NCBI RefSeq assembly: GCF_006345805.1
Contig: NC_043002.1
Location: forward strand, 45,198,001-45,262,000
From: Octopus sinensis
Taxonomy: Eukaryota
DNA: 64,000 nt
Reading direction: 5' to 3'
Below are positions 1 through 64,000 of this stretch, one piece after another. Below the pieces are notes generated by a model. It saw only the letters and a list, made by a program, of their open reading frames with translations, was not told where the DNA came from and searched no databases. A program made the position numbers and the translations under genes. Position 1 is the first letter of the stretch; every line of letters starts with the position of its first letter.

Positions 1-573
1 CTGGTCATCGTAACCCACGGAGTGCCAGTTACTCGCTGCTTTTTTTAGCATTCTTTTTTGTTGTTGCCATTATATTTATCATGAGCATTTGTTAACTACC
101 TTAAAAATGTCCATTTTTTATATATTTTTATGGTTAGAATTATTAGCAGTGTTCTATCTATTGTTTTTCCCTGTATAACACATTTCCAGTAAGTTACTAT
201 AATTTATCATCCTTTAGATTTGTAAAAATTTATCCCGTCTTAAAATATAACAACGCTTAACGTTATTATTTATTCCAAATATCCGTGTGTGTATCAAAAC
301 TTTGATTTTTTCCTGCTCCCTCCAACTTTATTACTTCGGCGCATCTTCCACCATCATCAATTTCCAATCTTCTTTTTCTCGTCTTCTCCCCCTTACAACT
401 CCCGCGTTCCTATAATATCTATTACTTTGAACCTTGACTCCACCGACGCTCTTTCTACTTTATCCCTATCTCTCTTTTATCCATCCTAGTCAATCCTTTC
501 CTTAGCCTCTTTTCTTCTGTCCATCGTTTCATTTAGCCTTTTCCTTCAAAAACTTCTCTCTTGGCATATCTCA

Positions 574-574
<1 letters not shown>

Positions 575-615
<41 letters not shown>

Positions 616-619
616 ACTT

Positions 620-674
<55 letters not shown>

Positions 675-692
675 CAATCAATCAATCAATCA
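575..692. repeat. (TC)n microsatellite followed by (TCAA)n
   Basis: Direct inspection of the sequence. Confidence 0.95.
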
Positions 693-939
693 AAACCAAT
701 CAGAACGGCTCAATTTGTAGTTTCTGTCACAAGACTTCTCTGACGGGGCATATGAAATATTTGCTATGCTGAAACACCGCTGGACATGTGAGAGATGAAT
801 AATGAATAACTTATTCACAAAGGACTTTGCGTTCCACATTCGTTCTTACAAAATTGCGGACTAACTAGATCAGCTCCTCTCTCTCCTCCTCTCTCTCCTC
901 TCCCTCTCCCTTGCACTCACACACACATATATTATTCAA

Positions 940-1115
940 ATTTACAGAAAACAAAAGACGAAGACAGGTGAGGGAACAACAAGCAGTTGTATTAGTTTGA
1001 CACTTGGGAAGAATGGAAACGTCTTCGACGTTTCGAGCCTACGCTCTTCGACAGTAAGGGTTGAAGGGAAAAGACGAAGAGATTAAGAAAAAAGACAGAG
1101 AAAGAAAGAAATGTA
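940..1115. mobile_element. Interspersed repeat fragment, probably Penelope-like terminal region (second copy at ~41205-41390)
   Basis: AAAGACGAAGACAGGTG...GTATTAGT...CGTTTCGAGCCTACGCTCTTC..CAG occurs here and near 41.2 kb. The class assignment is inference. Confidence 0.5.
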
Positions 1116-2502
1116 TAGAGATTAACAGTTCAACATGGTGAATATATATATATGTGTGTGTGGTGTGTGTGTGTGTGTGTGGTGTGTGTGTGTGTGTGTG
1201 TGTATGTAGTGTGTGTGTGTGTGTGTGCATGTGAACACATGTGTACATATGTAGAAATGGGTGGGTGATATAGGAACATAAATAATTGGATCTGGCTAGT
1301 ATGGTTGGTGTAATTGCTACAAATTAATAGTTCGAAAGGAAAATGCACGGGATCAGAGTTCTCGTGGTGGTGGAGAATTCTGAGAAAGAACTGCGTAAAA
1401 CATCCAACAAAGAACTTTACAATTGGATATCGGGTAATTTTAGTTTGGGACTACAAAAATAGGTCGGAAATTATAGTAAGTGAGCGTATGTGTATTCGTG
1501 TTATATATAAAGGATAAACATAATATATAATTTGAGATATTCCAAAGCTGCTTAGGATATCTAATTGCTTAAATGATTGCTTTGCAACTTCAAGGTGTTA
1601 AGTACACAATAATTTTGTTTCTGTCTCCACTCCTAATAATAATTATTTATGAGTTCACTGCCTCTGAAGAACAGTGATACTGATGAATAATTTCCCATTT
1701 ATTTGTTATAATTACGATATATATTTTATTAATTTTTATACATTATACATTTTTTATAGGTTCCTATATAGAATATCTACGGCTACAAAATATTTATATT
1801 AAAAACAAAATAATTACCAGAAAAAATTAGTTTAGATGAAGACATAAAATGAAATTAAATGTTTTTTTTAAATGCTACACGACAAAATATTCGACAGAAA
1901 TTTAATATAGATAATAATCTGTAATTGAAGAAGGCTTTTTGACATAAATTAGATTAAATTTGCCAATATCTAAAATTTAGATTTAATAGAAAACTGCTCG
2001 GGTCATTGCACAATGGAATTGAATTTATATATACTTTTTTAATTGAATATGTATGTGTGTGTATGTATGTGTGTGTACGTATGTATGTATTTATTTATTT
2101 ATTTATGTATGTGTGTATATATGTGAGAGAGAGAGAGAGAGAGAACGATAAGGAAATGAGGGGACAGACACAGACAGAGAGACTGCTAGATACAAACCTA
2201 ATTTGAAGCTAACACTAAAAAGATATCGTCAAAACATGTATAGAAACATACCCGGAGATGCAGGACTGTGTTAATAGATATTGTAGATTCAATAAATGAG
2301 AAAGCCTAAACATGTTCTAGTTGAACTACGCTTAAAGAATAAAACTTTGGTCACGGGTGTGACGTCTCTGATCACAGAACTGCTTAATTATAGCAAATTT
2401 GTGGGTAACCCACAACAGAACAACAGAGAAGTCTAATTCGAACCAGTAGCCGCAGCCTAATTTTGAGTGATATGTTTGCTTTTTTATTTTATTTATTATT
2501 CC

Positions 2503-2519
2503 AGGAATAAAAAATATTA
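2503..2519. repeat. Left TSD of the host SINE (partner at 18847-18863)
   Basis: AGGAATAAAAAATATTA vs AGGAATAGAAAATATTA, 16/17 identical, directly abutting the SINE tail on one side and the SINE head on the other. Confidence 0.8.
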
Positions 2520-2679
2520 GTTTCGAATTTTCGCACAAAGCCAGTAACTTCGGGGGTGGGGGAAGTTGATTACATTGACACGAGTGTACAACTGGAACTT
2601 ATTTCATCGACCCGAAAGAATGAAGGGCAAAGTCACCTCGGAGGAATTTGAACTCAGATCGTAAAGACGGAAGAAATGC
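2520..2679 (-). mobile_element. Host tRNA-derived SINE, body and 3' tail (older-type sequence)
   Basis: Matches the SINE body seen at 27634-27796, 38779-38940 and 45720-45880. Contains the B-box-like GAGTTCAAATTCC on the minus strand. Confidence 0.85.
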
Positions 2680-2864
2680 CTATTTCTTTATTACCCACAA
2701 GGGGCTAAACACAGAGAGGACAAACAAGGACAGACAAACGGATTAAGCCGATTACATCGACCCCAGTGCGTAACTGGTACTTAATTTATCGACCCCCGAA
2801 AGGATGAAAGGCAAAGTCGACCTCGGCGGAATTTGAACTCAGAACGTAACGGCAGACGAAATAC
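2680..2864 (-). mobile_element. Tailed SINE unit (SINE body plus Tx1-type 3' tail) inserted at site A
   Basis: Same ~185-bp unit as 28039-28222. Ends (sense) ...GTGTTTAGCCCCTTGTGGGTAATAAAGAAATAG, directly followed by GCATTTC of the host. Confidence 0.9.
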
Positions 2865-3108
2865 GAATTTCTTTATTGCCCACCGGGGGCCAAACATAGA
2901 TATGGACAGTACAACTGATGGGATCAGTGAATCGATATGATTTTACATAAATGTGACATCAAAAATAAAATACAATACATAAAAATCGAATGGAATACAC
3001 AGTACAAAAACAATACAAATGAAGCGATGATCAAGTTACGCTCCGATCCCACAAGCCCCGATCTACCGCTGATACCTTTTATTTTTCCTTTTTTTTTTCC
3101 TCGTCTAT

Positions 3109-6100
3109 TCACACGGTTCCTTGCACGCACAACACTCGTGCAACATACTTCCATCTCTTTTGGAACGTACACTCTGACAGACACCTCTTCTCCAGCCACA
3201 GTTTCCTTTTCAAATGAAAAGAAAAAAAGGATCGTAAATTGTCACCAGAGATAAAGTTGCCTGTCTTAATTCCTTTATCCTAGTATTCCATACAGCCTCT
3301 TTTGCTATTGCTACAACCGTGAGAAAACAATTCTTACCTTCGTTCGTTAGAACTCCCGGTGGGTCAATTTTTATAATTGACTCAGTCGACAGCCGTACTC
3401 TTCCTTCGCCGGACAACAGATGTTCAGCATAAGCCCACATTTCAGTTATCTCCGGACACTGAACAATAGCGTGAGGGACGGTTCCCTGTCCCCCCGCATC
3501 TTGGACAGGTCGGCGACTGACGTTTACCATGTCTTGCGAGCTTATCCCAAACGGGCAAGGCACCTCTGTAGCATTGCCAGGTTAAGGACTTTTGGAAGTT
3601 GTCCAACGTTCTCAACCCGAATGTACGATGAAACAAGCTGTCCAGTTGAATAAATCCGAGACCTAGAGTCGACCCCAGGCCATCGTCGCATTCAGACTCT
3701 ACCAACCCACTATATAAAATCCGTGTGGAACCCCCACCGCTGGCGTTGCCCGAGCGCCGGAACAGCAAGAGGGCCTTACGGCACTCTTTATGCCACTCAC
3801 TCGACCTCGGTCTACGAGAACACCAGGCTTCCTGTTCGCAAAAACTCTTGAACTCAGGGAACATTTGTCTGGCCAGCGGAGACCACACCCGTTCACTATC
3901 CAGGAGAATCCAGAGGTGCCTCAACCTCAACGCATGTCTGCGCATCATTAACCAAGGCATCCCTAAACCTCCATTTAAAGGCTTTTGACAGCAGACAGAG
4001 CGTTTCACAAGTGGCGACCTGCCCTTCCACAAAAAGCGAAAGAGCTGTCTCTCCAACCTGATCAACCACGAATCCGGACAGGGCACGACAGTCAGGCGGT
4101 AGGTAATGACCGATGCGATAAAACATTGGCCACTTCCGCCCTCCCTTTCAGGGATAGCCACCGCCAAGACCAGGTCTTGACTACTGCAGCCACCCTGCTC
4201 AATACCTCCGTCCAGTTCTTCTCTATCTGGAGGCCTGGTCCAAACCAGACTCCCAGCAACTTAACCGGTCCCTCCGTCCAGCGCCTAACAACACTGTCTG
4301 AAGGCATCGACTTGCCAACCCAGGTGCCGAGCTGCAAGCCGACCGACTTTTCCCGGTTAATCTTTGCTCCTGCTACCTCCTCGTAAGCCTCAATAGTCTT
4401 ACCTACTTCACGTAGGCGTGCCACTGTGGTTACACTGATAGTGATATCATCCGCGAAAGCCGTAACAAACTCCTCTAGTCCTGGTTCTCTCGGGATGCCA
4501 CTCAACCTTTGCAGTAATGGCTCGAGAGCCATCACATACAAAAGTGGTGAAAGCGGACATCCTTGACGAACCGAGCGTCTGATGCAGAACGGCTTCGAAA
4601 GGAAACCGTTCACCCGAACTATCGAGTCAATGTTGTGGTACAAAGCGATAAACCACCTGAGGAAGCCAAGGCCAGGCCAAACCGCGCAAGTACAGTCGCT
4701 AGGTATCGATGGTCAACCCTATCAAAAGCTTTAGACTGGTCCAAATGCACCAATGCCCCACCTTTGCCAGATTTATTACCAAACCTCTCTATGGTATAGC
4801 GAATAAGATGGAGGGTATCCTGAATGGTTCTGCCTGGGATGGCACATGTCTGTGCCTCCCCGACTATACCATTCGCGACACGCGCCAACCTTTTTGCTAG
4901 AACCTTGGCCAAAATCTTCACTTCTGCGTTTAACAGAGTGATGGGCCTGAAATTCTCTAGAACGTCCCCCTTGTCCGGGTCCTTTCTGACCAACGTCACT
5001 ACTCCCCGGCGCACAGATCTGGGGATAAACCCATTCTGTTTCCAGTTCGCGTACACGTCAGTCAGTAGTTGCCCGAACAAGTCTGGCATACATTTATACA
5101 GCTCGTACGGAAGACCATCAAGTCCCGGTGACTTACCCGCTTTACAATCGGCCAAAGCCTCCATCACCTCCTCAAGTGTGATTGGCCCTTCGCAAGACTC
5201 CGCATCCGACCCCGAGAGGCACGGCAGCCCGGTAAGAAAGTCCTCGAGGGCTCTCCCACCACCAGGACCGCCGTCACCCCGAACAGCTGGGCGAAAGTAC
5301 TCCCGAAAGACCTCACACATTTTCTCGGGTTCGTTTATCAAGACACCATTTTGATTCGTCAAAGACCGAATAGAGGAACTATTTCCTTGCCGAGCTTCCA
5401 CCACTCGGGCCCATCCAGCGGCTTTGATTCCTTCACTTCCCATTGCACGTAACTTAGCTCTGGTAATACTTCCCATGTGGTGGGCTTCAAGATGCTGGTT
5501 TAACTCCAGTCTTTTCACCCTCGCTTGGTCTGTATTACCAGTCCTCCAGGCTTCTTCTAGTTCCTTAACTAGACCATCTCCTATTTTACGTCCCTTCTTA
5601 GCTAAACTTATGCTAAACCTAATAGACTCATATTTGATGGCTCTTTTAGGGCGTACCACCATTTGTTATTAATGATGGTACCTGTTAATGCCCTCTGTAT
5701 TAACATCTTGATCCGCTTTCTGTACTCCTCAATCGCCAAAAGGGACGTATTGAGTTTCCAGTAGCCAGATCCCTGTCTATGCAACTTATCTACCGTCAGT
5801 TTACAGGTAACCATCTTGTGGTCACTGTAGCTGACTAGAAAAAACTGTGGACACTCAACTATGGACTTATCTTTTTCTCTAATTAAAATCCTATCTAGAT
5901 ATGTTCTGGTAGACCCGTCACTATTTGACCACGTCCACTGTGGAGTGTTCGGGTGCTCCAACCTATATGGATCTGCTAGCTGAAATTGACTTAGCAGATC
6001 CCGAAAGCCTGTGTTACATTTCTGTTCATGTTCGAGTTTGAGCCAACACAATCTGTGTGTGCTGCACATATTGTATTAGAGTCTCCTAACACTACTAGTG

Positions 6101-6502
6101 AATGCGACGTGGCTAGGAACTTTCCTAGGCCACGAAAATATTCAGTTTGCGGGCCAATAATGTTTGGTGCATAAATAGCGACCAGCCTGATTGTCTTGCC
6201 ACAACTGAATGTCAAGTCGAGAACGACCAGCCTGCCTTCTGGGTCAGAAAAAACCAACTTTTTCTCGGCTACCCGGTTTCTTTTAGTAGGACCAACACCC
6301 CACCCCCACCTCCCGCCCGACTCGGAGAAACGTATTTCTCGTAGCCGTTCAGGAGGGGGAGCAGATCTCTTGGCCCCTTCACCCGGGTTTCCGTTGCAAC
6401 AATTACATCCAAATTTCTCGACCTGATGTCATTCAGAAAGCGTCCTTGCTTCCAGCTTGACAACAGGCCATGAACATTTAAACAACCAATGTGAATAGCC
6501 AT
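3109..6502 (-). CDS. F1 ORF2: AP endonuclease + reverse transcriptase + zf-RVT-type Cys/His motif (several frameshifts)
   Basis: APE motifs GCLNVHGL, ATETR, VAIYAPN, LGDSN (for GDFN), YLDRIL, SDHKMV. RT motifs FRPITLLNAEVKILAK, LDQSKAFDRVDH, RQGCPLSPLLY, AFADD. C-terminal CPRCG...HAIVQC. Pieced from ORFs 6269-6505, 5991-6257, 5608-6069, 4619-5662, 4092-4643, 3442-4167 and 3210-3563. Stop TGA at 3109-3111 by my manual reading. Confidence 0.9.
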
Positions 6503-6513
6503 CACTTACCTGT

Positions 6514-8034
6514 TTAATTAGGATTGTCCGGTGGAGGGGGACCCTCCACCTTTTTTTTATCCAGGGTCGGAGGTGGACGGTCTTGGGAAATAGATTTGTC
6601 AAAATCCCGTCTCACCACCGACACAGAATTATCAGGTGGAGGGGGAATCTCCACCTTTTCCTTTTCTCGCGGGATCGGAGATGGTAATCCATGAAATATC
6701 GACTTGTTAAAATCTAATCTCAATGAAGATACAGTCTTTCTGTACTTATTTTGTAGAATTCTATAAGTCTTATTTGAGACTTCATATATGTCGTAATTGA
6801 TAAATTCCTCTGAAAGGTTATCAATTTTTTTACAGTCTTTATGAGTTGAATGTCTCTCATGAGCTCAGTATCTTTAGTGTATACGGCTATTATGCCTTTT
6901 TCTTCTTTTTCTCTTCTGGCAGTCTTTTTTGGTCGTTGTTCTGTAGTAGTCGCCGCTCTCGGCTGGGTTGCTGATTGTATTTTCTTTTGTTTGTTGTTTT
7001 TTCTCATCTGTTTCTTCTTTATCTTCTTCCTCTTTGTCTTTTTTCTCCTCTTCCTCCTCTTCTTCATTTTCCTTGCAGTTCCTTCGAATGTGGCCTAATT
7101 GACCACATAAAAAACATCGAGGTTTTCGGCCCTCAACAAACACCACGAGGTTCTCCTCCCCTACCTCAATTGTCTCAGGAATTGTTTGAATTATTTTAGG
7201 GTCCGCTTGAATGAGAAGATTAATTGTTTGACCATCCCAGCGTGGGTTTTCCGTAGCGGTAGCCTGGAGGAGGAGAGTTTTTTCTACCTCTTTGATTAGG
7301 ACTGCCGCCAACAACCACATAGGTTCGACCTCTGGCGGGACCCTTGTAATTTTTATTCGCGACGTCCTCATCCCCATATAATAGGGTATTAACTCCACGT
7401 CGTTCGTTTTCAACGTTTCAACTGAGTTCTTGTGTGCTATTTCTTTATTGGTGAACCTTACTTCCACCGTTCCGAATTTTTTTCCTCTTCTCAGAAATAC
7501 TACGTCGCCCAATATTGGCTTTAAGCACTTTTCTATTTTCTCTTCTGACATTCTTTCAATTTTCTATTTTGTAGACAATATGTTTTGAAAATTATTGTTT
7601 TTTGCTTTTTTCCTGTAATAACTTTTGCGGAGGTTCAATTTTCACACTGTTGTCAGTTATTTCCATCATTTTGCTGTATTTCATAATTTCGCTTTTATTC
7701 GTCGACAGTATCTGGGTTCCACCCCCAGCAGCCAACGCAAAATTTTTTTCCATTTTTGGTTCTATCTGGATGCTAGGCACATCAATTATTCTCTTCGACA
7801 CAATGCCTTTGTTCTCTGGCAAAGTCGGAAACTCTTCTGGTGAAAGTTCTGACGAGCTCTCAGACACATCTCCAAAAATATCAAATATATTATCCTCTCT
7901 GCTATTCCTTCTTGTAGCGGGGAAACCCTATTTCCTTGTCTGTAGTTGGCTCCTCGCGCGGACATGTATTTCCTCCTCTCAACAGGAGAAACAAGTATTT
8001 CTGCTCCAACGGTAGGCTCCATGCTAGACGACAT
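6514..8034 (-). CDS. F1 ORF1: gag-like nucleic-acid-binding protein with CX2CX4HX4C knuckle (frameshifted)
   Basis: KPRCFLCGQLGHIRRNC in ORF 6874-7551, preceded by an RRM-like region (FGTVEVRF...RIKITRVPP). Flanking pieces are 7592-7867, 6720-7067 and 6514-6723. Boundaries approximate. Confidence 0.8.
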
Positions 8035-8205
8035 TCTTCCCCCCAAAGGGGGAATGAACAACGCGTGCTACCACAAGCACTAAGTGTTTTCAATTGAAAA
8101 CTCCAACAGTTAAGTTATTCAACAGTTTAACAAGAAACAACAGTTGTTAACAATATTAACACCACGAAACAGCAATTCTTACTTCACGAACACATGTGCG
8201 ACAGT

Positions 8206-8247
8206 CGAAATACGGCTACGCATTTCGCCCGGCGTGCTAACGTTTCT
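8206..8247 (-). mobile_element. Middle fragment of the host SINE head, between site A and site B
   Basis: CGAAATACGGCTACGCATTTCGCCCGGCGTGCTAACGTTTCT matches the uninterrupted heads at 27974-28030 and 28398-28455. Confidence 0.9.
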
Positions 8248-9990
8248 TATTTCTTTATTACCCACTAGGGGCGACACAGAAAGGGACACTAAGAAACATG
8301 GGGACATATAACATTATAATTAAATTTTATGAACATGAATTGTTAAACGAAAAAATGATTAAATGAAAGCGATACCAACGGCCCCGTCCGTCAGCATCAC
8401 TTACCTGTCCTTTGTTTTTCATAGTCACTTGAATGTTCTTGCCAATACGAATAAATTCCATATCCATTCTTACTCCGAAATACTCATCCATGTTTTCCAC
8501 GAATTCATCGCTCATTCTTATATCTTTCACCTCCCAATTCTTCCTTTCACACCTCCCCATAAACTCACCTATGTTCTTCTTTTCAATCACAGCATACCTA
8601 GTCTCACCAACATCATACCATTTATACTCTTCCATTAGACTTTTAACTTCTTTCTGTTCAGTCATAGTACAAATGTACGGCCTGATATCGATTTCAATCT
8701 CTTGTGTGTGTGTATTCTTTTTTTTCTTTTGTTTTCTTGTTGGGGGGGAGCGGGTGGGTTCAATGTCTGCATGGATAGGGTGGGACTCAGAGGGCGTGGG
8801 TGGTTTTGGGGTGGATTGGAGTTCCATATTATTTTTTTTCCACGTATTCTTCTCTTCCTCTTACTTCCAGCTTCCTTCCATTTCTGTGTATTCTCTTCCT
8901 CTGTTTCCTTCTCCTCTGGTTTCTGCTTCTCTCTCTCTGGTTCGGGATCCATTTCTTTCCCTGGGGGAGGGCAGAAGGCTCTTATGTGACCCCTCAGGCC
9001 ACACTTGTAACAACGTGGAGCCCTGCCCTCCACCCACACTCTCATGATCACTTCTCCCAGTCTGATGCTTTCCGTCAGGTCCACCAGTACCTCGGTCTCT
9101 GCCTGTACGTTCAGCTCCACTGTTACGCCTCTCCAGCCCTCGGACTTAACCGAGGCATGGAGAATATCACTTCGTCCTCGTGGCCGCTGATCACAGCCGC
9201 CACAATCCATTCTGCCTCCACGTTTGGTGGCACTCCCTCCACCCTTATTCGTGTAATCCTCCTGTTTAAATACGTAGGTAACAGTGTTACCTTTTCCGAC
9301 TTCACCGCCTTCGCTGCCATCTTCCTCGCTGCAGATTCACTTTTAAAATGCACAACTACGGTCCCATACTTGGATCCTCGAGTCAGAAAATTTATTTCCT
9401 CCTCAGTTCTTCGCAGGGCTTCCTCTATCCATTCCATGGTTACAACTTCTACCCTCTTCCTTTCGTTTGCGAACACCCTGTAAACAATGGTCCTCTTATC
9501 ATACCATTCTTTTCTCCTGGGTGTCGGTGATAGTTCCACCTCACCGCTTTCCTTTTTCATGTGTTTCTGGTAACTTGGTAGCTTGGCCAAGTCGACCCTT
9601 TCTCTTCCGCCTTCTTGGTTACACCGGCATAAGTATAACTCAGCTTCTTTTCCAAATTCTCGCTGCTGCCATTTCTAGCTCCTTCTCAGACAGTCTGATA
9701 AAGACTCGAAAACTCCAGCCTTTTCCTCCATCAGCTTCACTGCAATTGCCTGTTCCAGTTCCTCATCTGTCGTGGACAAGTCTGTTAGAGACTCATAGTC
9801 CATTTCCTTCTGTCTGACAGACCGAAAACGGCCGCCAAAACAGAAAAAAGTTTAACGCGCTGAACGAGCGAAACGCGAAACCGCGTCAACGCCGTTCAGA
9901 ATTTCCACAACAACAACAACGCTTTTTGTTTTTTTTTTACCGAATTTTCAGGAGCCGAAAAAAACACAACCGACGTCAAACGAAGTGTGA
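8248..9990 (-). mobile_element. ORF1-only non-autonomous Tx1 derivative NA1 (HAL1-like), 1.74 kb
   Basis: Bounded by CGTTTCT at 8241-8247 and 9991-9997. Termini shared with F2. Single gag-like ORF, no APE or RT. Confidence 0.85.
8327..9803 (-). CDS. NA1 ORF1-like protein (~490 aa consensus; frameshifted in this copy)
   Basis: Pieces 9123-9590, 8662-9210 and 8327-8827. Knuckle APRCYKCGLRGHIRAFC. ATG at 9801-9803 by alignment to NA3. Confidence 0.75.
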
Positions 9991-9997
9991 CGTTTCT

Positions 9998-11739
9998 TAT
10001 TTCTTTATTACCCACTAGGGGCGACACAGAAAGGGACACTAAGAAACATGGGGACATATAACATTATAATTAAACTTTATGAACATGAATTGTTAAACGA
10101 AAAAATGATTAAATGAAAGCGATACCAACGGCCCCGTCCGTCAGCATCACTTACCTGTCCTTTGTTTTTCATAGTCACTTGAATGTTCTTGCCAATACGA
10201 ACAAATTCCATATCCATTCTTACTCCGAAATACTCATCCATATTTTCCACGAATTCATCGCTCATTCTTATATCTTTCACCTCCCAATTCTCGCATTCAC
10301 ACATCACCATAAAGTCACCTATGTTCTTCTTTTCAATCACAGCATACCTAGTCTCACCAACATCATACCATTTATACTCTTCCATTAGACTTTTAACTTC
10401 TTTCTGTTCAGTCATAGTACAAATGTACGGCCTGATATCGATTTCAATCTCTTGTGTGTGTGTATTCTTTTTTTCTTTTGTTTCTTGTTGGGGGGAGCGG
10501 GTGGGTTCAATGTCTGCATGGATAGGGTGGGACTCAGAGGGCGTGGGTGGTTTGGGGTGGATTGGAGTTCCATATTATTTTCTTTTCCACGTATTCTTCT
10601 CTTCCTCTTACTTCCAGCTTCCTTCCATTTCTGTGTATTCTCTTCCTCTGTTTCCTTCTCCTCTGGTTTCTGCTTCTCTCTCTCTGGTTCGGGATCCATT
10701 TCTTTCCCTGGGGGAGGGCAGAAGGCTCTTATGTGACCCCTCAGGCCACACTTGTAACAACGTGGAGCCCTGCCCTCCACCCACACTCTCATGATCACTT
10801 CTCCCAGTCTGATGCTTTCCGTCAGGTCCACCAGTACCTCGGTCTCTGCCTGTACGTTCAGCTCCACTGTTACGCCTCTCCAGCCCTCGGACTTAACCGA
10901 GGCATGGAGAATATCCACTTCGTCCTCGTGGCCGCTGATCACAGCCGCCACAATCCATTCTGCCTCCACGTTTGGTGGCACTCCCTCCACCCTTATTCGT
11001 GTAATCCTCCTGTTTAAATACGTAGGTAACAGTGTTACCTTTTCCGACTTCACCGCCTTCGCTGCCATCTTCCTCGCTGCAGATTCACTTTTAAAGTGCA
11101 CAACTACGGTCCCGTACTTGGATCCTCGAGTCAGAAATTTATTTCCTCCTCAGTTCTTCGCAGGGCTTCCTCTATCCATTCCATGGATACAACTTCTACC
11201 CTCTTCCTTTCGTTTGCGCACACCCTGTAAACAATGGTCCTCTTATCATACCATTCTTTCTCCTGGGTGTCGGTGATAGTTCCACCTCACCGCTTTCCTT
11301 TTTCATGTGTTTCTGGTAACTTGGTAGCTTGGCCAAGTCGACCCTTTCTCTTCCGCCTTCTTGGTTACACCGGCATAAGTATAACTCAGCTTCTTTTCCA
11401 AATTCCTCGCTGCCATTTCTAGCTCCTTCTCAGACGTAGGCGAGTCTGATAAAGACTCGAAAACTCCAGCCTTTTCCTCCATCAGCTTCACTGCAATTGC
11501 CTGTTCCAGTTCCTCATCTGTCGTGGACAAGTCTGTTAGAGACTCATAGTCCATTTCCTTCTGTCTGACAGACCGAAAACGGCCGCCAAAACAGAAAAAA
11601 GTTTAACGCGCTGAACGAGCGAAACGCGAAACCGCGTCAACGCCGTTCAGAGTTTCCACAACAACAACCACGCTTTTTTTCTTTTTTACCGAATTTTCAG
11701 GAGCCGAAAAAACACAACCGACGTCAAACGAAGTGGTGA
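9998..11739 (-). mobile_element. ORF1-only element NA2
   Basis: Near-identical to NA1 and NA3. Bounded by CGTTTCT at 9991-9997 and 11740-11746. Confidence 0.85.
10077..11554 (-). CDS. NA2 ORF1-like protein (frameshifted)
   Basis: Pieces 11303-11554, 10412-11101 and 10077-10415. Confidence 0.75.
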
Positions 11740-11746
11740 CGTTTCT

Positions 11747-13496
11747 TATTTCTTTATTACCCACTAGGGGCGACACAGAAAGGGACACTAAGAAACATGG
11801 GGACATATAACATTATAATTAAACTTTATGAACATGAATTGTTAAACGAAAAAATGATTAAATGAAAGCGATACCAACGGCCCCGTCCGTCAGCATCACT
11901 TACCTGTCCTTTGTTTTTCATAGTCACTTGAATGTTCCTTGCCAATACGAACAAATTCCATATCCATTCTTACTCCGAAATACTCATCCATATTTCCACG
12001 AATTCATCGCTCATTCTTATATCTTTCACCTCCCAATTCTCGCATTCACACATCACCATAAAGTCACCTATTTCTTCTTTTCAATCACAGCATACCTAGT
12101 CTCACCAACATCATACCATTTATACTCTTCCATTAGACTTTTAACTTCTTTCTGTTCAGTCATAGTACAAATGTACGGCCTGATATCGATTTCAATCTCT
12201 TGTGTGTGTGTATTCTTTTTTTTCTTTTGTTTTCTTGTTGGGGGGGAGCGGGTGGGTTCAATGTCTGCATGGATAGGGTGGGACTCAGAGGGCGTGGGTG
12301 GTTTTGGGGTGGATTGGAGTTCCATATTATTTTTTTTCCACGTATTCTTCTCTTCTCTTACTTCCAGCTTCCTTCCATTTCTGTGTATTCTCTTCCTCTG
12401 TTTCCTTCTCCTCTGGTTTCTGCTTCTCTCTCTCTGGTTCGGGATCCATTTCTTTCCCTGGGGGAGGGCAGAAGGCTCTTATGTGACCCCTCAGGCCACA
12501 CTTGTAACAACGTGGAGCCCTGCCCTCCACCCACACTCTCATGATCACTTCTCCCAGTCTGATGCTTTCCGTCAGGTCCACCAGTACCTCGGTCTCTGCC
12601 TGTACGTTCAGCTCCACTGTTACGCCTCTCCAGCCCTCGGACTTAACCGAGGCATGGAGAATATCCACTTCGTCCTCGTGGCCGCTGATCACAGCCGCCA
12701 CAATCCATTCTGCCTCCACGTTTGGTGGCACTCCCTCCACCCTTATTCGTGTAATCCTCCTGTTTAAATACGTAGGTAACAGTGTTACCTTTTCCGACTT
12801 CACCGCCTTCGCTGCCATCTTCCTCGCTGCAGATTCACTTTTAAATTGCACAACTACGGTCCCGTACTTGGATCCTCGAGTCAGAAAATTTATTTCCTCC
12901 TCAGTTCTTCGCAGGGCTTCCTCTATCCATTCCATGGTTACAACTTCTACCCTCTTCCTTTCGTTTGCGAACACCCTGTAAACAATGGTCCTCTTATCAT
13001 ACCATTCTTTTCTCCTGGGTGTCGGTGATAGTTCCACCTCACCGCTTTCCTTTTTCATGTGTTTCTGGTAACTTGGTAGCTTGGCCAAGTCGACCCCTTT
13101 CTCTTCCGCCTTCTTGGTTACACCGGCATAAGTATAACTCAGCTTCTTTTCCAAATTCCTCGCTGCCATTTCTAGCTCCTTCTCAGACGTAGGCGAGTCT
13201 GATAAAGACTCGAAAACTCCAGCCTTTTCCTCCATCAGCTTCACTGCAATTGCCTGTTCCAGTTCCTCATCTGTCGTGGACAAGTCTGTTAGAGACTCAT
13301 AGTCCATTTCCTTCTGTCTGACAGACCGAAAACGGCCGCCAAAACAGAAAAAAGTTTAACGCGCTGAACGAGCGAAACGCGAAACCGCGTTAACGCCGTT
13401 CAGAATTTCCACAACAACAACCACGCTTTTTGTTCTTTTTTACCGAATTTTCAGGAGCCGAAAAAAAAACACAACCGACGTCAAACGAAGTGGTGC
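11747..13496 (-). mobile_element. ORF1-only element NA3
   Basis: Bounded by CGTTTCT at 11740-11746 and 13497-13503. Confidence 0.85.
11826..13307 (-). CDS. NA3 ORF1-like protein (326 aa uninterrupted, then frameshifted C-terminal part)
   Basis: ORF 12327-13307 (MDYESLTDLS...CYKCGLRGHIRAFC...) continues in 12068-12325 and on to the stop at 11826-11828, homologous to the stops in NA1 and NA2. Confidence 0.8.
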
Positions 13497-13707
13497 CGTT
13501 TCTGATTTCTTTATTACCCACTAGGGGCGACATAGAGAATACACACAAGACGAATGATGAAAAAAAAATATTATGAACGTTTGGGGTCGAAATGAATAAA
13601 AATCGAATGATTATACAATAGACACAACAAAATACACAAGAGCAGGGGCGGGTTCGCGACCCCATGCCCCCGCCACGACACTTAGCCTTGTGGTTTTCTT
13701 TTTCTTC

Positions 13708-16700
13708 CTATCTCACATTTGTGAGGGATCTTTTACTCTGCACATTTTTCCATCTTTCATAAAACACTTTCTTACTCAGGCTCCTTCTCTCCAGTCTATT
13801 GTCTTTTCAGGTGGAATTTAAAATATTCCACCAGACTTGAACCAGAGATGAAGTCGCCTGTTATCATTCCTTTCATCCTTGTCTTCCATACTGCCTGTTT
13901 CGCAGTTGAAACCACGGCGAGAGAAAACAAACTTACCTTCTTTCGTTAAGAAATCAGGTGGGCTGATTTTTACAATAGATTCGGCTGATAGCTGTACTCT
14001 TCGTTCACCTGACATTAGTTGTTCGGCACAATCCCACATATCTTTCACCCCCGAACACTGCACGATCGCGTGCGAGACGGTTTCCCGTTCTCGCCCACAC
14101 CTCGTACAGGTCGGGCTGACTTGGCAACCGTGCCTTGCAAGCTTGTCCCGAACAGGTAAGGCTCCTCGGTAGCACTGCCAAGCCAAGACTTCTGGAAATT
14201 GTCCAGTGTCTTCGGCCCAAATGTACTTTGGAACAGACTGGCCAGCTGATTATCGTCGAAACCTAGGCTTCCCCCAGCGTATCATCGTTACCGGCCTCTA
14301 CAAACCCTCTATAAAAACAGCGGTAGAACCACTGCCACAGGCATTACCGAGCGACGGAATAGTCGGAGTGCCTGCGACACTCCGTATACCACGTGCCCAC
14401 TTCGATCTGCGATTATACCAGGCCTCCCGGCCACCGAAACTGGTGAACCTGGGGAACATCTGTTTCGCCAGCGGAGACCACACCCGTTCACTACCCAGAT
14501 GGAGCCACAGGTGCCTTAGCCTCAGCGCATTTCTGCGCATCATTAGCCACGGCATCCCTAGTCCACCTGTAACGGTTTTGACAGCAGACAGAGCGTCTCA
14601 CAAGCGGTTTCGATCCCTTCCACAAGAAGCGAAAGAGCTGTCTCTCCAACTTGATCAACCACGAATCCGGGCAAGGCACGACGGCAAGGCGGTAGGTGAT
14701 CACCGATGCTATAAACACATTGGCCACCTCCGCCCTACCTTTCAAGGATAACCACCGGCAAGACCAAATCTTGACTATTGCAGCCACCTTGCTCGATACC
14801 TCGCTCCAGTTCTTCTCTATTTGGAGGTCCGGACCGAACCAGACCCCGAGCAACTTAATCGGGCCCTCCGTCCAACGTCCCACGACGCTGTCTGGAGGCA
14901 TCGACTTGCCTCTCCAGGTGCCGAGTTGCAAGCCGACCGACTTTTCACGATTAACTTTTGCTCCTGTCACCGTCTCGTAACCTCTATGGCCTTGCCTACT
15001 TTACGTAGGTGGTCCACTTCAGTCACGATGATAGTGATGTCATCCGCGTACGCCGAAACCGACATATCACGTCCTGGTTGCCTCGGGATGCCGCTCAGTC
15101 TTCGCAGCAGCGGCTCCAGGGCCACTACATACAAAAGCGGGGAGAGCGCGACATCCCTGGCGAACCGAGCGTTTGACCTTGAACGGCTTAGAAAGAAAGC
15201 CGTTCACCTGAACTACCGAGTCGGCGTTGTCATACATTTCGATGATCCACCTGAGGAAGCAAGACCCAGGCCGAACTGAGCCAGAACGGACACCAGGTAG
15301 TGATGGTCGACCCTATCGAACGCTTTAGACTGGTCTAAATGGACCACTGCCCCTCCCTTGCCGAGATCGTTATTTATTCCCTCTATCGTGTATCTAATTA
15401 GATGGAGATTATCCTGAATGGCTCTGCCCGGTACGGCGCACGTTTGCGCTTTCCCAATCAGTCCATTCGCGACACGCGCCAATCTGTTCGATAACACTTT
15501 GGCCAAAATCTTCAACTCTGCGTAAGCAGAGTGATGGGCCTGAAATTATCTATTACGTCCCCCTTGCTCTGGTCCTTCCTGATTAGCGTCACCACTCCCC
15601 GGCGCACAGATCTGGGGATAAACCCATTCTGCTGCCAGTTTGCGTAGACGCCCGTCAGTAAGTCCCCGAACAAGTCCGGCATACTTTTATAAAGCTCGTA
15701 TGGTAGACCATCCAGTCCCGGCGCCTTACCTGCACCGCAGTCCGCCATGGCCTCTATTACCTCCCCAGGTGTGATCGGCTCCTCACTACACTTCGCATCC
15801 TGCCCGAGAGGCGCGGCAGCCCGTCGAGGGGGTCCGTAAGGTCCCTCCCCTATCCGGTCCGCCGCTCCCCCCGAAAAGCTGGGCGAAGTGGTCCTGAAAA
15901 GCTTGACACATCTCCTCGGGCTCGTCTGTCAACATACCTTGTTGGTTCGCCAGAGATCGAATTGTAGCATCATTGCCACGTTGGGCTTCCACCACTCGGG
16001 CCCATCCTGCAGCCTTGATTCCTTCGCTCCCCATCGCACGTTGTCTAGCCCTGACAATGCAACCCATGTGTTGGGCTTCGAGGTGCTGGTAAGAACCAGT
16101 CTCTTGACCTTCACCTGGTCTGCATTGCCAGTTCGCATTGCTTCCTCTAAGTCCTTAACTAGTGCAGTTACCCTTCTAGCCTCTCTAGCTACATGGTTAG
16201 TACTATATCTAACGGACTCATATTTTATGGCTCGCTTAAGGGCATACCACCATTTGTTGTTACAAATGGAGCCGGTCATGGCCCTCTGGATTATTAACCT
16301 AATCCTGTCCCTGTACTCCTTAATCGCCAAAAGGGACGTATTAAGTTTCCAGTAACCAGGACCTCTAGTTATCTTATCTACGTCTAGCCTACAGGTGACC
16401 ATCTTGTGGTCACTGTAGCTGACTATATGGAGTTGTGGACTCTTAACTAGGTTCTTATCTACCTTCCTAATTAATATCCTGTCTATATACGACTTTGCCG
16501 ATCCGTCGCTATTTGACCACGTCCACAGTGGAGCGCCCGGATGTTCCAGTCTATATGGATCTACCAGCTCAAAACGTCTTAGTAGATCCAGGAAGCAAGT
16601 ATTTCCTTTTCTGTCTGTTCGCGAGCCTTCACAGTCTACCCGCACATCGCAGATTGTGTTGAAGTCCCCTAACATTACTACTGGGCACGATGTACTCAGA

Positions 16701-17087
16701 AACTTCTCCAGGTTCCGATAATAATCACTTTTCCCCTTATTGGGGGGAGCGTAAACCGCAACCAGCCTGATTGTCTTACGGCTACTGAACGTCAACTCAA
16801 CGACGACCAGCCTACCTTCCGGATCCGTAAAAATCAACTTTTTCTCAGAAAACCCGGTTCTTTTTACACAGGACCAACACCCCGCTTCCGCTGACCGACG
16901 GGTTCGGAGAGATGACACTCTCGTAACCGCCGAACAGCGGGAGCAGATCTCTTGGCCCCTTTAACCGGGTTTCTGTGGCAACGACAACATCTAAATCCCG
17001 TGACCTGATGTCATTTAGGAAGCGCCTTGCTTCCAGCTCTGCATCAGGCCACGCACATTCAAAACACCCTACACGAATATGAGACAT
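13708..17087 (-). CDS. F2 ORF2: AP endonuclease + reverse transcriptase + zinc finger (frameshifted)
   Basis: VAVYAPP, LGDFN, YIDRIL, SDHKMV, FRPITLL, LDQSKAFDRVDH, AYADD (read across a frameshift near 15040-15050), CTRCGRERETVSHAIVQC. ORF pieces 16845-17087, 15929-16918, 15786-16067, 15512-15748, 15213-15515, 14491-14970, 14298-14555 and 13818-14186. Stop near 13708 by manual reading. Confidence 0.9.
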
Positions 17088-17096
17088 TACTTACCT

Positions 17097-18594
17097 TTAT
17101 TCCGTGGTCGTGGCGGGGAAGTCCACATTAATCAGTGACTTGTCCACTCCGAGTCGCGGACCCTTTATGTCCCCTGCGAAGTGCATTTAACATGTTAAAG
17201 TTCCGTAAGTCCAATTTATAAATTTCTACATTTTTTTGTAAGATTTCTGTGGGTTTTCACCCTTTCTGCGCTTGGGATATTTCCCATTCCACTTTTAAGT
17301 CGGTCATTATTTTTGTCTATTGCCGCATATACTATTGGGCTTCTGTAAATCTGCTTTTTTGTGGGCTTTGGGGGGTGATGGGGAGGACCCCGGGGTGAGT
17401 ATGATGGGGGGAACACGAGGGGGGGTTGAAAGGAGGGGTAATGCTCGGCACTGAGGGGTGGGGGTGGATTGGGTGGGGGCTTCTCTTTTTGTGGGGAACC
17501 GTGGTTGGGTGGGGATGGTTTTCCCCCTGGGAGTTGGACTTCTTTTTGATTGTGCCGGGTTGGTTGGGCCTATGTCCGCGTTTTTCCTTTTTGGCGTTTT
17601 CTTCCGCTCACCGTTGTGAAGTCGTCCTCTTCCTCCGTTTCTTCTCCGCCTCCTCTTCCGTCTTTTTCCTTCTTCTTCCTTCTTGCTGGTGGGGCATTCC
17701 ATACGGATGTGACCTATCTCGCCCAATCCGTAGCAACGTGGCTTTCGCCCCTCCACCACCACCCGCAAGTTAATCTCTTCCCGAACTGAATACCTTCTGG
17801 AACCTCCTCCATTGCCTCCGGGGTCGCTTGCACCACCACGTGCAACGCTTGTCCTCTCCAATTTTCTTTTATTACTCTTCTGATGTTTATTACTGTTTTT
17901 TTCTTCCAGCCCCATTAACAGTGCTGGAAGCAACCACCTCACGTCGACCTGTGGCGGCACGTCCTCCACTCTGATTTTTGAGGTTCTCCTTCCTAAATAC
18001 GAGGGTAATAAAATTATTTCCTCCGTCTTTATTGGTGTTAAGGAGTGTTTTTTTGCTGTTTCTTCATCTCTGAATTGTACCTCTATGGTTGCGAACTTTC
18101 TCCCCCACGTCACGTAATCCATATCGCTCCACACTAGTTTCAGGCATTTCTCCGCCTGGTCTTTGGTTATTCTTTCAATTCTCTTCTCTTTTATCACAAA
18201 ATATTTTAAATTATCGTTCTTTCTCGGTTTCCTCTTTGATTGTTTGTGGGAGGGCAGCTATCGCGTTATTTCCTTCTTTTTTAAACATTTTTTTAAACTT
18301 TTCGTATTCAACCTCCTCCATCTTTACTTCCTCTGTCTTCCTACCAGCAGCGGCAGCGAAGTTGAACATCTTGGTTTTTTCACTTGGTACATTTGCTGTT
18401 TTCACAGTTTCATCGGAAGTCACACCTTCCGTAACTTATCCGTTTTCGTAGCCTTTTTAATCGGCGAACCTTCATTCGCTTTTGCTGTTTTCACAAGCTT
18501 CCTTGGAAGTCGTGTCTTCCGCAATTTTTTCTTCTTCCGCAATTTTCATATTTTTTTGTGTAGGTAAACCTACTATTTCATCATTTTTTGACAT
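17097..18594 (-). CDS. F2 ORF1: gag-like protein, knuckle missing its second Cys (frameshifted)
   Basis: ORF 17307-18197 aligns to F1 ORF1 (EKCLK..., VEGRKPRC). Knuckle reads CYGLGEIGHIRMEC. N-terminal pieces 18211-18423 and 18472-18669. Boundaries approximate. Confidence 0.78.
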
Positions 18595-18827
18595 TTTTGG
18601 ACAAATGTGTGTGTTTTTTTCGTGTATTTTAATGTGCAGCAGTTCCCCTCCGTGAGGAGGGGAAAACAAAGTTTTCCTGGTTCAAAACCAGCAACAGTTC
18701 AAACAATTTTTTAAACAAGACAATTAAAACAGGTTTTAACATAAACACAACTATTCACTTTTTGTTCCTTTCCACCGAACTCTCAGGAGCCGAAAAAAAA
18801 CACAACCGACGTCAAACGAAGTGGTGC

Positions 18828-18846
18828 CGTTTCTGCCAGCTCGCCG
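18828..18846 (-). mobile_element. 5' end of the host SINE head (A-box region)
   Basis: CGTTTCTGCCAGCTCGCCG, followed by the right TSD at 18847-18863. Confidence 0.85.
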
Positions 18847-19243
18847 AGGAATAGAAAATATTAACGCTGCTTATTTTGCATAACAGAGGAGATCGATATG
18901 TTATCACTAAATGCTACAATAATTTTGGATAGGTAAAATTATTGTCTGAAGATATAAACGATAATATTTGTCATCTTACTTGCAGCATCTCGGTATTTTT
19001 CTTTGTCTTAGACACCGGATCCGTGAACTCCAGGCGTTGAGAAAGCAGGGTTTCAATTTACCCTCTTAAATCACGTTGTTAAGGCCTCATTCACTACCCA
19101 ACCTTTTCTAACACCTCCTCCGACATGCACACCATACACACACACGCATACACACACACACATACATACATACACATGGAACAATCGTAAACAATCACCT
19201 TCATTACTCCCTTAGGTTTATTTCTCTTCTCGATAACAACTTG

Positions 19244-19961
19244 GGATCTTTTCCTTTTGAACGGCAGTTTTCAACACAATTTCTAGTTAACTAAACACTT
19301 TTAAACTTCGTATACTGGTAGAATGTGTCAAAATAGAACATTTTTTTCTCTTGGCTTTCTTGAGAAAATTGTAATTCGTTTGTTTAACGTAGTTTAATTT
19401 TTCGAATTTTAACCAATCCTATGGCCTCTATTGAGCTAAAATCATTTGCTGCGTCTAAAACAGACAACATCCTGTCACTAACTCTAACCCTCACCCTAAC
19501 GCTAACCCTAAATTTTAGCCTTTCGTTTTTTTTCTTAATTGTTAAATTAATTTAAGGATAACAATTAAGAAAAAAAAAACGAAAGGCTAAAACGAAAGCA
19601 AAAACTCAAAACAAAACAAAACGAATAATTTTAGACACACGCGTAACAATTAAATTAATTTAATAATTAAGAAAAAAACGAAAGGCTAAAATTTAGGGTT
19701 AGGGTTAGGGTTAGGGTTAGAGTTAGGGTTAGTGACAGGATGTTGTCTCAGTTTTAGACGCAGCAAATGATTTTAGCTCAATAGAGGCTATAGGATTGGT
19801 TAAAATTCGAAAATACGTTAAACTTACAAATTACAATTTTCTCAAGAAAGCCAAGAGAAAAAAATGTTTTATTTTGACACATTCTACCAGTATACGAAGT
19901 TTAAAAGTGTTTAGTTGACTATAAATTGTGTTGAAAACTGCCGTTCAAAAGGAAAAGATCC
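19244..19961. mobile_element. 718-bp foldback/MITE with ~300-bp TIRs, 8-bp TSD and telomeric repeats in both arms
   Basis: Termini GGATCTTTTCCTTTTGAACGGCAG...CTGCCGTTCAAAAGGAAAAGATCC. TSD ACAACTTG at 19236-19243 and 19962-19969. (CCCTAA)-like tract at ~19478-19510 and (TTAGGG)n at 19693-19732. Confidence 0.9.
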
Positions 19962-22104
19962 ACAACTTGTACACAGAACACTTAATGCATTCCGGCCTCG
20001 GTAAACCTTAGCATGTCGGCTAAGCTTAAAATCTAGCAAGATGATATATGCAGAAAAAAAAAACATACTTTTTTCTTCTGCAGATGTCTTTTTGTGCGTA
20101 AGTCACTTCCAGTTCACCAGCCTGGGAGAGTCTGTTGTTTTTGTGCTAACAGGGATCATAGTATTCCCTCTGATAACGATTAACATGCTCTTTCCAATCC
20201 ACTATCAACTTCAATATAAAGAACAAGCTTCTATATAATTAACCGGAGTACCATATCCCTTTTGCTAATGACTAAATTATAGAACATATCGATTAACTTT
20301 TCACTGTTCTAAGTTTGCAATTTTCTCTGTACGTATAGGCTGTAAATATCATAATTATTCTAAATACTAATTCGATTTTTTTTTTTTTATTCCTATGTCC
20401 TTGAGAGTACAGACATTTTCTACGCATGATTTTATATCATTTGATTTTTTCCCATGCTGTTTATGGTCATTTCTTGTTCAATAAGGAAGCCGATGAGAAG
20501 ACTATCAGAGTCTCCAGAACTAACAGAAGAGAAGCTAAGACATAACTTCATGGTTCCTTTTATTGAGTTAGTCATCACTGTCAAAATTACTGCACTTATT
20601 GTAATAATTAAGCATACTCGTTGGTTTTTCTTCAATAAATGGAATATGTTGCATACAACATCATTGATAAGAATATGATTTCACATTTCTTTTCTATGTG
20701 TGCATATTCTGTTGGTTCGATGTGTACGATCTTGATTCAATTCACATTCGTGTTATTTCTCAGACCTGTCATAGCGTGTAAGTCTTCTAGTTCTTATATA
20801 TTCAATGAACTAACAGACAATTTTTAATTAAAATTACTTTCAGCTTTACCAACTCTACAATAACATTAGATGCTATAAAATCAAATATAATATTAAATTA
20901 TGTCTAGAAAGGACTAATTGTATAAGGATATGTAGTATTTTAACTTGTTAGGATGTTTTTGCTTGTCATCATATGATAAAGCATCGGTAGTCAACCCATA
21001 AGTGGTGTAGCAAGTGAAGTATTTTCGTACATGCATTCAATATGAGTGTACATTCAGTATATGCAGTATATGCCATTTGCTTAATATTGGTTTATTTCGC
21101 CGTGTTTTCGATATTTTTTCTTGACAACTAGAGTTTCATGTTTTCCTGTAATCTTCGTAACCGGCGTTATAAAACGTTTGTGTTGTTTCTGCGTCAACAG
21201 AAGTATTCTGTCTGACGGTGATTGCCATGCTCCTTTCAATCCACCATCATAATACTACAACTTCAATAAAAATAACAAGCTTACATATAATTAATTGGTG
21301 TACCATATCGACTAAAGAAATCTCAGTTTGTGAATCCCACATCGTGCATAATCCGATATTTATTGTTAGCTGTTCACGGATATATTTAAATAAGGATTTC
21401 GAGGATGGATCGTAGTCAATCAATATTAATGAAGTCGTTGTTATTCTTAACTCCAGGTCAGTTCTGACTATGATCAAATTCATTCTTTCTGAAACTATCT
21501 TGTTCTGTTTTCCATTAATATTCATAGCTACATTCTCTAAAGTGTTCTTCCATTTTTAAGACAGCAGAGAGTGATTTTTCAAGGAGAAAATTGCTGTTAT
21601 TTCCTGTAGATCGAGCAGTGGTTTTCTCATTGGCTTGTGGTTGCTATAGTCGTTGTTGTTGCTCTCCAAACCAATTTCTTCCAATCTGACTAACTTCAAA
21701 CGGCATTCTATTTTTTCTCATGTATCTAAGACTGTATTTCTTCAGTAATCTTTCTTCTTTAAGACAGTACTCTTTTTGACAGAATATTTAGCTGTAATTT
21801 CTTGGAAGTTAATCGAACATGTAGCAGCCCTCTCGTTAGTTCATCAATGTTGTTGCTGCTTGGAGTGGCAACTCTCCGATTTTGTGTTACTCTGTCGACT
21901 GAAATTAAGATATTCTGTCTGGAGAGACACGTCAACCATTTCCAGTAATTAATTTTGATACCGATCAACTGTTTACCATATCTTATGAAAACAAAGGGAT
22001 TTTGCCTACAGCTACAAAAAAAAGCTACGGATAACTTTGTTTTTCAAATTGTTTTAATTCACAAGTTTGAAATACTATTCCAATCTGTTCTCTTCTTTTT
22101 GCGA

Positions 22105-22135
<31 letters not shown>

Positions 22136-24779
22136 TGCACATATATGTATATATGAGTGAGTGTGTGCGTGTGTTTGTGTGTGTGTCTGTGCATCTGTGT
22201 GTGTTGTTCAAAAGCTGGGGAAAAACCACGCTCAATATGAGAAATATAGCAAATATATATTCATATCGTTCAGCATATAACTGGTCGGAATGTTACTGTT
22301 TGTTTCGCGCCGACTATTGTACATAGCAATATTGATGACCCTTTAGACATGCTGCCCGAAGTGCATAGCCTTTTTTATGCTGGAGGTATACATAGACGTT
22401 GGATGACACGGTGTAAGTAAAAAGAACCGAAACGAAACTTAGTAAAAATTATAACATTTTTCGGAAATGAAAAAGCAGTTACTTCCTATGAATTGATGTC
22501 AGCCGCGGTTAAACTATGTGCGTGTGTACATGTATGTCGTTCTCTATTCCAGAAGCGTAGAAGGTCGCGTTGTCAAAACGAATTTTCGATGAGGACAGCA
22601 TCCAAATATTTCGCGTTTTGAGTTTAGGAAGAACCCCTGATCGTGTACATATTTTTAAATGCTTCTCCTTTCTGCCAAGTAAAGGTTGCGATGCCTACTT
22701 TCATTTGGCTATTTTCCAGGTCTGCCTTGCCGATTCCAGTTAATTTTGTATGGCGTTTCTTCTGTAATGCGCCATATATAGCTAGCCTCCCTTTGATTCT
22801 AGAAAGGAATTTGTAAATTATCCAGCTTGCCCTTAAAGATCAACTTTGCCTTTCATCCTTTCGGAGAACGATATAAAAAGGGTAACACTCAAATACTGCT
22901 CGATATAATCAACAATTCCAGTCCCGAAAAATTTCTGACCATCATTCCACGTTAGAAAGGAAATTATTATATACTGACTTGGTGTTCGTATTCTAAACTT
23001 ACTTAGATCTGGTCTAAATTTTTAACAGTTAGAATACTCTCTTCAGCAAGTATCTGCGATATTTTTGTCTCATATTTGGTTGCTTGACTTTTAGTAATAG
23101 TATTACAAAACAATCGATCATAGTTACATGTGTCCTTGCTGGATATAATTTTTCATATAATTTCTATAAAAAAATAACCTATTACCCAGTGCTCAGTAAA
23201 AATTAACTTGCCTTCTTGGCTCTAAATCACAACGCTGCTCAATAACCTCCGACTGTGAAGTGATATCTCTATTTTCGGTTATTTATTGACGGTAAAATAC
23301 AATGATATCAACAACTAGCATTAGAATAACCATAGTTGCTTCAAATTGTAAGGAACATCGAAATACTTTAATTCTCAAAGGTCTTTTATGCATTTCAGTT
23401 CGAATAAGAATTAGAATTTTAAGATATATATTTCATCCCTCATTTCATTTTAATATATTATTTTGTCCATTCTATGTGTTTGTAAACCCTAAGTATACGT
23501 TTATTTTCTTCCTGTTGTATGTACAGGGTTGCGCACGAAAAAGCAACCCGGGTTCCGTAGCATAGCGTGAATACAAAAATAAATTTACACACGCGAAAAA
23601 GCATCCAGCCTTTCGTTTTAAAAATTAACTTTAGGACGCATACAAACCAGTATGGTGTTTAGCAAAGCTGTAACTACGAACAATTACTTTCTTGTGGGCA
23701 GTTTACTGTTGCCGCGTCAGTCAATATTCAGAATAAAATATCTCTTTGGTGTACCAATGCATATTAAATCAATATAGAATAGGAATTCTATCAGAATGGC
23801 AGCATGTCATAAAATTAATGAAACAGATATTCAGATAAACTGTCTGCTCAGTATATTCCTAAAACTAAATCCTTTGGTATTAGTTGTCTTATTCTATTTA
23901 TTTTAGTAATAATTAAGTTGGCTGGAAGTTCGAAATTCCCCACTGAATAGATACTTACGCTGAAGGTATATACGGAAAGTATTTCGATTAAAAGTTGTTG
24001 CTATTTAAAAAGATTTTAAAAGGTAAAAAATAATGTTATTGAATATTTCTTTGAGTTGTTTAATTTGAAGATTGAAATTTGGAATGTCAGTTGATTTTCG
24101 AGGTGGATAGGTCGCTTTAATCTTTTATCTTTCTTGTTCTTTGTTTTTTTTTTATTTTCATTTGTTTTCTTAGATATCTGGTTTATACGTTCATTGAAAA
24201 TACACAGTGAAGTAAAATAAACAGAAAAAGAAAATCGATTTGCGACTTAATATTTAATTAAAATGCATTCAACAAAAGTTAACTGAGATAAGTCGTGTCT
24301 CTCTCCTTGAAACGTGTCTAAGTTTGTAAACGTTAATATTCAATAGGCATAATAATATAGCATACTATCCATTATTATTACCAGACATCAATTCAATATC
24401 TCTACAATAAAATAGTTATTTCAAGCTACAATCCGCCTGAACAATTTATTCATCATTTTTTATTGTCTTCTCTTGCATTGTATTATCTATGAAATGCGTG
24501 AAAAGATGGAAGACAAAATTTTAAATAGAAGTGTATTTACGTTCAATGTCTGTTGTACTGTCTACCTTCTATATCATACCGTCTCACTTGCATATCAACA
24601 ACAAAGGCTTTTAATTTGTCTAGCTCAAAGACTTTCTTCTATATTTCTTTTCCATATTCCTACTGACTCTACTGCTCTTCGAACTCCACTTGCTATCTTC
24701 TTGATGAATTCTTATTCGACTCACCTCTATATAAAATCATCAATCTCTGGATTTCAATACATTTAACTCTTCTTGGTCC

Positions 24780-25750
24780 GGTAATCCGTCAACGTCGATA
24801 TGGATACATCTGAATCGTTTGCTATTTTGAATTACCAGCACATGCACAGGTTGACACGCCGCCGATCTCTTTCTATCTCATCCATTATTCCCATTCATTC
24901 TTACTCACCCACTACCACATGCATACACTCACCGTTGTACACTCACATATCAATACTTTCATCACCTCTATAGCCACTGAGTCGTTTTACCATAATCTAA
25001 TTTAAAAAATTACGAACTTCACAAGATTCTACCGAACTACTCATACACCTTGAATCCCCACCATTACCATCTGGGAGGCTTTTACTCAACTGTTTACTGA
25101 TTGCAACGACGCTACAAATAGCCTATTGCTGTTCAAGCCAAAGAACCAGTTTGGCACTGAACCTCCGTTTATACATGAATAGCACACAATCAACTAAATT
25201 CTACACTTAACAATCACTGGTGTTCTTTCAATGATGACTAAACATATATAATATAGCTGAGTTGCATCACAGTTTAGACTTCCTGTTTTGTGAGGAAAAA
25301 CTTCGGCTCAGACTAGTTGCTGATCATCTACAAAGGTCAAATACGATATATTAGTACTTCTTACTCTAAAATATATCTAGCTTACAGGCAAATATTCTGT
25401 CAAGAACATACTAAACAACAGACAAACTATTTATCATGTCTATATTTTCTTTAATTATTTTGACAGTTTTATTCTCTTAGCGGTCTACATAACACTTCCG
25501 TTGAAAACTATCCAAAGTATCAAATATTTCTGCACTTGTCACCCCTACTGTGTCATATTCAGCAAATTCTACACTAAACTTTGTCTTATAATTTATTCTC
25601 AGAACTACAATACTCTGGAACTCACTCCTGTCGTCTCCTTTTCTTCCTAAATCAACAATCTAGACAAATTTAAACCAAACGATAGACACACCGATTCCAC
25701 CAAATATGATGCACACCAACTTTCTTCAATTAAATACAAAGACTTATAGC
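24780..25750 (+). mobile_element. Decayed CR1/L2/Jockey-type LINE 3' region
   Basis: Degenerate C-terminal RT-like translation (RTTILWNSL...NLDKFK) with many stops. Confidence 0.4.
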
Positions 25751-26772
25751 TTTAACTAAAATAGAACTATTTTCAGGTCATTGACTACTCTAACGGTAAT
25801 GATGTCGCTGCCAAAATAGAATTTTAATGTCTTGACAATTCTATATCCTGCATAATTTCCGAGATATTTTGGCTATTAATTGCTGTAAAGTCTTTCTAAT
25901 TGGAGGGAAATTAGAAACAAAATTCTATGATCCTAAGTAAAACGGTAAACTTTTCAAATAGCCAATTACTCTAATTAAATGATGTAGTTGGGAAAATATA
26001 GAATCTCAATATCTTAACAATTCTATATTATTTAAATACACTATGGTTTCACTATATTATTTTAAAATGAATTGGACAGAAATTAGAAAAAAATTAGTCA
26101 AACTTCACATTAGTAAATAATTATATCATTATAATAATCTCAAAATCAGGAAAACAGAAATTTCTCTCTGTTATCCATTTTGACAAACTGCCTTTTAACA
26201 GAGAGCTTAAAGATGAAAACCGAAGTAAACTCACCTCCCTCTGCTTTTTTCTGATTTTATAGCAGAAAGTAATGGGGAAAGACGAAAGTTCTTTGGTGAC
26301 TGAAAAGACTTTCAGACGGACAAAGCAATTCAGCCATACAATAAGCGAAGATGAGGGTGTAGTTTCTGCTGTTTTCTGCATGATATTATACTGAAATATA
26401 ACACTTGGACATGAGCTATTTTAATTGTGAGACTTGTATACAAACTGTAGTTATTTAATCTATGTACAAGATTATTTATAGATTGAGATCTAATCAATAC
26501 GCAATGATAATAATCTTCGTGCTCTTGATATGAGTATTGCAAATGCTGCTGTATTTTTAGGTTGCTTCTTTTTTTTTTAATCATTATATCTGTTGCTAAA
26601 ATCGGAGGAAATGTGGAATAGTTATGTACAGCTTAAGGGGGCAATGTCTGCTGTATCCAAATTTAAAGTTTCAAGCTCTTTGTAACTATAAGGATTTGAA
26701 CAAAGTTGGGAAAATATGACAAGCTGTTCTATTGGACATTTTAATAATATTGTCAAACTACTGCAATTTAGT

Positions 26773-27085
26773 AGGCACATGGCCCAATGGTTAGAGCAGC
26801 GGACTCGCGGTCGATGGATCGCGGGTTCGTATCTCAGACCGGACGATATGTGCGTTTATGAGCGAGACACCTAAGCTCCACGTGGCTCCAGCAGAAGGTA
26901 ATGGCGAACTTCTGCTGATTCTTTCGCTACAACTTTCTCTCAGTCTTTCCTCCTGCATCTTGCAGCTCACCTACAACGGACTGACATTCCGTCCAGGTGG
27001 GGAACCTATACGCCAAAGACACCGGGAAACCGGCCCTTATGAGCCAGGTATGGCTGGAGAAGGAACAAACAAACAAACAAAACCG
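26773..27085 (+). mobile_element. tRNA-derived SINE, second family, with (AAAC)n tail
   Basis: A-box TGGCCCAATGG, B-box GGGTTCGTATC, a ~300-bp body and an AAAC-repeat tail. Confidence 0.8.
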
Positions 27086-27633
27086 CAATTTATTGAACCA
27101 GGACTGATTCTAATTCACGCACAAGGCCAGCATTTTTAGGAATAGAGGCTTAGTCACTTAAATCGACACCAGTACTTGACTGCTGCTCTATTTTATCAAG
27201 CCCGAAAGGATGAAAGAAAACGTTAGCCTTTGCGGATCATCAGTCTAGAAAACCGAAACAAATGGATGCAAGCTATTTTGTCTGATGCTTAAAGATTCTA
27301 ATAATCTACGGCTCCTAATTATAAGTAGTTATAGGCTTATACATTCAAGACTTGTTGAAAGGGTACTACTGTCATTAAAGAAGTAAATATGTTTGAACTG
27401 GGAAAGAAACAGTATCGCGGACCCATTGTGTTAAAACTTAGTGTGACACTACGACGATTATATCGTGTTATAAATATACTTTCTGGAGTTTTTGATTTTG
27501 CCTATCTTATAATATAGCAAATGGGTGTAATTCTATGTTACACTATACTGCATTTTTTTTTCCTGTACTCAAATAAGCATGAAACCTAATCTAAATACTA
27601 TTAGAAATAGCCCAAAAGGTTAGTTCTAATAAT

Positions 27634-28457
27634 CTTTTCTAATATAGGCACAAGGTATGAAATTTGTGGGGAGCGGGTAAGTTGATCAGATCGACACTGC
27701 TACTTAACTGTACTTAATTTATCGACCCCGAAAGAATGAAAGGCAACATTGACCTCGGCGGAATTTGAACTCAGAATGTAGAAACGAGTAAAATACCTAT
27801 TTCTTTACTACCCACAAGGGGCTAAACACAGAGAGGACAAACAAGGACAGACAAACGGATTAAGTTGATTACATTGACCCCAGTGCGTACCTGGTACTTA
27901 TTTAATCGACCCCGAAAGGATGAAAGGCAAAGTCGACCTCGGCGGAATTTGAACTCAGAACGTAGCGGCAGACGAAATACCGCTAAGCATTTCGCCCGGC
28001 GTGCTAACGTTTCCGCCAGCTCGCCGCCTTTGAAATACCTATTTCTTTACTACCCACAAGGGGCTAAACACAGAGAGGACAAACAAGGACAGACAAACGG
28101 ATTAAATCGATTATATCGACCCCAGTGCGTAACTGGTACTTATTTAATCGACACCGAAAGGATGAAAGGCAAAGTCGACCTCGCCGGAATTTGAACTCAG
28201 AACGTAGCGGCAGACAAAATACCTATTTCTTTACTACCCACAAGGGGCTAAACACAGAGGGAACAAACAAGGACAGACAAACGGATTAAGTCGATTATAT
28301 CGACTCCAGTGCGTAACTGGTGCTTAATTTATCGACCATGAAAGGATGAAAGGCAAGGTTGACCTCGGCGAATTTGAACTCAGAACGTAGCGGCAGACGA
28401 AATACCGCTGAGCATTTCGTCCGGCGTGCTAACGTTGCTGCCAGCTCGCCGCCTTAT
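27634..28457 (-). mobile_element. Host SINE containing three nested tailed-SINE insertions at site A
   Basis: Host body 27634-27796. Full-length tailed SINE 27797-28030 followed by TGAAATAC. Units at 28039-28222 and 28223-28455 (the latter with head). Outer TSD GGTTAGTTCTAATAAT (27618-27633) / GGTTAGATCTAATGAT (28458-28473), 14/16. Confidence 0.88.
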
Positions 28458-29127
28458 GGTTAGATCTAATGATACTTCCACATCTTTTCCAATGGCATAC
28501 TGTTGGTTTCAAACTAGAAGTGAAACCTACTTGCATACTCGGCTCATCAAGAGCCTGCTGCCAGACTATGTACCCTTTTATTATAGCTTTAAAAATCTTC
28601 AACAAGTACATGCATTGAGTAAAGAAAATAAATGATAGATTACATAAATAATAGAGCAGTAGGCTGGTGTTGCCACGTAAAGTTATAGGCTGGTGATGCC
28701 ACATAAATCATAAAATATTTGAAGCTGAGAGATAATAAGAAATTTTTATCCCTGCAGGTAAATGTAATTTATAGCCTATTTCAATCTATTGAAGAAATTT
28801 TGTAAGTTCAGTTGAAACAATATTAACATCTGCTACAACACTATTCATAATACATTTATGAGATTAAAAGTGCATGTATTACGGTTCAGTTTACTGCGTA
28901 TTCGTACAGGGAGAGAAAGATCATCTACGACATCTCACGTGATTAAATTGAACCTTTCGTATTTATTCAGAAAAAAAAAGATTACATGCTAAACTAAAAT
29001 TACTTATGAGAGTTATCCAAACAATCCTTCGGTGTTTCTATATATGTTAATTATTATATATCCTTTCATCAAACAAACATGATCGAGTGTTTTCTAGAAA
29101 TGGTTAACTTTTCTTCTTCTCCAACCA

Positions 29128-29305
29128 TACAAGAAGGTGCTGAAAATTTCCTGACCTTGAGTAAAAGAAAATACATGAAGATCAGTTAATTATGATTTTC
29201 TTCAAACATATTCCACCTCTCAGATCCACACACTTCATTTTTTCTAAGTCCTGTAAAATAAGTCGGAGGATTGGGCCTTTCACGAGGAACTTAGCAGCAT
29301 CCCCT

Positions 29306-29310
<5 letters not shown>
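29128..29310. mobile_element. Tc1/mariner-type MITE (family also at 30070-30292 and 44385-44604)
   Basis: TIR-like ...GGTGCTGAAAA(T/G)TTCCTG and ...GAAC.T.CAGCA.CCC with TA flanks; shared internal sequence among three copies. Confidence 0.65.
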
Positions 29311-29344
<34 letters not shown>

Positions 29345-29509
29345 TTGCGAATTGTTTTGTTATACGGTGGCATATTTTACAATCCTGTAAATAATAATAA
29401 TGGTATTTTTATATATGCTTAAAGTTTTTGGCGATCACCGTGCAATGGCTAAGAAAAGCAGTCTAATAACGGGGCATATAAGCCCTCGACAGAAAAAAAG
29501 AAGGCTTTC

Positions 29510-29578
29510 CTATCCGCGTGGGACTCGAATCCACATCCCTTTGTTAACGCGGCTGTGTTACCTTTACACCAGCGAACC
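29510..29578 (-). pseudogene. tRNA-like sequence (tRNA pseudogene or isolated SINE head; 5' half resembles tRNA-Gln)
   Basis: Sense GGTTCGCTGGTGTAAAGGTAACAC...GGATTCGAGTCCCAC has A- and B-box-like motifs; no convincing cloverleaf. Confidence 0.4.
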
Positions 29579-29650
29579 AGCCTCCCGTCTTCTGTCAAAT
29601 TTAAGAACATATTTGTTTTTTATGTAAACAAACTTTCCCTTTATGCTTTC

Positions 29651-29880
29651 GGTGCGAATGTGGCAGACACGTTAGCGCGCCGGGCGAAATGCTTAGCGGT
29701 ATTTCGTCTGTCGTTACGTTCTGAGTTCAAATTCCGCCGAGGTCAACTTTGCCTTTCAACCTTTCGGGGTCGATAAATAAAGTACCAGTTTCGCACTGGG
29801 AGCGATATAATCGACTCAATCCCTTCGTCTGTCCTTGTTTGTCCCCTCTATGTTTAGCCCCTTCTGGGCAGTAAAGAAAT
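29651..29880 (+). mobile_element. Stand-alone tailed SINE (not nested in another SINE)
   Basis: Head, body and ...TGTTTAGCCCCTTCTGGGCAGTAAAGAAAT tail; followed by ATATATGG rather than GTATTTC. Confidence 0.85.
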
Positions 29881-29984
29881 ATATATGGTGCCGTATTTTA
29901 CAATCCAATAAATAATAATTATAATGGCATTTTCATATAAGCTTAAAGCTTATGGCGATCACCGTACATATATATATATATGTA

Positions 29985-30028
<44 letters not shown>

Positions 30029-30031
30029 CAC

Positions 30032-30069
<38 letters not shown>

Positions 30070-30071
<2 letters not shown>

Positions 30072-30292
30072 GATGGGTACTGAAAAGTTCCTGGCTTTGG
30101 GTAGAAGAAAAAGCAGGATGATCAGTTAGTTGTGATTTTATTTAAATATATTCCCACCTCACATTCATACACTTATTGCAGCGGTCCTTAAGTTTTTCAA
30201 AGTCGTGTAAAACGATTCGGAAGATTGATCCTCCAACCCGGTCTTTCGCAATACCCTAAAAGTCAAGAACGTTTCGGCACCCCCTCCTCATA
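30070..30292. mobile_element. Tc1/mariner-type MITE copy
   Basis: Homologous to 44385-44604; embedded in a TA tract. Confidence 0.7.
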
Positions 30293-30504
30293 GTATACCT
30301 CTGATTACATTCTCTAAAATGTCAATTTTTAAGGCAGTAAGGTAATTTTTTAAAGTTTATTTAACCACTATTTTTAGCACGTAGAACGACCACGTAGACG
30401 TTTGCTCATTGTCTCATATATGTACGTTATCGTAAATTTAAAACAGCATAAATGAATTATTAACACCTTTGTGACTTTTGGGCCATCCTGTATTTAGGTT
30501 TTTG

Positions 30505-30720
30505 TCAAGGCGGCAACGTGGCAGAATTGTTAGCACGCAGAACAAAATGCTTCACAGCATTTCGTCCATTTTCGCATTCTTAGTTCTAATACCGCGGAGA
30601 TCAACTTTGCTTTTCATCCCTTCGGGGCAGATGAAATAGGTATCAGTAGAGCACTGGATCGATTTAATCGGCTAGCTCCTTTCCTAAAATTTCAAACCTT
30701 CTTTCTTATAGCAGAAAGAA
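30505..30720 (+). mobile_element. Diverged base-type SINE
   Basis: AAGGCGGCAACGTGGCAGAATTGTTAGCACG...TTTGCTTTTCATCCCTTCGGGG. Confidence 0.75.
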
Positions 30721-31402
30721 TATTTAGTCTTTTGGTATATGAATAATTTTGAGATAAGATTTCTTCTTTAGATATATGTAGGGGTAAATGTAGAATGGTT
30801 TTGGCAGAAATGCAACATCATATGGTGCATAACTAGCTTTTAGGTATTTTCTAAAAGCAATTACGTATATCCTTAAATCTACCTCATCACGAAAGTTGAC
30901 TGCCAGTTTCATTTTCTGAAGTGGGCGTATATGATTCTGTTGTTCAATATATTTCCTATTGAACGATGGGGAGCGATTTGATATTCTGGGGTCGATTTAA
31001 TATTCTTATAAAATATACGCGGTGCGAATGGAATTATTATATTGTATTATTATTATATTGTACATTATTATATTAAACCAGTTAATAGGAAACTTGGCTT
31101 CTGACACTTCCCTCGCTTTCACTTTTCAACTTTCCATAATCATCTGAACTGATAATTAATTGTTTTGGTTTTTTTATAATCATGACATTTTCTATTAAAA
31201 TGATTTTCTATTGTTTTGGTTTTCTGTTTAAAACAAATTGATCTTTGAAAACATTCTTGTTTATATTTATGCAATCATTTATATGCACATTTCATCAGAA
31301 AACGGTATATGTCCATTCAGACTTGGTAAAAGAGAAGAATATTGAATATGACATCAATGAAATGAAATTGAAAATGCTGCACATTTGTAATTCTTTTGCT
31401 TC

Positions 31403-31405
<3 letters not shown>

Positions 31406-31453
<48 letters not shown>

Positions 31454-31571
31454 TGGATTTAATGGCTTCTTCGAAACTGCTAGATGCCATTGCAAGATAT
31501 ATATATATATATATATATAATATAATATAATGTAATATTATATAATATTATATATAATATATATATATATA

Positions 31572-31663
<92 letters not shown>

Positions 31664-31665
31664 TA

Positions 31666-31726
<61 letters not shown>

Positions 31727-31730
31727 TTAG
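31406..31730. repeat. (TA)n and (GA)n microsatellite cluster
   Basis: Direct inspection. Similar tracts at 29965-30068, 32186-32250, 32640-32790, 35071-35162, 47917-47965 and 52623-52690. Confidence 0.95.
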
Positions 31731-31793
31731 TGAGTTTGAGGTGATGTACAAATATTGTATATTTGAATAATAAGGCAGTCAGAATGCTGGATG

Positions 31794-31832
<39 letters not shown>

Positions 31833-32180
31833 TTATTTACATCTTATTTACACATTACATCGGATTTATCAAAAACTGGTTCAAATTTAGATTTCTTGGC
31901 CTTTTTATAGAGAATTTTCTGGGGTTTGCCAAGCAAGAGAGAAGAAAGAAAAAGTTTTTTTGAGAAGGGGAAGGTAAAGAGGCGTGGCTTTTATATGGTC
32001 AGAGTTGTTTGTTTAGTATTTAGTGGCCTTTTAATGTGGGGGAGGAAAAAGAAGAGAAAGGGAAAATAATTTTTGCATTTGAACTGGTCAAAAGACAACA
32101 TCTAGTTTTTCAATTAAAAACCTTGCCCAATTCAAATACAAAATTTCTTTCAAACATTCTAACTACCTTATTATTTTATG

Positions 32181-32255
<75 letters not shown>

Positions 32256-32729
32256 ATACTGGGAGGATAAGAAACGGAACGAAGCGACGAATCGAAACGA
32301 ACCCGACGCGAAAGCGCTGTCAGACAATAGTACAATAGTACACGCTTGAGTCTACTAGCGACAGCTGATGATTGGGGATTTTTCCTTGTGTAGCATGTCC
32401 TGTACTCTGTTTTGCTGTTGTAAAAAAATGTTTTTCCCGTTTTCGTTTCTCGTCCAGTTCCACGTCTCTGTTTTTCCGTAATAAAAAAATTGCTTTTCCG
32501 TTTTCGTTTCTCGTTGAGTTCTACGTCTAGCTGTGGTGTCCTGTACTCACGTATATATATTATATATGCATGTATATATACATGTATATGTAGGTACGTA
32601 CATATGTTTGTATGTATGCATATATTTTATTTATTACACTATATATATATAATATATATATATATATATTATATATATATATATATATATTATAATATAT
32701 ATATATATATATATATTTTATATATATAT

Positions 32730-32782
<53 letters not shown>

Positions 32783-32792
32783 ATATATATAA

Positions 32793-32933
32793 CGTAAAGT
32801 ATACTAGCCATTTTAATATGGCTAACCACTAAGGGTGGGTGTTACTGTAGCTTTTAACCCACACACACACACACCCTACAGTAACACCCACCCTTAGTGG
32901 TTAGCCATATTGAGATGGCTAGTATACTTTACG
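32793..32933. mobile_element. 141-bp hairpin MITE-like element with ~58-bp inverted arms
   Basis: CGTAAAGTATACTAGCCAT...GGGTGGGTGTTACTGTAG / CTACAGTAACACCCACCC...ATGGCTAGTATACTTTACG. Confidence 0.75.
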
Positions 32934-33051
32934 CTGTCGAGCGGTTACTGTTTACATCTCGTTCAGAGATTTATTATTGCTATATATATATATATATATA
33001 ATAGTTATCGCCATATTAGACTTAGTTATTTTAATATTTCTATTATATATA

Positions 33052-33105
<54 letters not shown>

Positions 33106-33719
33106 GTAGATATGAGTTAAACGTTAGACAACCATCTAAGGGATAATAAATATTCAATATACTACTGGAGGTATACGTATTTATATCCAAATACTCACTG
33201 TTGCAAGGCAATAGTACAATTGAATAACAGGTATAAGTGGGGGTAAACAAAAGTTTAGCCAGAATTTATAAAGCAAGGAAGAAAATGGAGAAGATATTTA
33301 AATGGCAAACACCAACAAGATCTATGGAGTAATACCCTAGGGAGAACTGGTATAATAAACATATATGGTATTTAAAATAGATAAAGTCACATTACACGTA
33401 TAGGGAAAATAGAATATCATACAATAGATAGTGCTCAGACTAGGGAAATGGATAAGGAAAAGATAATATCATCTATGGTAATTTGCTATAACAATTATAG
33501 GGGCCTAACACAGACAATAATGCTTATGGGTTGATATGATTACAATACAGAAAATAACATTATGGAATGTGACTGGTGACAAATAAAAGGGATAGATTTA
33601 GATGAACTATAAATATTTAATCAGGCAAAGAGGTAGAAAGATTTACACTGCGGAGGACCGAGTCCCAAAAAGGTGATATTTTCAATGGAAACACTGATAC
33701 TAATAATAATTATTAATAA

Positions 33720-34080
33720 TAATTAGAGAAGGTGTATTTAGCTTTATGAAGGCATAAAACTTTTATTATTTACTGTTAAATAGAGATAGGTTCGCTTTCA
33801 ACACAAAGAACATTTCAATTACGCATAAATAACATATCTTATTCTTTAAATTATATGCAGGAGTCGAGGCTAGAATTTTCCAATCGAGGTCATAACTAAT
33901 TCTCTTATCCTTAAATTCCCATATATATTTACTTAAACCAGTGGAATTGCTCTTATTTCTGTTCCTAACGGTATGCAAGTGGTAAGTCAATCTGCGTTTC
34001 ATAGAGTTTTGGGTAGTCCCGCTGATGAAGCTTTGGAGTTCAATTTTTGAATAATTTTTATATGATGTGTCAACTTTGGC
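33720..34080 (-). mobile_element. Penelope-like element relic, GIY-YIG endonuclease C-terminus
   Basis: ORF 33766-34002 (STGLSKYIWEFKD...WKIL...CYLCVIE...LFN) follows the C-terminal pattern of Penelope endonucleases. Confidence 0.7.
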
Positions 34081-34709
34081 ATGCTGGACCCCCCAAAGTA
34101 GAAACAGCTGTAATAGTAGAATTGTATTTAGTTATATATTTACTCCTATGATTGTAATTAATAAATAGATCTTGCTGATGTTTGTCAATTACATATTTTC
34201 ATTTTCTTCCTTACTTTATATATACATGCATACATACATACATGTGTGTGAGAGAGAAAGGTTGAGTTCAATTAGAACATTTTTGCTTGGGGGAGTCCAA
34301 AGTTAAATTTCTAATAATTAAAATTGTAGCTTAAAATTGTAAGTACATATATTAAAAAAAATATGAAAATTTAACAAGTATAAGAAGTGTTATGAGCATT
34401 TACATATAAACTCGACTAACAATTAAAGACGGAGAAGAGAAAATGTTAAAAACTTTATAAAATTTTAATCCATGCACACGTTCGTTTCAAATGATAACAC
34501 CAACATGTAAAAAAAAAACATGGAAAAATGAAATTAATTATAATTATCGTTAAATTAATTTAATCACGTACTACTATTCTCCTCAGTGCCAAAGATGGAG
34601 AAAAAATCAGAAGAGATAGTAGCAGAAGAATATTACAGGAGACGACAATGAGTCGCATAACTCAATCGGATATTCATGAATTGATTGCGTAAGATTCATA
34701 GACACACAC

Positions 34710-34743
<34 letters not shown>

Positions 34744-34917
34744 AATGTAATGTAATATAATATGTATGTGTATAATATAATTTAATACAACATAATATAT
34801 ATATATTCATATATATATATATTATATATATATCAAGCGATGGTGGGGGACAAACACACACACACAAGTATACACACACTCACACACGTACACACATATA
34901 TACATATATATATATAT

Positions 34918-35070
34918 ACGATAGGCTTCTTTCAGTTTCCGTTTACCAAATCTACTCACAAAGCTTTGGTCGGCCCGAGGCTATAGTAGAAGATACTTGT
35001 TCAGTGAGACTGAACCCGAAACTATGTGGTCGGTAAGCAAGCTACTTACCACACAGCCATTCCTGCGCCT
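34918..35070 (-). mobile_element. tRNA-derived SINE, third family (copies at 36553-36955 +, 49773-49925 -, 50294-50455 +, 63813-63969 -)
   Basis: Shared GGCGCAGG..TGGCTGTGTGGTAAG...GGTTCAGTC...GGGCCGACCAAAGCCTTGTGAGT...GACGGAAACTGAAAGAA. Confidence 0.85.
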
Positions 35071-35106
35071 ATATATATATCTATATATATATATTATATA
35101 TATATA

Positions 35107-35152
<46 letters not shown>

Positions 35153-36435
35153 TATATATATATCCTCTAAGTCCTGATAAGATATAAACATAGGGTATTT
35201 CCAATGCAGCGCTCAAGCCGAGTTCTCGATTATCAACACTGTCGGATCCTACGCCTGAAATATTTCAGGTGTAGAAAATCCTGGTTTCACGAGGATAGAA
35301 CCGTTTTATCGATTTAGAGAAGAGTAAAATATAATCCAGATAGTAAGTCAAAGGAATACTCTAACACATTTTAATGATTAGTTACATTTGTTTCTGTACT
35401 AACTCTGCTTTCAACTCCAGTTTACGTAGAAGTTCGGAGCAAAAATTTATGTAATATTTGCGGTTAGAGTGGCACTTCACAGTTGCGTCAAAGGTGCACT
35501 CTTACGTCGTGCGTCTCCCAGACTTTGCGTTTTTGCTTGTATTGGGAGAAAATGAAAAGTAAATAAAAGTAAATAAATAGTATGGGAAGGGGATGAGTAA
35601 TTAGTATAAAGATGTGAGAAAAAAAGAAGAAGATGATGAAGAAGTGCTCACTTTTGATGCAAGTCTGAAGTGCCACTCTAATATCTAAAATCGCAAATAC
35701 TACGTATAATTTCACACTTTCAGCTTTTGCGTAAACTGGCATTTAAAGCAGAGTTGTTACAGAAATAATTGTAACTGATCATTAAAGCGTATTTAATGTG
35801 CGAGAGTATTTCTTTGTCATTATTTGCATTATATACACACATATATATACAAACATAATGCATACATATAAGAGAGACAGAGACAGGCAGAAACAAAGAA
35901 AATGCCACTTGTATTTGAACACTATACACATATTTTTTTTTAAAAACCTTTCTTTTAATTTTTCTAAATTGAATTATTTAATTGATACAGTTGAAAAAGT
36001 CTCAATGACTGAAACAGGTACTGAAATGTTTTTTATAAAATTATTTTAGCATTTTCTATCTTGACTTTTTTTTCTACATATATATATATATATATACCTT
36101 CGAGGCACGCTAGGGTTGGGCTGGGGACGGCTGATGAAGGGGATTTTTCCTTGTGTGGTTGTCTTGTACTCTGTTTTTTTCGTTGTTAAAAAAATGGTCC
36201 GTTCCGTGGTGTTTTTGCGTTTTCGTTTCTCGTTGAGTTCTACGTCTATTTGTGGTGTCCTGTACACACGTATATATATTTATATATGCATGGATGCATG
36301 CATGTGGATGTAGGTACGTGCATGTGTGTTTGTGTGTATGCATGTGTTTTGTTTGTTGCACTATTGTATGACTGAGCGCCTTCGCGTCGATTCGATTCGT
36401 TGGGTTTCGTTTCGTTTCTTCTTCTTCTCTAAGCT

Positions 36436-36485
<50 letters not shown>

Positions 36486-36552
36486 TAAATGTGTATATAT
36501 ATATATATATATATAAATGCATACATACATACATACATATATATATACATAC

Positions 36553-36955
36553 TGGATCGTGGCTGTGTGATAAAAAGCTTGTTTCCCAACCACATGGTTC
36601 TGTGTTCAGTTCTACTGCGTGGCACCTTGGGCCAATGTCTTCTACTATAGTGCTGGGCCGACCAAAACCTTATGAGTGAATGTGGCTGACGGAAACTGAA
36701 AGAATCCCGTTGTATTTAAGGTATATATATGTGTATGGGTGTGTGGGGTGTTTTTGTATGTTTTGTACCCCCCACCACTTGACAACCGGTGTTGGTGCGT
36801 TTACGTCTCCGTAACTTAGCGGTTCGGCAAAAGAGACCGATAAGATAAATACCAGGCTTTAAATCGTATGTACTGGGGTCGATACACTCCACTAAAAATT
36901 CTTGAAAATGGTGCCCCAGCAAAGCCGCAGTCTAATGATTGAAACAAGTAAAAGT
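36553..36955 (+). mobile_element. Third-family SINE with extended 3' body
   Basis: Head and body as above, continued by GACAACCGGTGTTGGTGCGTTTACGTC...GGTTCGGCAAAAGAGACCGAT. Confidence 0.75.
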
Positions 36956-36959
36956 TAAA

Positions 36960-37002
<43 letters not shown>

Positions 37003-37759
37003 GAGAGAGGGGGGAGTTATGCGAACAAACAAGTAAGACTTCTTGGGTTTGATATACATGTCCACATGTAAGTAGAGAGAAAGTAAAGGCTGAAATTTTC
37101 AGACGATGAATATTCAAGTATAAATATATAGATATTATATATATATAGCAAACTTATACAGAGAACAAACGACAAGGAAAATTAAAGGGGAGAAGGTATG
37201 GTGTTAGAAGTCCGACAACTGTTTCTGGGGGATTGGAGATCCTTCATAATGTTGGCAGATGTAGTTCACCAGAATATGCAAACCAGTAATAAATACAAAT
37301 AAACATTGGATGAATCCAGCCTCTATCTTCAGGCTTGGGAAAAAATCTGACCTTTCTGATCGTGATAGAGAGAAGTTTAAAGGTGTCGTATGACCTCTGT
37401 GTAAATTTACTCTGTTAAGTTATAAATATATCTGTATTTATATTTGAATATTCATCGTCTGAAAATTTGTACTTTGCTTTCTCTTTGCTTACAAGTATAC
37501 ATGTATATATATTTTGTACATCAAGCCCAAGCAGTTTTATTTGTTTCTTCGCATAATTGTATCCGTATCTGCTCACCTAGACTTGATCCTCGGACTTGAT
37601 GCCCGGTAAAGATATCGGAATGTGAGTTAAAATCAGTTGAGAGCTAAGTATTTTCTGTTGAAAATCTTTGGATTTCATCTGTTGACTCTCTCTCTCCGTC
37701 TTTCACTCTCTCTCTCTCTCTCCCTCTTTATCTCTCTCTTCTTCTCCCTCTCCCCATAT

Positions 37760-37795
<36 letters not shown>

Positions 37796-38544
37796 TTGTG
37801 CGTGCGCACGCGTGTATGTGTGCATGTGTGTGTGTTTCATTTTCATCTCAACTATGATAATTATAAAACCGAAGTACCCAGCTTTCAGTTGAATTCCAAA
37901 TACTTTACCTGGCTTCAAAGGGTACGCCATCTTCAAAGGTGTAACTTTGAAAGGATCGGGATTTTATTTGCTTGTTTGTTTCCTTTTTTTTTCCACAATA
38001 CCGTAGCATTTCAATCTGTTACTTCAAACGGTGATTTTTAAGATACCAAAATTTGGAGTTCGTTTTTATTGTTCGTGATATACTTACGTTAACATATAGA
38101 AAGCATTCTTATTTTTTGGAAGGATTATCAACTATTATCTAAGTTATTTTACTTGATTCACTATCATAGTCTATGTAAAAAATTTAAGCCTTCCACTTGT
38201 CTATACTATGGTGGTGACTTATTTTATCTGCATCTTCTATTGTTGTTAAAATACAAAATGCACTGGAATCAGTTCTACTTGCTTTTGCTTGTAGATATTA
38301 GTGTATTATTAGGTCAAATTTCCCTTACTGCATTGCTTATTGCTCCCCTTAGCTCAGTAGGTACTTAAGAATGACAATGAGAGAAAAGGAGATAGATATA
38401 TCTTGAAAGATTTACTGAGAATGTTATGCATACTACTAATTTATGCTCATTTCAGAGAAAGTAGCACGAGATAAATTGACTGAAAAAGAAAGCTTTGTAG
38501 ACTTGTTGTTGTACGTGTTTATGAGAGAATATTTTCCTTTCAGT

Positions 38545-38940
38545 AAGGCTGCGAGCTGGCAGAAACGTTAGCACGCCGGGTGAAATGCTTAGCAGTATTT
38601 CGTCTGCCACTACGTTCTGAGTTCAAATTCCGCCGAGATCGACTTTGCCTTTCATCCTTTTGGGGTCGATTAAATAAGTACCAGTTACGCACTGGGGTCG
38701 ATATAATCGACTTAATCCGTTTGTCTGCCCTTGTTTGTCCTCTCTGTGTTTAGCCCCATGTGGGTAGTAACGAAATCGGTATTTCATCTGTCTTTATGTT
38801 CTGAATTCAAATTCTGCCGAGGTCGACTTTGCCTTTCATCCTTTCGGGTTCGATAAATAAAGTACCAGTTGCATACTAGGTTCGATCTAATCGACTGGCC
38901 CCCTCCCCCAAAATTTCGGGCCTTGTGCCTAGAGTAGAAA
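38545..38940 (+). mobile_element. Composite SINE: head + tailed unit + base-type body, with 19-bp TSD
   Basis: Tail ...GTGGGTAGTAACGAAATCG (ends 38778) is directly followed by GTATTTCATCTG. Perfect TSD AGAATATTTTCCTTTCAGT at 38526-38544 and 38941-38959. Confidence 0.88.
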
Positions 38941-39307
38941 AGAATATTTTCCTTTCAGTTGCATAAAGGATATTTGTGAATAATGCAACACTAAACCATA
39001 TATTTGTGTAATACTCAATGTGAAGCTTCCTTGAGTACTTTCTCTTTTATGCTATTTATTAGATGCAATACGAACGCACACACAAATACATTTGTATGTG
39101 TGTATGCATATATGCATGCATACACACAGATACACACATACACACATATATAAATGCATACATAAACGAGCACAAGTATTATTCAATGATTCAATGTTTT
39201 TAGACAAGTGTCTTATTCACAGATACAATGCAACGCCTTTGGCAGGATGCGAACCTTTAGTTTCCTGAATATTTGTTTTTTACCCTTCGATTGACCCATC
39301 TGCTCTA

Positions 39308-39346
<39 letters not shown>

Positions 39347-40797
39347 TTTTCTTCTTCTTCTTCTTCTTCTTCTTCTTCTTCTTCTTCTTCTTCTTCTTCT
39401 TCTTCTTCTTCTTCTCTCTAGTGTATTATTTACTTAGACAATCCCGTATATATAAATGGCAAGGAAGATCTCCATGAATTGAGTTAAGATCGAAGATGGA
39501 TAAAATAAAATGCTGTATTACATTTAGTCGATGCTGACTGTATCTCTACAATTGTTAGAACAAAACTCTGTATGATATTTTGTCAGTTTTTAGGTATAAT
39601 TCATTAGTTATTTGTCTTCCTTGTCCAAGTTAAAGGTACTGACATTTTCTATCACTTTTTATATCTAAATATCTGAAAGGAGATATTAAATTTCCTGAAC
39701 TTTTAACCTCATCTCGAGCGTTTCTACGTTCTATATCTTGATTGTCTTGATTTGTTCAATATCGAAAGTGCTTTTGCTTTCCAGAGTGGGAAAATATTGA
39801 ACCAATAAAGGATCAGGTATGCAGAGTAATTATTTCTAATGCATGGTTTCAACAATTTCAACCACTATTCCACTTTCTCATGAAATAATTATATCTGTTC
39901 TAGGGATGTACGAACACATTTCACTTACAGAAGACTTGTGTAACTGCGAAATTTGCGATTTCTGTGCACCTAATTATAATTTCCATATCAGTATGAACTC
40001 ATATATTCCAAATTCATTATTTTAGAGAGTATATTTAAGAAGTAACCATTCTAAGTAATTAACCTTCGGCTTTTGTAATTTCTCCATATGAGAATAGGAA
40101 AACTTTTATTTTCCACAACGGAAAATAAAACTTATTTCAATGTAAATTTTTATCATCATCATCGTAAATTATAACCATTATAATATATCTTCAAAATCAT
40201 TATAATATATGTTCATATTCATCGTTATTGTCACAATAATTATCGCCGGCCATTTATAACGCTATGGCTATCCAAGGAGCCTGGAAAATATGTAATCAAG
40301 TTTGTAGTTCTATTTCATATTAAATTACCAAGACATGGCATATTACTGATCATATCTAAAGCAAAATTACTTATATTGAAGATTATATTTGTCTCTTTAT
40401 ACCAATTTTATCAAGAACAAAGTTTTCCAATAAAAGTAATTTGAAGGTAATTTTTTTTTAATTCGACAACTAAATACCATTTTATTTGCCATACACACAT
40501 TTTAAGTAGCCAAAATGTAATCACAAATGTTTTAACAGTTTTTCATCAGGACTGAAATTTGGCTCAGATAATAGATATGACAAAGTAAGCTTTGGAAGAA
40601 TCTACGAACTAGAAGAATATATTCTTGAAAAATATCACGCTATCGTTTTCTTTTCAACTTAATTTCAAGATAAGCAAAGGTTAACTCAGTGCAGTCTTAA
40701 ACACCAACAACAACAAAACGCCACCTGACGAGTCCAACAAAGGTGGTTGTACAATGTCGCTCTACTTGCAAGAAATTTCTCTCTCTCTCTATCTCTT

Positions 40798-40855
<58 letters not shown>

Positions 40856-43679
40856 CCCTTTCTCAAATAAGAGCTAACTTTCTTACTAATGGAAGAACAT
40901 CGGACAGACAATGTATTTTCTACTATGCCGTGTCGGTAAAAAGAGGAGATGTTCATTGATAGAAAGTCATTGATTATAGGTCTGCTCTATTGAAACTAAC
41001 CTAGAGACAGTAGCAAAATTACTTAATAACGTTAGCTATACGCGGTAGCTGATAGTTTTATTCCTTTTTAGACAGTGTTAATACATTAAGGAATGTTGGG
41101 GTAAGAGATAAATCGAAAAGCTAAATGCTCTTCATTCTGAGTTTAAATCTTGTCAAAATTGACTTTGCTTTCCTTCTTCCATGATTAATAAATAAATAAG
41201 GGGAGAGTTTACGAAAAAATCAAAAGACGAAGACAGGTGGTGTACAAAACAAACAGATGTATTAGTATAACGCTCAGGAATAGAAAAAATCTTTTATGTT
41301 TCGAGCCTACGCTCTTCTACAGAAAGGGACACAGAAAAAACAAGGTGAGAGAAAAATGTGTTTAGTGGCTAACGATCTATCATGGCGACTAAATAAATAA
41401 CCCCGGCATGTACCAATGTTGATGGAATCGAGGAAATCCTTCGCTACAAATGTTTTAGTTTATGCTAATGTTGAAAATCTCTTATAGGTTGATAAACGAT
41501 GGTGCAGAGTTCGAGGCAGCGATAGACTGACGGACTAAAATACCTTCCAACATTCTAACTTTGCATTTCTTACCTTTCAGCTGATAAATAGCTACCGATA
41601 ACATGCATGAATCTATTCTCTCAACTATATCTGGGCCTCCAAAAATTTGACTTTGTGTAAAGTAAAAATCAATGCACTGGACGAGTGTTGAATTAAAAAA
41701 TTTCATCTTTCTTTTATGCAGAAGTGACTAATTTTAGGATTATACGAAGTTTTAGCATAGAGTGATTTTTTTTTCATAATATAAAAGTAACGCAATGAAT
41801 TACTCATTAATATTTAATCGGTGCTTTTCCATTTGATCCAACGCACTTCCAAACCTATGAAAAATAATTTTATCAATATTACTCCAACATAATATGTAAG
41901 TGTTCTAAGAAAAATATAACGTTTGCTTTCGATTTTCAAAATTCAGTTTGGTTTTTATATTAACTATATGAGATTTTTTTAAAATTATAAATATTTAAAT
42001 ATTTATAAAAAAAGATAATAGTGAATGTTCTTTAAATGTGGAAGTATTTCTTAGATTTATTTATATATTTTCTTTAAAAAAAGCAAACTTAAGATAATTT
42101 TGTCACAAATATTTTGAGGATATATCTCTTCATTGTTTCGTTCTCTTCGGGGGTTTTTTTTGTGGGCGGGGGAGAGTGGGGATGAAATAGAGTAAGAAAA
42201 ATTGTATTTTATTTTTAAAAAATACATGTAATTTCTTAGGCAAAATATAAGTTCTTTTTCCTAAATACAAACAATTTTCTCTCATTTATCAATAAGTTAA
42301 AAACAGCTGCTCTTTAAAATACATAAGTATGTGTATGTGTGTGTATGAATGCATGTGTGTGTATGTGTGTTTGCGAATGTGTGTGTGTGTAAACAGGCAT
42401 TTTTGTATTTTTTCCAAAACACACACTTGTATCTAATTAAAAAGTTACCAAATTTTAGACAGTCAGATCTAAAGCAATTTTCCCATATTAAACCAAGATG
42501 GCCAAATCAATTTAACGCTGTGCCTTGCCTCAGATATTCTTCATTAGCTTTCTCTTTATATTATTTCTTTGTATTTTCTTTGTTTTGTAATTAAAGGGAC
42601 TATATTCTACTTCACATATATTGAAATTCTTTCTTACACACGCGATTCATTTTGCAATTATTTATTTAACCATTGTTTTCAAAATTTTCTAACAGTTATA
42701 CTACATTATAATTACAGTGTTTTCCTTTGCATTCCATTTGGCATAAATATACTTTTTCAAAAACACTATCAAATATTCATGTTAATTGACAATTTTCAGA
42801 AGTGCCGCGTGATAATCTTCCATAATGATATTATGCTTTGATCCATTGGTTAAATTAGGGATAATGCAATATTTGTAGTCAAGTATTTTGTGACAATTAG
42901 ATTTGATATAACTCCTTTTTCATTCAATGTGGAGGAATAATTATCCAACAGCAACATTAACTCGACAATTAAAATTTATATATTCTGAAACCGGTCTTCA
43001 ATATTTTCTATTCAGCCACGCTAAGAATCCCAAAGGGTATTTTTTATGCAAACTCAAGTATCATCTTGTTCTAGTTCTTGGGAAGGAGCTAGTACTGCAA
43101 CTGTTACTGCTTTCGATCATCCAAGTGGTGGGAGGATAAGGTTAGTAGTAGTAGTAGTAGTAATTTCACTCATCTGTTATTGTGGCACTTTGTGGTGGTG
43201 GTGGTGGTGGTGGTGGTGGTGATGATGATGATATTTCTAGTAGTGATGTTTGATAAGTTGTTCTCTTCGTTTAGCATGTTGTAGTTTTCGTTATCGTTAA
43301 TGTTGCTGTCGACCGTTATGGACTCTTAAACTTTTCATCCACCGACAGAGTTAAGAAGAGACATTTCAGAGGCGGATTCCATTTTCTTCACAAAATCACC
43401 TACTTTGTTGGCTAGATGTCGAAAATTATGCCAACTTCCATTTAATGTTTATTCAAAGCAAAATTTTCGAGAATATTTTTCTCCAAATTTTAACATTAAA
43501 GAGGCAAGAAGTAAAGGAACTGACAAACCAATTGAGGTTCTGGTTAGCTTCACAACAAATTCATGAAAATAACGATCAAAACTGTCTAACTAGACAAATA
43601 AACAAAATTATGAACAGTTTTCAAATACATGCCACTAGTATGGAGGCAATAATAATAATCCTTTTTACTATAGATACAA

Positions 43680-43860
43680 AACCTGAAATTTTAGGTGATC
43701 GGCTAGACGATTTCATCGATCCCGTAATTAACTAGTACTTATTTTATCTCCCCGAAATCATGAAAGCAAAGTGACTTCGACGAAATTTAAACGCAACAAA
43801 CGAAATGCCTAGGCATTTTGTCCGGTGAGCTAACGATTCTGCCAGATCCCTGCCTGAAAT
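43680..43860 (-). mobile_element. Diverged base-type SINE
   Basis: Degenerate match to the SINE body and head (GCTAACGATTCTGCCAG). Confidence 0.6.
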
Positions 43861-44384
43861 GATCATGATAATGCTTTTTCTTTCCCACAGGGATATCAAT
43901 AACTAGCAGTACCCGTGAAAAATCCATGGTTATTTTGAAAATTGTAAGCTGGAATTGTATATTTTTTCTGAAGGATATGAGACTTGAGATGGTTTAAAAG
44001 TTCACATAGGTAGTATTGAAGTTGCAGTCTCAAAAAGATAAACATCTTTAAAAACTACATCCTTAAAGCTTGAGCTTCATTATGATTACATGCAACATAT
44101 ATGTCACCAATTTTCTAACGTTCAACCATGTTTTTTCGAGCTTTTTTTTTCCTTGTCGTTCTCGTTCAATTTTATTTTATATCAGTCTTGAACTCTTTCT
44201 TTCATCAATTGTAAATATTCATTGCATTCGAGTTCATTTAATTTTTTTCTCTTCTATGCTGTTGCTCCCGTGCTTGTTCTAGTTGTTCAATTCTCTGCTA
44301 CTGTCTATGCAGTACTTTACATGTTCCCATACTTTCCTTTGTCTGCTCGCGTCGTCTAGTGAAGTCCACATTTAAAAAAATATA

Positions 44385-44604
44385 TACGAGGTGGTGCTGA
44401 AAAGTTCCTGGCTTTGGGTAAAAGAAAATAAAAGAGGATCAGTTAATTACGATTTTATTCCACATATTCCCGTCTCCGATTCACACACATGTTGCAGTGA
44501 TCCTTCAGTTTTTCTAAGCCCTGTAAAAGAACTCAGAAAGTTGGGTCTCCAACCAGGCCTTTTGCGACACCCTGAAAGCCAGGAACGCTTCAGCACCCCA
44601 CATA
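44385..44604. mobile_element. Tc1/mariner-type MITE copy
   Basis: TA|CGAGGTGGTGCTGAAAAGTTCCTGGCTTT ... GAAAGCCAGGAACGCTTCAGCACCCCACA|TA. Confidence 0.75.
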
Positions 44605-45719
44605 TATAAGTTTCAGAATAAAATTTTGAATTAAAAGCAGCTCTTATAATGTAAGCATTACTAATATTCTGTATTTACTGATTTTATTTTGTTTATGCAC
44701 TTAATAATTGCAGCATTTCGTCCAAAGAAAATTCTTTTCAATCGTGGAGTGTTATAAGACACTGAATATTTCAAAACTTAACAAAACTAATTGCCCAGAA
44801 GTGAACGAGATTAGTGGATATCGGTATTTCACTGCTTTTTCAGTTCATCGGCTCCGTATACCTTAAAACGAATTCGAATTGCTGGTCTGAGGTATATATG
44901 CAGATAGTGTAAAATTTATCTGCTGATATGCTTAACAGCACCGCACAAATAAAACAAAATTAAATTTAAAATTATAAGCTGTTTTTATAATATAAGCATT
45001 ATTGATGTCCCATACTTAATGTATACGTTTTGTTTATGCGTTTCGTCGGGTTTTGAGGTATTCAATGTATTTTGGGGATGACATTCCCTGGACGAAATTC
45101 TACAGTTAATAAGCGTATAAACAAAACTTACATTAAGTATGCGGCATCAGTAATGTTTATATAAATTTCAACTTCGTAGACGATACTTAATTGCACTAAA
45201 GGACATGAGTTAAACGATGGGCGATATAAAGATATTAAACCAAAAAACTTTTCACTGTCCAATTTCCACCGCTACCCCAACTAAGCAATATCCCTACTGA
45301 TACCACCACTATACATTACAGCAACGAGACTCAGTCCAGGTTATTTGTCAATAAAGATTATTTTCATTTCTTTTTTTTTTTTTTTTCATTTCTATTATCT
45401 ATCCGCATATCTATTGATATATCTGTAGATCTGCCGACTTCTAACTACCTACTTATCTATTTATCTATCTATCACACTTATATTTCTTTCTGTTGCGTGT
45501 ATCTGTCTTTCTGACTCCTCTGGCAATACGAGTAAGCATTTAAACCAAATAAAAAAAAAATAGAGTTAATAATGGCATTGTCCCAGTATGACCGCAGCTT
45601 TTCAGTTGGAGCACATAAAAGACGAAAAACTAAAAGAATAACACCCACAGTTCTTTGAATTGATTCACTTTCTTCAAGTTACAAATCACTTCAAAGTTTT
45701 CCGATTTTATTAGCATGTC

Positions 45720-45885
45720 GTCCGTCTCTACGTTCTAACTTCAAATTCCGCCGAGGTCAACATTGCTTTCATCTTTTCGGAGTCGATAAAATAAGCACCA
45801 GGTGAGCACTTGGGTCAATGTAATCGCTATCCCCCCCTTTTCTGAAATTGCTGACTTCGTGCAAAAATTTAAAACCATTATTATT
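45720..45885 (+). mobile_element. Base-type SINE lacking its head
   Basis: TTCAAATTCCGCCGAGGTCAAC...TTTCATCTTTTCGG body and CCCCCC...AAATTGC tail. Confidence 0.7.
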
Positions 45886-47915
45886 GTTGTTGTTGTTGTT
45901 ATTATCATCATTACTGCATGTATAAATGAATGACCCACCAGGACCTATTGCATTTAATAGTACATTAAAATGTATACAAAGGTACTGGTAAATGTGAGGA
46001 AGGAGCACAGATATCATGTACTATATGCTATCATTAATTATGCAAAATCATTAAAATGTGTGTATTATGGAAATAAATATATAAGGAATAGAAATTAAAT
46101 ACAAAACTAAAGATGGCAACACACGCTAACATATAACTAAGAAGCCACAACCTAATCAGGACATTCTACCATTCAGGCTGCTTTCCGTTCCAGCATTCTT
46201 AGTGTTGAACGAAGCATGCAGTCCCAGATCATTAGAGGAATTTAGCTTAGTCATTGACAACTTCAGCTCGCGGGACTTTCTGAATAGCACGCCTAATGAA
46301 TAATCACCTTGAAATTTTTTTTAGTAGTGCAGCCCATCACATGGTGAGCCATGTTTCACGCAGTCTGCTTCTAAAAAGAACTTCGTTCATGTTTGATTCA
46401 GCTGGACACGACGGCCAGGGGTATCTTTACTCTTTTGAACGCATATAGAAATCTGCTCAGATTTTGACAATGCAGAGATGAGAAACATTCAAAGCTCTCG
46501 CATTATCATGAAATTCCTTGACAGTGAATGTGCCCTTCTTCACAAAGTTCTGCCAAGCAATTTTTTTCTCTCCAAGATGGTTTTTCAGTATCTGCATATC
46601 TGTTACTGGCAGCGTTAAAAATAGGACCCTGTCATTTTTTCACTGGTTGTTCATTTAGCAAAACGTGTGTATGCCTGAGTGCATTGTTTTTTGTTTTTGT
46701 TTTTTTTTGGGGGGGGGGGTTCATATCGTTGAAATATTTGAGTGGATTCTAGTTTAGATTTTCATTCTGAATGTTTTTATTTCTGCTATTGTTTTCTGTT
46801 TATTATTTGTGTATTTGTGATTTTTTGAAAAATTTTATTACCTTAGAACTAAATATATTACCGGATCCCGAAAAGACTAGCTTATTTAAACAGAGTTATT
46901 TACAAAACCAAAATCATACCAGCAATTAAAATACCACATTTAAAAGAAACAATATCTCCTCAAAATATAAATAAGACAAACGTCGAAGACAAACTTAAAG
47001 AGTGCTAAAATAATAATGGATATAACAAACCACCACGAATCCAAACGCTTAGAACACCTAGAGAATACTGAGCAACAAAAACTGAACCAAGACATCACAA
47101 ACACAAAATATAAGATAAGGAAATGTGAGGGAGGTGTAAGAATAGGAAATTCTAAAGGTGAAAATTACCAAATGGTATTCAAAAATGAAACACAAGGCCT
47201 ATGAAAGGGTAGATGAATTCAGGAATGTTAACAGCTACCCACTAATGTGTGCATATATGTATGTACACGTATACACTATATCGGATATATGCGTATTTAC
47301 GATATATACGTAAATTCATATGAGAGGAAGGTAGCCTGATATGAAATCTATTGTGTTTGTAGTTTCTGATCATCTTGCTTTTATCTGCTTTTGCCTCTAG
47401 TTTAAAGCTTCAAACTTTTAAAGTGGCACTTGTGTGGCACTTGTGTGACCCAAGCGTTTGACACTATAATGCTTGAGGCGTCAGTACTCTTTGTATTTTC
47501 CCTTTTCTCGGTGCAAATAAAGACCTGAACATGTTGGAGCAACAAATAGTTGATGAAACTTTCATTCTAATGGTCGGATACCGCACGGGTACGCCACGAT
47601 ATATATGTATGTGCGAGTGTGTGTATGATCGGGTTTGTCTCACATGATATATGCTGAACATGACTGAAGAAGATTGTCGTGCTGATGACACGTATTGAGG
47701 CAGAAACATGTGTTCAAGATTATTGGCTAAACTTCCAGTCAATAAACTTGTCCTTTTCCTTAATGACATGACAACTTTGGAGAATTTATCAAGTTTTGAG
47801 ATTATCTCATGTTCTGATATGGCGCAGGTCTTAATTACTATTTGATAATTATGACATCCTCTAGAGGATAAAATAATTCGATGATTCTAATAAATCAAGA
47901 ACTTATGTGTGTGCG

Positions 47916-47966
<51 letters not shown>

Positions 47967-48039
47967 AAACAAAATGAGATAACAATGCCAAGGCTGTGAA
48001 GAGTTTTCAGGAAATTTATAAGGAAAAGATATAGATATA

Positions 48040-48087
48040 GTCTTATAGCTGTTTCTGGGATATTATGAATATCCCTTCATCAGAGAT
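48040..48087 (-). ncRNA. Minimal hammerhead-ribozyme-like motif in a Penelope-like relic
   Basis: Sense TCT-CTGATGA-AGGGATATT-CAT-AATATCCCA-GAAAC-AGCT-ATA-AGAC: intact CUGAUGA and GAAA core with a perfect 8-bp stem II; two positions deviate from the consensus. Confidence 0.6.
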
Positions 48088-48765
48088 GATGTGAGGTGGT
48101 TAAATAAAGGTAAATATTTCAGTTCGAAATAAGGAATTATTATGGAAAAAAAAAAGACAGGGGATATAGAGGGAAATAAGAGAATGAAAGTAGAAATAAA
48201 ATATAAAATATATAAAGCTATTGTAGTTGCAGTTCCATTATTCGAGGAAAGTGGTATATATAAGTGGTAAAAAAAAAAGAGGGGGGGGAGAGATGTGTAT
48301 GTTTAGAATGAGAAGATAGATCAAAATGAAAACAGGAAGAGAAAATGAGAGAAAGAAAGAAAGAAAAAAAGAGAGAGAGAAAAGAAAAAATGAAAAAACA
48401 AAAAATGTGAAGTAATGGTGAAAGAAGTGAGATAAGGAGTGTTAGTTGGTGGTCAAGATAATGTGAGGGGAGGATGAGAGAGGAGAGGGGAGGGATAGGA
48501 AGAGATTAAAGTTAAGAAGTGAATAAGTGTAAGATATATGAGTAGGGTGATATTGTAGAGCTGCATTAAGGGATGGGTAGAGAAAAAGTATAGGTGGAGT
48601 AATACCAAACTGAGTAGTAGTTTTAAAATGAAGGGAAGAATATAAAGATGTCAAATTTCTATAAATAGAGCTATGTGATAGGATAGGTTAGTGTGACAGA
48701 TATCAGAGAGGAGGAAAGAAGGTATAATGACATACGTACGCGCACACACGTACATATATACCTAC

Positions 48766-48820
<55 letters not shown>

Positions 48821-49575
48821 TCAGATGCATACACATACATATAAATATATATACAGCTATAGATGCATGCTCACACGCATCTAAAAATACATTCGTACAC
48901 GCATATACGTACGCATACATATGCACATACATGCAGACGCACATACAAGCGCGCAAGCGCACACGCGTTTACACCGTCACACGCGGACATACAGGTACAC
49001 ACGACTGCTTTTGGGAGTAAAATCATTTTTCCGTTCTAATGAACTTGGATATGGTTTTCTTATATGATTTTGTATAGTCCTAATTCAGCCATGAAACGCG
49101 CGTAGTCGATGTACAGGTACTTACTGTTATACATTATATTATTGTATTATTTTTTATTATTTAATTTATACTTTATTTGCTTTTAGATTAATATTTTTAT
49201 GATGAATGTTTCTTTGTATGGTATTCACTGTGATTTTAAAAGTATTTGCTTTTATATATTATATGATTGTATTAATCTTACTGTTCAATATAATATATTA
49301 TTAAAATTTTAGATTAGTATTTTGAATGGTATATGTGAAACAGCATGGTTTTGGACAGGTTCTTCATTGACTGAGTTTATGGAATGGTGGTTCGTCTCTA
49401 AATTAGTTATATACATATATTATGTATACATTATATATATATTATATGTATGTTATATGTATATTACGAAATTCGGTCTAATATTATTATACTGAATTTT
49501 ACCTGAAATGTTGGAATAATAATTTATTCCCTAATATTATATGTGTGTGTATACATTGTGTGTGTGTGCATATTA

Positions 49576-49633
<58 letters not shown>

Positions 49634-49634
49634 G

Positions 49635-49690
<56 letters not shown>

Positions 49691-49772
49691 ATATATACGA
49701 ATGTATCGGTTGTCAAGCGATGGCTGGAGAAAAAAAAGACACAAACACATTGCACACATAAACACACATATA

Positions 49773-49925
49773 TTCTGTTTCCGTATGCTAAATTCACTCA
49801 CAAGGCTTTGGTCGGCCCAAGGCTATAGTAGATGACACTTGCCGAAGGTGACACGCAGTGGGACTGAACCCGAGACCATATGGTTGAGAAGTAAGCTCCT
49901 TACCACACAAGCCACGCCTGCACCT
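49773..49925 (-). mobile_element. Third-family SINE
   Basis: Homologous to 34918-35070. Confidence 0.8.
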
Positions 49926-49974
49926 CATATACATATGTACGTATGTATATAAATGTGTATGTGTGTAACATTGG

Positions 49975-50278
49975 TAATCCGTCAATTACGACGACGTTGG
50001 TTTCAGTTGATCCGATCAGCGGAATAGCCTGCCCATGAAATCAACGTGCGAGTGGCTGAACACTCCGCAGACACGCGTACCATTAACGTAGTTCCCACAG
50101 AGATTCAGGGTGACACAGAATGTGACAAGGTCGAACCTTTGAAATACAGATACTCCTTAGTTTTCCCAGCTGAGTAGGCTGGATCAACGTGAAATAAAGT
50201 GTCTTGCTCAAGGACACAACGCACCCCTGACCTTACGATCGTGAGCTGAATATCCTGGCCACTAACTCACGCGCCTTT
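49975..50278 (-). mobile_element. tRNA-derived SINE, fourth family (copy at 60070-60275 +)
   Basis: Shared AAGGCGCGTG..TTAGTGG...TTGTGTCCTT.AGCAAGACACTTTATTTCAC. Confidence 0.75.
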
Positions 50279-50293
50279 AGTATATGTGTATAT

Positions 50294-50455
50294 AGGGGCA
50301 GGCGTGGCCGTATGGTAAGAAGCTTGCTTCCAAAACACATGGTCCCGCGTTCAGTCCCACCGCGTTGCATCTTGGGCAACTTCTACTGTTGCCTCGGGCC
50401 GATCAAAGCCTTGTGAGTGGATTTGGGAGACGGAAACTGAAAAGAAACCCGTCGT
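50294..50455 (+). mobile_element. Third-family SINE followed by (GT)n
   Basis: Homologous to 34918-35070. Confidence 0.8.
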
Positions 50456-50466
50456 GTGTGTGTGTG

Positions 50467-50553
<87 letters not shown>

Positions 50554-52620
50554 ATGTGTGTGTGTAGTGCGCGATTTTATACATACAAATATTTTCATGT
50601 ATATATAAATAAAATACATGAATTTGCTAGATATGTCCTTTAGAAATGTAATTGACAACGAGAAACGGTTTTATTTCTTCGGAACGTACTTAAAAAGGCA
50701 AAATCTTTAATTCACATAAGACATGATGTTTTATTTTGATATATTTTTTTTTCTTACCTGCCTGAGTTACTTTGGAAATCTAAATTCAAATAAGCATTCA
50801 AATGTTAAATCAAAATATATTAGTGGAATGTAGAATGTATTTTATTTATATGCTATTTTGGCTAAAGTAATGGTTGTAGGCTTATTTGCTTAATACGATT
50901 TCTCTTTATGCTACTCAAAATAATTGTTGATGTTAAACAAAAAAATTCTGTAGAATTATCAAAAATTTTTAAATAAGAAGAGAAAGGAAAATGCAGTTGT
51001 TAAAATAAAACATATGAGCTTCCTTCTTTTTGGTTTTATAGTGCTTTTTTAATTTTTTTTATTTCGAAGACACTTTATTATCGACACATTTCTGTAAAAA
51101 TTATAGAGTTGCTATTTTCAGATTTCTTTGTTTGATCTAACATTTTTTTAATGAATATTTTCATTACAACACGGTATTGTATTGACAGAAACACGAGAAC
51201 ATCAGACTAAATTCCTTAAATTATTTAATTTTATCCTCAAGGCTGAATTTTCTTTTCTTCCTTCCGGTGATGCTAAACTAAGATCAAGTAATTATCTTGT
51301 ATTGACAGTATTCATTTTGTCTCCAACAACAAACTGAGCTTACTATTGAATCGAAATAATTCAATTGTATGACAGTAAGAGCTATGAATTCAGAGAATTG
51401 GCAAAGCGCCAGGACAATATTTTCTTTAAATTTCCGGCCACGATTACACGTGGTGCAACTTAAACTACTATAAATCTTCACTTCCTTCAAACATTGATAC
51501 CCTACTCACTCAAACGATATACAAATTTTAAGATAATTCAAACGGAAGTCAGACAGCGACCATAGTTTAACATGCAGTTGAGACAGTTTATTCCACTTTC
51601 GTTACAACATAGGATTACAAATATTTTGGTTAAATAAATATAGGATTGCAAGTATAGTCAATTAAATAAATCTCAGTACTTTATAACTTATTTTCTTTAT
51701 TCTTGCAGAATACAAGACGATATTTGAATCCCCCAACGTAGTTTTTCTGGTGCTTTCCCGGACTTACCAACCTAATATTTTATTTCTTCTCTCTTTAGAC
51801 CAAATATTTCAAAGTACATTGTGCATATACGACTTTAGAACAAATTTAGGTTACGTTAAGCGTTCTAGGCATAAAGGCTAGAGTTTGGGTAATTTATATG
51901 TTGTGAAGTCCAAGATATTTTTCCAAGTTTGCTAGTTATAGATGCAGCTTAATCATTCAAGCTGCTATATACTCTTAAGACATTCAGATACGTGGCTTGA
52001 CTGTCCAAATACTTATAATCGTAAATTATATGTGTGGTGTTTTCTTATATGTTTCCTTTCGGTTTCGTATAGAATAACTGTTGATTACGTTACAAAATAT
52101 TTCCTCGGTAAAAATATTTTTTGCGTTTAGTTCAGGGTGACCTGACATTTCAGTATGTACTTATATATAAATCTAATGCTATTGAGCTCTTAGTGAAATA
52201 CATGTATATTTGTTTATGTTTAAGAAAATATGCGATTATTATATTCTATACCGTTCTATTCTTACGAGTACTGAAGTAAAAATATCGAGATACACAGAAA
52301 TATATAATGTATATCGATAAATTTGGGCTTAGTTGCTTTATATTTTCAGAAAACATTATGCAAGCACATGCACACGGAAAATTTGCACACCTTCGCCTAT
52401 ACACACGTAAACGTACGTACAAACTTATACATTCTTGCTGCATTGAGATTGTTTTTGCATTCAAAACTTACATACCTCCAGGAAGTGTGTGTTTGAAAAA
52501 ATAGAACTCACTACTTATGACAATATATCTTTTATTTGGCTGTAAAGTTGCATAAGTGATTCCAGGGCTGTCATGCATTGCACATTTTTGATCTTTGTGT
52601 AACTTGTGTAACTTTACACC

Positions 52621-52691
<71 letters not shown>

Positions 52692-53479
52692 GAGATTAAT
52701 AAATGACAAGGAAGTTATGTAATAAACTTCCTTAGCTTACAGCTGTTTTAAGCATATCTATAAGATGCAATATGCTCATACTTGAGTCTTTATGTCTCAC
52801 CCAATAGTTTCGTCGGAACTTCAAAAATGAAATCAAATTGTATTTAGGAAAGCTTTTTATACATGTGGAAAAGATCACCATCGAAATGAAGTAAAATAAA
52901 ATTTGACCACGATACTTTCGATAGAGATAAATGTTTTCCCAAATAAAATTGCACTTCATTTTTGAAGTTTCGAATAAGCTATAGGGTGATACATAAGAAT
53001 CATATCTGAGTTGATTCTGCATCTCACAGCAGAAACAGCTGTTAGCAAATGAAGTTCATTCTTTGTTTCCTAGTCATTTATATAACTTTTTATCACATTC
53101 TGTACTTGACTAACGCTTTTTTTTCTTAAGCATATGTATATTGAGCTCTAACATCAGATAATTAGTATCGCTATGCCTTAGTGAAATATTAATGTATAAA
53201 GCAGTAAGAAACTCCAAGGAGAGCTAAACAGTAGAAGGCTTCCTGTGAAGAAACCCCACACGCCTTATGCAAGTGTTTCGGCTTTTTACTTCTTACACTG
53301 TAAGAGACCCAGGTTGCATGTACATCATGGCTCTTGGATAGATCTCTGCTTCTTTCTGTACTACTGTTGCATTTGCAACCTGCACCTTCCTGGGTGGTCA
53401 AAGTACCCCAGAGCCAAGGAACCTTGGATGTCGTAAGTACTTCGGTCCTTGACACGAACGTAAGGTAAATTATGCCTTC

Positions 53480-55640
53480 TGAAATTTGCTTTCATTCGTC
53501 ATTGGACAGATCCAGTTGGAATTCTTCTCAGCTACCTCTATAGCATTAAGAGATTTGGTTCTCTTTTTTCCAGAAATTGTGTGCCGTTTCATAAGATCGT
53601 AGCCAGATTTTCCCACCAATCCATTTGGCTTGCGTGCCAGATTCTCTAAATTTGGCAACTAAACTGACAAGTATCTCAATCTTGTAGGAGTGGATTCCCA
53701 CCAATATGCTCTTATATGGCACAATAAGTTAATCAGCTTCACTTGCTTTGATGAAAATATGTGAAATACAACATCCTGTCTCATACTACTCTTGCTGGTG
53801 ATATCTGGGGGATTTTCCATTCTGGAAGGTCTGATGTGTGTACCCAGTCATCTGCCCTATCTAGTTTCCCCTGCTCTACTTCCAAGAATCAATTGGCACA
53901 GCTGTTTTAGGCCACAAAACTTTACCTCCCACCGTGTGAAAGATTGGTACAACTTCTAATTGAGTCGTCTTCTATCTCACAGTAAAACTCACATGTAAGA
54001 TTACTTCAAGCTCTTGATCGTGTCTCCATTTGTACTTTCCTTGGGCTATCGCGACTTTGCATCAGCTTACATGTTCTAAAGCTTGTTTACCTTGGCAGAA
54101 TGGGCATGCAGAGTTGTCTAATTTCCTCCACCTCACTAGGTTTGTATTTGTGTACAGACGGCCAAATATAGATCTGAGAATGCAGCTGATTTTTAGAGGA
54201 GCCATTTGCCATTCATTATTCCAGCATTTTTTGGTTTACACTCTCCCACAATGTCAATTGTTCCTGTTTGCCCTGCTGGACTGCCTTCTGGATTCTCTTG
54301 ACATCGTCTTACCCCGTCATTTCCTTGATTTTCCTCCTTGATTTCCCTTTCACCTTTGAATACCAGTCCATTGGCTCTAGTCGTAGCTTATTGATCAGCG
54401 AGTGTGCCATATTGCCCAAAACAGGAAGTGCTCTTTTGCTGCACCCACGTCCCACAAAAACTTCCATTTTCTGCCAGTCCTCAGATTGATCCCATAGCGT
54501 TACCTTTGTATTCTTCAAGTATACACAAGAGCTTTTAACAGCTTTGTACTTTTCCACGGTGAACTTTAGGAGTAGGTTCAGCTCTCCTAGGCGATAGTAG
54601 TGAGCAACATCAAGTGAGACACTGAACCATTTCCTCGTGTATTTCTTAATCTTGGCTTCCATCATTTCTATTGTGCTAGTACTGATGCCGTATATTAGCA
54701 AAAACCCAAGGGGTTTTGGTATTTACATGAACTGCAGGTACCAGACTGTGCTTGCCAGAGAGGTTACTTAGAACTATTACATTCAGTTTGCTTAGTTTCG
54801 TTTCCTATTGTGTCATTCAAGAAGTTGTCATATCAAAGATTCCTGAGTTGGTTAATCTACAGTGAACAATATTCTAACAGCTACCTTCCACTTCCGTCCC
54901 CTTCCGTAGTGAGATGCTCGGCATCTTCTCGTGTTTGAAATTCGTTTAAGAAGAATTACTTCATATGACTGCTTCAGTATCCTATGTGTCTCATCTTCCC
55001 TTGTAGAAAAAAAGGCTCTTTTAGGGGGCATTCAGTATCCATTTTCAAAGCCTTCCGGACACGAGCCACTCAAATCTACTTCACTTCCATTACAAGCACA
55101 AAATATATTGAATAAATGGTAGCTCATTGCTATGCCACCTTCCAGATTTACTTGCCAAATCATCGCGGCTGCTTTATGTATCCAAACATTCCGAAGGTAC
55201 CTCCTTTCTGGACAGACATATCAAGTTACTTATTCCCTGTGAGATGTTTTAACTTTGCTAACATAACAGAAGATTTTTCCTTCAACATTCAGAAGTGATT
55301 TGGGCCAGAACTGATTGATGTTACACGAGTTTTCTTCTTTGGGAGTAAACACTCCGTCAGTTATAATCCACTAGCTGTTGATCTTCAGTTTTTCTATGCT
55401 AACTTTAAATTTTGGAGTCATTCAAGAACATTGGAACATTTTTTTAGACAGCACATGAGGAATGCCATTTAGCCCTAATGATAATTCGCCTCTGGCTTTC
55501 TGAACAACTATCCTTATTTCACTCAGTGATAGTGGTTTGTTGGTGAACATTTCTTCTTACATTGCTAGCTATATCAGACCCTGGACCTCGGGTAGTACCA
55601 TGCGAAGAGAATCGGAAAAATTCTTTTTTTGGTTTCCAAA
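53480..55640 (-). mobile_element. Decayed R2-superfamily (HERO-like) non-LTR retrotransposon with restriction-like endonuclease
   Basis: Manual translation: INQFWPKSLLNVEGKIF (~55265-55320, RT start); LIYGISTSTIEMMEAKIKKYTRKWF (thumb); CPFCQGKQALEHVS*C...QGKYKWRHDQ (CCHC + RHD, 54010-54120); C-terminal ...AEKNSNWI. Many stops and frameshifts. Confidence 0.78.
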
Positions 55641-55819
55641 GATGAGATCTTGAGTCTTGTTATTTTGCTGATAATGCTTTTCGCTAATGATACTTTTCGC
55701 TAATAATGTTTTTCGCTGATAATGCTTTTTTCTGATAATGCTTTGCTTGGAGTACTGAGTCTTGCTTTCAGATCTTTCGGAGCTTCTTCAACACTCGAAT
55801 TTCAAAATTTGATGCAGTC

Positions 55820-55940
55820 TTTAACTGAAAGATAAAATGACCCTCGACAGAATTTGAACCCAAATCAGAACGTACAGACGGACGAAATACTGCAAAGCAT
55901 TTTGCCCGGAGTGCTCACGATTTTGCCAATTCGCCGCTTT
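55820..55940 (-). mobile_element. Old-type SINE head fragment
   Basis: GAATTTGAAC...GACGAAATACTGCAAAGCATTTTGCCCGGAGTGCTCACGATTTTGCC. Confidence 0.7.
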
Positions 55941-56245
55941 AAGCAATGAGTAAATAGTGTTATACACATACACAGAGTGAGAGAGAAATATACAAAGAAA
56001 AAGAAGGGAGGAAGAAAATGACATAGTTGTTAGAGTGTGAGAGAGAGAGACAGAGAGAGAGATAGAATGAAAGTATAACAGTTCAGAACAATACGATAAA
56101 ACGTAAAAATATAGTAAAAATAAAGGTTATAAACGAAATAGAGAGAGAAGACCTGAAAGAGAAGGGACTGGACAGAGGAGAGGGAGTTGGGGAGATGGTG
56201 ATAAGGAGAGGGATAGACAGAGAAGGGAAAGCAGTCATGTATAAA

Positions 56246-57027
56246 TGTATTATGGAAGAAATTGAAGCATATATTTGAAAAGTTACTTTTGTTTAAAATA
56301 ACGGATCAAAGGGAAAAAGGTGTAATAAAGACGAGGATCATTATATAAAAAGATAGCAGACATGTTTTATAGAGTTGAATACACCTAAATTAAAATATGT
56401 TCGTATCAAATATAGACATACAGCAATACACGCACGCGTATATATTGTGTGTAGGGGTGTATTTCACGTTATTTCGAAAGTTTATAAATTATTATTATTA
56501 TTATTATTATTATTAGATATGTATATATATATATATGTATGTATGTATGTGTGTATGTATGTATATATATATATATATATATGTATATGTATTATGGAAG
56601 AAATTGAAGCATATATTTGAAAAGTTACTTTTGTTTAAAATAACGGATCAAAGGGAAAAAGGTGTGTATAAAGACGAGGATCATTATATAAAAAGATAGC
56701 AGACATGTTTTATAGAGTTGAATACACCTAAATTAAAATATGTTCGTATCAAATATAGACATACAGCAATACACGCACGCGTATATATTGTGTGTAGGGG
56801 TGTATTTCACGTTATTTCGAAAGTTATAAATTATTATTATATTATTATTATTATTAGATATGTATATATATATATATGTATGTATGTATGTGTGTATGTA
56901 TGTATATATATATATATATATATGTATGTATATGGAAGAAATTGAAGCATATATTTGAAAAGTTACTTTTGTTTAAAATAACGGATCAAAGGGAAAAAGG
57001 TGTAATAAAGACGAGGATCATTATATA
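56246..57027. repeat. ~343-bp tandem duplication, ~2.3 copies
   Basis: The unit starting TGTATTATGGAAGAAATTGAAGC recurs at ~56246, ~56588 and ~56927; duplicated ORFs start at 56375 and 56718. Confidence 0.9.
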
Positions 57028-57029
57028 AT

Positions 57030-57260
57030 CTGCACAGATCCCAGATAAAAATTCCCCAAAACAGAAAAATAGCTTTTAGCCAACACATAGATACTTGCGC
57101 CAACAAAAAAACACCAAACTTCAGAATTTTCCCCCTCTACCAATTTAGGGACGATACAACCTCGAGACAACGAATAAGTAAAGAAAATCTCTTTATTACA
57201 AAATACAAGCCACTTCTAAACGGGTCTACGACAAGCAATTAATATACCTCAACTTTAGAA
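57030..57260 (+). mobile_element. Penelope-like GIY-YIG C-terminal relic
   Basis: Degenerate ...SQHIDTCA...FRIFPLYQ...KENLFITKYKPLLN. Confidence 0.55.
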
Positions 57261-57359
57261 TAAAAGAAAAATATATATACACACACAAATATTACACTCC
57301 ATAGAATTCATTACTAATCAGCCCCTTCATAGCTATACTTACACCCATTCATATTCCTC

Positions 57360-57600
57360 CTTCTCTGTTTTTTTCTTCTTCTTCTTCTTCCTCTTCTTCT
57401 TCATCATCATCATTATCATCATCGTCGTCATCATCATCATCACCACCATCATCACCACCATCTTCTCCTTCTCCTCCTTCTTCTTCTTCTTCTTCATCAT
57501 CATCATTATCATCATCATCGTCGTCATAATCATCACCACCACCACCATCATCGTCATCTTCTCCTTCTCCTTCTTCTCTTCTTCTTCTTCTTCTTCTACT
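57360..57600. repeat. (CTT)n/(CAT)n trinucleotide low-complexity tract
   Basis: Direct inspection. Confidence 0.9.
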
Positions 57601-60069
57601 TCTCCACCCCCACCCCTTAACTTTGTCACTAATGTTTTTTAGTATAACACCTACGCTAATTCTATAAACAAGCCTGTCAATATAAATATTCTCCTGAATT
57701 GAACCTAGACTGCCAGCCGCCACTGACCATTCAAAATACGACCATCAGGGCACTCCCAGATTCTCCCATCCCCCTTTCCCCACCAGCCTTCTTCCTCTAC
57801 TACCCTTCCAAGAACTCACAACGACCTCCGACACACAAGTGCAAACAAGGGAGTCAGAGAAAGGCAGAATGCCACTTAAATCTGAACACTACTATAGAAA
57901 TATTCTTTTAAAAAAACTTTTCTTCTAATTTTTCTAAATTTAATTATTTAATCGTTACAGTTGAAAAGGTCTCAAAATGACCGAAACCGGTACTGAAATG
58001 TTCACTATAAAATTATTTTAGCATTTTCTATTTTTGACTTGTTTTTTCATATATATATATATAATATATATATATGCAAACTCTGTTAACTGCAAGTTTT
58101 AATTATCTATATTGAGCAGCTGGATGAGAAATTTTATTTCTCATACAATATCTTACAATATTTGCAATTGAATTAAATAGAAACCAAATAGATCAGTACA
58201 TCAATATCCCACTGACCTTAGCAATGAAGATTCTGCAGCATAAATATAGCATTTGCCGTCACAACATAAGGCAGATTCAGATAAACCAGAAAAGAAATCT
58301 CGAGAATTAGTGAATTTAACTGACTACAAACTTGTGTGTGTTTTTCTAAACATTTGTGTAGGTTTGAAAATAATGCTACAATATCAGCAACAGAATGTTT
58401 TCAGTTTTGTTTTGCTTTTGTTTTTGTTTTTATCAAATTCAAATATGGAAAAATCTTTTTAAAGCCCAACGTGGCTCAGACGTCTTTTGTGGATTTAAGA
58501 AAACTGAGTATTGATTCAAGTATAGCTTCAGAGATCAGAAAAGTTTGATTTCGTCATTAGGTTTGACGTCGTTTTGTATAAAATATATCTTGTCATTCTT
58601 GTGCACAGAAAATAAAACGTTTGCGAAAGTTTACCTGTAGTAAAATTCAGGTAGATTGAGAAAAGCTTTCATGTTCAATTATGATTTAATTATCATTCAC
58701 CAGAATCTGTCTACTTTTCTCATATTTTATCAAAACCATATTTTTCTTCAAAGAAGGAAAACTAAAACTTTAAAATTTCATTTAGTATAATTATCTTTAT
58801 TGCAATAAGTTTATTAAGAATTTAAGTTTCATTTGGACCCTAAAGATTTAGTCTATCGAAGTTTCTCTTAACCGAGGCCTCGAAAGTAGTCATGTTGTCC
58901 CTTGTAAAATAACATAAAGGGACTTTTCCCGTCACTTTGCTATTAAAGTAACAGCAATCAAAATGTTATGAAATGAATATCATTGAGAAAAATTCTTAAT
59001 AGAAATAACTTGAATGATAAAAAATAATGTATTGATATAAGCAAAATTACCTTCATTTTCCGCATTAGTTAGTTTTTTCGTATTAATTCAATCAGTTTTC
59101 AAGAATTTCATTTGGAAAAATAATAGATTAAACTTTGAGAATAGTCAAATTTGCCTGTGCGTAAATTGTAGTGTTAACATATATACCATGCACACTTCGT
59201 TTTAAGCATTCGTAGGTATATCCTAAGAAAATCATATCACAAAAGTCGCTTTATTTTATTTCAACCTCATAAAATGTCAGAAGAAAAATGTAACGTCAAC
59301 TATTGAAGTAGAAATAGTCATGTATCAAAACACATAATTTTTATACAGATAAAGAGTGAATGTGATCAATCTGTCAAGACACTGTTGCGTTGCATTAGTT
59401 GATAATGACGACCGATGAGCACTTGACAAAGCTTGACAACATTTTAAAACTGTTTACAGCAGTTATGAGAATTTTTTCTTTTTAATACATATTTAATGTC
59501 AGAAAGCTGTCTCTTACATCGACACAGTTACAACCATAAGAATAACACTCTTGCAGATTATTCCTTGCTTTGAGTACAAGTGAAAGATAAAATGAAACAA
59601 AACATACTAGCAACGAACAACATTAAGAGCTGGAGATGTCTGTCCATGATCATAACGAACTGGAAGAGATACTTGTACTGCCACTTTTCCACTACATAAA
59701 ATCCCACATTTATAATAGAGACTGATGCTTCTTACTTTTCTCATGAATACGTGTGTTAGAACTTAGCAAATATTAATCTTTTAAATAAAATATGCCAGGG
59801 TATGTCATCTTTTTCACAATTCAGAGTCAAAACACTCAGCTCATGAAATTGTTAGTCCGTAGTAACTGGTCACCAAGAAGGACACAGACTAGATTTCAGT
59901 ACATTACCTCAAACCTGGATGGCTACACTGCCTTGTTAAAAACCAACTGTTACAAAAGTTAAAGCCAACGAAGATAAGGGAATACTCTAGATATCAGTAT
60001 TCATAGATGTAAACCTCTTTATTGCTACTTTTTAATTTGCTTTGTTTTTTGAGACTTAGTATTCACATG

Positions 60070-60275
60070 TGAAGGCGCGTGGCTTAGTGGTTAGGGTATT
60101 CGGCTCACGATCGTAATGTCGCGAGTTCAATTCCCAGCAGCGCGTTGTGTCCTTAAGCAAGACACTTTATTTCACATTTCTCCAGTTCTCTCAGCTGCCA
60201 AAAATTAGTAGCAGCTGTATTTTAAAGGGCCAGCTTTGTCATATTCTGTATCATGCAGAATCTTCCTGAGAACTG
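60070..60275 (+). mobile_element. Fourth-family SINE
   Basis: A-box TGGCTTAGTGG, B-box GAGTTCAATTCC; homologous to 49975-50278. Confidence 0.78.
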
Positions 60276-60589
60276 ACATAGAGAACCGGAAGCCGTCTGA
60301 ATATTGGAAAAGAGTTACTCGCACCGAGTATTAAATTGCCGACATCATGACTGTTGTCCAATGCTCTGTGAACGCTGTAAAAACAGACTAACGTGATATG
60401 AACAGCTGAAATGAAGACTACAAAGTCGAGGTCAGTAGGAAGGGACACAGCAGGTGCCCTGACTGAGACCGGACGTCGGAATTCATCCCCACATATTTGA
60501 ACAGACATTAAGCTCAATTCAGATAGCTATGTGAAGCTGACGGAGACTGTGGTCAAAACTTAGCTGAAGATGATTACTGCTAGAAGGCT

Positions 60590-60905
60590 ATGTGTGGCAG
60601 CAGGATTCTGTTCCTTGCCATACCTCCGGAAAGAATCAGAAGTGGTTGTCACAGATTTCTACTTCACCAGCCCTTATTTCTTGCCTCATAATTCTCCGAC
60701 TGTAATCCCATGGATTATTATGTGCGGAGTGCAATCGAGAAAGACACCAACATCTCTGGCTGCAACACCAATGGCGAGATCAAAGAGATGTTCGAGGATC
60801 TTCCTGGAAACACAGTGAGAAACGCATGCGATAGGTTCCGAAGCCGTTTTGAGGCCATGGTTGAAGCTGAGGGTGGATACTTTTATCTCCCAGCTATAAT
60901 CTAGT
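60590..60905 (+). pseudogene. Tc1/mariner (maT/DD37D-like) transposase C-terminal fragment
   Basis: NSPDCNPMDYYVRSAIEKDTN...RNACDRFRSRFEAMVEAEGGYF resembles the WPPxSPDLNPxDYxVW...ACxxFRxRLEAVIxAxGGY pattern; frameshifted. Confidence 0.75.
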
Positions 60906-63044
60906 TGATATTTTTTTATTATTCAAAATACTTTGATTTTTGGATGGGGTATTGTATTTTCTTTTTCTTTTAAGCAAACTGTCAGATTTAACCCGAACCC
61001 CTTGTAGAACATATCTGCAGCTAATACTGTGTGAGATGACGAATGTAAACAATACGTCTATATATGTTTGTGGACAGAGAGAAGAAGAACAGGTGTTCAC
61101 ACGTTTTAATTCTCCTAATCTTCGTCAGTAATTGTATACCTCTCTAACAATCCAAAAACATATTGTATAGACATACTGTTTCCATCTGTTGCTGACTAAT
61201 AAATACATACAATCACACCGGTAATATAATAAATATGAGTTTTTTAATAAAAGTAAGGTAATTGGAATGTTATAATGTTCACACTTTTCGAAAAGGCATC
61301 AGTGTTGAAGCTTAGTGATTGATGAGTTTTAAATCAGAATTCGAAAACATCTGCTTGTAGACTTTGAAGAGAGACTTCTTAGAAAGATGTTGTCTTGGTA
61401 TTTCGACCCAAAAATTTACCGACCTATTTTGGACGTAATGCCTGAGCTTGAAATAGTTTAGCACCGTCTCTCACTATGCGGCTGCTTTAAATTCATGTGC
61501 TTCGTCCGCTACGTAATAATCACTTTCGTCAAATGGATTTTTCCTAGAATTCCATCAGCTAATCTTCTTAATCTGAAGTTTTGTAGAAAGAAGTATATCA
61601 TTTCTTGGCTATATGACTGATTTCATGAAAATATTCTTAAAAACAAAATTCTCGTTTAGTCACTAATAAGCTGCCCCACTATTACAGAGATGTACTTTCC
61701 TGTTGCCTATATCTCTTCAACCCTGGAGATCTAACTTCTTAATACACACCAGTACGAGTAGGCGTATGGTCAAATGTGTTCAAGTTCTGACCAACCATCC
61801 CTTTGCATGTCAGGGACTACATTATTCAATGTGTCTTTTCCGTATTAAGACGAGATATAATTTGAAAGAGATTCAGTTAGTGTTTCTGGCAGTGTAGAGT
61901 CATGTAGAAGCTCCTTTATTGGATTAGTGTGACAAGATTGTATAGAAAGACGAGTAAGTATAATTTCTAATGTATAACATTTGCCTTCTTTTAGCGTTAG
62001 TATATTTTAAGATTTCACTCAATTTGAATAAATTGTTATATAGTCCAAAATGTAAATTTATTTTCCTAATTCAATAAACGAATAAACCATATTTTCTACA
62101 TATACATAATTGCTTTATAAATTAACTTACACATCTTGAGTATGTTCATTCTTTATAGACGAAGAAATATTGTAATTTCTGCTTCTATTTCAATCCGTAC
62201 TTTTTGTTGCTATTGATTCTTCCTACAAGTAAGAGACTGCTTATATTCTGTTGTAAAACTTTAGCAAGAAGAATAACTTGCAACTTTTGGTTGTAATATC
62301 TAATTACAATTTGTGACTCAGCAATTTTCTATATTGACAATACTATTTCTTTCCTATATCAATAACCTCTGACTGGAATAAATCCTGTTTGACCAATTAT
62401 ATCAGTGCTCGCTTGTATATAATAACTAATGAAACAACTATAACAGAATGAATTGATATTCATGACCATAACGACATCATCATGGAAAATAACAAACATA
62501 AAATAAGAGGCAATAATAGCCAGCCGCTCATTTGAAATTACAGAAACTATGCAAGACTAAAAACTATAAATAGGCAAGGAATGTTAATAACAAGAATAGG
62601 AAATTTGAAGTTTGACTATCTAGACTATGTAAAGCTACGGAGTCAGCTTTACAGAGAGTTAAAAATATTACAATGACGTATATATTCATTCTTAATATAT
62701 TCTGGCAGATTTTAACATAATTATTCAAATCGTTGTTGTATGTAGTATTCAGGGAACAACTTCTCCTTTCAGACGTTGTGTGTCCATAATACACTTGATT
62801 CATTGACATAACGGGACCTTGAAGACACCGGCGTTTTGACATGGTTATGTCTCTTCAGTCGAAGTTTTCCTTGGATCAATGAAACTAAACAAAAATGGTG
62901 GTTCCTGCTTATACAATTTAGCAAGCAAATTATTTGCGGATACATCTTGACGTCTTCCAAACCGATATCAAATTATCATATGCACGGAGAACCTGGAGAA
63001 TCAAAACGATGATGTACATATTTATTCTTAATGTTCCGGCATAT

Positions 63045-63175
63045 TATAAGGCGGAGAGCTGGCAGAATCGTTACCGCGCTGGAAAAAATGCTCAACGACA
63101 TGTCTTCCATCCTTACGTTCAGAGTTCAAATGCGGCCGAGGTCGACTTTAATTTTCATCCGTTCGGGGTCAATGA
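63045..63175 (+). mobile_element. Truncated base-type SINE
   Basis: AAGGCGGAGAGCTGGCAGAATCGTTACC...GAGTTCAAATGCGGCCGAGGTCGACTTT. Confidence 0.75.
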
Positions 63176-63484
63176 CATATATCATTCTTGATATGATATA
63201 TTTAAATAAATCTCATATACTCATTAACAAAGTGAAGATTCATCAGAAAAAACATCTAGCCACAATTTTATGGCAAATGTTTGGATATATAAATCAAAAG
63301 TCTTGTAGAAACGACCAGTATTGTATAAGGAGGTTTCAGTTTATATTTGATCATAGCTGACAGGTCAAGAACTAACATATTTTAGCAATCTAGATTAAGA
63401 AGATTTATGATGCAATTTTTAACTCAAATGTTCGGAAATTAGTAGAAATTTCACCTTTTTTATCATAGATTTGCGTATGTATAT

Positions 63485-63680
63485 GTGTGCCACATCACTT
63501 CATCTTACCCTGCTCTCTTTAATATCATATCAAGACACTTAAGAGAAGAAAAAAATCTTATAACATTCAAACGGTTCTTGGATGAACATCTCAAACACAT
63601 TCCAGATAAATCATCTACATTCGGATATATTTCTGCAAAGAATGACTCTTTACTGAAATGGACTATGGTAACCAAATATG
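63485..63680 (+). mobile_element. CR1-like LINE 3' coding end relic
   Basis: PALFNII...LITFKRFLDEHLKHIPD...NDSLLKW resembles the C-terminus of CR1/L2-group ORF2. Confidence 0.5.
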
Positions 63681-63812
63681 AAACATCATAAACCTTCTTT
63701 TCCGGATGACTTAGGCCAATTCCGGTCGAAACTTATCTTAGTATATATATGTGTGTGTGTGTGTGCATGTATGTGTGTATACATACATATATATATGTAT
63801 AAATATATATAC

Positions 63813-63969
63813 ACGACGGGATTCTGTCACCAAATTCACTCACAAGACTTTGGTTGGCCCGAGGCTGTAGTAATAGATGACACTTGCCCAAGTTGCCACT
63901 CAATGGGACTGAACCCAGAGCCATATGGTTAGTAAGCAAGCTACTTACCACACAGCCACTCCTGCGCCT
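63813..63969 (-). mobile_element. Third-family SINE
   Basis: Homologous to 34918-35070. Confidence 0.8.
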
Positions 63970-64000
63970 ATATATATATATAATATATATATAATATATA

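What the first reader, a model, noticed from the sequence alone, without database searches (positions are those of the whole stretch)
27618..28473. A SINE that swapped tails and now inserts into its own family (self-targeting arrays)
Seen: base-type SINEs end in a ...GGCCTTGTGCC-type tail and carry long TSDs (17 bp at 2503/18847, 16 bp at 27618/28458, 19 bp at 38526/38941). The tailed variant shares head and body up to ...GATATAATCGAC and then switches to the Tx1-type tail. Five of six tailed units in the window (2680, 27797, 28039, 28223, 38545-38778) are immediately followed by GTATTT/GCATTT of another SINE. The full-length copy 27797-28030 is bracketed by AAATAC on both sides, matching the F1 site. 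Inference: capture of the F1 tail moved this SINE to a different, site-specific LINE, and because it contains the target itself it builds chains.
Basis: partly seen in the sequence, partly recalled or inferred. Interest (0 to 1): 0.78.

Follow-up and report, generated by a model that had tools for sequence, protein, structure and literature searches.

The report
Octopus SINE chains at its own head
In this octopus-type genome window, a short mobile element took its tail from a LINE and is repeatedly joined, tail first, to one fixed motif inside other copies of its own family, building 184-base head-to-tail chains; this is a self-directed variant of a known SINE/LINE targeting scheme, supported by only three loci.

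Summary
27618-28473 is one base-type SINE (16-bp TSD, 14/16) carrying three tailed units on the minus strand. Every tailed unit of one subfamily (T-b, 5 of 5 at three loci) ends ...AAAGAAATA and is joined to GGTATTT at position ~50 of a SINE head. An L1/Tx1-like LINE (2865-8197) uses the same junction.

The tail swap is real. The last ~38 nt match the 3' ends of two LINE families in the window at 28-34/38. Chain units are no more alike within a chain than between loci, and the three resident base parts are only 74-79% identical. That argues against local duplication and against a fixed dimer.

- Three of eight tailed copies stand alone, including both copies found in 115 kb of Octopus bimaculoides, one with an ordinary 14-bp TSD.
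- The lone copies form a separate subfamily (T-a), whose O. bimaculoides member L003 has the tail closest to the LINE (34/38).
- None of 25 candidate sites in O. bimaculoides is occupied.
- One-step template-switch chimeras are not excluded.
- The Tx1 clade was not tested beyond L1-likeness.

The closest precedent is crocodilian SINEU/Tx1-Mar. I rate this a new variant of a known kind, of moderate interest.

The parts
28458..28473 (.). TSD copy at the 5' side of the composite (SINE orientation): ggttagatctaatgat
   Evidence: Matches 27618-27633 at 14/16.
28223..28457 (-). Unit C: full-length tailed SINE of subfamily T-b. 28456-28457 is 'AT' filler; the head carries GGTATTTCG at position ~50; the tail ends ...AAAGAAATAG at 28223.
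   Evidence: 91.9% identical to unit A over 234 nt.
28039..28222 (-). Unit B: 184-nt T-b module running from position 51 (GTATTTT) to the tail. It has no head. Its first bases form a T4 run directly after unit C's tail.
   Evidence: TRF period 184. TTTT at unit position 4.
28031..28038 (-). GTATTTCA: upstream copy of the 8-bp target duplication of unit A.
   Evidence: Matches GTATTTTA at 27789-27796 at 7/8. The eighth base is A as in the resident base part, not G as in the T-b consensus.
27797..28030 (-). Unit A: full-length T-b SINE (234 nt) with its own head.
27634..27796 (-). 3' part of the resident base-type SINE, from position 51 (GTATTTTACTCG...) to the tail ...CCTTGTGCCTATATTAGAAAAG.
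   Evidence: Only 74-81% identical to other base parts.
27618..27633 (.). TSD copy at the 3' side of the composite: ggttagttctaataat
38526..38959 (+). Second composite: 19-bp TSD (38526-38544), T-b unit (38545-38778), base-type part from GTATTTCATC (38779-38940), then 19-bp TSD (38941-38959).
   Evidence: TSD 19/19.
2503..2864 (-). 3' side of the third composite: 17-bp TSD (2503-2519), base-type part from GCATTTC (2520-2679), and a 185-nt T-b module from GTATTTC to the tail (2680-2864).
2865..8197 (-). LINE1: degenerate L1/Tx1-like LINE (ORF1 zinc knuckle, RT). Its 3' end ...GGGCAATAAAGAAATT is joined to CGTATTTCG of a SINE. About 17-bp TSD: CGTATTTCGACTGTCGC (8198-8214) versus CGTATTTCGTCTGCCGT (2849-2865).
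8198..8246 (-). SINE head positions 18-66, left between the LINE2-type array and LINE1.
8247..13502 (-). Three 1.75-kb non-autonomous elements (U1-U3), 98.7-99.5% identical. They share only ~70 nt at the 5' end and ~32 nt at the 3' end with LINE2. Each is preceded by (A)GAAACG of the SINE head (position ~18).
13503..18828 (-). LINE2: second L1/Tx1-like LINE family (APE endonuclease hit; 76% identical to LINE1 over 3.3 kb). Its tail ...GGGTAATAAAGAAATC is joined to AGAAACG.
18829..18863 (-). SINE head positions ~5-20 (18829-18846) and the 17-bp TSD (18847-18863) closing the third composite.
29651..29882 (+). Lone tailed copy of subfamily T-a. Its tail ...GGGCAGTAAAGAAATAT is followed by ATATGGTGCCGTATTTTAC.

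Best explanation
The window carries an octopod SINE family with a Pol III-type head (box-B-like GTTCAAATTCC) in two tail forms. The derived form (T) kept the head and body of a young base subfamily. It replaced the last ~50 nt with ~67 nt whose terminal ~38 nt (TCTRTGT..GCCCC..GTGGGYARTAAAGAAATA) are the 3' end of an L1/Tx1-like LINE group; two families of that group lie in the same window.

One T subfamily (T-b) is copied by target-primed reverse transcription preferentially at a nick just after ...TAGC and before GGTATTTCG, at position ~50 of SINE heads. LINE1 uses the same junction. A sister LINE family (LINE2 and its 1.75-kb non-autonomous derivatives) uses a second head site, ...TGGC|AGAAACG.

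The array 27618-28473 is one resident base-type SINE (16-bp TSD) that received three T-b copies in succession. Each incoming copy carries the same motif and head as the resident. Its 5' junction is therefore resolved inside that homology, and the net gain is a precise 184-nt 'position 51 to tail' module (units B and C, 2680, 38545). Where the upstream neighbour is a tail and not a head (unit A), the copy stays full length and is flanked by an 8-bp duplication, GTATTTYA. Every insertion regenerates the motif at its 3' junction and brings another one in its own head, so chains can grow.

Shown: the tail homology, the junction identity, the independence of the three loci, and the TSDs. Inferred: the order of events, the homology-guided 5' resolution, and the endonuclease as the source of specificity.
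For: 1. Junctions: 5 of 5 T-b tails and LINE1 abut G[TC]ATTT at SINE position 51, and 4 of 4 LINE2-type tails abut GAAACG at position 18. The chance of at least 5 of 6 at position 51 is ~6e-20.
2. LINE1 shows a ~17-bp duplication (14/17). Both copies share a private C before GTATTT.
3. Unit A has an 8-bp duplication (7/8) whose eighth base matches the resident base part, not the T-b consensus.
4. The nest at 2503-18863 is 16 kb inside one 17-bp TSD. The LINE entries at these two head sites must therefore be later insertions.
5. T-b identity within the chain (A-B 95.7, A-C 91.9, B-C 91.8) equals identity between loci (A-2680 95.1, A-38545 94.0, B-2680 94.1). The resident base parts are 74-79% identical to each other.
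6. Tail homology is 28-34/38 and stops there.
7. The LINE ORFs carry RVT_1, Exo_endo_phos and zf-CCHC domains, and their best solved relative is human L1 ORF2p.
8. Precedent: Tx1-Mar and SINEU share targets in a transposon, different Tx1 families use different positions in it, and tandem SINEU-3 copies sandwich a TSD (PMC4494074).
Against: - Only three loci in one 64-kb window support it.
- The three lone T copies (all subfamily T-a) are not at the site, and one has a normal 14-bp TSD.
- The single tail closest to LINE1 belongs to a lone T-a copy (L003, 34/38), not to T-b.
- None of ~25 sites is occupied in 115 kb of O. bimaculoides.
- LINE1's use of the site is one case, and no further LINE copies could be found.
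- All chains lie inside a long base-type TSD and end with a base tail, which a one-step chimera would also produce.
- The heads in front of the chains are of the young type even where the resident base part is divergent. This needs either conversion by the incoming copy or a one-step origin.
- No empty site was available.
Confidence: 0.55

Rival explanations
1. One-step chimeras. The machinery of the base-type SINE's own LINE starts on a base SINE RNA. It leaves that template at position ~51 and continues on the 3' end of a T-b RNA that ends in ...AAAUAGGUAUUU(U), once or several times. The whole composite is then inserted in one event with one long TSD.
For: All three chains lie inside a single long TSD (16-19 bp) and end with a base-type tail. 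The heads at the 5' end are of the young T-b type, not the type expected of the divergent resident parts. Complementarity between the cDNA end (..AAATACC) and a read-through T-b RNA end would favour the jump. B starts with GTATTTT, a T4 run that could end unit C's transcript. LINE RTs are known to make chimeric insertions with other RNAs (abstract of 10.1101/2025.02.02.635956).
Against: There is no reason for the RT to leave a template at position 51 in four or more independent cases. LINE1 (TSD ~17 bp) and the LINE2/U array cannot be part of a one-step event, yet they use precise head sites, one of them the same site. The eighth base of the GTATTTCA copy matches the local resident sequence, as a TSD would. 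Three jumps in a single event are required for 27618-28473.
Confidence: 0.2
2. The specificity comes from the RNA, not from the endonuclease. T-b source copies sit in front of GGTATTT(T), so their transcripts read a few bases into the target. That 3' extension pairs with the nicked bottom strand (..AAATACC-3') of any SINE head and homes the copy there. T-a sources lie elsewhere, so T-a copies disperse. This is a variant of the best explanation and does not exclude it.
For: Chain-forming and lone copies are separate subfamilies even though their tails are nearly the same. Units A, C and 2680 contain no TTTT, so Pol III would run past the tail. Two of five T-b units are followed by GTATTTT. The tail carries AATAAA/AGTAAA about 12 nt before its end, so Pol II LINE transcripts would also be cut inside the flank.
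Against: A nick at that exact place is still needed. No transcript ends are known. Two of three lone T-a copies have G[TC]ATTT within 20 nt downstream (P~0.002, post hoc), which hints at protein recognition of the motif.
Confidence: 0.25
3. The array arose locally by tandem duplication or unequal crossing-over of a 184-bp unit after a single founding junction.
For: The 184-bp period is regular. U1-U3 in the other nest are 98.7-99.5% identical and could be duplicates.
Against: A, B and C are no closer to each other (91.8-95.7%) than to units at 2680 and 38545 (90.2-95.1%), and they share no private mutations. Unit A is full length with its own head and a TSD, which a 184-bp duplication cannot produce. 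The same junction exists at three loci with different residents.
Confidence: 0.07
4. A fixed dimeric or trimeric SINE (T unit plus base 3' part) retrotransposes as one element using the base tail.
For: The composites are flanked by long TSDs, and 38526-38959 looks like a clean dimer.
Against: The base parts of the three composites are 74-79% identical and have different tails, while the T-b units are 90-96% identical. The composites therefore do not descend from one master. Unit number also differs between loci (1, 1 and 3).
Confidence: 0.05

Closest known systems
SINEU families and Tx1-Mar LINEs of crocodilians (Kojima 2015, PMC4494074)
   Same: A SINE and Tx1-type LINEs share a target preference inside another repeat. 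Different LINE families prefer different positions of that repeat. Tandem SINE copies sandwiching a TSD arise by successive insertion.
   Different: There the target is a Mariner DNA transposon, not the SINE itself. SINEU heads derive from snRNA. No homology-collapsed periodic modules are described. Here the target lies in the SINE's own head, so each insertion adds new targets.
Tx1L in Tx1D, and other target-specific Tx1-clade LINEs such as Keno, Kibi and Koshi (as summarised in PMC4494074)
   Same: APE-type LINEs with precise target sequences located in repeats, and tandem occupancy of one site.
   Different: Their targets are DNA transposons, snRNA or 5S genes and microsatellites. A SINE head as target was not found in the literature searched. 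Clade membership of the LINEs here was not tested.
R2 SIDEs: non-autonomous derivatives of site-specific R2 in rDNA (PMC3414825)
   Same: Short non-autonomous elements keep the 3' end of a site-specific LINE and inherit its site. U1-U3 here are of that kind for LINE2.
   Different: R2 has a restriction-like endonuclease and a single rDNA site. SIDEs are internal deletions of the LINE, whereas T-b is a Pol III-type SINE with a swapped tail.
Module or tail exchange among SINE families (for example mollusc SINEs, PMC4758252)
   Same: The same head and body are combined with a different LINE-derived tail, with the switch at a discrete point.
   Different: Tail exchange alone does not produce self-directed insertion.
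Self-nesting or array-forming non-LTR elements: Zepp of Chlorella, HeT-A/TART of Drosophila telomeres (from my own knowledge, not checked here)
   Same: Head-to-tail arrays are built by repeated retrotransposition onto earlier copies.
   Different: Those are LINEs that add to ends or poly(A) tails. They are not a SINE entering a defined internal motif of its family.

Membership tests
LINE-dependent SINE (Pol III head plus LINE-derived tail) | The 3' tail is homologous to the 3' end of a LINE in the same genome. | tested here: met
   The last 38 nt match at 28-34/38 to LINE1, LINE2 and U tails; the upstream part matches at random level.
LINE-dependent SINE (Pol III head plus LINE-derived tail) | Copies are flanked by target-site duplications. 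| tested here: met
   Lone L003 copy 13/14; unit A 7/8; base-type composites 16/17, 14/16 and 19/19.
LINE-dependent SINE (Pol III head plus LINE-derived tail) | The head derives from tRNA and carries internal A and B boxes. | tested here: inconclusive
   A box-B-like GTTCAAATTCC sits at position 77. ARAGORN finds no tRNA in the window and Rfam gives no tRNA match in 27400-30000.
Tx1 clade of non-LTR retrotransposons | APE-type endonuclease plus an L1-like RT in ORF2. | tested here: met
   Pfam RVT_1, Exo_endo_phos and Exo_endo_phos_2. Best solved relatives are L1 ORF2p (6.8e-21) against R2 (2e-9).
Tx1 clade of non-LTR retrotransposons | Placement within Tx1, rather than L1 proper, in an RT phylogeny. 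| not tested
   No named Tx1 reference sequences were available. The closest database hit is an unnamed Argonauta hians protein at 47% identity. An O. vulgaris repeat annotation does list recently active L1-Tx1 families (PMC13282606).
Sequence-specific LINE/SINE partnership | Independent insertions have their 3' end at the same target sequence. | tested here: met
   Met for T-b (5 of 5 at three loci), LINE1 (1) and LINE2/U (4 at one locus). Not met by subfamily T-a (0 of 3).
Sequence-specific LINE/SINE partnership | Most genomic copies occupy the target, and empty and filled alleles exist. | not testable with these tools
   The SINE 20-mer is absent from all three DNA collections. Only 115 kb of O. 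bimaculoides could be fetched, and 0 of 25 sites there are occupied.
Sequence-specific LINE/SINE partnership | The endonuclease cleaves the target sequence specifically. | not testable with these tools
   Needs biochemistry. Both LINE copies here are degenerate.

The most novel reading that the evidence does not exclude
A SINE lineage has become self-homing. Its transcripts read a few bases into the family's own head motif, and this guides target-primed reverse transcription back to that motif in any family member. The result is precise 184-bp modules added one after another, which would be a retrotransposition route from dispersed SINE to satellite-like array. The partner LINE group, meanwhile, has radiated onto at least two positions of the head of the SINE that parasitises it.
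Probability: 0.25. Interest if true: 0.7.

Novelty: new variant of a known kind. Interest (0 to 1): 0.5.

Why it matters
If it holds genome-wide, several things follow.

- It would show a SINE and its LINE partners using the SINE family itself as a safe landing site. That reduces harm to the host. It also sets up an unusual three-way relation: the LINE targets the SINE, the SINE borrows the LINE, and the SINE targets itself.
- It would give a concrete, testable route by which retrotransposition, rather than unequal crossing-over, creates regular tandem arrays from a dispersed repeat.
- Octopus genomes are reported to be about 12% SINE, with recently active L1-Tx1 families (PMC13282606).
- Such chains will be fragmented or mis-assigned by standard repeat annotation, and they inflate 'unclassified SINE' family counts.

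If it does not hold, the locus is simply a nest of ordinary SINE and LINE insertions.

Tried and rejected
- Exact-pattern scans for a conserved SINE 20-mer in genome contigs, viral contigs and metagenome contigs found nothing.
- Loci around LINE relatives (L001 from Argonauta hians, L002 from an ENA assembly) contain neither the SINE nor the tail. They were useless for testing targets.
- Searching the protein database with SINE-derived peptides gave two usable O. bimaculoides loci, L003 and L004. Two further hits were not on record.
- tblastn with the window's LINE ORFs found no other copies in L003, L004 or the rest of the window.
- ARAGORN and Rfam did not recognise the head as tRNA.
- The tail hairpin predicted by RNAalifold (GCCC-N5-GGGY) has no compensatory changes, so it says nothing either way.
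- No host exon was found in the window that could anchor an orthologous comparison.
- Rejected, local duplication: the identity matrix shows no within-chain excess.
- Rejected, fixed dimer: the base parts are too divergent from each other.
- Considered and dropped: a base part inserted after the T unit. The long TSD encloses the T head, so this does not fit.
- Considered and dropped: LINE1 plus the 2680 unit as one element. The sequence upstream of LINE1 resembles the T-b target (13/16) more than the base-type one (10/16).
Full report
**What the region is.** The window is AT-rich eukaryotic DNA full of microsatellites and SINEs. The closest relative of its LINE reverse transcriptase is a protein of the octopod Argonauta hians (47% identity). 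SINE-derived peptides hit only Octopus bimaculoides proteins, and the SINE family recurs in O. bimaculoides DNA (L003 and L004). The source is therefore an octopod; the species is not known.

**Anatomy of 27618-28473**. Read on the minus strand, 5' to 3', the region contains:
- TSD, 28473-28458.
- 'AT' filler, then full-length tailed unit C, 28455-28223.
- Unit B, 28222-28039. It starts at SINE position 51 (GTATTTT) and has no head.
- GTATTTCA, 28038-28031.
- Full-length unit A, 28030-27797.
- The 3' part of a base-type SINE, from position 51 (GTATTTTACTCG...) to ...CCTTGTGCCTATATTAGAAAAG, 27796-27634.
- TSD, 27633-27618.

The two TSD copies match at 14/16. TRF reports a 184-bp period.

**The other two loci have the same logic.**
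- 38526-38959: 19/19 TSD, T unit, then a base part starting at GTATTTCATC.
- 2503-18863: a 16-kb nest inside a 16/17 TSD. It holds head 5-20, LINE2, three 1.75-kb elements (U3 to U1), head 18-66, LINE1, a 185-nt T module and a base part starting at GCATTTC.

All are correct (details in the observation check). The alignment of eight tailed and six base copies shows a shared head and body up to ...GATNTAATCGAC, followed by two unrelated tails. The tail motif occurs 11 times in the window. Five SINE units and LINE1 are followed by G[TC]ATTT of SINE position 51. Four LINE2-type tails are followed by GAAACG of SINE position 18. One SINE (29651-29882) is followed by unrelated DNA. Chance is negligible (P ~6e-20).

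**The tail and the LINEs.**
- Tail homology: the last 38 nt of the T tail match LINE1, LINE2 and U tails at 28-34/38. Further upstream the match is at random level. The shared piece contains a predicted small hairpin (no covariation) and an AATAAA/AGTAAA about 12 nt from the end.
- LINE1 (2865-8197) and LINE2 (13503-18828) are degenerate. They are 76% identical over 3.3 kb and unrelated in their first 1.7 kb.
- Their ORFs carry zf-CCHC, Exo_endo_phos and RVT_1. The best solved relative is human L1 ORF2p, at 6.8e-21 against 2e-9 for R2. That places them in the L1/Tx1 group. The Tx1 clade itself was not tested.
- U1-U3 share only their ends with LINE2. They are non-autonomous riders of that family.

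**Exact junctions, read directly from the sequence.** If the tail is taken to end ...TAAAGAAAT[A/T/C], then:
- T-b and LINE1 enter after ...TAGC and before GGTATTTCG. In the unit hit by LINE1 the motif reads CGTATTTCG, and this private C is present in both copies of its ~17-bp duplication.
- LINE2-type elements enter after ...TGGC and before AGAAACG, with a 7-bp duplication.

Two related LINE families thus use two precise positions of one SINE head. This mirrors Tx1-Mar families using two positions of Mariner-N4_AMi (PMC4494074).

**Independent events or copies of one event?**
- T-b units are as similar between loci (A-2680 95.1%, A-38545 94.0%, B-2680 94.1%) as within the chain (A-B 95.7%, A-C 91.9%, B-C 91.8%).
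- Polymorphic positions (GATTAAATAAG versus GATAAATTAAG; GATGTAATC versus GATATAATC) are distributed across loci, not by chain.
- The three resident base parts are 74-79% identical and have different tails.

The junction therefore arose at least three times on different residents. This rejects a fixed dimer and local duplication.

**Evidence for insertion at the site.**
- The 16-kb nest cannot be one retrotransposition event, so the LINE entries at head positions ~18 and ~50 came later.
- LINE1 has a 14/17 duplication.
- Unit A has GTATTTCA upstream and GTATTTTA downstream. The eighth base (A) is that of the resident base part and not of the T-b consensus (G), as expected of a duplicated target.

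**Why the modules are 184 nt (inference).** After the bottom-strand nick and cDNA synthesis, the upstream top-strand end carries the motif and the following bases. These are also present inside the cDNA of the incoming copy. Annealing there, or between the two heads, yields one head, no visible TSD and a net addition of 'position 51 to tail'. Unit A had a tail and not a head upstream, and it kept its full length. This fits all six junctions but was not tested.

One oddity remains. The heads in front of the chains are of the young type (GAAACG, CGAAATGC). The same head type is seen in a young base subfamily of O. bimaculoides (L003 66209-65995). They are of this type even where the resident base part is divergent. 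Conversion by the incoming copy would explain it, and so would a one-step origin.

- Tailed copies fall into two subfamilies. T-b (CTCTGTGTTTAGCCCCTTGTGGGTAGTAAAGAAATAG) is 5 of 5 in chains. T-a (CTCTATGTTTAGCCCCCTGTGGGCAATAAAGAAATAA) is 3 of 3 lone.
- The lone copies are window 29651, L003 40606-40897 (13/14 TSD of 14 bp at a non-SINE site) and L004 4612-4860.
- The copy whose tail is closest to LINE1 is a T-a copy (L003, 34/38; the other T-a copies score 30-31/38, like T-b).
- In 115 kb of O. bimaculoides there are ~25 intact head sites, none of them occupied, against 5 of 13 in the window (Fisher p=0.0026). T-b activity is therefore lineage- or region-specific, and the tail alone does not confer the site.
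- Two of the three lone copies do have G[TC]ATTT within 20 nt downstream (P~0.002, post hoc).

**Rivals.**
- One-step chimeras by template switching would also give one long TSD, a terminal base tail and young heads. They do not explain the fixed exit at position 51, the LINE entries or unit A's local TSD (confidence 0.2).
- A variant of the main model places the specificity in read-through RNA. Units A, C and 2680 contain no TTTT, and two of five T-b units are followed by GTATTTT. Transcripts could therefore end in GGUAUUU(U), which pairs with the nicked bottom strand in the right geometry for priming.
- Local duplication and a fixed dimer are disfavoured, as shown above.

**Comparison with the known.**
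- A SINE sharing the target of Tx1-type LINEs, different LINE families using different positions, and tandem copies formed by successive insertion are all described for SINEU/Tx1-Mar (PMC4494074).
- Tail exchange among SINEs is commonplace (PMC4758252).
- Non-autonomous riders of site-specific LINEs are known (R2 SIDEs, PMC3414825).
- In six literature searches I did not find a target lying in the SINE's own head, the resulting self-propagating chains of precise sub-unit length, or LINEs specialised on a SINE head. The held library omits Repbase Reports and many subscription journals, so prior description cannot be excluded.

**Verdict.** I rate it a new variant of a known kind, interest 0.5. 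The limits are three loci, no empty sites, and a negative sample from O. bimaculoides.

Noticed in passing
window 8247-18846 (minus strand): A second site-specific series. LINE2 and three near-identical 1.75-kb non-autonomous elements (U1-U3) lie head to tail, each separated by (A)GAAACG of SINE head position ~18. U1-U3 share only ~70 nt (5') and ~32 nt (3') with LINE2 and have no Pfam hits.
   Followed up: partly
L003 69622-69700, L004 32663-32760, L003 4398-4480: In O. bimaculoides, base-type tails (...GTAGAAAAGAAT) are directly followed by SINE heads that start at about position 13-25. In two cases the join is at the head's AGAAT|CG, which overlaps the tail's own ...AGAAT. Tail-to-head-interior junctions with microhomology therefore also occur for the ordinary SINE form.
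   Followed up: partly
window 27797-27796 junction and equivalents (for example 28223/28222, 38778/38779): Tail plus target forms a near-palindrome, AGAAATA-GG-TATTTCG. The last six tail bases are the reverse complement of the target's TATTTC. LINE1's junction (GAAAT-TCGT-ATTTC) is similar; LINE2's is not.
   Followed up: no
L004 4861-4890 (minus strand, just upstream of the lone T-a copy): The 5' flank contains TTTCTTTATTG, the reverse complement of the tail's CAATAAAGAAA, followed by GGTAAGAAATC, which resembles the tail end. This may be a target-like or tail-derived remnant. It is unexplained.
   Followed up: no
L003 40785-40797: A run of N (assembly gap) interrupts the lone T-a copy, with ~50 nt of the SINE repeated on both sides. 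It is an assembly artefact, not a biological duplication.
   Followed up: yes
window 19693-19732; L003 69678-69700: Short interstitial (TTAGGG)n runs. The one in L003 sits inside a SINE head fragment at the ...GCTTAG... position. The one in the window lies in unrelated DNA.
   Followed up: partly
window 56245-57028: A 343-bp tandem repeat, 2.3 copies at 97% identity, containing (ATAT/ATGT) microsatellites.
   Followed up: no
window 29651-29882 flanks: The pre-insertion site of the lone T-a copy, reconstructed as ...TTTATGCTTTCGGTGCCGTATTTTAC..., resembles the SINE head around the target (AAATGCTTAGCGGTATTTCG). The wider flanks show no SINE similarity.
   Followed up: partly
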